From Hormiphora californensis (lineage: Eukaryota > Animalia > Ctenophora): a DNA stretch of 64,000 bases. Within the stretch, counting starts at the first letter, position 1; the number at the start of each line of letters is the position of its first letter. Below, in pieces: positions 1-64,000 of this stretch. The DNA lies in the NCBI GenBank assembly GCA_020137815.1, contig CM035360.1:6634001-6698000 (forward strand). Reading direction: 5' to 3'. The notes below the pieces were generated by a model that was given only the letters and a program-made list of their open reading frames with translations, searched no databases and was not told the DNA's origin. A program made the translations under genes and the position numbers.

Positions 1-45
1 GGTCTCTTTGAATATTGTAGTGTACAGTTATGGTTATACACTCAC

Positions 46-4450
<4,405 letters not shown>

Positions 4451-4933
4451 ATCTAATCCACTGAGAGAGAGAGCGTTTATAGACCTTCCAAAACTAAACT
4501 GTTCAGTTGGTTAGTGTTATCATGGGTTTGCAATTAGAAAGTGAACGAGTTAGATCAAGTTGGGTTTGGAATCAGAAAAAAAAACAAATACAAAAGTTTT
4601 GAAAAGCACTAGCAAAAGAAAGGGAAAGAACGCAAATGTAACGCTATGAAAAAAAGTGAAGGGGAGAGCAAATGGGCGATTCTTCTCCAACAACATACAG
4701 GTGGATGTTAAGAGTCTGGTAGAGCTGGAATCTCCAATTATAACATTGTTCAGAACACATTGTCCAGTGCTTTATAGCACCATGAAAACAGATCTGCAAA
4801 CCACCAAGACATAGAGAGGGAGAGAGGGAGGGGGAGAGTTTCCAAGTTTCGATAGACCACCTCGCCCAACAGGCAATATTATTGCTTGCCAATACAAAAC
4901 TACTGCAGTACCAACTAATAGCCACCGTTTCAG

Positions 4934-5908
4934 ATGTTAACTTACCTGATGGTGCTACGATTGATACAGATCAACCCCAACGCAGTCGTGTTAAGTAAGT
5001 TGTGTAGTACTTAGTGGTAAACAGAACCATTATTTCAACGACAGCATATACATTAACTCACTTTGTTTTTAAAAAACCCTCCTCCCTCCAATCTCCTACC
5101 CCTCCAATCCCCTCCCCCTCCAATCCACTCCATCCCTCCAATCCCCCTGCCCCTCCAATCCACTCCATCCCCTCTAATCCCCCTCCATCCCCTCTAATCC
5201 CCCTCCACTCATAGAGCTAGATAACATTCTGGAGCCTCTGCGGGATACATTCAACTCAAAACTGAAGGATATCTGTCCCATTGGACAAGAAGTGGAAAAG
5301 GTGTGTTGTTGAATAATTGTGTTCTTTAGAATTTAATAGTAGGGGAGAACTGCCTTGTTCGACCCTCACTCTCCGAGAGTTAGATCATAACAAGGGAAGA
5401 GCTGTAGGTCTATGAACTTTTTTCCTTAGCTCATTTTCATAAGAAAGATGAATTGCTTCTGAGAGTAAGTTAAAGTTGGTTCTGTTTCCCCTCTACACAG
5501 AATTGTATTTTTGAGCTCACTATTTTCTCCCCGCCCAGGCTAACGAGCTAAAGAGAAGCGCAATGAGAACTGTAATTGGGATGGGGAAGATCCCTGAAAT
5601 AGAAAAACATCCCTCGTTTATAGAATTTATGAAGAAGATTCGGTTTTACAAGGAAATTGATAATCTATTCAAACAGGTATGTCCAGTGTCCACCCTTCCC
5701 CAGTTCCCCCCTAATCTCCCACATACCTCTTCGATATTGTCAGCTGTTCGTCTGACAGCGAACTGCGAACTGCCCAATTTGGCGGAGGACTATTGGTTTT
5801 AGTTTTTAGAAGCGTTTTCCAGCAACACAGTCATTATTATTTGACTGAATATTTGTTTTTCAGGAGTTACAAGCGAGCGATAGTGAAGAAATGGTATGGG
5901 AAAACTAG
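4934..5908 (+). CDS. CAND1: CAND1/TIP120 (cullin-associated NEDD8-dissociated protein), last four coding exons
   Basis: Exons 4934-4994, 5215-5300, 5539-5676, 5864-5908 splice in frame to MLTYLMVLRLIQINPNAVVLKLDNILEPLRDTFNSKLK...EVEKANELKRSAMRTV...IPEIEKHP...EN*. This matches the CAND1 C-terminus (MLTFLMLVRL...LDRLVEPLR...QDELKRSAMRAV). Confidence 0.9.
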
Positions 5909-6811
5909 CACAGACAATCTCACATTTTACCTTTGGTTGTATCAAAGACTATTTATGTTTGAAGTTTAGATAATTCCTTTTTGACTAAGTTAATTTGTCT
6001 TTTTATATTTGTTTTGCACATGAAATGACATTGACTATGTCACCCAGCTCATCACTCAGTAGCGACATTGGTTGATTTTCAAGTACTACTAGCCACTCGT
6101 ATCATGGACTGAGTATGTATGGACTGACTACTGAGAGCTTGACACGGTGCTTTGAGGTCTTGACAAACGAATTTACGGCGGGCGCGATTATTTAATAACT
6201 CCACTGCATCTTTGCGCGCCTTGAATTTTGAAAATACGAATCATGCGCGCGTGCTCTCATAAAATTTAAAAAAAGCGAGATCTCATTTTCGTTTTAAAAA
6301 TTTAAGATTTCTCAAAGTTCCTCCGAAAAAGTAAATCAATGTCCTAGGGCCTCTTCTGGTATCTTAGAATATTTATAGAATCACACCTGATACTGCAGCT
6401 GATCCATTTCATTAAGCAGGCCTAATCCCCGATCAGAACGGGTCTGGGGCGCTATCAGCCAAGACCGCGGCGCACAGTGATCCATGAGCCAAGTTCAATT
6501 CACTAAGCATTATATGATTTCAGGATGTCCGATTCGTCATTCGATGTCCTCCACATAAAACTAGTCGTCACATAAACATTATATTCCCCTCCTTTTTAGT
6601 GGCATGGGTCCACAGAACTCCAAAACCGGTTTAGACTTGATATGAGAACTGGTAATCCACAATAACATAGTTAGAAATTAATATCGCCTGGATCATCAAA
6701 TCCTTTTCGACCTTTATCTTTATCTCTACCGGTCCGCTATGTTCTCTGTCATGCCTAGCCTCTTACTTTCACTATTTCTCTAGTCCTCTCTCCCTGTCTC
6801 ACTTTTCTCTC

Positions 6812-6865
<54 letters not shown>

Positions 6866-8102
6866 AGTGACATTTCTATAAGTAAACACCACCGGCATGT
6901 TATTTTTCCGGGAGCAGCATATTTCGCCCTAAACCACGGTGTACACGTGAGCGACCTCAGCTCGGCTTTTCGGTCTTTGATATATATATTGAATTATAAA
7001 TGAGTCGCGATTTAAATCGACGGCCGAGGCGTCATTGTATTTCTTACTAATTTTACTCCCTCCCTTTCCTCTTACATACCTATCCCATTTTCCCTAGGCT
7101 TAGAAATTTATTATCTCTGTCTCTGAGGTGGCCTGATCCATTTTATGTGACACGGATCCAGGGTCTATGCAATATTCATGGATCTTTTGAATTATTTCCA
7201 CTTCATAATACTCCTGGCTCCTCCAAATAGAGAGGCGGGGTAGTTGTGAGCAATTATACATCAGAAGAGACAGGAGGCCGGGCTGTGTTTGTTCACACTT
7301 AATAAATTTGAGGTTGGAAATGTCTTATTAGCTTGCCATTAGCACGGCAAAAAATCCCAAGTATTTTCATTTCTCACATGTCAACGTTGATAAAATTATC
7401 GGGAGCATTTAGCAAGACCATTCATGTCTTTATTAGGTCATGCTTTTGCACCGTTGCGTGATCTGATTCCGATCAATCGCCAATCGGTGTTATTTTCTCG
7501 CTCCCATTGGCTTTGTTCTAATACAGAGCTTGCAACTTATTCTTCGGTACTACTGTCTCAGAGCTCAACTAGTTGCACGCTCTGTTCCCTTTTTCGCCTA
7601 ATTATTTATCAAAATAGGCATACATATGCATGATGCAGATTACTGCATTTCGCAAGGATTACGAACCGTGCTAACGCTATCAGCTATTGTCCTTTGTTGT
7701 TTCTCAACAAATCGTTCTGTATATTCATTTTTCACATACCATACCGGTTTGAGTGGTAGTACCACTGGTAGAGATCAACAGAGCTGTGTTGTTTTAGGCT
7801 CCCCTCCCCGGTTCTTTCTCATTATTCTAGAAGGTAAAAAGGATCCTCTTTTGCTCTCCTATGCCTTCTCACTCTCTCAGTCTCCTACTTTCTCACTCTC
7901 TTACTCTGCAGGTTTTCTTGCACAACATATTGCAGCTTGGATCATACAGTGTGTTGTTGTGTGTTGACAGATACGTACAGGACGCTGCAGCAGTAGCAGT
8001 GTACTACTACTACTACTGCTACGTCAACTTGGTAAAGCTTCATATGAGATGTGTGTCCTGTGATTTTCTAATGCTTCCATCCTGGCTGAATATTAGTACT
8101 AC

Positions 8103-8188
8103 TAACAGAATATATGAGGCCAGCAGCGTGTAACTTATACTAACAGTATAAGTTATAATACGCTGCTGGCCTCATATATATTCTGTTA
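8103..8188. mobile_element. Short palindromic hairpin / MITE-like element
   Basis: TAACAGAATATATGAGGCCAGCAGCGT...ACGCTGCTGGCCTCATATATATTCTGTTA forms a near-perfect inverted repeat. Confidence 0.6.
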
Positions 8189-8494
8189 TTCTAATTTCTG
8201 ATATATCACGAGTGTGTTATAGGAAGTGTGATTATAGTGATCTACTCAGAGAATTAGTGTTGTTATGCATGACATAATCCACTGAAAAAAAAAAGTCCAT
8301 TTTCTTATCGTTATCATCAACACGGGTCATTTCTCTATTAGCAAATCGTAGTTTGTTTTCAAAAAATATTGCACTCAGCCGAAATATATAGTTTCCGCAA
8401 TATTTTACTGCTATTTTCTATTTCTACTACCATTTATAATTTCCCCTTATAACCACTGTCCACCCGGAAATAAAAGAAACTTTTAAATATCCGG

Positions 8495-8992
8495 AATAGA
8501 CGTCTGCACGAATAATGGTAATATAATAAGGGAGACTGTCTCCCGATGTTTTGTCTTCTATGACTACCCAGTTGTATACGTGATATAGCTGTCAGAGCAA
8601 TGGTAATATAATAAGGGAGACTGTCTCCCGATGTTTTGTCTTCTATGACTACCCAGTTGTATACGTGATATAGCAATGGCCTGACAGTGATATAGCCTGG
8701 CTGGTACGTTCACCCACCTCCCGGTAAAATGGTAATGGCACGGAAACGCACTGGGGTGTCCCACTGTCTTTTTATATCCGCATTATATAATGACGTGTTA
8801 CATGTGACATTGAGGTGACTGGTAACTATATTGGAAACACATCCCTCTCTCACACACTGCTGTATAACACGCCACCTGTCTATGTAATTATGTGATGCCA
8901 TTTCTGGAAATGTGCAGTTTATATTCGTCTCTTTTCCTCTCTCTTACCTCACCATTAGGCTTTCTCTTTCTCTCTTCGTGCAGACGTCTATT
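8495..8992. mobile_element. Probable non-autonomous TIR element containing an 85-bp-period direct duplication
   Basis: 18-bp inverted repeat AATAGACGTCTGCACGAA (8495-8512) / TTCGTGCAGACGTCTATT (8975-8992). A 76-bp unit is repeated at 8514-8589 and 8599-8674. No TSD seen. Confidence 0.5.
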
Positions 8993-9534
8993 TTTGTACT
9001 TTTTGCATAAGTCATCTATTTCTGCACAGTGTATATACTCTTCCCTACACTGCGTGTGGTACATGCCCTCTCTTATTTTCCTGCAGCTTCCGCCGCATTG
9101 GTCTATAATGCACCGAATCACGAATGGTCGTGCGGTGACAGAGTCACATTTACAGTTGCAAGCAGAATGTCTCCCTCCTACTATTCGCTGTGTCCTGCAT
9201 TCTGTACCGAGTGAGTTGTCTGCATTTTGAAACACAGTACACGATATTATAAATATATAATGCTGGTTTTGTTAATATCACCCCCATCACGACTGCTGTC
9301 AGTCAATGTTCATTCGTGATCTATCGTATATATCTCTCTGCCTGTTCTCTCCCTCCCGATATATCTCTCTACCTGGTGTGTCTCTCTGTACAACCTCCCG
9401 ATATCTCTCTGATCTGCATCTCTCTGAGTAGGACTGTGCTTAGCCCTGCCTTATGCATGAACAACTGTTGCATGATTGCTTGGTTATTACACTGCTCAGA
9501 CTAGCTCTCCCTCTCTACATATAATGTAGGCTCC

Positions 9535-9640
<106 letters not shown>

Positions 9641-11126
9641 TTCTCTCTATCTCTCTCTCTATCTCCCTCTCTCTCTACATAGGCTCCTCCTTCTCCCTTT
9701 CTCTCCCAGCTCCCTGGTCTCTGCTTCTCTGCAGAAGTGAGCAGTAGTAGTAGTATATGGATATGTGTTTGTATAGGCAGTTGCTGGGATAACTAGTTTC
9801 TTGTCTACTATCATAACCATGTAGTTTCGTAAATCGTATCAGTAAGAAGTTGACATTTTTTGTCTGGGGTTTTCCCAGCAATACCTTTGCAAGATTCCCA
9901 AACTTCCCCTCTCCCACCACTCACCAGCGTTTAAATTTCCCTGCCTTGAGCCTTCATATATCAGTGACCATGTCATAAGAAGCCACTTATATTTTAAAAG
10001 CACTTACCATCTCTCTCATTGTGCTGGTAAAAGCGAATTAATTAGCTGTCTGTTAAACAGGGTGGGATCAACACATGGTGTGTATAATGCTTTAGATTAA
10101 TCAAACCCACACACACAATGCAATCTGACTATTATTATACACTCTACAGAGAGAGAGAACACTACAGCTTCTTCGTCTGTGGAGAGGTGTGGTCTGGATT
10201 CGCATATATCTGTTATATAACACAGTCAGAGGTGTTCTTTGCGTGAGGGGGAGGTTTGACGTAATTTAGCTTGTCGTTTTTAAAAACTTTTTTATCTCCA
10301 TGTTTTCTAGTGAATATTTTCTCATCGTCATCGCGTGGTTACTCAAATCAACTCATCGTGCGTCGTGTCCTAACATATTTCGTTATCTTTCCTTGTGAAT
10401 TTCTCTCTCAACTCACCAGTCCCTGATAATGATGTTTCCGATGTTGCTCAGCTGCTGCACCCGGTAGATTTACTACATTATTTATTCACCATTATTACCC
10501 CCCACTCTCTCTATTTAATGGTGGGTGGTGGTGCAGTGGTGGCTGATTGTGTTACCACCACGCACTGTATTTGTAGGTATTGCATCATGGGGCCACCCTG
10601 TTATAGGAGAGAATAGAGGGTGGGTGATGGGAGAACACAGCAGGGTGGAGGACAATACAACAGGGTGGCCCCCTCCATTAGCTCTGCCCCATTATCTGTG
10701 CAGTATTGTTAGGGTCAGCTAACCAATCCCCCAGCAAGATCGAGTGAGTCCCCTTTTTCTGGATCTCTCTCTCTAAAATGCTACCTACCTGTACTCATTG
10801 TAGGGGGACTGAACTGAGAGTTCAGATGTATTCGGAGTGAACAATGCTAACACCACACGTCATACTCACATGTGATTAACTGGTCGACATCCGGTGGTGC
10901 TGGGGGACAATGAGAGTTTGTTTATTTTAGATGGTCTAACTGTACTTGGCTTTAGGCCAATAAACCTATTGTTGTCCCATTGTTTCCGTTACAGACAGCA
11001 GCTCATAGTGAGCTCTACTAAAAACACATACTAATTCACTTTAATATTTTGTAGCGTTTTAGCTCAGTATATCCCTTCTGCTGCTTCACACGACCTGGAC
11101 TGGACGTTATATAGCTGGTATATAAT

Positions 11127-14100
11127 ATGGCCGTCTGCCCCGTTGCTTTGACCTATGGAACAGGTATGTTTGTTTGTTGTTGTATATCTTCTGTTGCGTA
11201 TCGTTGTTTGTTTACGTTCTACTATCTACTCTCCACATGACTTCACTGTTTACTCTCCACAAAATACTTACACAACATTTGCATTGCTAACACAACAATT
11301 TATTTTTCAGCGCTCGAGGCGTTTCTGGAGCAGTGTGATTTCTGCAGGAGGGAGGGGAGCAGGTTTAGGAAGTGTGGAAATGTGGGCATGAACTCCTGTA
11401 TGTTCTACGAAAATAAAGTTCAGGAACTCAAATGGTAAGTAGGTACATCGAGTTGTTACGTTGTTACCGGGGTAAATGGTTCGTCACGAAGTCACCCCTA
11501 TCGTTGTTTTATATTGCGCAGATGGGTAATTTCATTACCAAGGTAAATGGTTCTCCAGTTCTTTACTAGTTTAGTTATTTCTTCTCCTGCGGAGTTGCTT
11601 TAATCCTTCTTACCGGGGTGCGGTCAAGCAGAGAATGGCCGAGTGGGGTGATTCAAGAGGTCACGAATCATGGGACAGCAGAACTTCTGCTACCCCTTTA
11701 TCCGTGATTGGGTTGAGATCTCTGCGTGATGACTCTGAGATCTAAATATAGCCCAGAATATATGTTGCTAATTTCCCTTTTATCCTATCCCCCATTGTTA
11801 ACCCTCCCCTCCTATTCAACAGGGAGATGCACCAGTTGAAACAGCAGTACGAACAGATGGATACTGGGGATTTGATCACCCTCCACAGAGTACCAGTGTA
11901 AGTTGTACAATTCTAATGATAACAACAAACATGAACAGATCTGTTATTCTGTTTGTAAATTGTAAAACATTCTAACAACAAACATATTGTTCACTCGATA
12001 ATCTAAAGAACCTTCCAACACTTTCTACAACAATAAATATATCTTCTCTCTTCCGTTCAGTAAAGTTCCTGTCTCTGATGAGAATGAACGTATTGATGAA
12101 AACCAGATTAAACTTACTATCAACGACCTTGTGTGAGTTAAAATGGTACTATAGAAGTTTTAGTTAGTTCCCCCGTGACCCCTGTCCTAACAACTTTTTG
12201 TTTTAGTCCCATGTGATTTCACTGATTCCTGATTCCTGACTTTTCATCCTCGCATTAGTTTATCTTTTTAGGTTTATCATTAGGTTTTTAACTTGGTTAC
12301 AATCACGAGACTCCCTGACCAAATCACGAACAGATTTAATCTAATAACTCTCTCACGCAAACATGAATATATGTGTGACTAGCATATTCAATCGTTATGT
12401 ATATTTCTAGCCAGTTCTAGAACACCACGGGCCTCTAAAACACCATGTGTCATTTGAAGAAGGACCTTAATTTGATTTGCCAGACACATGTCGGGTGGCA
12501 GACCAGGTTTTTAAAGTCATGGGAGAAGGGTAAAAGTAAATAGAGAGGGTCCTGTAACGTGGGAGAGTTCTTTACTAATCCTAGTAATAAGGGAGCTCAC
12601 TCCGCAATAATATGTGCTCATGTGACGGAGAGCGACAGTGACGGACGGACGAATGGGAGGTCCAAACAATGAATAATTCATGTTTCACGTGATGATAACA
12701 AAAGTTGACCGCTTATCTAGTGTAATTCTTTTCTCTCGATGACTCACCTCGTATATTATTCAAAAACTTTCGTCCTCCTTTTGGCGAACATTCCATTAAC
12801 ATGCGGGGTGCCGGGTGGGGAAGTAGAACTTACTATTTCGTCACTGTTTTATCTGCACTATTGAAGTCACTGTCCCTATCTGAGGTATAATAAGGGACAG
12901 TGACATCACTTCCTGTCCCTCTAGAGACAAAGCGGTCTTTGCAGACGAAGGCAGCCCTACCCCACTTCTCACCCTAGCTTCATATCCACTAACACTCTCC
13001 CAGAGTTCCCCTAACCCCTAACTAACCACTCGTAACCCACTCCTCCCCTCTCCCAGATATCTACCAGAGTTTCCCAGTAAGAAGACATACCATTTCCGGT
13101 ACGTGGTGTGTCTGCCCCTCCAGAAACATGTCCTTCAGGAGAGCAAGACAGAGCTGTTCAAACAATGCGAGGTGGAGAAGGTCCTGAAGAACATGATCTT
13201 CGAATATCCAAGGTAATATAGAAATGTGATTATATATAACGTGACTTAGTATATTGTGGATATTATAAATTTTGGCTCTTTCCATCGTGTTTCCGTCGGG
13301 TTTCCGTCCAGATAGAGAATAGTATGAAGTATCGTCCCTGATGATGTCACACATTACGGGTCCTATTATTCAGGAATTCGTTTCTTTTACTCATATTATG
13401 ATAATATGATTATCTTTATCTCTGCCTTCCCATGTATTGAATAGCAAGCAAGCAGAAGGCCTCTTATAAACCCAAAAGGATTGTTTCTATTCCGTATTGA
13501 TCCTATAAAAGGACGAATCATTGGGATTAGTTGTGCCAGGATTACCCAGAGAGCGACAACTCCACGCAGCACTCTTCGAACCTGCGACGACTATTTCTTC
13601 ACTTCTTGGCATCCCCTCTCGGGGGCGTCCTTGCCTCGATCCGGCGAGCCCTGGGACTGCACGGCCAATGTAGTCCCTACCTCTCCGGCTCTTGGTTCGG
13701 GGTCCCCGGCAGGGTTGTCATTGGCTTGATGACCTAGGCGTGTAGTTTAATTTACAGTTTACTGATAAGTTACAAGTAGAAGGTGCACCAATTGCGGGGT
13801 AGTCTGGCTGTTCTTTTGTCGTCGAGTCGATTTATTCCCTCACGCATGACGCATGTTTCTTGTCTGTCTTCACACAGTTCACATGTATATCGTATGACAT
13901 GACCTCTTATCTACAGAGTATCACACTCAAACTCCAAAGGGTTGTTTCTATTCCGTATTCCTCCTATAAAATGACGAAACATGTTATCTAGTTGCGCCAG
14001 TATTACCCAGAGAGCAGACCGGGAAAGCTCCACGCAGCATTCTTCGAAACTATAGAACGCCGATCTCGAGCAGACCGTGGCGCCTTGTTTCGGGGAGCCC

Positions 14101-15301
14101 CCGTCACGCGCTCTTGGCGCCCGGTCCCGGCACGGCCATGCGGTCCTGCACGGCCAATGCGGTCCCTCACGGCCATGCCGCGGTTCCAGGTTCCACTGGC
14201 GCCTGGTGGGAGCCCCCCGGATACGGGTAAAATCGTCTGGTTGACCTGGGCGTCGTAGCACCAAGTAGAAGGTGCAACAAACGCGGGGTAGTCTGGCTGT
14301 TCTTTTGTTTCATTATGACGTCATTACCCCCTCATTATGACGTCATAACGTGTGTGTATTTTCAGGTCTGATGAGAAGATGCAGGAATCACTCCGTCGAG
14401 GCTACCTCACTATTGAATTGTATGCTGCCAGAAAGCTGAAATCCCCCTACATTATTGGAGCGACCCGGATCCCCCTCTCAACTCTCTTCACCCAGTCATC
14501 TCTAACAGGGACCATTAATCTGGGAGAGAGGGAGAAAGGGGCTGGACTCTGGGAAATGAGTTACAGTATTACAATCCGACGACCTCAAAATAAGGATGTG
14601 AGTACGTTTCACAATTATATTCCTCTCTTTGGGATATAATGCGGTCGTGACCATATTATATTTCCGTTTTTATTCAGGCAATCCCATCACCCACATAATT
14701 TCCTATTCCGTTTTAATTCAGTCATAACAATCCTGTCACGTTTTAACCCCCCTCCTCACTTTATTCACACACTCCATGACATTTCAGACAATCCAATCAC
14801 CCTCTAACCCCCCACAAAATAACCTCTAACCGTCCTTGTCCCAATTCAGGCTCGAGAAAACTTCACTCTCGTTGAGAAGACATGGCTGGCCCTTGAACCA
14901 CAGAAAGATAGTAGCAGAGCACGACGCTCCTCCATAGCCTGTATGAACGCTAAACTTAGCAACCGAACTAAAAAGTCAAAACGGCACTCACAGATGAAGG
15001 TATTTTATTGCACCTCTCACTCAAATCAAGTTTTTCTAGATTTGTCAAGTGTTCCAAACCAAGCTAAACCCCTACTCTTGCGTGTCCCTAACATCCCCTA
15101 CTCCCCCTACAGTTATCAACTAATGAGAATTTATCGCCAATCAAAACAAAACAAAGCTCTCTGGAGGAAGAGAAAGACGAAGAGGAAGAGGATAACCAAC
15201 AAGACGTGAAAGAAGATAAAGTTAGCGATAGTTTAGTGTCAGGAAACACTGCTGCCAAAGTGAAAAAGACGTTTACCAGACGACTTAGCACCATTTTCTA
15301 G
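11127..15301 (+). CDS. CC2D1/Lgd-like C2-domain protein (~344 aa), apparently without DM14 repeats
   Basis: Exons 11127-11163, 11311-11434, 11823-11897, 12061-12132, 13057-13212, 14366-14597, 14850-14999, 15113-15301 join in frame (1035 nt). Helical region (LEAFLEQCDFCRREGSRFRKCGNV) plus a C2 domain ending ITIRRPQ...VEKTWLALEP, similar to CC2D1A VRIREPL...TERWLVIDP. Confidence 0.7.
13481..13510 (+). promoter_or_regulatory. Upstream element + TATA box of ncRNA candidate 1 (type-3 Pol III-like)
   Basis: TTGTTTCTATTCCGTATT (13481-13498) and TATAAAA (13504-13510). Both are conserved at identical spacing upstream of copy 2. Confidence 0.55.
13529..13817 (+). ncRNA. Unassigned structured ncRNA candidate, copy 1 (~290 nt)
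   Basis: Starts 25 nt after the TATA start. 5' GCCAGGATTAC pairs with 3' GTAGTCTGGC, GCACTCTTC pairs with GAAGGTGC, internal hairpin GGGACTGCA-CGGCCAA-TGTAGTCCC, ends in TTCTTTT. Confidence 0.55.
13942..13971 (+). promoter_or_regulatory. Upstream element + TATA box of ncRNA candidate 2
   Basis: TTGTTTCTATTCCGTATT (13942-13959) and TATAAAA (13965-13971). Confidence 0.55.
13990..14306 (+). ncRNA. Unassigned structured ncRNA candidate, copy 2 (~317 nt)
   Basis: Same 5' and 3' blocks as copy 1 and the same 25-nt TATA spacing. The GC-rich interior is diverged and has three tandem CACGGCCA(A)TGC units. Ends in TTCTTTT. Confidence 0.55.
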
Positions 15302-15329
15302 TAATATAATGTGATATTATTTCTGGGAC

Positions 15330-15400
<71 letters not shown>

Positions 15401-18400
15401 TGATATTGGTGATTGTTATTTATTGGTATATTCAGATGGCCTTGTTAGAAGTCGCTCTTCTTGTTTTGTTCCGATTTGGAACATGCTTAATTCCTATAAT
15501 TAACTATAATTAGTAATTACCCCGCTGCTTTTTATGATACTGTGTGATCCTACTTTCTATAGTGTTACACTAGATAGTAGTGTCACGCACACCGCGTAAT
15601 ATGTGATGCTTCTTTGAGATTTTATATTCTTTAACCTTTTTACTATTGATCAGGGTGTGTAAAGGGTGCTCTAAAATATATTGACTGTACTACAACTACC
15701 AAGTGAGAGATTGAGAAAGATGATTACCACATGATATGATGATTTTGATTTGAGAAAGGCCCCGACTTGCTCACTGTTTGTTAGTTCATTAAACCACCAA
15801 CAAATAAATGCGTATCTTTTGTAGTGAAGAATATTCCTCGGAAAAGTAATGTTAGGTGATGAGAGGTGTGACGTGAGAACACTTGACACACAGTACCGAC
15901 CAGTACCAACAAAGATTTGGTTCCGCCTGGTACTCAGATCCAGATTTCCAGCGGCCAATTGTTTGTAACGCGCACAGACCGCTCTATGGTCCTATCCGCG
16001 CGCACTAGAATTCTGCACGTGCAGCGCTGACCAGGGTCTGCTTTACCGATTTACGGCCAATCCACGGTCATTGCATTTGGTTCCAAAATCCACTTCCATT
16101 TGGGTACAAATTAAAAGGACTTGGTTTCATAATGATATATCAAATACAATGAATATGGATATGTACAGATGTAGTTAGAGACCATTCCCACTAGGTACCT
16201 CTCAAATGATACACACCACACCATGACCACAGTGCCAACACAGCCCTTGAGAGGAAATTCAAATCGGACAGAATCCAGGATATCAGAGAAATTGTTGTGT
16301 ACTAATACTCAACAAAAGATATCGATTCAAGACCAGAATTTTATTTAGAGAATGGGAAGACCCAATTTCAAAGAATGGTTCGGTGTGTGTCAACTGTGGT
16401 CAGGGTGTGATTGTGTATACACAAGAGAGAGATACCCATATTATATCAGCAAAATATAACAGCAAAATAAACTGTGACTACCAATTTGGTGCAGATACGT
16501 AATACATATTTGAAAACCCGGGAACACACGATTAACAATACTGATTTGTGTATTGGAACGATGAGTGTGAATCAACCTCTACTTTCTATCTCTACTCTAT
16601 CTTTCCTAACCGTTACACCATACAATTGATCTTAACTATCTACTACATACACATTACACACCACTCGCTATCATTCACTTCTTCATTCTCTACCCATTCT
16701 CTAATTATCTACCATCAACTCGTTCGTTCCAAACACACAATATATATTGATTTTCTCACGGGATAGTAATCACAGTAAAAATTTTGCCAAACTTAATTTC
16801 GTAAAACCCAAACCTGATACATAATACGATAATATTGAATTGTCTTTTTTTTGTTCGGATCAAAAAACACATGTACAGAGTAGTATAAGACTAAATATAT
16901 AAGAGAGGATATTATATATAAGTGCGACTGAAGAAATGAACACACGCAAAAAATTAAATTCTCCCAATCCTCTCTCTCTTGAATTTTCAGGATTGAAAAA
17001 GTGAAAAAAAAACAATGTAAATTATTTCAGGCCAAAGCGGTCTTCTGCATAAGTTTTCCACCATTATAATTGCAACTCCTGTCTCATTCTCGCCTCCCCT
17101 TAGCCAATAGAGCAACTGGGAAAGACGGATCTAAGAACAGAGAGTTGGAATGGTGATATTTTTGTAAAAATAGAGATGGTAGGTAGCTAGCAAAATATAG
17201 AACACAAATACACACACACAACTAATAACTAGAGAGGAAAACAAGTGATTTTCTTTGTGTAGATCTCATCACGGTTTTATTAAACCCAGGTTGCAACTAC
17301 ACTCTCTCTCTGTTTAATCCCTGACTACACAGCTATTATATCGGTACTACTGCTAGTAATATATTTGTAACACAATTGCTGCTGTAGAATTATGATCATA
17401 TCCCAAAAACAAATACACAAAAAAAACTTTGCACAACATAGAATGCTAAACAAACCCTCTCTCTTATTATGAATTACTGTGGCGTGTAACTTCTATTTAT
17501 ACCAGAGATATATTTATATTGTGTTTTTGGATGTAACACCGTGTGATCTGTAACAGAGTTGTTATTCCCATTCCGTCAGGCCAATGCTCTGACAGTTCCC
17601 ATTAGTTCTCAATCACACACAGTGCACGGTACCCCCAGATTATTATTATTATTATACCCCTACCACTATAATTATACACATAGCTATTAGCAATAATCCC
17701 AGGTGGAGAGATGTAAAGATACAAAGTACATGATTAAACAATTACAACTTGTAATGACAATACAATTAGTGCAACAACTGACACTATTGGTACAATTACT
17801 GCACTGAGCAATGTACATTAAAAGTGTAGTTGTTTAATCATGAACCTTCAGATACGGTATATATAGATATATTATAGAAGACCTGTCCATAAAAATTAAA
17901 CCCAACATCATAAATAGTATTTGCGTGGAAGTTAAAAACTTTTTGAAAACTATAAAATCAAAAGGGTATATGTGTTAAGGCTAAGCTCTATACGAAGATA
18001 CTGAATATTTTACCCGGCTATAATTCTAATACTAATAATCGTGCAACTAAACTGTCACTGTAATGCCATTCAGTGACAGTGATACATACACTCTCTTACA
18101 TTTCAATGTGATCTCAAAATTTCTACCCCAGTATGCGTCTAAGAGGCAACTACACAATACACACACTCACACATTATATATTGCAGTATATATATAGACA
18201 ACTTATATAATATTAGCAGGCTCTTAAACAATAATGATCTATAGCGCACTACAAAAGATACACACACATTGACACAGTGGGGGGCTTCTTCTCTCCCTCA
18301 GGCCTCAGCTAGGCAACTGAACAGGAATCAGGACCACTGGTCCAAATCGAGCTGACAGGGCTGCATCCAATAGATTCACAGAGAGAGAGAGAGAGAGAAG

Positions 18401-18705
18401 CCTCACACCGCCATCACACACACAAATATATTTATACCCTTTCCTGTACTGTAGCACTAGAACACTACTTGCCCCTCTCTCTCTTTGTACAGTTTCACAT
18501 AGTCACACATCTATCAAATAGCGTCCCACAACATGTAACACACGCACACACAAACACTGTAATTATATCACAGTTATATATTATATATCCCTCGCCTGGC
18601 AACAACAACAACAACAACTCTCTCAACTTTCTAACGGAATAGGGGTGTTTCAAATCCCCGAATATTATACCCACCACTACAACAATAATCCCAGCTGATC
18701 TCTCT

Positions 18706-21430
18706 CTATCTATCTAGGAAGAGCTCGACATACCGTGGTCCAATATGTTTCCGATCTTTCTCAACCACAGCCCTCTGAGCCTCCTCAGCACTGCTAAACC
18801 GAACATAAGCCTCCCCAGTGGGTTTCATATCATCGTTATAACACACAAAGACATCACACTCAGATAGGTTGAACCCGGAGAAGAAGTTGAGTATCTCGAA
18901 CTTGTCAGTGTTGTAAGGGATACCCCTCATTCGGACTACAGTTCTAGAGGGTAGGGTTGAGCTGCTTCCGTCTGACCAGCTCTGACCAGGGGCAGGACCC
19001 CCAGCGGGACCTCCACCACCTCCACTAGGACCTCCCCCTGCCCCGGGGGTGTCCGCGGAAAGGAAGGAATCAGAGGAGAAGAGATTGGGGAGCGCTGAAA
19101 ACAAGTTATCCGCTATTTGGTCACTCGTGTAATCTTGTACACTCACTTGAGATAATGACCGGATAAAGTCCAGCGGTAGATCGATAGGGCTGCTCTGGGT
19201 TGTATTGACTGGGTATGGAGAGAGAAGGGGAGGGGGAGCAGCGTCACTGCCACCACTCTTCCGCTGGTATCTAGCATCAGGTGGGCTGGTTTGGGGCCAC
19301 GATTGCTGGGATTTCAGAAGAGACTGGGTAGCTTGATCCAGAGCAAATGCACTGCTTGCCAGGGCCTCTGTCTGCTGCTGTTGTTCCCAGGACGTCATAC
19401 TACCAGGTAGGAGGACAGGGGAGAAGGAACCAGGAGAGGGAGGTGGGAAGATGGTGTTAGGAGACAAGAGATCAGCCCCGTTACTAGGGGACCACGGTGA
19501 GGATGGGATGTTAAACCGGAACGGACCCACTGCATTTATCATCTCTATTCTCGCACATCTAAACACCTCGATATATCTGTTTCCCATGTGTTGCTTGTGC
19601 TTCTCAGTAGCTTTAACTGCATCTTCAACAGTTGCAAAATGCACATAACCGTTGCCGGTTGGTTTGCCAGCTGCGTCGTATATGAAATGGATCCCTCCCT
19701 CTCCGAGAGTCAGACCGGAGAAGAAGTCCATTACTTGGGCCAGGGAGGCTGTGTAGGGTAGACCCCTGAGTTGTACACAGTCCATTATTGTGGAAGGTAG
19801 GGACGCACCACCTGTGTGTGAATGGAATTATTTAACGTGGTGAGTTTAAAATATTGTTAGCTTGTCAGGATCAACTTGTCAAGCTGACATGATAGGGGAG
19901 AGAGATAGAAGGATACAGAGAGAGGCACACAGAGAGACAGAGAAAGAGACATACTAAAGTAGATCCAGTACTTACTCATATCAGGTGGCTTTTTGAACTG
20001 CTGTTTGAGCCATGCGTCCTCTACTCGATTATCTGGCACCCACAAGTTGGGTACAATAGGAGAGGTAGGGTTGGAAGCGAACGGTTGCCCCATACCTGAA
20101 AGAAAGAGAGGTTGACAACAATAATTAATGAGAAATAATTCTACAGAAAGAGCCCCGCCAGCTGTGTGGAATGTTGGGCCTCTGGAATGGGGCGGGAAGG
20201 GGGGCGCGGGGTGTTAGCCTAGTCGAGTGCGCGCACTTGGAACATCTCCAACCATTATGCTACAGAGAAAGGTAACTGCAGTAGACTTGGTAAGCAGGTG
20301 AAATACCGCGCGTTACTGCTCGTCCGAGTCATGCGCTCTCCGCCTAATAAAAAAGCTTTCTTTAGCACGAATCCAGGTGGTGGAAGCCTCTAGCATTAAA
20401 GAAAGGAGAGATAGAGACGGGGTATGAAGAGAGAGAGATAGAGAGATAGAGAGAGAAAGATAGGGAGATAGAGAGAGATAAAGAGAGAACAAGTAACTAA
20501 CAGAGACTTGGAAAGATAGAGAAGTGTAAATTCTTTGTTAGCAGTTGATTGCATGAGCCAATGTTGTGTCAACTGTTGATATAATACTTAGGTAGATCAT
20601 TTGGCTCCAGTAATTATAGTGGGGCAATGTCGGATGCCGCTATAAGGATCGGGGATCCTAATTCAAAGGATCATGTCCTCCGATTCATTGCTCCGATTGT
20701 TAGAGTAAACAGAAGCCCAGAGAATTATTACTTATGAACATGGAAAATAGTAATTTGATGAGGAAATACGAGAGAGAAAGGACTATTGAAGGGCCGAGAA
20801 AAATCAGAATCTGGGGAGGTATATGACGGGTATGGGACAAAGCGAGGAATCAGAACTGCACAGAGCTGTATTTACCACCCAGGCCACATACAGTGTTTGA
20901 CACTCCCCTCTCTCTATCTCTCTCCCTCTCTCTGCTGTAGTCATTACCTAATTTGATTTCTTAATGTAACTACACAACTGTTCTCCGTACCTCTGGAACC
21001 TCTCTTCTTCTTCTTCTGCTGATGGTCTGGTGATGCGTGTAAACACAAATTAACACCGCCAACTACCAATATTATATCTGAGTCTCAATTCTCTCTCTTT
21101 TCAGTTTATTATTCTCTCATTTTCAATCTCTTCTTTTTTTGTTCTTTCTTCTTCTTCTGAATCTGTATCTCGAACATCTCTGATCTACCTTTTTTTGCTG
21201 ATCTATTGTTAGGTGATACCTATCTAGATCACTTAGTGCAGCTGATGATACTGTGACTTATTTGTTATCCCACTCTTTTAATATCTTCCTTTATTTTCTC
21301 CTACACACACAACACTATTTGTGTCTTACTACTCAGAGCTGTACTGTACAATTGTGTATATCTAGCAGCAGTAGAAGATCTACTGAGGGAGAGAGAGAAA
21401 GAGGGGGAGAGAGAGAGAGAGAGAAAGAGG

Positions 21431-21479
<49 letters not shown>

Positions 21480-21920
21480 AGAAACATAGAGAGAGGAGGA
21501 AGAGAACAAAGGAAGGAGAAGAGAAGAGAGATATTCTTCCTCTACTCTTCTCTCTATCTCTTTCTCTTCTCTTCTCTCTCTCCCTCTCTCTTCCCTCTTC
21601 TATCTCTCTTCTCTTCTGTCCCTTTCCCTCTCCTAACCTTTCTCCTCTCTCGTTCTTTTTTGCCTGTTCACTATCCGTCTCAAAGCCTTCATCTTCTCCC
21701 TTTCCCTCCGTCTCGGGTTTCCCTTGGGGCCTTGCGAGGTTGCCATTCCCCCTCTCCCTAATTACCCAGTTAAAGCTCAAATTTTCAAATGTCCATCACC
21801 AAGCCTTCACTGGCTACCCCGTGGTACAAGGGTTCAATCCTGAACCCTTGCAATGACCGGAAATTGACTTAGTTCCCCCTTCTTTCTCCTATACTATCTC
21901 TCTCGTTCTCTCTTCCTCTG

Positions 21921-21953
<33 letters not shown>

Positions 21954-24290
21954 ATCTCTCTCCCTCTCTCTCTCTCTCTCTTTCTTCCCCTCTTCTCTCT
22001 TTCCTCTCTCTTCAGGGGATACTCTTTTCCTTTCCGTCCTCCTCCTACCCTGGGTCCGTTTTTGCTTTCCCCCTAATTCCCAAAAGGAATTATAACCTCG
22101 ACTTTTTAAATGGATCGGGTTTTTTTGGGGTTGGGTCTCTCCCATTTATCAGATCCAAAGTATCCCTAATTCGAGGCTAATCCCTCTTTTTTCAGGGGGG
22201 GTCGACGGGTTTTTGGGGTGTTTTTTGAGGTATACGTTATATGAAAGCGCTGGGCAAGGCGGAAACGATTATAACAACGTCTCGATGTTTCGCGCCCGTT
22301 TGGCCCAAAAATTTGGGGGTTAACATTTGGCCTATAATGGTGGAACCCCCTTTAAAACAATTGGTGGGGTCAGAACATCCCTCATTGTACCAAAGGCTTC
22401 GTCTTGTCTTTATACAAAATTCCTGAAAATTTTATTGGGCGTTACTTCCAACTACTTCTTATTTTTGGGGTTTACAAAATTTGGGGAAAAAAACCCCTTT
22501 TTTTCCTCTTTTTGCCTTTTTTGGGGGTCCTGCCTCACTCCTGAAAAAAGGCTGGACTCAACCTTGCCGTTTGGCTAGTTTTCTAAAGCCGTGTTTCTTC
22601 AAATTTGGTGTGCGATTTTTGATTAAGGGCCCCCGTTTAAAAATTAGGGGTTTACTAAAATTTTCATGGGCAAAACAAATGTTAACCCCCATAATTTTTT
22701 AACGGGGGCCTTATCAAAAATCGCTACCCAAATTTGAAGAACAGGGATTAATTGTATTAAACTGGGGAGGGGCGGGGGAACTACCTGTTAAGGCCAGAGG
22801 GGGGGGTCGACGGGTTTTTGGGGTGTTTTTTGAGGTATACGTTATATGAAAGCGGCTGGGCAAGGCGGACGATTAGAACAGACGTCATCGATGTGCGTGC
22901 ACCGTTTGGCCAAAATTTGGGGGTTAACATTTGGCCTATAATGGATGTTAACCCCTATAATCAGGATTGGTGGGGTCTGAACAACCTCATTGTACCAAAG
23001 GCTTCGTCTTGTCTTGATACAACTTCCTGAAAAGTTTTATGTCGTACTTCCAACACTTCTTGATTTTTGGGGGTTTACAAAATATGCGGAAAAAGCCCTT
23101 TTTGCCTCTAATTTTGCTCTTTTTGGGGACAATCTGACTCATTCCGGAAATACGGGCTAGGACTCAGACCTTGCCGTTTGGCATAGTTGTCTAGAGGACC
23201 GAGCAAGAGAGGAGAGAGTACCCGAGAGTGAGAAAGAGGGGGAGAAAGGGGGAAGAGAAAGAAGGAGGGGAAGAAGAGAGAGGGTAGCCCGGGGGGGGGG
23301 GGTTAAAAAAAATAAAGTTTTTTTCCATACAATATGCAAGTGCATAAATAAGTGAGCTAAGTTGTTGTCGCATTTGGGTGGAGTGGCAATTTGGGTAGGG
23401 AATGTGTGACACATCAGAACTAACTGATTTAATTTATTAATTAGCTGATGCAGTCAACTAATTAGTTAATTGAAATTTCCCTTGGAAGGGTACAGAGATG
23501 GTTGGAGTGACTTCCCAGAGCGGCGTAGGCTCCCCTGAAAAGCGGCCAAAGTCCAGGGAGTGGGATGCGTTCACTGTAACAGGGATGTGGGTTAGTATGA
23601 GAACAATAGATAGATATCAATGGAATAGAAAGAGAGGGAGAGACATAAAGATAGTGATAAAAAGTAAGAGATAGAAAGAGAAGGTAGAGAGTAAGTGATA
23701 GAAAATGGAAGGGGAAAGATAGATGATAGAGTAAGAAGGTAAGAAAAATAGTATAAAATGAGAAGCAAAAGAAGGAGAAGCTAGATAGAAGGAAAGGCCG
23801 GGAGAAGAGATACCGGCTGTCAGCACGCAGCGTCAAAACATGTCATACACTCTCTCCCTTTCTCAGGTACACACGAAAATAGTCCAGAAATTGATGTGAG
23901 GAAGCTGATTTCGAGCTGGTTCAAAGTTCAAACTTGAGTTATGAATTTGCGGGAACGATACTATCCTAATCATTTACATTTTGTTTTTTGTTACGTTTTT
24001 TATCCGAACCCAAAATTATCAGAGTGCCAAAAAATTTCCCCCCCCCCAACCTAAACTTTCTGGATTTACACTGTGACAGGTCTCGATCAGGTGGCGATCA
24101 TTCCGGAGAGAGAGAGAGGAATATGCACCAGGAAGCCCGTGTATAGAGATAGCTTACACCCACACACACAGACGTGCAATGGGTTACATGTGAGAGCGAA
24201 GGGATGGGGAGACAGAGAGAGGGAGATCGATAGAGGGATGGGGAGGGAAAGATCGATAGAGGGATGGAGAGGGAGAGAGAGGGAGAAAGT

Positions 24291-24337
<47 letters not shown>

Positions 24338-27142
24338 AAAAAAAAAAAGGTAATTTGGGGGGGGAAGAGGAAAAAAACGTTTCGTTGTGGTTTTCGTGTC
24401 TTGTAAAAGGCCTGCTATGACGGGGTGGGTGGGGAGGACCTTGCTTTTTGCTTGTGTGATGCTGAAATTCCCCCAAAATTTTTTCTCTCTTTTCTCCCCC
24501 CCTCCCCTTTCTTCCCTTCCTTCCCCCCTTTTCTCCCCCTTCCCATCCCCCTCCCCAATCCCTTCCCCCCCTTTATCAAGCTACCCCTCTCATCCCAAGC
24601 CATCTCTTCTCCCTGTCATCTTTCCCCTTCATCTCCTTTCCTCCCTTTCCTTTGATGGCTCATAATTACTAGTGGCTTTTAAACAGTCTTAAACACCCCT
24701 TAATATTTTCCGAAAAATCGGGGGGGAGAGAAGAGGGAAAAAGAGGATGGGGAGAAAGGAGAAGAGAGAAAGAAAGAGAGAGAGAGGAAGAGAGAAAATT
24801 AGAAGAGAAAAAAAATTTTAAAAAGGAAAACCCCAAAAAAGGGGGGGAAAAAGGAGCGAGGGGGGAAGAGAATATTAAAAGGGGGGGGAAAAAAAAAAGG
24901 GGATAAACCCCAAAAACCCAAAAAAAAGGGGGGGAAGAAAAGGGGGAGGGATTTTGGGGGGGGGGGGAAAAAAGGGGGGGGGGAAAAAAGGGGAAAAGGG
25001 GGGGAAAAAGGGAAGAAAAATAAAAAGAAACCCCAAAAAGGGGGGAAAAAAAAAAGGGGGGGGGCCCAAAAAAAATATATTGGGAAAAACCTGATCTTTT
25101 CAAAGTCTCTTCTACTCACAGAATTAAATGGTGCACTTACACTTTTGTCGTGTCGGATTCAGCTTCGGCCGGGGCTGTGATGCGGGGCTGGCTATAGCTC
25201 TTTTCAAAGCTAACTCCATCTCCTCTCCAGACGATTTAAATAACTCGATGTACCTGAAAAGTGGGGGTATGATTAAATGGAGGTTTGGGATAGTTAACAG
25301 GTTAGAGGGTTTGGAATTGAAAATGAGAACACAGGATTTGTTCGGAGACTCTCTCTCGTTTCGGCCTTATTGAATGATCCTAATAGTATATGTGACCAAT
25401 ATTATAGGGCATAATGATTTGTCCGAAGTCCCCCGACCCTGTGCTGTGTCATGGGAACGGTGGGTTTCAGACGCAGACAGGGAAGGAGTCCCCATCCTTG
25501 TCCCTCTATCCCTTTCTCTCTCTCTATCTCTGTCTATGTCTATCCTCTCTCTTCGTCATCCCTCACTGTCCCTTGGTATGTTTACACATGATGAGCGGTT
25601 TAAATCGCCCGCAACTGATTACGATATGGGTACCAGACAGAAACCAATTAACAGACAAGAAACCAATTAACAGACGATCTAACCAGACAGAAACCAATTA
25701 ACAGACGATCTAACCAGACAGAAACCAATTAACAGACGATCAATCAGACAGAAACCAATTAAAAGCTATCTATCCAGACAGATTAGGTAGGAAATGCGAC
25801 AACTAAGGGAACAGTATTCCTAAACCTCCTAAAAGTCCTAAAATTATACGGATACATCCCCTATGACACAGTGTGTAATATGAAACCTTCCAAAACCCAA
25901 AACTGCAACACTTGTATATTGTTGTAGTATGTTGTTGATGTTATTACAGTGTGCGATAACTGTTTCCGTGTGTAAACAAGCTACTTGACAGTGCGTCAGT
26001 ACGTGTGGTAAGTGTTGTAGTTGCTTGGGGTGATTAATAATAAAAGTATAGCTGAGAAATTCGGGGTGGGGGAGAGAGAAAGAGAGAGAAAGAGAGAAAA
26101 AGAGAGAGGAAGAGAGAGGAAGTTGTGTTCTGAAGAAGAAGAAGTGGAAGGCATTGAGGCACGAAGTGTATTCGTGTGTACACAATTTGTGAGCTATGTC
26201 TCTCTTCCTACCTCTCTCCCGTGTCGGTCAGTTCTCTCATTTCTCTCTCCGCTCTTTCCTTATTTCTCTCGGAGCGCGTGTGTACCAATTATGGAGTAGG
26301 AAACCGCTATTACGGTAGTGTAATATGCTAACTGGGAACCGCTCCCACAATTCCCATTGGCTGGTTACTGTCACGTGACCCCCGTGAAGCGCTCTCATTG
26401 GCTCAGCCGCAGACACGACGCTGTCTGTTTCGCGGCGTGGTGGTGTGTTAATTTTTTACACACGGAAGATAGAGGTCGCATAGTTCCTTAAATTACCGTT
26501 TACCGATATATATATGTACCTACTAGGGGTGCCCCACGGGGTTAAATTTACTTCCTCCTTCGAGAAATAGGGGAGAGAGAGAGAGAGAGGAGATAATAGA
26601 GAGATGGATCGGGATTGTAATAAATTTAACCAATTGGAAAGCTCTAAAAACCATAATATTACTAATTATCACAAATTATCACAAATTATTACCTTTTTCC
26701 AATATGTTCCCTGTTCCGGGTCATGGCTCGTTGGAAGTTATCCTCATCACAAAACAGCACATACGCCTCCCCCGTTACCCTTCCGTCTCCGTTCCTTGCC
26801 AGGACAATGCCATCCTGACTTATCTCCAGACCTGGAAGGGGAGATGGTTAAATCTAACAGGAAAATAATAAAATGGGGGAGGCGAGCGGAAATGTATGGG
26901 ATGGAAATTCAAATTGCCAAGGAACAGAGACATAATGAATAGTGAAATGCGCCAGATGGAGATGAATAAAAGAAAGGAAAGTGGTATACCATCAACACAG
27001 CTGGTGACAGCGTGCAATAGCAGCTAATTAATGATTGCATTAATAATGTCTCCTTACCACTGAAGAATTCTCTAATATCGTGAGGGGTAGCGGACCATGG
27101 TAGGCCCCTCATTCGGACAACAGGGCCACAAAAACGCCCCAT
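18706..27142 (-). CDS. ESRP/Fusilli- or hnRNP F/H-family RNA-binding protein with three quasi-RRMs (~520 aa)
   Basis: Exons 27058-27142, 26693-26831, 25141-25253, 19976-20095, 18706-19811 join in frame (1563 nt). qRRM motifs: VVRMRGLPW...TGEAYVLF...HIGKRYIELFKS, DCVQLRGLPY...MGNRYIEVF, VVRMRGIPY...IGPRYVELF. Confidence 0.88.
21400..25080. other. Low-quality / homopolymer-inflated intronic sequence with a noisy duplicated ~400-bp segment (about 22190-22590 and 22800-23190)
   Basis: Many of the differences between the two copies are indels or homopolymer-length changes; 24350-25080 is mostly G/A/C/T runs. Confidence 0.7.
25634..25781. repeat. Minisatellite, ~31-bp unit CAGACAGAAACCAATTAACAGACGATCTAAC
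   Basis: About 4-5 imperfect tandem copies read directly. Confidence 0.85.
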
Positions 27143-28162
27143 AACTCCGCATCATCAATCGGGATACCCCACTTCACAATTCATTCACATAAATCGCTCC
27201 TATCAGTAACATGGAGGATTAATACAACAATAACACAACTCCTCTTACTCTAGGCAGATTTCAACTGAAGTTGTTAAAAACAAGTGAAGCCATGTAATAC
27301 AGACTACTCAGTACAGACTGTCCATTACAGGAAGAACATAGCAGTGACTCAGCCTGATTCACTGCTTTGTTCTTCCTGTAATGGGAGTCACTCAGGAATT
27401 AACAAAGTGATTTTTCGTGATTTTGTTGAGGTGAAAGTTGTACAACACTGATCAATATTATTTCAAAGGGCGTAGATGTCTACCAGACAAAACACTTTGC
27501 AGAATGGCCGAACAACAAAGCAAGGAACTGACTGATCGTCTGTGTAGGGAGTGAGGAACCAGACTTTTTTAATTGGTAATAAAGAGGAATCAAGGCCTTG
27601 CAACGTTCGACACTAACCAACTGGCAAAAAAGCCCTGGAGTTCACAGTTCCGACTATTTTTCTTTACTCCCAAGCGTCAAAATCCATCAGATTACAAATG
27701 TCGACTGAAACCGGAGTTATCGTCTAGCCAGCAGGTATATGCTACAGGCCTCTCTATTTCACGCGTAGTAAATGATAATGCTTTCGAACCAGGCCCCAGG
27801 TCGGGTAGGAGAAAGAAAAAAAAGTTTCAAATTTTGTGATTTAAAATTTTGAAGTTTGCGAGGTTTTGCAAATTCAGAATTTGAAGAACTTCGATCTAAC
27901 GCGCGGCTTAAAATGCAGCGTTTGTATTCTGTAATTTAGCGCGTTCCATAAATTTCGGTAATTTGGCAGCGCATATTTGAATCTCGAAGTAAAATTTTGC
28001 TTTGATTTTTCAAACTTTTGCGAGTTTTACAAACATTTAAAAAAAAACGTTTGGCCGATTTCTCGTTTTCCAACTTCCTACCCTCTGTCCTTGCTAAATC
28101 GCGCTCTTAATTAAAAACAAATCAGTTTGAATAAACTTAATAACGTTAACTGGTATCTAGCC

Positions 28163-28771
28163 ATGGAGAAACAGTTTGAAATCCCAACTCTGCGTCCCAG
28201 CACTGGCCCCAAAGTTACCACCACCACCGGAACGTTTGGAGTTGTCGACACACTAAGGCACGTATCGACTGCCAATTTCCAAACCATTCTTCATAACTTC
28301 AATTACTACACACTTTCTGTTTTCGTGGTTTCCGAAACTAACACAACTCGTCTACAGGTCTGGATTTGTAAACACCCGATCAGAGCTCACTGCCAGGCAC
28401 CCCCTCGAGCAGTCAGAGGCCCTGTATGATTTCAACCAGCAGAAGATCCGACTTGGAATGGCCAACAAGATTGCTGGTAGTGCCCTCCCTCTGACCATCC
28501 AGGCCGAGAGGGCTTGTGCCGCTAGGGTAATTGATAAATTAATTAGTTAACGCTTCTCATTTTGTAGTGTGGTGTCTCCAATATTGCCCTCTTCAAATAT
28601 TTTGAACACCTCTATGTTTAGATTGGTCGTCTGCCCGGTCTGCGATCCTCCCGACTCCACTTTGAAGTATTTGCTGGTACAGATGAGACTATTACCATAG
28701 AAGATGTGTTTGATACCCCCAGCCCCTGGGATGAGGAACCCCAGTACACTAGGTGCAACAACACTGCTTAA
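28163..28771 (+). CDS. POMP: Proteasome maturation protein (UMP1 family), 137 aa
   Basis: Exons 28163-28257, 28358-28526, 28622-28771 (first intron GC-AG). Protein DTLRSGF...HPLEQSE...GSALPLTIQAER...IGRLPGLRSSRLHFEVFAGTDETITIEDVF. Confidence 0.9.
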
Positions 28772-29088
28772 AGTACTGATGTTCAATGACCAGCGGGGAA
28801 CTCTATTATATTTGTTCTTGTGTATAATTAGTTTACCAATTATAATTGGTGTTAAAGGCCAGAGCAGGCTTATCTGGCCTGAAACACGTTTATAAAATGA
28901 CACGTTTATTTGTTGTCTTTATACCCTCTTGAAGTCTATCTTTCCTTCATGACTCATACCTCCCAAAATCCGAGACAGTGACCCCGCTGATCCGTCAGTA
29001 AAAGTTCCAATATTACACGTACCCAATATTACACGTACCCAATATCCACCCTCCTAATTATTATACTCCCTTAAAAGTGTTGCTAAGT

Positions 29089-32000
29089 ATGAAGTGCTAC
29101 TATGAAGTATTGGGGATTGAAAGGAGTGCAACACCAGATGAGATAAAGAAGGCTCATAGAAAGTTAGCCCTAAAATGGCATCCCGATAAGAATATGGACA
29201 ATAAGGAGGAGGCACACAAAGTTTACCAGGTATTATTATACTGGGATACACTTCCTTTTTACATTTCTTTTTTTCTCTAGCATTCTGTTGAAAATCATGG
29301 TGTTAATTAAACTCAACAACTGCACTGATCAGTAATCAATGCTAACCTCAGGTGATTCAAGAAGCATACGATTGTCTTAGTGATCCACAGGAGAAAGCTT
29401 TTTATGATAAACACAGAGAAACCATTCTTAGAGGAGGTAAAAATAATTTCCATTGCAAACTTCATGTTACGACATGAAGTATGTAGTTCACTTATTAATC
29501 GTTCCTTTCTCTCAACTCATTTTATCTCTCCAGGTTCGGATCATAAGAGTGATGATGTTGATGTAATGTCCTACTACTCCTCCTCCTGCTACTCTGGTTT
29601 CACTGATGATCCTGGCTCCTTCTACCCTGTCTACTCAGAACTCTTTACACGGCTAGCACAAGAAGATGAGAGGTAAATAAATGTGTTTTGAGAATCGACA
29701 CTTTTCAAGCAGCCTGTCAAATTGTGATTCCAGTTAATGAGAACCAGTTAGTTTTGCGAAATCCAAGATCCCCCCTTACAGGTATGTGGACAGTTCAGAT
29801 TGGGAGGTTCCCCCAGTGTTTGGGGACAGTACCACGCCCTACCCAGATGTTAGAGAGTTCTATGGTTGGTGGCAGAGTTACTGCACTAAGAAGAACTATC
29901 TCTGGCTGGATGATCTATACGATATCAGACAGGTACCGGAGCAGGGATCCAGGATCCCTTGGGGGCAATGATTTATAGACCATTTGTGTTCAAATGTTTT
30001 CAAAACCACCCTTTCTCTCAGGCAGAGAATAGACGAGTTCAGAGAGCGATAGAGAAGGAAAACAAGAAAGTAACAGAAGATGCCAGACGAGAATTTAATG
30101 AACAGGTAACCAACAGGAACCGACTGACACAAGTAAACAACCAATCAGAACTCGTTATTTAGGTCACGTGACTGGTTATCAGCCAATCAGGGACCAGTAT
30201 TTCCTGATTCGGTCGGTACCTGGTAACCAACATTTTCTAGTCAGCTAGGACAGTGAGAGCAGGCCCCTGCTCAGCAGGGGTCAAGGTGTATTTGAAATGG
30301 CCTGTCTAATCTTAATCTGTTTTCAGGTTCGCTCATTAGTTAGCCATATCAGAAAGAAAGACCCCAGGGTTCTAGCCCAGAGAGAAAAACAGAGGGAGAT
30401 AGATGAAGAGAAAGCAGCTGCAGGAAAAAAGAGGATAGCTGAACAACGCCGGAAACGTGCCGAGTAAGTTAGAAATTGTATCCCGTATCAATCCAACCAG
30501 TCCTGATTTCACCAAAGAGAATTGAAACAACGGTCTAACTTTTAACAGGTTTTAATGTTTTTTTAACGTTTTTAACAGTTTTCAATTTTTAACAGTTTTC
30601 AGTGTATAAAATCTCAATTTAAAAAAGTCAATTCTCAACCTTCGATTAAACAAAGTCAAAATCAGGAATCCGCATGGCGTGGGCCAGGGCCTCTTGCCAC
30701 TCTTTTTTGTGCTCATAGTCCGTTAGGACAGGCTTCTTTTCCTCTGGTGGATATAGAGAGTCCATCATCTTTTTTCTCTCTCAATGTCCTCAAAGTCCTC
30801 AGCAGAGGTCATGGCATCCCTATCCGCTCACTCAAGTCTCAACCTTCAAATAAAGTCGAAATCTGGTATCCGCATGGCATGGGCGAGGGCCTCCTGCCAT
30901 TCCCTTTTGTGCTCGTAATCGGTAAGCACCGGCTTCTTGTCCTCTGGGGGATAGAGGGAGTCCATCATTTTTTTCCTTATCTTCTCCCTTTCCCTGTCCT
31001 CGAAATCCTCCACCGTTGTCATACCCATCCGTTCATTATTCGAGATGGTAGTTTCCTTGCTGCTGGACGGCTGCACCATTTCAACAGCATCTTCATTTCT
31101 CTCTCAATGTCCTCAAAGTCCTCAACAGTTTGTATTGGAGGCCTCGTTCATGTTATTTGCAGTAATCGGTATACTCCTGGCTGCAGCAGGACTGCACGAC
31201 TTGATTGTCATCTTCTTCGTCCTCTTCAGACGTCCGGTTTTCTAAGTCAATTGTGTCATTGTTCTTTGACACCAGTTTCTCCTCGGCCTCTGTCACAAAT
31301 TCCTCAATTTCTTCCATGAGGACCTTTATACTGAGTTCCTCAGCCTCAGTTAACTCACTCCCTTGAAGTACCTCATCCGCCTTCCTGGACCATCTCCAGG
31401 CCCATCTTACAGCCAGTACTGCAGCAGCCGAGCAGCCAAGGATGGCGATGGAAGCCTTGAACGAAATCATTGTTTGTGGTGAGCCATGTTATCAGACGTT
31501 GAAAACGTTTCTCTCTCAATGTCCTCAAAGTCCTCAACAGATGTCATCTCTATTATCTGCCGAGCAACCGATAATCGCAAGCGAGGTTTTGAAAGATATC
31601 ATGTTTGGTCTTTTATCTTGACTGACGGCGAAAAACGAAAGAACTTTGTAAATTGTCGCTTTCTTCCACCAAGAGCTTCATACTCCGCTCTTCTGCTTAG
31701 GTTACCTCGCTCTGCTCTTCGAGCAATTCCTCTCCTTTCCTTGACTAGCGCCAGGTCCACCGAACAGCAAGGATGACTGCTGCCGAACAGCCAATGATTG
31801 CGATTGACGTCTTTAGAGAAATCAAACTTTCATCAAATACAACGTAAAACTATTTATTGGGGTATATGGGCGACAAGTACCATATTCACGAAACAATTCT
31901 TTATTATGAATTGACGGTTCTGATTGGCAAACTCAAACATTCCAAAACTTCGGTCGCAAAGTTATTTTCCCTCTGTGAGATTCTGAGACAAAAACATTAT

Positions 32001-35000
32001 AAAGGAGCAATGCTCTTCATCCAGTTTGTTCTATCTTTTCTTCCTCATCCAGTTGCAGAAAGTCCGTACTCTCCCACTAATATTGGCCCAAAATGCCGCA
32101 ATAAACTTGTGATGTGACAAACCCATGATACTGGTTGCTGGTAACTGGGAGGTCATGAGGAATTTGAGGCAGAACTAAGATTTGGAGATGGTGGAGGCTG
32201 GTGGGGTAGTATTTCTTGGTTTCATTGTTCACACCAATGGTGTTGGCGGGTGTGACATGACATCGAAGACGCTCATTTAGACGTTTCGGCTGTACGGCCA
32301 TTATCAATAATGCTCAATAAATAGTTTTACGTTGTAGTTAATGAAAGTTTCAAACTTTCATCAACTACAACGTAAAACTATTTATTGAGCATTATTGATA
32401 ATGGCCGTACAGCCGAAACGTCTAAATGAGCGTCTTCGATGTCATGTCACACCCGCCAACACCATTGGTGTGAACAATGAAACCAAGAAAGAACTAAGAT
32501 TAATTTTAGTAAGGAGAAGAGATGTCTGAGACAAGAAATAGGGAAACGAATTGCAATGTATCTAGCGAGTAGTGTATCCCGTATCAATCCAACCATTCCT
32601 GATCTGTTTTCTTGGTATAGAGAATTGAAACAACGATATATAACTTTTAACGGGGTTTTAATATTTTTTTTAAACATTTTCAAGTTTTCAATTTTTATAC
32701 CATTTTAACAGTTTTTAATAAATAAAATCTCAATCTAAAAAGTAAAGCCTCAAGCTTTAATTAAACAAAATCGAAGTCAGGAATCCGCATGGCATGTGCC
32801 AGGGCCTCTTGCCATTCCTTCTTATACTTATAGTCCGTTAGGACCGGTTTCAAATGTTCCGGTGGGTAGAGAGATGCCACCATCCTCATTCGGATCTTCT
32901 CCCTCTCTTCAAATTCCTCGACGGTTGTCGATCCTATCGGCTCTCTATGAGAGCTAGGGGCCTCATTCATGTTGTTGACGGCTCCTCGCTCCTGGCTGCT
33001 GCTGCAGGGCTCTATAATGTCATCATCTGCTTCGCTATCAGACACCCTGTTATCCAGGTCAATAGTGTCATTATTTTTCATCATGGGGGTTTCCTGGGTG
33101 ACAGAATCCTCGCTCTCCTCCATAAGGAGCTTGATGCTGAGCTCTTCAGCTTCAGTCATTTCACTTTGCTCTTCGAGCAATTCCACTTCTTTTCTGGACC
33201 AGCGGTAAGCCCATCGAACTGCAAGGATGGCTGCTGCCGAACAGCCAATAATCGTGATTGATGTTTTCAGAGAAATCATAGTTAGTGTCTTTATTCACGA
33301 GAGTAGAGTACAGACGAAAGAACTTAATAAATTGATGGTTCTGATTGGCACGTGCAAACTCAAACATTCCAAAACTTCGGTCGCAAAGTTATTTTCCCTC
33401 TACTCAAACTGAGACCAAAACATTATAAAGGAGCAGTTGTTTCATTCAGTTGCCGTTATTCCTTGTTCTAACCCTTCCTAACATTTGTAAAGGGGTCGAG
33501 CTAGGCAAGTTGGTCCGTACATAACTCTCCTACTGTACTATTTTCAGGGAAGTTGCTATGTTAGCGGAACAAGAAAAAGAGATGATTGCTGCACATAACG
33601 AGGTATAGTGATTTCTTATCATGTTTCATCAATTCATGTTACATACTGTTGCAGTGATGTACCACTGAAGTTGAGTTTGTTCCACTTAACTTTCCATTTC
33701 TCACTGTGGAACATTCCAGATGCGAGTGTATGGCGCACTTTTTAACTGACATGTCTGGAAGGCGCACACCGCACAACACAATTAAAGGACCTGAGTTGCG
33801 CGCGCGCTAAATTCACCTCCCCCGTTACTGCTGCTCCCGTGTCATTGCAGTGTTCCTTTCCCGGCCCACACAAATTGTTCCTTTCTGTCTCTTAATCCCA
33901 ATGTCCCTTCCAGGCAGTAGCTGGGCTAATGGAGGAATATTCAGACAGTGAAGACGAAGGAGACGCATTCCATTGTCCTCTCTGTAGGAAAACCTTCAAA
34001 TCAGACAAAATGATGAAACAACACGAGAAATCCAAGAAACACAAGGAGAAACTGGCCCAGTTAAGGGAAGAGTTTGCCGATGAACTGGGAGACGACATAA
34101 CGTAGGTAAACTGCTGCTAGACGATAGGGGAATGACTTTAATTAACTTTTCTAATTCCCTGTGTCATTGCAGACAAGAAGAGGAAGATGTGATATCTCCA
34201 ACTCCAGCTAATACATCTGGTAGTGGGAAGAGTAAAAAGAAAAAGAAGAAGAATCGGAGACAAATGAGAGAGGAAGAAGAAGAAGAAGATCCGTATGACA
34301 TGTAGGTGAAAACTGAAATTCCCCTTTTTATGACACGATTTGGAATCCCACTGTATTTTACACTCCTTTTGATCTTAGGACTGAGTTGAAGGATAATCTG
34401 AACGAAGCAGCATCAGAATTAGAACCTGTAGATAACAATTTACAACCTGCTGAGGAGGAAACAACACCCCTCTCTCAAGAAGAAACACCCCTCTCTCCAG
34501 AAGAAGAAACACTCCCAGAAGATCATAGTGATTATATACCAGGGGGTCCTCCCCTTCCTGCTGATGATGCAGAAGAGGAGGAGTGGAGGGTGTACATGAG
34601 TTATTATTACCGGTGAGGAGACAACATATTGTGGAACTCCTGTTATGATCCGGCCTCCCCCTGGAGATTGGTAAGTGAATAAATCGTTTATACTCGTTGG
34701 GGAGAATTGATTTCAAAAACTCTGATTATAACATGGCTCCAGTTTCCTCACACTATCTCTTTCAGTCGTCACCTACCGCCCAGTGAACGCCCTGCCATCC
34801 CTCCTCCCACTGTTGATGGAGAGGAAGAAGAGTATACTATTGTCAACACAGCACCAACTAAAAGGGACCTAGATACAACTGGGCCTAAGGGGGCAGCATG
34901 TAATATGTGTAAAGAAACATTCCCCAGCAAAACCAAACTATTCGCTCATTTGAAAGAGACTGGACATGCAATTAAACCAGAATTTGTACCAAAAGTAACT

Positions 35001-35036
35001 GCACAGAAAAAAGGAAAACGAGGGAAAAAGAGATAA
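29089..35036 (+). CDS. DNAJC21: DnaJ homolog subfamily C member 21 (J domain + C2H2 zinc fingers; 60S maturation), ~537 aa
   Basis: 11 exons: 29089-29229, 29352-29436, 29534-29672, 29782-29932, 30022-30105, 30327-30463, 33548-33602, 33914-34101, 34173-34301, 34379-34612, 34766-35036. Motifs MKCYYEVLG...[53 protein letters not shown]. Confidence 0.93.
30114..30222. mobile_element. 109-bp MITE with 8-bp TSD (hAT-like)
   Basis: TIRs CAGGAACCGAC / GTCGGTACCTG; TSD GTAACCAA at 30106-30113 and 30223-30230. Confidence 0.85.
30646..30830 (-). pseudogene. Orphan family copy C: C-terminal module only
   Basis: Encodes ...[40 protein letters not shown]; no N-terminus. Confidence 0.75.
30846..31470 (-). 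pseudogene. Orphan family copy B: frameshifted or split (31153-31470 and 30846-31079)
   Basis: N-terminal [33 protein letters not shown]... stops at 31153. The downstream ORF ends [17 protein letters not shown]. Both are clearly paralogous to 32761-33279. Confidence 0.7.
31650..32000 (-). pseudogene. Orphan family copy D: degenerate 5' fragment with start codon replaced by an SL-like insertion
   Basis: Similar to the 5' coding part and upstream region of copy A; contains in-frame stops and an insertion starting at 31822. Confidence 0.65.
31822..31861 (+). other. Putative spliced-leader sequence copy, followed by GT (SL RNA-like relic)
   Basis: TCAAACTTTCATCAAATACAACGTAAAACTATTTATTGGG is 38/40 identical to 32350-32389. 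It is followed by GTATATGG-N10-CCATAT (hairpin). Confidence 0.5.
32212..32490. repeat. 279-bp near-perfect palindrome centred on a putative spliced leader (centre 32351)
   Basis: Arms 32212-32350 and 32352-32490 are reverse complements with one mismatch seen. Confidence 0.92.
32761..33279 (-). CDS. Orphan family copy A: intact intronless 172-aa protein (N-terminal TM anchor, acidic linker, conserved C-terminal motif), nested antisense in DNAJC21 intron 6
   Basis: Complete ORF; hydrophobic [14 protein letters not shown] followed by RWAYRWSRK; differences to paralogs in the C-terminal motif are synonymous. Confidence 0.75.
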   Translation of the reverse strand: MISLKTSITIIGCSAAAILAVRWAYRWSRKEVELLEEQSEMTEAEELSIKLLMEESEDSVTQETPMMKNNDTIDLDNRVSDSEADDDIIEPCSSSQERGAVNNMNEAPSSHREPIGSTTVEEFEEREKIRMRMVASLYPPEHLKPVLTDYKYKKEWQEALAHAMRIPDFDFV

Positions 35037-35161
35037 CGATTGTGTATTTTTTTAGTTTGCTGTTTTTCGTTTAGGGATTTACCATTTTTCACCGTCAAAA
35101 TGATGGAACTTTTCAAACACAGTGTAACAGGTACCCCTAAAGCCCTACCTAATTCTATAGG

Positions 35162-35815
35162 ATGCGTAAGAAAGGACTACAGATAACACTACAAGGGATC
35201 AAAAGGATCAACATGTCCTTCTGTCCATTTGATCGATATGCAGGAACTGGAGAGGTGAGGTAAGTGCTGAATCTCCGTTAAATCACTTCTCCCTTGATGT
35301 GCTCCTGCTCGAATCGTACACCCACTTATCCATGATCTTCCACCTCTTACCCACTACCACTCCCCTCATCGATCCCCTATCTGATCTCTTTCTGAGTCTT
35401 CTCCCCTAGCTATAACCACTACTATACCCTCCCCTCAGGGAGTACTACAACGCGGTTACCCACCCAATGGTTAAGAAGAGTAACCCTGAGTGCGAGATCA
35501 ATATCGCAGTGAAGAACGATAATAGCGAACCTAAAATACACCTCGAATACAGTACGTTGAAACTTGAAAATATACTCCGCCCATTACCGGGCTGTTCCGG
35601 ATTGTTCCTTTTTGCTTGAAAATATATCTGTAACCCCACTTTGCTTGGTAACCATAGTAACCCGGCCCCACCCCTCAGGTGACGGTGATGAGAGAAGTTA
35701 CAACCCTCGGAGGATGAGCCTACAACAGATTAGAGAAGAAATACACAGTGAAACAAGACGGAAACTGATTGAACAGAATATACCATTAGACTATGGAGTA
35801 CAATGGCGATATTGA
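35162..35815 (+). CDS. MRPL53: Mitochondrial ribosomal protein mL53, 115 aa
   Basis: Exons 35162-35259, 35439-35551, 35679-35815. Protein IKRINMSFCPFD...VKKSNPECEINIAVKNDNSEPKIHLEYSDGD, compare human VKQVRVQFCPFE...TNLNCSVIADVRHDGSEP. Confidence 0.85.
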
Positions 35816-35973
35816 GCTACTGAAAGAGAGACACTATTGTATCGGATTGCTGTTTTGTACTGTTTTTATTCTGTGAATTACAGCTGTGATTGAGGGATGG
35901 AGGGAGAGACCAGAGATCTAACCCCTCCCCATTTCCCTTCTAGCAAGTCTCTAACTCCCTCGACCTAATCAAC

Positions 35974-36453
<480 letters not shown>

Positions 36454-36673
36454 ATTAGTTGTTAGAGAGATGATGAGAGAAAAACACTAATTTATTAGTA
36501 GTCACGCTTTTGATTTAAGTGTTGTATCCCAAGTTATGTAAGAGACAACTTGTTTACTGTGTTCCCACTTTCCGAACCCTTGTTCCTTATCCCTATCCCA
36601 AGATATTGTCTCCTCCCAACACCCAACAATTCCCCATTTGCCACCTCTAACCCTCCTCCCTATCTCTAGCATC

Positions 36674-39091
36674 ATGGCTAGTACAGAAGGGTTTGTAGAC
36701 ACTTCAGGGTCCACTTCCCAGGAGGCAGATGCCAAGTTTGCCAAGGTCCAGAGGGATTACTATGTAGCCATGCTGGATGAGATGAGAGAGGATTGTGAAA
36801 CTTATAGGAAGGCTACCGAGTAAGTAACATATTGAGTAGTCTCACTATCAAGTATCAACTAAGGAGATGCATCCTGTCCTAAGAATTTCCTTTCTTTTTT
36901 AGCTTGTTCTTTATTTTGTCGTTCCAAATTTTCCATATTTCCACAGCGTATACCCCTTAATAACCCACCCCCTCTCTTCTCCAGATGTCACGAGTACGCT
37001 AAGCTGCTGATAGAACAGATGCGTCAGATCAAGGAGGGGTTTGCTCAGTACGTTAAGAACTGTAACGAGTTTAATGCCGGGGCCAGCTGCCACAATGCAG
37101 GGAACTTGTTGCTTAGAGGAGCCAAACTACCGGACGGTACCATTCCTGTAGGTTGGTCTTCTGTTCTGTTTCTATCAAATCGATTTTATGTCTACTTTTA
37201 GAGAAAGCCATTATTCCAATCCTATCGTTTTTTTAGTTACCACTACTTTTAGGTTGAGAGAGATGTGCCGAGAGCAGCAGAGTTCTATGCCCGTGCGTGT
37301 ACCACTACCTACCCTAGGAGCTGTGTGCCCATTGCTAGGTTGTTACAGCTGGGGAAACACCTCGACAAGGACTATCCAAAGGTAGGTACGAGTTTGGAAA
37401 TGTGAGAGGTGTACATGAATAATAGCTGGTTTGGTACATGTTGTGATAATTGGAAATGTGAGAACGGGTACTGGGAGATGTGAGAATGTTCTAGAAGAAA
37501 AGCTGATTTTCGGGAGTTATAAATCGTGAATTGAGAGGTGGTGTTTGAGAAGTCAGATGGAAATGGGGGAGGAAGAATGTGGTTTTGACAAAATACAAAA
37601 CTCTCAGTTTGTTTTTCAAAACATCAATAACACAGCAAATACCACTAAACACATCCAACTAACAACACAACACACAGTACCACTAGACCCACTGCCAAGA
37701 TACACACACTCAGGTAGTTCCTCGTTCCAAACACTATTAGCATTACACGTCACTGTCTCCCATCCCACCAGCTGGAACCCATCTTCGCACTCAAACTTCA
37801 CCTCTGCCCCAACTGTGAAGGATGCCATGTCACCAGAATTAGGAGAGCTGACTGCTGTAGCAAACTTAACACTCTCCCTAATGTCCTTGCAGCCTTTGTA
37901 ACAATTCAGTAGAGTGGTAGAGTCAGGTACCCACTTGCTGACCCCGTCCAATGTTCCACAACTCAGTTGTGTGTTCCCAGTTGGAGTCTCTGCTGTTGTG
38001 TAGCCGCTACGGCAGGAGAGTGTACTGATAAACTTGAAATTAGGCAGGATGGGTGGAGAGTAATCTTCACTGCTTAGACTAGCCTCGTTGTAGACGATAT
38101 CAATAGATTCGCTAGTTACTGGGGTGCACCCAGGCACGCAGTAGACTTGTCTATAGGAAGTATCACTAGCACTAGGACCCTCGGTTTGGACCCAGATGTT
38201 AGGTTTGAAATACTGGTTATCACACGTTATCTTGATCTCTCCCTGCCTGTTTAACCGGGTCACATCAACTCCAATAATCTCTCTGATCCCGTTAGTAAAG
38301 GTATACCCCTCTCTGCTGCAGTTGACTGTAAACACTGTTCCAGAAGGGAAGGTTGACAGAGCGGTGAAATTCAAACCCCCGGATACAGAAACCATGATTT
38401 GTTCTGGTTTTGTTCCATCTGCATTGTTCCCCGGTATTGGTACCTTGGAAGTGGCTAGATTACAGGATGTGCTCGATGATGTTGAATCGTCATCGTCTGC
38501 TAGAACCAGCGGATTGAGGAGGAGGAGTAGGGACAAGAGAAACATGGTGCAAAACAAAGTGGGATGGATAGGGGTGTAAAAGTCTCTCATAGTTACATCC
38601 GCTTACCAAATACACCAGTGTAGAATAGGGGAGAATTGAGGAAGGGGTAGAGCTGACTATATATCATCCTCTTTTTTTTCAGGCGTTTGAGTATTTGAAG
38701 ATTGGATGTCAAAAGAACAATAATGATAGCTGTTTCTTCCTTGCTAATGCCCACATGCAAGGTAAATGTTTGTAAAATCTGAGTTTCCGTGTTCCGTCCT
38801 TTCGTTATTTCCCAGTCTCTGTTTTGTGTCCAAATTCCAACACCCAATTTATCCCAGGTATGGGAACTGAGAAGAGTTACTCGGCTGCCTGTACCCCTGT
38901 TAGAACAGGGCTGTTCGCGGGGGCATGCCCGATCTTGCCACAACCTGGGAGTCCTGTATTACCATGGCTACGGAGTGGAGAAGAATCTGGACAAGTTCAA
39001 GGAGTTCAGTGAACGAGCCAAGATATTCAGGTTCCAAAAGAAACCAACAGATGGAGGTGGCAGTTCTAGTGGCGGTCCAACTGCCCATTGA
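36674..39091 (+). CDS. COA7: Cytochrome c oxidase assembly factor 7-like Sel1-repeat protein
   Basis: Exons 36674-36819, 36985-37147, 37253-37381, 38683-38761, 38858-39091. Repeated C-x7-C Sel1 motifs (NCNEFNAGASCHNAG, GCQKNNNDSCFFLA, GCSRGHARSCHNLGVLY). One extra C in the run at 38894-38897. Confidence 0.75.
37616..38545 (-). CDS. Intronless sushi/CCP-domain surface protein (signal peptide, ~3 CCP-like modules, GPI-type C-terminal hydrophobic tail), nested antisense in COA7 intron 3
   Basis: Likely start MFLLSLLLLLNPLVLA; last module VGAEVKFECEDGFQLVGWETVTCNANSVWNEELPEC is a canonical CCP; ends GSGSSGTVCCVVSWMCLVVFAVLLMF*. Confidence 0.85.
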   Translation of the reverse strand: MFLLSLLLLLNPLVLADDDDSTSSSTSCNLATSKVPIPGNNADGTKPEQIMVSVSGGLNFTALSTFPSGTVFTVNCSREGYTFTNGIREIIGVDVTRLNRQGEIKITCDNQYFKPNIWVQTEGPSASDTSYRQVYCVPGCTPVTSESIDIVYNEASLSSEDYSPPILPNFKFISTLSCRSGYTTAETPTGNTQLSCGTLDGVSKWVPDSTTLLNCYKGCKDIRESVKFATAVSSPNSGDMASFTVGAEVKFECEDGFQLVGWETVTCNANSVWNEELPECVYLGSGSSGTVCCVVSWMCLVVFAVLLMF

Positions 39092-39406
39092 ATAGAGAGA
39101 CTTTGTAATTTATTGCGTTTTATTTAGAGTTTTTTATACTTTTCCTGGCCCTCCCACTTGAATATATTTTGTTTTGATTACTTTCAACTCCTTTATTTTA
39201 GTTTATAACCCCACACTAACCTCCTTCCTAACCCTCTCTCCTGAATCCCCTTACCCAACCCTCCCATCTACCCCTCCTAACCCTCTCTGTGTTCTATAGC
39301 TGAGCTACACCATGTCTTTAGCCCTCTCTCCTGAACCCCTGACCTAACTCTCATCTCTCCTAAATCCCCTCCTAACCCTCTCTGTGTTCTATAGCTGAGC
39401 TACACC

Positions 39407-40752
39407 ATGTCTGTAGTAGTGGATGGAGTAGTGCACGCTTACCTGGTCTCTGTCAGTGACAAGCTAGCTAAACAGTTCGCCAAGAAGAGGCCCAACTTCA
39501 CCCCCTGGACTGGGCCCTCTATTGATCAGCTGATACAGTTCTTTAAAGAGAAGTGAGTAGAAACTGGGAGACTGAACTGAACTAGAAAGGCTGAATTTCA
39601 GTAGAATGGTTTTTTCCTTCGACAATTTGTTCCGTATCCTCTAAATCCCCTCTAACATGAATACTCTTCCCTCTCCCAGTAACAAAGAGCCAGTAAAAGA
39701 AGAGCCTGCCCCTGCTCCCACTACCAATGGAGCCACTACCACTACTATAACAGAGACTAAAAAGGGCAAGAAGAGGAAGTTCGCTGAGGTCAGTGTAGAG
39801 GAACCTGCTGCCCCTGCTACTGGAGAGAAGAAGAGTAAGAAGAAGAAGAAGAAGGCTAAAGCTTCACCTATTGTTGGTAAGTTTTGGGACTGAGACTGCT
39901 TTGGACTAGGATTTTTGTAACAAATATATAATGGATAAAACAGATCTCGGTTTACTAATCCCCTCTCTTCATCAGCAGCAGTCGTAGAGAATCCAGTTGC
40001 TGAAGAGGAAGAGCCTCCAGCAGCGCCACTCGCACCTCCCCCTGTAGAGGAGGAACCTGTCGCAGTGGTGGAGGAGACCCCAGCAGTAGTAGCAGAGGAG
40101 ACACCAGCAGTAGTGGAGGAAGAGGAGGAGGAGTCAAAGGAGAATGAGGAAACTAACAACAAACCTAAGAAGAGCAAACGTGAGTAGTAGACTATAATAA
40201 ACATCCCGAACTAAACTTGTTGAGTTCACAAAACTTGTTTCCAATTCGTTACTGGACCTTCTCATTCCACTAAACCTAACATCCCACTTCTTCTCCCCAG
40301 TGAAAAAAGGGGCCAGTAATTCCTTTAGACGGGTCAAAGAGGAAGAGATAGTGATCAAGAAGAGAGAACTAGCTAACAATGATTTCGATGCCAAACAGGT
40401 ATGTTCCAACCCTTTCCCCTTCCTTTCTACCCATGTTCCAACAATCCAACCCCTCCAGCTCGACTCCCCCTCCCCTTTTCCCGAACTTGGTTTAACTTCT
40501 ATGGAACTTGTTCTCCTACCCTAATCAACCCCACTTGGTATTTTGGCAACATTTACTGTTCTCTAAGTTCTAACCAATCCTTTCTCCACCCAGGGAGCTG
40601 ACGGGTACGGAAAGATAGCCAACGAGATCCTCAAGTTTACGAAGGGGAAGAGTTTCAGACACGAGAAGACGAAGAAGAAGAGGGGGACGTACAAGGGTGG
40701 TCCCATCAACATGGGTGTAACCTCCATCAAATTTGATTCTGATTCTGACTGA
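39407..40752 (+). CDS. NOLC1: Nopp140/SRP40 nucleolar phosphoprotein, compact form (~267 aa)
   Basis: Exons 39407-39552, 39680-39876, 39976-40179, 40301-40398, 40594-40752. LisH-like N-terminus and SRP40 C-terminal domain FRRVKEEEI...ANEILKFTKGKSFRHEKTKKKRGTYKGGPINMGVTSIKFD. Confidence 0.9.
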
Positions 40753-41072
40753 ATACTTGAACATTGTTTTTAGAGAGCGTGTGTGTATTTATCTCCCAAT
40801 TCTACCGGGGGAGGAGAGATTGGACTAATTTATTTTAAATGGTTGACAGCGGGGGTGTATTTTCTCTCAGTTTAATTTATTGCCACCTTCAGAACTTTTA
40901 CTTTTACACCATCACCGAAATATTGTTGTCGTTAGTATTGCTGGAATTCTGGGTATGCATGGGGCAAGGTGTAACTTGTGCTTAATTAATGTCACACCAT
41001 GTTGCATTTTGGTGGTGTCACGCACTGTCACGGAGTGGTTCCGTGACCCCTCACGCACTCCCGCGACATACC

Positions 41073-41909
41073 GGGGGGGGTGCCGGCCAATAATTAATGA
41101 GGATGAGGTCTTGTCCAGCGTTTTTCGAATTAATGAGGGCCCTCAAAAATCCTCAAAAATCCTCAATAATCCTCAACAATCCTCAACAATTATTTTATAG
41201 TTTTTACAAAAAATTTGACGATTACGCATACTATTGGGCATACACATTCCTTAATAGGAGTAGAACAGTTAGACAATTTTCCCAGATACCCTGGTGCTGT
41301 CTGGCGCCGCGACCCATCTGGCGCCGCCAGACAGCCCTGGTGATGGTCCCCTGATGGTCCTAAAAACATCCTCAGAAGTCCTTAAAATGAGGCGAAATCG
41401 TCAATATAAATATGGGGTAAATTTGTACTCTGACGCGTGAGGCCCGGGTTCGATTCCCGACTGGGCCCGGGTGGGGACACTTTTTTTTAAACTTTTGAAA
41501 ACTCTATAAATTATTTATAAATGATTTCTAAAAATTTTCTAGACATTTATCTTACTAGGCAGCAAAATCGTTGATTTTTGGGACAAAGTTGGCAGCATAT
41601 TTGACTGAAAATCGTATTTATCTAAAATTTTGAAAATCAAGCATGTGAAGTTAATAACTTTGCTAAAAGAACGCAGTGCTTCAAGTGTGGGAAGCCAAAG
41701 AGCACAGGCAAGAGCACTTGAATTGATAATCAGTGCATTTTGTACCTCTAAAATATAATCTATTATTTTTTTATCAGGCATTTGCTGTGTTTATGTTTAA
41801 ATAGAACGAAAAATTTTTGAGGATTTTTGAGGGCTTGTCCAGCAAATAATAAATGAGGATTTTTGAGGTGACCTCAAAAATCCTCATAAATTCCGGCCGG
41901 AACCCCCCC
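41073..41909. mobile_element. Non-autonomous DNA transposon (GG-starting TIR, 8-9-bp TSD; Merlin- or Mutator-like)
   Basis: Ends GGGGGGGGTGCCGGCC / GGCCGGAACCCCCCC; TSD GACATACC at 41065-41072 and 41910-41917; internal TGAGG/CCTCA sub-repeats. Confidence 0.8.
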
Positions 41910-44900
41910 GACATACCATGCTGCTGCGCGCACCAGAAACAACTCTCACCCCTCCGCGCGCGGGACTTTCATCACCAAGATCTCTCCGCGCCCTACGTCA
42001 AGTAGCACCATGTGTCTAACGTGAGCCTGCACTGCTGTTTTGCACATGATTAGCACCGGGTCGAGTTCACAGCAGCTGTTGTACTAGTACAATCTCACTA
42101 ACAGACACTTCATAGTTACTGCTAATTCACACTGAGATCTAGATCTACACAGAAGTAGCAGCAAACACAGCTGATTGGCTTTCTAACTCATTTCCATCAT
42201 TCTGCAAGTGCAATTCTGCAACATTTTCCAATCAATAATGGACAGCGGGGGGATATTCAGAAACTTCACCTTTTTCCAATTTTCATGTTTACGACGACCC
42301 ATTTCATTTCACTTCTTCATGTTCTTATCTCTGACTACTTCACTCCCGTGGATATTCAGATGTCTCTTTATTTAGTTTAGCACGTGAAAGCTTCTCTAAA
42401 CCAGCATTCTCTCTCTATCTCACTCTTCCTCTCACTCTTCCTCTTTCATTTCTCACTTCATGTCTACTCTCGTGCAAGGCAGTTCCAGGCACGGAGGGAG
42501 GGGGAGCTTGTTACGTAATAAAATGACGTCATAATTAATTCCACTGGCACTGCAGGAACCCCCCCCCCTCCACCTCCACTGAATATCCGGGCTTGGGTAT
42601 TGGTGATTTGGTAGGACAAGGGGTATTGGTAGTGGGTTTTAGAGTAAATCCACTGCATATATCCAGGGTTGTGTATTGTGTGAGGTTGGTACTGTGCTGG
42701 TTAGACGGACAGGAAATGGGGAGATACAGTAAATACACATAGTGGTAACCGCACACTGTCGACACACACTCAGAACAACTGCCTTGTTAGAGCACCCGAG
42801 CAGAGAGCAGCAGAGTAGGTGAGCTGAATGGGTGCTGAATTAAATAATCAGGGTCTGGGAGGATGATGAATGATGAACTTAATCCAATTTTGATAATCTC
42901 CTCTTTGTCCTGGATGTTTTCCAAGTCCCCTAAATTCTCGACACCAGGAATTATGTTTGGTACGGTAGTTGAATTTGAATGGTCATGTTATGTGTTAATC
43001 TAATTATCAGTCATGCGCTACTAATATTCCCTTCCCAATTTCAAGCCCTCTAGAATTTGTCACTCCTGAGCTACGCACGGGGAACACTAAATTTCTTTGT
43101 TTGGCAAATGCAAATACTCAATCCATCTCCCTACTACATAACACACACTTCTCTACCTCTCTCCCTGATCTCTCAGCAGCTTATGTCGCATGAGCGCAAT
43201 CATAACATTTCACACGAGAGGTTCAAATCTCTGGGAAACTTCATTTTCAACATTTTTCATGAGAAATCCTGGGGTTCTAGAAATCGTTCCGGTATGATCT
43301 CTCATTGCTCTAGATGGAGGAATGAAGGGAGATGAGAGAGAGGGGAGGGTGATCAGAGAGAGAGGGGAGGGTGATCAGAGAGAGAGAGAGGGGAGGGTGA
43401 TCAGATATTAAATTAAAAGAGTTCAATTTGTCAAACTCTCCCCACGCAATTTCATTCCTTTCTATTTTCCCATCCCCGCGGCTAGCTGTGAAAACTTGCT
43501 ACGTTGTATCTCTCTCTCAAGCTGAGAGAGAATGATCGTCAAGAGAGAGAGAGAGAGAGGAAGAGAGGTAGACACAAATCTCCCCTCCCACTACCGCCAA
43601 GCAAGACGTCTTACATCACGTGACCTCTCTCTCCACCAATCAGGATCAAGGATTACCTAATTGAATAGAATTGAATACAAGTGCTGCTAGCGTGCACCCC
43701 CTGTTCGTGCAAGGCCCCGACAAGCACGAAGTATCACGTGACCCCCATATCCGGTAGTAGTGTGATCTGATAGTATGATACAACAACGGTAACTTCACAC
43801 AATAGCTCTGTCTGAGTGGAGGGAGGTTTTGACAAATTGTAGCGAGATAGGTCATGATGAGCATATGTCTGTGCCAGTCGGTTCCATATACGGGGTGATG
43901 GGGAGTAGCTGGGACCAGGTTGAACCTAGGATTGGGAGGGAGGGTCAAGGAGGTACTAGGTTGATAATTAATCTCCGTGTCCCTACCCTTCAATATTTTA
44001 TTTCTATTTATCAGGGTCGAGAAAGGCCACTGGATATGGGATAGAGTGTCTATCATGCCAGTATTCTGTTTACCCCCAGATATGGGAGGGCCGGAGAGTG
44101 TGTGGACCTGTGCTGGCAGTGAATCTTATCCCCCCTCTGTTTTATATCCGGGTACATGCCAACTTAACACTTCCCAGTGTGCTATAAATAGCATCAGAAT
44201 ATCGGATTTGAGGAGTCGGCCAACAAGACTGGCGTGGGGATATATAATAATTCAGCTGCTTCAGAGCATGAACAATAAAGATATGGAATGAAAAATGGGA
44301 ATTTCTGGAAGGAATACTATTGATTCCAAATAGGAAGGCTCAAGGTTGAACGGAGGCCGGAGGAGGGGGATATAATGTGGCACACTTTTCACCCACTTTT
44401 CACCTTTTGTATCAAAGTTACCAACAAGTGGCGGGGTATGTGCCATTGGAAGTGAAAATTGGAGTCATAATAGACAAAGATAACAAGAGAGAGAGAGAGA
44501 GGGGGGGGGAGAATGGGGAACAAAGAACGTGAGAGAATGAGAGGGGTGTCTTTAGAGAGGTGTTGAGTGGATGGTACCATTATCAACTTGTGGTGCATTT
44601 AAAATGGGACGATCTAGAAATGAAGGCCCTCTGTGTACATTGTGGATGCCCCATTATACTGGGGTCTTTGTTGGGTTCTTGACATTGACATGATTTGGCA
44701 CATGTTGTGTGGACTGTGGGAACAAGTTGCCTTGTTCGACCCTCCCCGCACGGTTTGAAGACAAGGAACATGTTTAAAATGTCCTACGGCACTTGACCGC
44801 TATAATTCTAGGGAATCAAAGTCTGACTTTATACAACGATAACTTCGTTAGCGGGTACTGTCAAAAAGCAGGGAGTTGTTATCAATGGTATATACCCAGA

Positions 44901-46574
44901 CCCGACAACAATTCAGTTATGATAACAAGCAAAATGTCATGTTAAACCCAATACATGCTTGTCTCTTCGATAGACAAATGCATTCGCCCAGCACATGTTT
45001 TTGTTTTAAAAAGTTTGGCACTTGGATGTTGCCATTTTCTTGATAATATTATTGTCTGACACATAAGGAGAAAATCTGGCCAGTATTTAGAAAGTGTTCG
45101 GCTAACTATACTTCAGTGCTGCTCCCATGGAGTTTGGGTTATTCTAGGGAGGGTGAAGTACAGAAATAACAAAAGTATTTTAATCTGTAATCCACCTTTC
45201 ACCCTTCACATTACTGTCGCTTGTGCTTCACAGCTAGCTGGTCTGAATTTAGCACATGATTATGTGTGAGAAATTCATTGATAAATGTGAAAAAAGCTGA
45301 TGAGTGATGAATATATCATGAAACTTTCTGAATTACAACTCATTTTTATCCCTTTTTTCTCACGTCTCATTCTCAAGATAGTCGTCAGAGTGTCTACTTC
45401 AGCTAGTCACATGACCGTCTACTACAGCTGGAAAGTACTTGTTTTTGCAACAAATTAAAACTTGTGAGTCTCTTTCTCTCTTTCTGTCTCCCCGGCCCCC
45501 TCTATCTCTCTGTCCCTCTATCTCTCTCTCTCTCTGCAAGGTGTATCAGCATCATGCATGGTGCCCGGTAATTAAACTGAATTGAATGTGATCACTTCAC
45601 TGCCCCTCCTCCCTCTCCCATTGGCCAACTATCCCATCACGTGACTGATATCCTGTATCCTGATTGGTCCAGAAGGAAGGGGAAGGGACGCTTTGAGGAA
45701 TTGATACTAATAAAAAACGTGTCTACGGGGTCTAGGGAAGCAATTTCATGTCCCTTTTGATAGCGATTGAGGGACAGTTTTCCAAACATTCTACAACATA
45801 TCTCTCAGAGGATTATCCCAGACGTCCATATAGCAGCTAATTCCCACCCAAAATTAGCTCAAACCTTCCCCAATTTTCGAGTAAAATCCCCCCTCACACC
45901 ACACATATCATGGAGAGAGAGGAGATAAAAGTTACGGGGTCCCATTCTGGCCAATGACCATCCTCCCAGCCAATCACGTGACCCACATCTCACTGTGGGT
46001 AAAATGTTGTGGGTCGCGTGCGTTGACAGGTAAAGAGAGGCGCTGTTACGTCTGTGCTAAAACTTATAAAAACCCCTGCTAATGTCTCATGTCAGAGATC
46101 ACAGAGAGAGAGAAATTTGTAGAATGACAGTTGTGAGTTACATCACGACCCGGTTTGGTGCTTTGACACTTCTCTGGAAATTAATTTTTCATGTGACCTA
46201 GTAGGGGTCTAGAATACCCGAAAATTGGGTTCCCCTCCCCCCACAGGTCTGGCCCAAATATTTGCACTTTAATTAGGGCAGTCGGTGATAAATCATTATT
46301 CTGGCCACACGTCCCATCATTCCAAAAATACACTTCCTGGCCTTGAAATATAATTGTCATAGCATATATTTATCGTGATAGGGGCCGGGGTTGAGAAAAT
46401 TTGATTTTTCTTGTAGACATGTCTTATCGCCCTTTTAGGGATAAAATATAGCAAGTCTGAAAAATCAGGTTGAAGAAATCGGAGAATATAGGGCATTGTT
46501 TCAAACTTGCATCTATCAAATTTTCTCTCATTTCTCCCTATCTCTCCCTCTCCTGGCTCTAAAGACTGCTGATT

Positions 46575-46639
46575 TTTTTGGGGCCCGGGGGGGGGGGCCC
46601 CCGGGGGGAAAAAAAAAAATTTTTTTGGGAAAAAAAAAA

Positions 46640-46672
<33 letters not shown>

Positions 46673-48000
46673 AAGGGAAAAAAACCCAAAAAAGGGGGCC
46701 CCCCAAAAAAGGGGGCCCCCCCCCCCAAAAAAAAACCCCCCCAAAAAAAAAAAAGAGGGGGAAAAAAAAAAGGGGGGGGAAAAAAAAAAGGGGGGGAAAA
46801 AAAAGGGGGAAAAGGGGGGGGGGGAAACCGGGGAAAAAAAAGGGGGGCCCGGGGGAAAAAAAACCCGGGGGGGGAAAAAACCCCAAAAAGGGGGGGAAAG
46901 GGGGGGGGGGAAAAAGGACCCGGGGGGGGGGGAAAAAAAAGGGGGGGGAAAAAGGGGGAAAAAAAAAAAAAAAAAAAAAGGGGGGGGGTTGGGGGGAAAA
47001 AAGGGGGGAAAAAAAAAAAAAAAGGGGGGGGGGGAAAAAAAAAAAAAACCCCAAAAAGGGGAAAAAAAAAAAAAAGGGGGGGGGAAAAAAAAAGGGGCCC
47101 GGGGGGGGGTTTTTTTAAAAAAAAAAAACCAAAAAAGGGGGAAAAAAAGGGGGTTTTTTCCCCCCAAACGGGAAAAAATTTTTTTTTTTTTTTTTTTTGG
47201 GGGGGGGGGGGGGGAAAAACCCCTGGGGGCCGAAAAAAAAGGGGGGGGGGGGAAAAAAGGGGGGGGAAAAAAAAGGGGGGGAAAAAAAAAAACCCGGGGG
47301 GGGGGGAAAAAGGGGGGGGGGGGGGGGGGGGGAAAAAAGAAGAGAGAGAGAGAGGGGGAGAGGGAAAAAAAAAAAGAGAGAGGGGGGGAAAAGAGAAAAG
47401 GGGGGGGAAAAAAAAAAAAAAAAAAGGGGGGGGGGGGCCCCCCAATGGGGAAAAATTTAAAAAAAGGGGGTTTTGGTTTTTCCCCAACCCGGGGGGGGTT
47501 TTTTTAAAAAAAAAAAAAAACCCCTTTCCTTCCCCCCCCCCCAAAAATTAAACCCCCCCCCAAAAAAAAATTTTTCCCCCCCCCCCCCCCCCTTTTTTTC
47601 CCCCCCCTTTCCCAAAAAAAAAAAGGGGGGGGGGAAAAAAAAAAACTTTTTTAAAAAAAACCAAAAAGGGGCCTTTTTTTTCCCCCCCCCCAAAAAAAAA
47701 CCCCCCCTCTTTTTCCCCAATTTTCCCCCTTCTTTTTTAATTTTTTTTCCCGGGGTTTTTTGGGGGGAAAAAATTAAAGGGCCCCCCGGGGTTGGGGGTT
47801 TTTAAAATTTTTTTCTAAAATTTTTTTAAAAAAAAAGGAAAAGGGGGAAAAGGGGGGGGGGGGGGGGAAAGGGGGAGAGGGGGGGGGGAGAGAGAGAAGA
47901 AGGGAAAAAAAAAAAAGGGGGGGAGGAGAAAGAAGGGGGGAAAAAGGGGGCCAAAAAAAAGGGGGGAAAAAAAAAATTTTCCCCCCCTTTTCTTTTTTTC
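46575..48000. other. Homopolymer-run block, probably unpolished low-quality consensus
   Basis: Almost entirely runs of A, G, C or T; the K/G/F/P-rich ORFs here are artefacts. Confidence 0.85.
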
Positions 48001-49885
48001 GTACCCCGGGCCGCTATAGGAAGGACAGCATTCCCTACATATCTTTAACCCTGTATAGTAAGCGGTTCGTGTGTCGTGGGGTCAAGCTGAGCCCTGGAGG
48101 CGGATTCATTTATTAAAAAGCCAATCAATATAATATGCCTCCTTCTTCCCCACGGATTTTGAATGTCCCTGTCCGTACAAATTTAACACACGCTGTCCCA
48201 CACTAGAGCATTCTCCCCCCCCCCCACTCTCATTGTTTTCGCTCCCCTTCCTACATGCAAACAGGTCACATGATGGGGAGGTGGGGGCGCTCCAATATAG
48301 CACAAACTTTACTGTTTACACATAGTACTCTAAAATGGGACTGCACTGAGTGCTACTTCCTTCACGCTTGGAAAACAATGGCACCTCTCTCTCTCTAACT
48401 TCCACCTTCTATTCTAATCTTCATCCAGTTTTACTCCGTGGAGTATTGTAATGGCCTGGAAAACGGCATTGAGGACCCCCGGCAGGCTAGCTGGGGATCT
48501 GATGGAATGAGTTTTTTACTACTAAGTTTACTTACTTAGAGAATTTGGACATTCCTAGCGTAGCGGAGCGAGAGGGAAGGAGAAGTGAAGCGCGAGAGAG
48601 TTCGCCAAAAGGGCTGAGGATAAGTGCGCGAGAGAGATAGGGACGAGAGATAGCGTCTAGCTATGCCGGGGGCCCCCGTTCTCTCCTTCTCCTTCTCGTA
48701 TTCGGAGCAATCGATTCTTGTATAAAAAGACATCAAAGTTAATTTTCCACTCCCCAAGGGGTCTACACTACTCCTTTATAAAACTTTCTACTACACAGAC
48801 CTTTGTTCATTCATTAGCTCTGTGAATAAGGGGGTAGAAGCATGTAATTTCATTATGTGATGGGGAGAGAGGGTTGTAAGGGAGAGAGAGAGTGGTGAAG
48901 AAATGACCTGAGGGAGAATGGTGAAAAAAGAAATGGAGAGAGAGAAGAAAGAGTGGGTTAGGTGGGACAAAAAGAAAGATGCGTAGCAACTTTTTGATAA
49001 TATTACTCCAGCGGTCTAGCCCTCATTGAATCTCTTCTACTAGCTACTTTCCCCTAACCACAGATTTGGGGCCGTGCCCCTTCTGTCCCTCCATCTTTAA
49101 TGATTCTCTCTCTTTTTCTTCTTCTTCTCTCTCTCACCCTCTCACTCATCAAGAGATGTTGTGGTTTCACACGACGGTATCCGTGGTCACAGCTGCTGCG
49201 CCTTGAGTTACTATTGTGTATCTGAAAGAGAAAAGGAAGAAAGTTGAGAGAGGTTATAATATCTGATACACCAAACTGTCTAGACAGTCTGTGGATTCCC
49301 GTTGGTGAGCGTGCGTGGGCGAGTTGACAGATAAACAAACTGTGACCACCAACACGCCATATCTACATATAAAACCAACCAGTGATACATCTAATCACCT
49401 CTAATTACCTCTCGTATCAATGATACTATCATCTCTATTCTGTATACTCCCTCGATACTCGGTAGAGCTACCCTCAAGTAAGCCCAGCTAAACGCCCACC
49501 ACCTCCCCAATATAAACTATATCGGTTAGTACTCCTCCATGCAGGCAGGGATAGTAATTGGATTTTACACAAGACGAGCTTCCTTGTTTTCAGCAAGTGT
49601 ATACTACCCTGCATTATGTGTTGTACCAATGCTAACAAGACATGTAATAGGTGGGGGTAAACAACCCAGCAAACATGTTTGGTAAATGCCATTATTCTGG
49701 AAAATGCCAAACTTCTGGAAAATGCCATATTTTTGGGAAATTTCCCCTTTTCTTAGACTTTGAACATCATTTGATGCTAGGGAATGATGCAATTACAGAG
49801 GATTACTATTAGTGTAAGACGGTTGTTTACAGTTAGTTGCACTGCAGAGCCTGTCTGCAGTTGTACTAACTAGTTAGTGCCCTGA

Positions 49886-49948
<63 letters not shown>

Positions 49949-50842
49949 CTCTCTCCCACTCACTCAATCCCTGTCTGTAAGTTTGTCTGTGCAACAATCA
50001 AGAGAAAGTTGTTGTTGTGTTTGATCCATTGTTTCAAATCCTCACAACAAGTGAGACTCTGCATCATCAGCACCACACACATGCACTGTAGCCAATTTCC
50101 CGTTGCCAGTTATTGGAAAACACTTCACCTCCACTTCCACTAATAGCTCTCTCTCTCACAGAGTTTGTTTGCAAACACTGTGGAGGGAAGTGATGTGAGG
50201 GTGGGGGAGACAGAGAACGGAAGAGGAAGGGTGGAGTTAAATGTAGACGGGTTTTTGTTGTGTTTTTACTGTTCTACTCAATCACATAAAACTCCTTTAG
50301 AAATATCGAGAGCAGTGAAAAAATAAAAATGAATTGGTTGAAATATTTTCAATCAGAAGATCATGATCATTTCATTTCATGCAGTGAAGATCAGTATGCT
50401 ATTGAAAGATCAAGAATAGAAAGATGATGCAATTTTGGAGTCTGCATGTTTGGATCTTCTGAATTTTTTTCATTCCTGGTAATAATAATATCGTGATTGC
50501 TAAAATCAACTTGTCTAGTAGTCAGAAGTCAGAAGTAGTCAGTAGTTCAGGAGTCAACAATAATCTAGCCTTCACAGGCTTCCCTGAGACGTTAGACTCT
50601 ATTTCGACTTCATCAGGTCTATCAGCTACCACGCCGTCTAAATTATTGTTGTACTGGAACTCACACCTTAAAGGGATACTGACATATTCAAAAATTTTTG
50701 ACTTTTTCAACGATCCTGGGTGTGGTAACTGGTTGGGAGATAAAAATAGGATGAGTCGAAGTGCGAACTCTCTACTCGTTCTCAAGATATAATTATAGGG
50801 CCCCACCTTTTAGCACTTCGTAATTGGTTATGGTATAGGTAG

Positions 50843-51635
50843 TAGTAGAGTCGATAACTACATCGACCTCTCCCAATTGTTCCAGTTTTTGTCACATCTG
50901 TTTGGAGCCTCGACACGACCTCTAAACAGGTGTTACTTTTTCACAAACTGTTTTCATCTTGGTGTAATCAGCAGTTGAAATGTTGCTGATCATAACAAAA
51001 ACCTGACTAAATTTTTTCAACTTGGGGTAAAACCATGGGTGTCAAAAGTTAGCTCTAGGTCCCCTGAGTAACCATCCGGAGACTCCAAGAGATATTTCAA
51101 GCCGTTCTCCTGTAATCATTAATCCCGGTAGAGCACATATTTGAGTATGGACGTACGTGCAATTGCCTACAACCTCAACTTTAATGTATAACGTTAATGT
51201 GCGTCTCTCTCTTTTCTCCCCCTTGAGAAAGAGTTATCTCGCGCGGCGCAACCGCACGTGCGGTTTTTCCAGAGAGAGTGAGAGACATACAATAACATGT
51301 AAACAGCCTGCCAGCGCTCACGTACGTCCGCATTGTATTTTTTTCTCCACCGGGATTAATGATTACGGGAGAACGGCTTGAAATATCTCTTAGAGTCTCC
51401 GGATGGTTACTCAGGGGACCTAGAGCTAACTTTTGACACCCATGGTTTTACCCCAAGTTGAAAAAATTTAGTCAGGTTTTTGTTATGATCAGCAACATTT
51501 CAACTGCTGATTACACCAAGATGAAAACAGTTTGTGAAAAAGTAACACCTGTTTAGAGGTCGTGTCGAGGCTCCAAACAGATGTGACAAAAACTGGAACA
51601 ATTGGGAGAGGTCGATGTAGTTATCGACCCTACTA
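50843..51635. mobile_element. Fold-back element with ~290-bp near-perfect TIRs, inserted into the left arm of the Kolobok-like element
   Basis: 50843 to ~51133 is the reverse complement of ~51346-51635 with few mismatches; ~210-bp spacer; TATAGG direct repeat at both borders. Confidence 0.88.
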
Positions 51636-53382
51636 TAGGGGGAGAGTTTTATTGCAAATTACATGTAAACACGAGTCTGTTTATCTGTCAATATCTCAAC
51701 TTTCACATGCACGATTTTGACCGGATTTTTTTCTGGAAGTTAGAAATGTTTTAAATTTTTAGTATTTTCTGATGATCTGTATCAGAATGACCAAAAAAAT
51801 CAGTAAATAAACAAGTAAACAGTGCAGTTTGAGGTAAACTGGAGTAAGGTCAATTAGACCCAATTATGGGCAATTAGGGCACTTTGCCGACCTCTGAGGA
51901 CTTGGAAAAGTTGCTCACGTGATCATAGCGCTGGCAAGCGCCCGGGGCCCAATCCTCCCTCCCCCCAACCATCCTTCCCTTAAAAATGTCCATTTTCCAA
52001 GCATTCTTGCTTCCAGTGAATGGAAAATCGAAATTGCGAAAAAAACATTTTTTGAATTTTTTGAAAATTTTTGAAAATTTTGACAGCGCTACTATACTTA
52101 TTGTCTGAAATCGGCAATTTCAACTTTGTTTTAGACAACCTTCCCGTTGTCCTACGAACTTGTCGCTTGGTAGTTCGTGTTGCCTTGACACCTAGAGCAC
52201 ACGTTAAAAATTTCATGCAAATCGGAGTTACGGTTTTTACGTTACAAAGGGTCGTATTTTAGACAAAATGTCCGTTTTTCGCGTCACGAACCACCGAAAA
52301 GTAACGACTTTTTTGCGTACACAATAGAGGCCACAGTTTTAAAGCTATCACCATGAAACTTTGGGAGTCGGTAGGTCTACTGGTGTACCTTGTATTAAAG
52401 CTTGGACAGAGAAAACGGACAGTCATAACAAAAGTTATGACTGTCTTAAGTTTTCTTTGGCGTCTAAGACAGCTTTCCCGTCGTTCTACGAATACGCCGC
52501 TTGACACGTAATGTTGTCTCGACATCTTGAACACACGATCAAAATTTCAAGCAAATCCGAGTTACGGTTCTTCAGTTACGGGCATCTGACTGTATTAAGA
52601 TTTAAGACGATTTTCAAAAAAAACCTAGAAAAGAGCAAATTAAACTATAAATCATGATTTTATCACATATATTTTGCCAACGTAGGTCAACTGCTGTATT
52701 TTCAGATATAATTGGAATTCGTATCTAAATTTATGACTGTCTTAAATTTAAGACGATTTTAAAAACGCCTAGAAAGAAGCGTTTCAGAGTCTAAATTAAT
52801 ATTGAATCAGATTTATTTTATAAAATAAGGTTTACTGCCGCATTTTCAGTTATAATGGGTAGTCATATCTAGAGTTATGACTGTCTTAAATATAAGACGA
52901 TTTTTTAAAAAAACGAGAAAAGAGCGAATTAGCATCTAGAACCTGATTGCAACAGATATATTTGATTATCAATGCTTATCCGTGATCGTTATCCGTAACT
53001 AATAATCAAAATCAGAGAATAATCGTTGAGAACCAATCGCGGATATCAATCGCTGATAACTAATAAATAATAGTAATCGCGGATAACTAACCACGACAAC
53101 TCATCGCGAATGAGTAAGATGATAGTTACCAATGCGGATAGCTAATCTCAAATATAGCTAATCGCGATAGCTAATCGCGATAGCTAATAGCGATAGCTAA
53201 TCGCGATAGCTAATCGCGATAATTAATCGCGATAACTTATAACGGATTCGTGATCAGTTATCTGCGATTGGTTGTCCGCGATTACTATCATATTCGTTAT
53301 TCGCAATTGATATCCGAGATACTAGATGACATGCATTTTTTAATACAATCTGCATGTCATCTAGTATAACAAAATGCCTGAT

Positions 53383-53819
53383 ACTAGATCCAAAAACCAA
53401 ACAAGTTTGGTGGATAGCCGGGGCCGCAGAAATTTAAAAACGTGCGAAAGTTTTGATACATGAACTTTCGGGGCCTGGGGTGCTGTTAAATTCGCGTTTC
53501 CATGATAGTCAGCCGCTCTTTCAAAACACACTATTATTCTGTAAAACAGACTCTGAAACGATCCACTGCGTGCAGTATATTATACGTGATATGTGTGGAG
53601 CTATTTGTATGATAATGTGGAATCAAAAATAGTGATAACTTGCAATCATTGCGATAGTTTTCCTGGCGTATAGTTTGAAAATGTTGCTGGTTATAATCAT
53701 GGAAACGCGAATTTAACAGCACCCCAGGCCCCGAAAGTTCATGTATCAAAACTTTCGCACGTTTTTAAATTTCTGCGGCCCCGGCTATCCACCAAACTTG
53801 TTTGGTTTTTGGATCTAGT
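53383..53819. mobile_element. MITE with ~123-bp perfect TIRs (ACTAGATCC...GGATCTAGT)
   Basis: Direct inverted identity. An adjacent mini-palindrome (53319-53367) has the same ACTAGAT/ATCTAGT ends. Confidence 0.85.
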
Positions 53820-54762
53820 TCAGTGTATCAAAATTAGTGTGTAAAGTGCCCCACATGCGATCTTTCAGCATTTCCAGTTGAAAAATGCAATTATCGCCAA
53901 TTAGACTAAATTATGCTCAATTAGGACACTTTCTTCACCTCTGACGGCTTGGAAAAGCCGCTTACGTGATTCAGCGTATCAAAATTAGTGGTGATAGTGC
54001 TCTCACATGAATTGATAACGTTTTCATGCGATAAGTTACAGTTACGATCAATTAGACCCGATTATGTTCAATTAGGTCACTTTCTCCACGCCTGGGCGCT
54101 TGCCAAAGTTGCTCACGTGATTCAACGTATCAAAATTAGTCGGGTTTAGTGGTTTTGCCTTTTATACCAATTATTTGGCTAAATTTTTCAGTTTATACTC
54201 TCCTAGGATACAATATTCATTTCAGGGCTGAATAGTTGATAACTATTGACTATGTTATTGACTATGGGCTAACAATTTGTATGTAAAATTGAGGAAGTAC
54301 AGCCAAGTCTGATTGACATTAGTTACTGTATACCATGATAATATTGTTCTAAGAAGGCATACATTTCAAAAAAATCACCGTCTTGCTTAGTTATAGTTCT
54401 ATCTATTCATGACAAGTCTAGAGACAAATGGAAACCAAAAACATAAACTAGAAGTGGTCTTAAAGGTTTTAGAAAAAACCCGGTCAAAATCGCATGTGTA
54501 TAATTAGCTGAGATAATGACATATAAACAGGCTCGTGTTTATCTGTAATCTGTAATGCTGGTCTCCTCCTCTTACCATAACCAATTAGTGGGTGTTAATA
54601 TTTGGGACCCTATATCTTGAGAAGTAGAGGGAGTAGAGAGCTCGGACTTCGACACAATGTATTTATTCTCTCAGATGATGTGATTGGGCAATGTTTTACT
54701 AAAATTTGAGATGGTCGATTTGAATATGTCAGTATCCCTTTAACAAACTTTTCTCTCTTTCC

Positions 54763-54851
<89 letters not shown>

Positions 54852-55771
54852 TCTGGTGGTATAATCTATCGGCTGGAGATCGTTAGCCGATATTGGATCG
54901 ATAAAGGACATGTGATATTAGCCTATAATGTGTTCTATGTGGTAGTGCACCAGGCACTAACGAACTGTTATAGAGTGAGAACTGGAGGCTGGGGAGAGAG
55001 AGTTAGAGAGAGAAGGAGAGATAGTGAGAGAGAACTTGGATAAACGATAGCCGATACGGATATATCGCAGACAAAATGGCAGTACAGAGTTCAACAATAT
55101 TGCACCACCACACTACTGCTGAGAGCTTTCTAAGAATTGTAATCAAAGATTCACACTTGTAGGCTCTATATCTCTTTAGGACTATTGCCACCTTCCCATT
55201 CTCTTCCTCTTCTTCACTGTCCCGCTAACACAATTATACAGATAATATCTCATTGAGTGTGTGTGAATGGTTTATTGACTCACTAGCTGGCTACTGGTCA
55301 GACCGCACTATATCTGTGTGATATTTCTCAGATATATTGAAAATAGAGCAGTCATATTCTGAGCTGTTACTATCCATGCTCCTCCCCATCTCGGGTACCT
55401 TGAATTAGAAGGGATTTAGAGGCAGGTCAGAGATAAAGCGATATTCAATAATCGATAATACTTGGTGCAATTGCTCCTTTAGAAGCATTCCCTGTACCGC
55501 CAGCATGTTACAAAGGATAGAGATAATTGGACCCCCGTAATATGTAGTTGGGTACTACTCATCACTAAATCTCTCTCGTATACTTTCTATCGGCCTCCTC
55601 TCTATATCAACCTCCTCTCTCTCATCTCTATCTCTCATCTCTCTCTCTATCTCTATAACTCCATCTCCCATCTCTATATCTCCATCTCTCTCTTGATAGA
55701 GTTCATGAAGCACCTGTCAGAGCATTGGCCTGACCCTATTCTCAATTCTCTCAAAGCGAGAACCGCGGTCA

Positions 55772-55988
55772 GAGCATTGACCTAGCAGTACTGTAACCGA
55801 TATAATGATTTCAGTTACTCTCAGGGCTGTTCATTTAGCCATCTTTACTTTAGGAAATATCCAAAATGATAGAAGCATGGGCAGGGGATGCGGGCTTGTA
55901 ATTTTGGCACTTGTTGGACCCCAAGTTACAAAGGATCAGCCCGCATCCCCCACCCGGGTTCAGTTACAGTACTGCTAGGCCAATGCTC
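55772..55988. mobile_element. Small MITE
   Basis: GAGCATTGACCTAGCAGTACTGTAAC / GTTACAGTACTGCTAGGCCAATGCTC (26 bp, 1 mismatch) plus an internal GGGGATGCGGGCT / AGCCCGCATCCCC pair. Confidence 0.7.
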
Positions 55989-56359
55989 CCCCTCTCTATC
56001 ATCATTTGGGATGTCCCAACCCACTTGCATTGGCAGAATTGGTTGCGATCAGGTTTAATAGTAGAGAAGAGTAAGAGAAACGTATAACTAACATGTCTGG
56101 GGTTTTGTGTCGCGACATGCAACCCACCTTATAGAATTACTGTAAACTGGTCATCGGGTTATTGGCACTTATAAAGTTAGGAATCATGGTTAACTGGCTG
56201 ATTCTGATTTATTTTATGGGAAACTTCTGTCACTAGTCTGAGATGCTAAAAAAGGGAGGGAGAAAGGGCGTGAATGCTGTCTTTACTACATATTTCCCGT
56301 CAACACAGCTCTTTCGTCTTCAGCAGCATAAACAGAGAAAGGAGAGAGAAAGGGATAGG

Positions 56360-56479
<120 letters not shown>

Positions 56480-56482
56480 GAT

Positions 56483-56545
<63 letters not shown>

Positions 56546-56744
56546 TAGATAGAGAGAGAGGGTGATACTACTAACAGCGAGACTGATTGTGTCGCTATAT
56601 ACGAATGCAATATCATCATTATTATGACTCCTCTGATAGTATCACACACACTCACAGGTGTCAACAATATTATATCAACCTCGTCTAGCCGTCCTCTCTT
56701 GTCTTCTATCCCTCTCTCTCTCTTTCTATCTTTCTCTCTTTCTA

Positions 56745-56786
<42 letters not shown>

Positions 56787-56940
56787 TCTCCCTCTCTCTC
56801 TCTATCTCCCTCCTTCAGTTCTCTCCCTGAACTCGATATCATTATTCAAGTTCAAACTACTACAGTTTGGAGCGTGTTGGACAATGACATGAGAGGGAGT
56901 CTAGACTCTTCCACCATGTCTACTTCCATAGTGCGCTTCC

Positions 56941-57004
56941 ATTGGATATCACCCATCACGTGATCTAAACCGCGGCTTCTTATTGGTTGAGAATGTCACG
57001 TGAT
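56941..57004. promoter_or_regulatory. Composite CCAAT(ATTGG)/E-box element with fixed spacing (representative site)
   Basis: ATTGG-N9-ATCACGTGAT-N17-ATTGG-N8-GTCACGTGAT. The same 17-nt spacing occurs at 26370, 30141, 45636, 45951 and 59959. Confidence 0.55.
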
Positions 57005-58530
57005 GATTCCTCTCAGTAACTATTTGAATGAGGGCCCCACTCTTCACGCCCCATTGTCCCTGAATTACAGGAAGGGGTGTGAATTATGGATGATTAACGG
57101 ATGAGGGAAATGAATAATTAGTGTTTCTGTTGTTTGTTGTTGCAGAGGGTGTCTGACACTGTCTGAGCAGTGGAGCGGGGAGAGAGGAAGATATAATACC
57201 CGATAGGAAGAAAGAGAGTGCCAACAGGGCAAAAGAAAAAGAGGAAGCCTGAAACCGAAACATAGGTAGACAAAGAACGAGAGAGACAGAGAGAGATGGA
57301 TAGAGAAGGAGAGAGATAGAGAGAGAAGGAGATAAACAGATAGATAGATAGGGAGGGAGCTGGGAGAGAAAGATCCTGTCAGCACTTCACTCCCTAGTGA
57401 CATTGCCTCTAACAACTTTCAAACGACTCACCGCTCCCGATAAAACAAGAACTATATCATCTTCATCTTCCACCATCTTTATCGGCCTTCTTAGGAATCT
57501 GCCACACATTATTACACTCCTGCAGCACTCAGTACTCCTGCAGTACTCCTGCAGTATTTATTAGAAGAAATGGAAGTGTGTATCTGGAAGGTTCTATCTT
57601 TTAGAAGGAAAAAGCAGTTAAGTCGCTGTGTCATGCTGTCGGGTATCATAGTTCACAAGCTTGTTTGGGGGTGTAGGTTACAGTCTAGACCAGAGATATA
57701 TCATCACTTTGTATTGGTTACAATTATATATTGTTGGAAACAGAACGGGGAGGGGGGGGTCAAGGGGAATAGTTGCCAACATTTGAGAGCCTGAGCTTGT
57801 GCCGGTATTGTTGAGGTGAACCATGGTATAATTAGCTTCATGCCGGCCTCTTTGTCCTCTGAAACTTTAACTCCCCCTCCAGTGTCTCCTAGGAGGAGCA
57901 CCATCCCTCATCTCCATGCGTCTCGACGGGCTCGTGTCTAGGGGTAGGGGGGGGGTTAATAGGATACTTATCGGCTGCACTAATCACACGTGCAGACATG
58001 GGCTTCTATTGACGCGGGACCCTATCAATAGTTTTCTGGTAGGGTATTGACAGTCTTCTGTAGCTATAAACGATGCTAGATATAACGTCTGAGAGACAAT
58101 TGGATCAATCGGTTACTTATATTTTCAACAAAAAGAGTTGATGATAATATTATGTTCTCGAGTTAAAAGCTTTTTGAGCTCTATTAACTCCCCCACCAGG
58201 TTGTTATAGACAACTCTTTTTGCTCTGACAGATAGTGCACGTGGAACACATTGTTTTCTCCCCACCCATCTTATTGTTTTCTCCAACCCCCCCCCCCCCC
58301 CCCCCCAGTTCACATGTGTTTTTCCTGGTACAACACGAAGGGGTGGCCACCTTGGAATTGTCTAGTCGGAAGGGGGAGGTAGTCTTTCTTCTCTGGAGAA
58401 TTTGTGAAGTTTAAAAATACTAATCTGCAAATCGGTCATTTCTTTGGAGAGCGAAAGAAGATATGCGGTCTGGAGACGTAACGATACTAAAATCAGCGAT
58501 AGTAGGAGAGAGAGAGAGAGAGAGAGATAG

Positions 58531-58562
<32 letters not shown>

Positions 58563-60363
58563 TAGATCGGACAGAGAGCAGAGAATGAGGGAGGGTGCCT
58601 GGAAGCGAGCAGAGAGGCGACCGGGAGCTGAGAGAGCTGATAGCGAGCGAGTACGACCCGCACGAGAAGAGAGATGACGAAGGAAGATGAGCCGAAAACC
58701 TGCTCTTGGTAGCCTCTTGCTCTCTTATCTCTCATCCTTCATCGATCAGTCCTCAGTCAGTCTCAGCATAGGAAAAAAACTAAGAGAAAGTCAGATAGAG
58801 GTAGATCAGAGAGAGCGAGAGTTAGAGAGAGACGGGACGATGAGAGAGAGAGAGACTGAGAGTGAGAGCTCCGTATGCCGCGAGAGAGAGAGAGAGAGAC
58901 GAGAGTAGAGAGATGAGGAGAGAGAGATCAATAGGTGTAGAGAGGTTAGCAAGATAGAGAGAGATCCAATGTGATGTGTTATCCACGAGTAGTGGTCTTC
59001 ATTAGGACTTTGAAACAACTATCCATAATTAGGATTTTGGTAAAGAGAAACATTAAAAAGGGAGAGAAAGATAGAGAAAGATAGAGAGAGCGCGATGATT
59101 GTTCTCCATTTCGAATCAACATAGATTTGTTTTAGAATTCAACAAAATCTCCAGATGATTAAAATGCCAGACGGCGGCCAGCTGGGGAAATTTGATAACT
59201 TCTGACTCATCAACCCAACTATGAAACCATATGGCCCTAAATTTTAAATTTCACCCAAAATTCAGGAAACATCCGGCACCACGATATTGCATAAATTCAC
59301 CCTCCTCTTGCTATAGGATGTAGCCTAGAGTCTACCATTTCCACCCAAGGAACATACCCCGCCCCCTCACCCTCCCCCATGGGGTGGACAATAGACACAG
59401 CACACCCCCTATCTGGACGCTATCTTGTGCCACCCCGTACCATACCCCGCCAAGTCACGTGATCAAATAAACGCACCTCATTGGTCAATAGCACCTCCCT
59501 TATCTCTATGTTTCATGAAACATTTCAACCAAAATGCTGGGAGCTACTGCACTTGAATTGTCCCGAGAAATTGATTCAAATTATTGCGGATAAAATGCGA
59601 TCGAAAAATAAACCTGCATCCTAAGTGGAGGCGAGACGACAGTGACCGGGTAACTGGAGCATCGTTAAGAGTAAGGAGACATATTCTAACCAATATTCTA
59701 CCAATAACCAAAGTAATCACCCCATCATTTTATTCACTGTTTCCTTCCAAAATATGGGACCCTACGGGGTTTTCAAGACAGAACATGAGACTTTCTGTTG
59801 TTTTTCTGGGTTTTCAATAGAGCCTAGAAAGCCTACACAGGAAGCCCTCTATCCTGTTTTAGGCGTGTTTTTACCAGCTACTACTCCGACTTGTTATAGT
59901 AACAGTAATTGGGGTTGTGTCCTTTAAAAAACAGTTGCACACTATTGGTTAACTGTTTGTCACGTGATCTGTTTCCTGGTCTCTCATTGGCTACCCAACT
60001 GTTGTTGGGGATGTCAAAAACTAATTTGATATAGGGGGTGTTAAGTGCATGTGTACGTTGGTAAAGGTCGCTCTGTCTCACAGATGTATACAGTGCATTT
60101 TATACAGACCCTCCTGTTATACACATGATACACACACACGTCTAGCAGGTCCGCCAAAGGGGTTTTCATGGGGGGGGGGGGGCAAGGGGTTGGATGCACA
60201 ATAAAATCATCGGCTCACTGACATGTAATTATTCCTCTGGATTTACCAGTTTATATTGTTGTGATATGGGAAAGAAATGAATCAGTGGGTTGAGTCGAAT
60301 TGGGGGCTCGATAAATCTGACATGTTAACGGAAACCACTGCATACAAGGTGGCGTAGAACTCT

Positions 60364-60404
<41 letters not shown>

Positions 60405-60573
60405 CTCTCTCTCTCTCTTTTCCTCTCTCTCTATTTCTCTTCTTCGCCCTCCCTACACTTGTCTTTCTCTTTCTGTCATGGTGCACTCGAAGAGTTGAGA
60501 GCTGTGGTCAAGGGACGAGGCGATTAAGTGACAGGATAAATCCGGGAGAAGAGAAAGAAGAGAGAGGGATAGG

Positions 60574-60605
<32 letters not shown>

Positions 60606-62628
60606 CACATTTGTCATCTAGACGATAGAAGATACAGGGTGCGGTGTTCAAGGTCTACTGCACTATGGATATCAGCCCGGGTAAAATGAAATTACTCGAA
60701 CAATTCATCTTTACCGACTTTTACAAGATCGTAACTCGTGCATCATTCATTTTTCTCTGCAGAAGGAACCTCATGAAATATTTCATTGATAATATCTTTG
60801 ATCTTGATCCCTGATGAATATTACCATCATATTTCTTTGATCTTTATCACTCATAATTTTCACTTTTACTATTTCTTTCTCTCATAAAACATGAGTACAA
60901 TTATTGCAGGGAGCGTGAAAAGGAAATGATCGGATGGGGGGGGGGGTTGGAATCTCCCGATGGGCCATTGTTCACAGGAGGAGAGAAAACAGGGCCATTA
61001 TCCCCTTCTCCTTCTGATGATCATGCACCAGACACGCACTTCCTGGCGCGAATGGGAGGAGAAAAAGAGAGGGAGAGAGGGGGATAGAGGGTATGAAGTG
61101 AGATAAGGAGAAGAAAGAGAGAGGGAGAGAGGGGGATAGAGGGTATGAAGTGAGAGAAGGAGAAGAGAAAGTCGCCCGATCAGATGAGACAATGGGGAGG
61201 CAAAACTGCACCGGCCGAAATAAAAAGGTTTATAGAAGTAGACCCCTCTCTCTTTTAGTTTTTTATCGCTGTTTCCTGTCTATATAATTTGGTAAGGTTT
61301 CTTTCTTTTCATCACTCACCACCATGCTAGCCATAACATCACACAGTTGTCACGAGTCACGAGTCAATACAGTGCTACATGATGAGCTCAATCCGAGGTT
61401 TCGGTTTTAACAGCTTTCATTCTCAGCTCTATCGTATTGCTTTCTCTTTTTTTTTCTCTCTCTCTCTCTCCCTCTCTTTCCCTCTCTCTTCTTATATCAT
61501 CAGCGAATACCGTCTGTCAACAAGGAGGAATAATATGCAAAATTTGACACACATATCGCTTCAATTTTCCACCGTGATATAGGACATGAGACTATGAGAG
61601 AGAACAAGAGAGAACCTGGGAGAGCTGGGAGATTGGCGAGGAGACCAAGGGAGAGGAAGGAGGATCTGGGATTTGTTGCTGGTGGGTTTTAACACCCCTG
61701 CACCACCATAGACATAATTACATGGATATGAGAGAGAGGGGGAAGAGTGAGAGAGTGAGCGATGGGGAGAGAGGAGGTGAGACGTGACTTGGTTCGTGTG
61801 CCGACACACGGCTGTTAAAACCCTATCCTAGTGACGTGGAGAATATCTCTCTCGTACTTGGTAGAACATGACGGAAACCTATAACTATAACTTTCTTGTC
61901 AGACACTGCTGCAGCTACAGAACCCCACTCTAGTTAGGAGACTGGAGATAGCAGTTCTTCTCCTTCTACTAGAGCACTAGCCAGTAAGGGGTGGGGGCAA
62001 TGAAGCTGCTGGGTGGTCCCATCTGGCAGTTACCAGTGGTGCTTAGGAATTTGGAGGGAAATGAAGGTGACGGATCACGGAAGTGTTCTGATCAACACAC
62101 ACTAATGTAATCTAGAAGAGTGTGTCTACCAAATTATACCCCCTGGTTCACCCTAATTAGAGTATCCTGTGAGGGGGTGAAGTCTGCTGGGAAGTGTGGG
62201 GTAAAGTCTGGGTGCTTCATTAATGAAGAGGAGGGCACACGCCGGAAGTTAATCAACGTGGCACCCCCCCCCCTCTCCTCCATATCTAGAGAGAGAGCTG
62301 ATAGAGGGGAGTGTGATACCGCCCCAGCACAGTGCCCCCTCCACCCCAGCGTATCTAGAGATATGTAGAGTGTGAGACCGCCCTCTTTAGACTAGCACAC
62401 CCCTTGACACAGGTGTAAAGTGGCCCTATATCTGATGAGGATGATAAACAAGAAAGAGACATTGATCAGATACACCTGTTCTAATATAGGTGAACTGACT
62501 GGCCATTTTAACAGTACACCCATCTCTCACCATTAAACAATAACCTTTGTTGAAGATGATCACCCAATTAACTGGTTGTTTGTTGATAGGGCTATTGTGT
62601 TGTGGTTAACCCTCCTGATGTCTCTCTA

Positions 62629-62682
<54 letters not shown>

Positions 62683-62704
62683 TCCCTGCCTCCCTCCCTC
62701 CCTG

Positions 62705-62774
<70 letters not shown>

Positions 62775-63289
62775 CACCTCCCAAGTGTGGTCTAACTACT
62801 CAATTCTGGGAGGAGGCACACTCTCTCGGTGAATGGCTGAACCACAAAACCACTTTGGAGAGAGGGGACAGCTCGACGTAAAGTCTAGAACGGTGGGGGG
62901 GGGGCTCTAGAACTATTACACCACAAGATGTTGAAACCCTTCCCAGAAGACCCCTAAAGGAAACCAATCAAGGACCCCAAAGTCTCTGGGATAATAGTTC
63001 CAGGGTTGGGATCTACATTTTAAAGGATGAGTTACTGATACAGTGGGGTGTACTATTCTAGTGCTAGATACTAGACTAGTATGTTTGTATAAAACTTAGT
63101 GCAGTGTTCATCCTCTTCACTGTTACTGCTACTGTTACAGTAAGAGCTATGTTAGTACTAGTTACTACTATAAAAAATGTTGTTGCTGTTAAGGGCGTGT
63201 TCCCGCTCATTACTCAGGCGTGGCGTGGAGCGTGCTGCTTTTTGGGAGAGTAATTGACACAAACATACTCTATAGTTACTGTCAGGGGC

Positions 63290-63386
<97 letters not shown>

Positions 63387-64000
63387 TTAATATAGAAGTA
63401 AGAGACAGGAAGACAGAGAGACGGGGAGGCGGGAATGAAAAGGCTATGTTCATTAACAGCTTCAGTTTGCACACACCGCTCTCACACACATGTACCTAGT
63501 GCTACCAGTAAATAGTGGAAAAAGCAATTGGAAGAGGACTGGAACTAACTGGCTAAAAGCTGGACATCTGCTGAGTCTCCATTAACAGTGTCATTAATCT
63601 GCGGTGGAATATTTCCACAATGTGTGTGTGCATTGCAGAGAATCAATTTCTGAATTGATTGATGGATTATACAGATTATGAGAGGGATAATTAGCCCTAG
63701 GATTGGATTTCAGGGGAGCTAGAAATATTATTCCCAAACGCTCACACCTTGATCTATACCGAACCCTCACAGAGCCACACAACTCACACCCCTCCACGTA
63801 ACGTTCCCTGGTAGGTCATGAATAAGATGTGCGGTGCGTGTTATAGTTGAAATAGAACCGGTATCCAATACAACAGGAAGTTTGGGGCGTGTGTAAGGGA
63901 GAGAGAGAGAGGGGGAGAGAGAGAGATAGTGTCCCGGTCAGGGAGAGAGAGGGGGTGGATATTATGTGTGTTATGGGGGTACTTGAGCCCTATAACAAAA

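Follow-up and report, generated by a model that had tools for sequence, protein, structure and literature searches.

Two tandem candidate type-3 RNA polymerase III genes for folded non-coding RNAs in an intron of the ctenophore Hormiphora californensis

Animals transcribe only a small, well-known set of RNAs from type-3 RNA polymerase III (Pol III) promoters, and several of its members were not found in Trichoplax, an early-branching animal (PMC2655684, excerpt). Does an intron of the comb jelly Hormiphora californensis hold genes that belong to this set, or that extend it? The window, a stretch of 64,000 nucleotides (assembly GCA_020137815.1, contig CM035360.1, positions 6,634,001 to 6,698,000, forward strand), contains two diverged units in tandem (13468-13817 and 13929-14306; Table 1), which the initial annotation had read as independently transcribed non-coding RNA genes.

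Results

Conservation of promoter-like and terminator signals

Firstly, we compared the two copies. BLASTN aligned their 5' parts at an E value of 7e-27 and their 3' parts at 6e-15. The common 18-nt upstream element is identical in both copies, as annotated, and its two occurrences are the only matches in the window with fewer than four mismatches; at a background identity of 60-70%, agreement at all 18 positions has a binomial P of 1e-4 to 1.6e-3. The TATA box and the two letters before it (CC) are equally unchanged (9/9). Within the RNA, the 5' block agrees at 24 of 26 positions, the middle block at 20 of 22 and the 3' block at 42 of 45. The spacers have drifted, with 1 of 3 positions identical between element and TATA and 4 of 10 just before the start, and the outside flanks agree at 15 of 59 positions further upstream (ungapped) and at 7 of 20 just after the terminator. 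This pattern of conserved signals and ends with drifting spacers suggests that selection has acted on the two units as type-3 Pol III-like genes. The claim of independent transcription is supported in part, by the layout and this conservation footprint.

Secondly, we examined how the signals are arranged. TATAAAA begins exactly 25 nt before AGTTG in both copies, which confirms the annotated spacing; with a putative start at the A of AGTTG, this gives an upstream element and a TATA box at the ~21-30 nt before the start that type-3 Pol III genes have. The TTCTTTT end was also confirmed, ending at 13817 and 14306, and in neither unit does a T4 run on the + strand precede the one that it contains. 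A first T4+ run at the 3' end with none internal is the type-3 arrangement, and the internal absence is weak evidence, since 296 of 1275 segments of 285 nt also lack T4. For comparison, animal Pol III RNase P genes have a TATA box 21-27 nt upstream and a T4-5 run at the end (PMC4287351, excerpt), and in a fly 7SK-like locus the PSE lies 8 bp from TATA (PMC8406779, excerpt). An Rfam scan found no U6, RNase P or MRP gene in the 64-kb window.

Similarity between the copies continues on either side of them, and neither copy 1 nor the pair as a whole is bracketed by a target-site repeat, so the sequences fit an origin by tandem DNA duplication. Gene conversion between the adjacent copies could account for part of the identity.

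Table 1. Coordinates of the features in the window.
Feature	Position	Strand	Basis or remark
Host intron	13214..14366	+	GT..AG ends; exon map by tblastn of P0143; spliced in contig ends of a relative
Copy 1 upstream extension, partly conserved (-61..-49)	13468..13480	+	10/13 identical to copy 2
Copy 1 upstream element, USE/PSE-like (-48..-31)	13481..13498	+	18/18 identical to copy 2
Copy 1 TATA box at -25	13504..13510	+	sequence; 9/9 with two preceding letters identical to copy 2
Copy 1 predicted 289-nt RNA, putative start, T4 terminator 13814-13817	13529..13817	+	fold z -2.8, 0/200 shuffles as stable; first T4 run
Copy 1 closing stem P1, 5' strand, 12 bp, partner 13797-13808	13535..13547	+	sole copy difference at bulged letter
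Copy 1 small hairpin P2	13551..13562	+	7-nt length difference between copies lies in P2 loop
Copy 1 bulged helix P3, 5' strand, partner 13779-13796	13565..13577	+	pair probabilities 0.96-0.99; consensus fold
Copy 1 long irregular hairpin, apical loop CGGCCAA 13662-13668	13582..13745	+	z -3.69
A/U-rich side hairpin, copy 1 only	13748..13772	+	predicted fold; gap in aligned copy 2
Copy 2 upstream element	13942..13959	+	18/18 identical to copy 1
Copy 2 TATA box at -25	13965..13971	+	sequence, identical to copy 1
Copy 2 predicted 317-nt RNA, putative start, T4 terminator 14303-14306	13990..14306	+	fold z -3.0, 1/100 shuffles as stable; first T4 run
Copy 2 long irregular hairpin, same apical loop 14151-14157	14050..14258	+	z -3.8
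Copy 2 triplicated ~18-nt apical segment	14130..14185	+	outer two pair together, middle one forms loop

The intron that harbours the pair is the fifth coding intron, as annotated (tblastn with a near-identical protein, 97% on the exon searched), and the contig ends of a relative have it spliced out. The CC2D1 name of the host gene went unconfirmed, the protein being weakly C2-like (Pfam C2-C2_1 E 0.038; Atlas leads). Run X1 yielded four short contigs (depth 2.6-4.1) that cover plain intron, promoter and spacer too and is therefore uninformative on expression; run X2 yielded exons only, at less than 90% identity, and no RNA dataset containing the units was among the runs listed. Five of the six differences in a low-depth X1 contig are listed, and add weak support for the Pol III gene reading: three fall in the pre-start spacer, one is unpaired and one turns a C-G pair into U-G.

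Predicted RNA folds

Thirdly, we analysed the folds of the predicted RNAs. Both are predicted to form a common core, composed of a 12-bp closing stem, a small hairpin and a bulged helix, that bears a long irregular hairpin with an identical 7-nt loop; the 3' end is predicted inside the closing stem (P 0.74-0.86). Two helices proposed by eye survived in part. Where CTCCACGC had been paired with GCGGGG, only CGC/GCG forms in the consensus fold; GGG instead lengthens the closing stem, to 12 bp, and the partner of CUC is a GAG further upstream. The helix between GCAYUCUUC and GAAGGUGC (P3) is present in copy 1 and in the consensus fold, but is missing from the lowest-energy fold of copy 2, where forcing it costs 4.9 kcal/mol. 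The motif CACGGCCA occurs once in copy 1 (13660) and three times in copy 2 (14131, 14149, 14168), exactly as described, and the window contains one more, at 3443. The reverse strand of copy 2 folds better still (z -5.2); folding therefore does not fix the strand. The reverse complement of the apical loop or of the two linkers has no match elsewhere in the window. We also dropped a supposed antisense complementarity between the apical motif and 18S rRNA, the loop form having an extra A.

The seven differences between the core blocks fall at 2 of 54 paired and 5 of 39 unpaired positions; one of the two paired changes keeps its pair and the other breaks a terminal pair. In the apical stem, both changes keep the pairing around the identical loop. 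The interior, which had been said to differ in length and sequence, is indeed drifting, but it is homologous rather than unrelated (alignment z 4.6; none of 300 shuffles reaches the score). In the first setting of a sequence-only alignment, 13 of 26 changed pairs stay paired versus 7.2 expected and the other 13 break, and in one of five alignment settings 32 changed pairs break versus 11 kept, a comparison that covers two copies only and so is no real covariation test. The 13 'compensatory' pairs that RNAalifold reported were rejected, as they are located in misaligned interior.

Searches for families and homologues

Rfam returned no match at gathering thresholds over the whole window and, at E values up to 10, nothing other than miRNA, sRNA and lncRNA noise (best E 0.3). 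Neither copy has the motifs that define RNase P/MRP, 7SK, Y, vault, SRP or TTAGGG telomerase RNA. Both tests agree with the impression of the initial annotation that the copies match no familiar RNA, in that no family is easily recognised. ARAGORN found no gene, and a profile HMM of both units found no third copy in the 64-kb window. The SRP (7SL) helix 8 motif and an Rfam SRP match are absent from both copies. The ctenophore telomere repeat is TTAGGG, and the copies contain no permutation of this hexamer, while a template longer than one repeat is expected of a telomerase RNA. Pol III telomerase RNAs of plants, ciliates and Hymenoptera resemble the copies in their USE, TATA box, terminator and long closing stem (PMC12133305, excerpt), but the copies lack such a template and no pseudoknot was seen in them.

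No homologue was found in the JGI metagenomes, viral contigs and GTDB genomes scanned by pattern. None of the 41 matches to the 3'-block pattern in JGI metagenomes carries the other blocks; four patterns gave 6, 5, 0 and 16 matches in viral contigs, none extending beyond the pattern itself; and none of the 7 GTDB matches to the 5'-block pattern has the 3' block. Two pattern matches with an adjacent apical motif, L048 and L052, were set aside, and L048 looks unrelated in sequence. Among the literature matches listed, which lie outside subscription papers and genome supplements, there is no description of such ctenophore RNAs, and we found no paper combining ctenophores with 7SK RNA.

Discussion

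Could the copies be members of a known family that have diverged beyond easy recognition? A highly divergent ctenophore 7SK RNA, which would sequester P-TEFb via HEXIM and be stabilised by LARP7/MePCE, is unlikely. The last ~20 letters of the copies may resemble the 3' end of human 7SK, which would speak in its favour. Size, type-3 layout and the U-C-U4 end fit: 7SK snRNA is also ~300 nt long, with a PSE+TATA promoter, joined 5' and 3' ends and a U tail broken by C (PMC8406779; PMC3632141, excerpts). Moreover, HEXIM predates animals (bioRxiv 10.1101/2023.02.19.529146, excerpt), and conservation of 7SK is poor, with none found in Trichoplax (PMC2655684; PMC8406779, excerpts). However, no 7SK model scores in Rfam at E up to 10; the repeated GAUC of the M3 helix is lacking, each copy having one GAUC at non-matching places (+110 and +73); and the 3' end is predicted in the closing stem instead of a free LARP7 hairpin with its loop (M8; PMC3632141, excerpt), a 7SK-like alternative fold costing 13.5 and 9.4 kcal/mol. 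Degenerate RNase MRP (or RNase P) RNA paralogues are very unlikely, despite a fitting size and a GAGAG (GARAR) kept at +21 in both copies. The 3' block and the GGGAAAG of copy 2 presumably bear a loose resemblance to catalytic regions of RNase MRP/P, which we counted for this reading. The promoter layout and the GARAR pentamer are shared with these RNAs (PMC3737539; PMC4287351, excerpts), and a genuine Trichoplax MRP RNA failed the Rfam model (PMC2655684, excerpt). The order of elements nevertheless appears wrong, GARAR preceding the P4-like strand instead of following it (it is expected in domain 2 after mCR-I). The consensus CR-I/mCR-I motifs are absent and copy 1 lacks GGAAA. The P4 pseudoknot of CR-I and CR-V, whose bulged U is absolutely conserved in P/MRP (PMC3737539, excerpt), was not found: a P4-like helix lacks the bulged U and forcing it costs 8.3 and 2.6 kcal/mol, and the helices are nested, with only 6-7 nt at the place of P15, CR-IV, P2 and P19. 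Intronic insect RNase P genes differ from these copies, which retain their own Pol III signals (PMC4287351, excerpt).

To true but much enlarged Y or vault RNA homologues, binding Ro60 or TEP1/vaults, we give little chance, although the conserved middle block contains UUCGAA, a hexamer with a loose resemblance to box B. Vault RNAs have a closing stem with a variable middle, as these copies do. The gross design is indeed alike, with paired conserved ends, a variable interior and clustered paralogues (PMC4726728; PMC7904556, excerpts); vertebrate Y RNAs and nematode stem-bulge RNAs also have separate Pol III promoters and a U tail (PMC4726728, excerpt), and vault RNAs are clustered Pol III paralogues (PMC7904556, excerpt). 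Yet the copies are two to three times the usual size (Y RNAs about 100 nt; vault RNAs 88-140 nt, both box A and box B lying inside the RNA in the excerpt of PMC7904556). They lack both consensus boxes, UUAUC and any Rfam match, their interior is a long paired hairpin, and their closing stem has no bulged C with an opposite 3-nt bulge, the Ro60 site, its bulge being G or U with nothing opposite. It is decidedly unlikely that the units are source genes for a SINE-like or retrozyme-like family of non-autonomous retroposons, which Pol III would transcribe from an upstream promoter and a LINE or Penelope enzyme would copy. Some SINEs also have USE elements (PMC12133305, excerpt), but the 64 kb contain only two copies, each of which has its external promoter complete. 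Box A/B and a poly-A tail are lacking, target-site repeats flank neither copy 1 nor the pair, Rfam gave no ribozyme match, and there is no look-alike among the indexed stretches searched. Each RNA has an imperfect hairpin of 164-209 nt that is stabler than shuffles, as would suit Pol III precursors diced into small RNAs or decoys for double-stranded-RNA sensors; this we consider highly improbable, as it is the terminal core and the apical loop that are best conserved rather than a 22-nt stretch of stem, and bulges interrupt the stems every 2-9 bp. Least probable of all is that the pair is a mere remnant of a recent tandem duplication, made alike in patches by homogenisation and giving no RNA: there are two copies only, but the identity patches coincide with promoter, core and terminator and skip the 3-10-nt spacers between them, and the G+C content of the copies is 0.54 and 0.62 versus 0.38 in the remaining intron.

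We favour, at about even confidence, the reading that the two tandem-duplicated units are type-3 Pol III genes for folded non-coding RNAs of ~289 and ~317 letters, predicted to be modular protein scaffolds similar to Y and vault RNAs and outside those families. SNAPc/TBP-type factors would direct Pol III to initiate at the A of AGTTG, on the strand of the host gene and independently of its mRNA, and La would bind the U tail. The closing stem, small hairpin and bulged helix, together with their single-stranded linkers, make up the nearly invariant core, which may bind one core protein partner, and the scaffold role, in the manner of Y and vault RNAs and with a putative partner protein, is predicted by analogy. 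The long imperfect hairpin would act as a spacer arm presenting the conserved CGGCCAA loop to a second partner, protein or RNA; this loop contains a self-complementary GGCC and could kiss its twin loop. Paralogues would vary in arm length and side hairpins.

More tentatively, comb jellies may have a class of modular Pol III RNAs to themselves, encoded at multiple loci in intronic tandem clusters; in each RNA an interchangeable long hairpin arm, conserved and possibly loop-kissing at its tip, would be joined to a terminal core that stays fixed. This would be an RNP class unknown in other animals, and its upstream element the first type-3 promoter element of ctenophores. If true, a selected ~300-nt Pol III family in ctenophores, which diverged early among animals, would amount to a new RNP class or else to a homologue that had long been missing, for instance a non-bilaterian 7SK. 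The 18-nt element would also be a practical tool: a promoter-guided genome search, for which telomerase RNAs provide a precedent (PMC12133305, excerpt), would list the whole ctenophore Pol III set, and the element may thereby give a handle on the missing ctenophore 7SK, Y, vault and telomerase RNAs.

Predicted promoter, terminator and identity between the copies

We located all the elements that the initial annotation had listed for the two copies, including those it read as a type-3 Pol III-like promoter, with the spacing it described. The 18-nt upstream element occurs twice in the 64 kb; the next best site in the window has four mismatches and is not accompanied by a TATA, and a profile built from both units detected no third copy there. 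In the account of animal Pol III genes in PMC4287351, the TATA lies 21-27 nt upstream and the gene ends in T4-5; judged on sequence, the predicted layout of both copies agrees with this. Just past the copy 2 terminator lie two 18-nt direct repeats, each with the CRE-like palindrome TGACGTCA, and a degenerate version follows copy 1; control of vault RNA genes by CRE-like elements has been reported (PMC7904556).

Aligned on the predicted start, the copies are identical at 10/13 positions of the upstream extension (-61..-49), 18/18 of the upstream element, 1/3 of the spacer directly after it, 9/9 of CC+TATAAAA, 6/8 and then 4/10 between TATA and start, 24/26, 20/22 and 42/45 of the three RNA blocks, and 7/20 directly beyond the terminator. 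The RNA interiors are homologous (alignment z 4.6), with many indels and, by arithmetic, ~68% identity over aligned columns. Because weak similarity persists downstream of the units (reached by 0/300 shuffles) and recurs in short patches upstream, the pair appears to be the product of a tandem DNA duplication. Patchy gene conversion could lie behind the inter-copy identity, but fits less well than purifying selection, since identity follows function and not position. The copies are likely selected Pol III genes.

Features of the window
Feature	Position	Strand	Remarks
Copy 1, predicted RNA	13529-13817	+	289 nt
Copy 2, predicted RNA	13990-14306	+	317 nt
CRE-like direct repeats	14310-14349
Host intron	13214-14366		contains both copies; coding intron 5 of a 343-aa gene, whose map is based on P0143, a near-identical unnamed protein
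Inverted repeat, 16 bp	12862-12908		in the intron preceding the host intron; 94% complementary, 15-nt loop
Exon-sized frames in series	368-4510	-	resemble immunoglobulin-type domains by eye
Long open frame	18706-19827	-	ESRP/hnRNP F-like RNA-binding protein; 65% identity to a Bolinopsis microptera/Mnemiopsis leidyi cluster, which places the window in a ctenophore
Paralogous open frames	31153-31488, 32761-33294	-	hydrophobic N-termini alike; no Pfam match for 32761-33294
328-aa open frame	37616-38602	-	signal-like start, Sushi repeat (E 1e-11), hydrophobic C-terminus
Long homopolymer-run stretches	24669-25180, 46317-48116		resemble low-quality sequence or assembly artefact

Both exons flanking the host intron are joined in a relative's contigs. 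The host protein matches C2 weakly in Pfam (E 0.038) and CEP120 at E 0.16, and its Atlas leads also make it weakly C2-like; the name CC2D1 is plausible, not confirmed.

Predicted fold

Both predicted RNAs are more stable than dinucleotide shuffles (z -2.8 for copy 1, -3.0 for copy 2). Their RNAalifold consensus, from which the shared core was taken, predicts three elements: P1 is a 12-bp closing stem whose one bulged letter is its sole difference between copies, P2 is a 3-bp hairpin with the 7-nt length difference confined to its loop, and P3 is a helix with bulges. The second helix of the initial annotation pairs differently in this core, which is the lowest-energy fold of copy 1 and costs 4.9 kcal/mol extra in copy 2. 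A long irregular hairpin is predicted on P3 (164 nt, z -3.69 in copy 1; about 209 nt, z -3.8 in copy 2), with an identical 7-nt apical loop above a stem in which inter-copy changes preserve pairing; copy 2 carries the apical segment three times, and the outer two would pair together, leaving one loop exposed. In a sequence-only alignment, 13/26 changed pairs are still paired against 7.2 expected, and 4/5 gap settings give a similar excess (the remaining one, 11 kept and 32 broken, 10.9 expected), counts from two sequences that cannot prove covariation. Strand assignment rests on promoter and terminator, since for copy 2 the opposite strand gives a still more stable fold (z -5.2).

Comparison with known RNAs

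The pair fits no catalogued RNA family, as had been suspected by eye: an Rfam search, even with E up to 10, gave no meaningful match. Divergent MRP RNAs can go undetected by Rfam (PMC2655684). We compared family motifs directly, with GARAR, GAUC and UUAUC taken from cited literature. The predicted RNAs resemble 7SK in size and tail, and HEXIM is described as older than animals (bioRxiv 10.1101/2023.02.19.529146); however, both copies lack the M1/M3/M8 core and repeated GAUC described as required (PMC8406779) and, by predicted fold, the 3' hairpin that LARP7 reportedly requires (PMC3632141). RNase P/MRP RNAs are described as requiring P4 with a bulged U (PMC3737539), which the pair lacks; an RNase P/MRP-like GARAR is conserved in both copies but wrongly placed. 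The gross design is like that of Y/sbRNAs as portrayed in PMC4726728, whereas the size differs and the Ro60 site is missing. The box A/B ascribed to vault RNAs (PMC7904556) is missing from both copies, and neither predicted RNA contains a telomerase-type TTAGGG template. Pattern scans yielded chance matches only, none accompanied by other blocks (0/41 in metagenomes, 0/27 in viral contigs, 0/7 in prokaryotic genomes).

Discussion

Between the copies the terminal core hardly changes and its linkers are conserved, whereas the paired arm varies freely up to an apical loop that does not vary. A scaffold explains this pattern best, and scaffold and decoy roles have been proposed for Pol III RNAs in general (PMC6884708). 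The terminal core would bind a fixed protein partner, and the long hairpin arm would present its apical loop to a second partner. Two such loops could join through four G-C pairs, as the loop is self-complementary (estimated duplex energy -8.9 kcal/mol), and RNA dimerisation may therefore be one option. That the pair forms a new scaffold family is an evenly balanced proposition. The pair is real, its copies are probably selected type-3 Pol III RNA genes, and they possibly represent a new RNP class.
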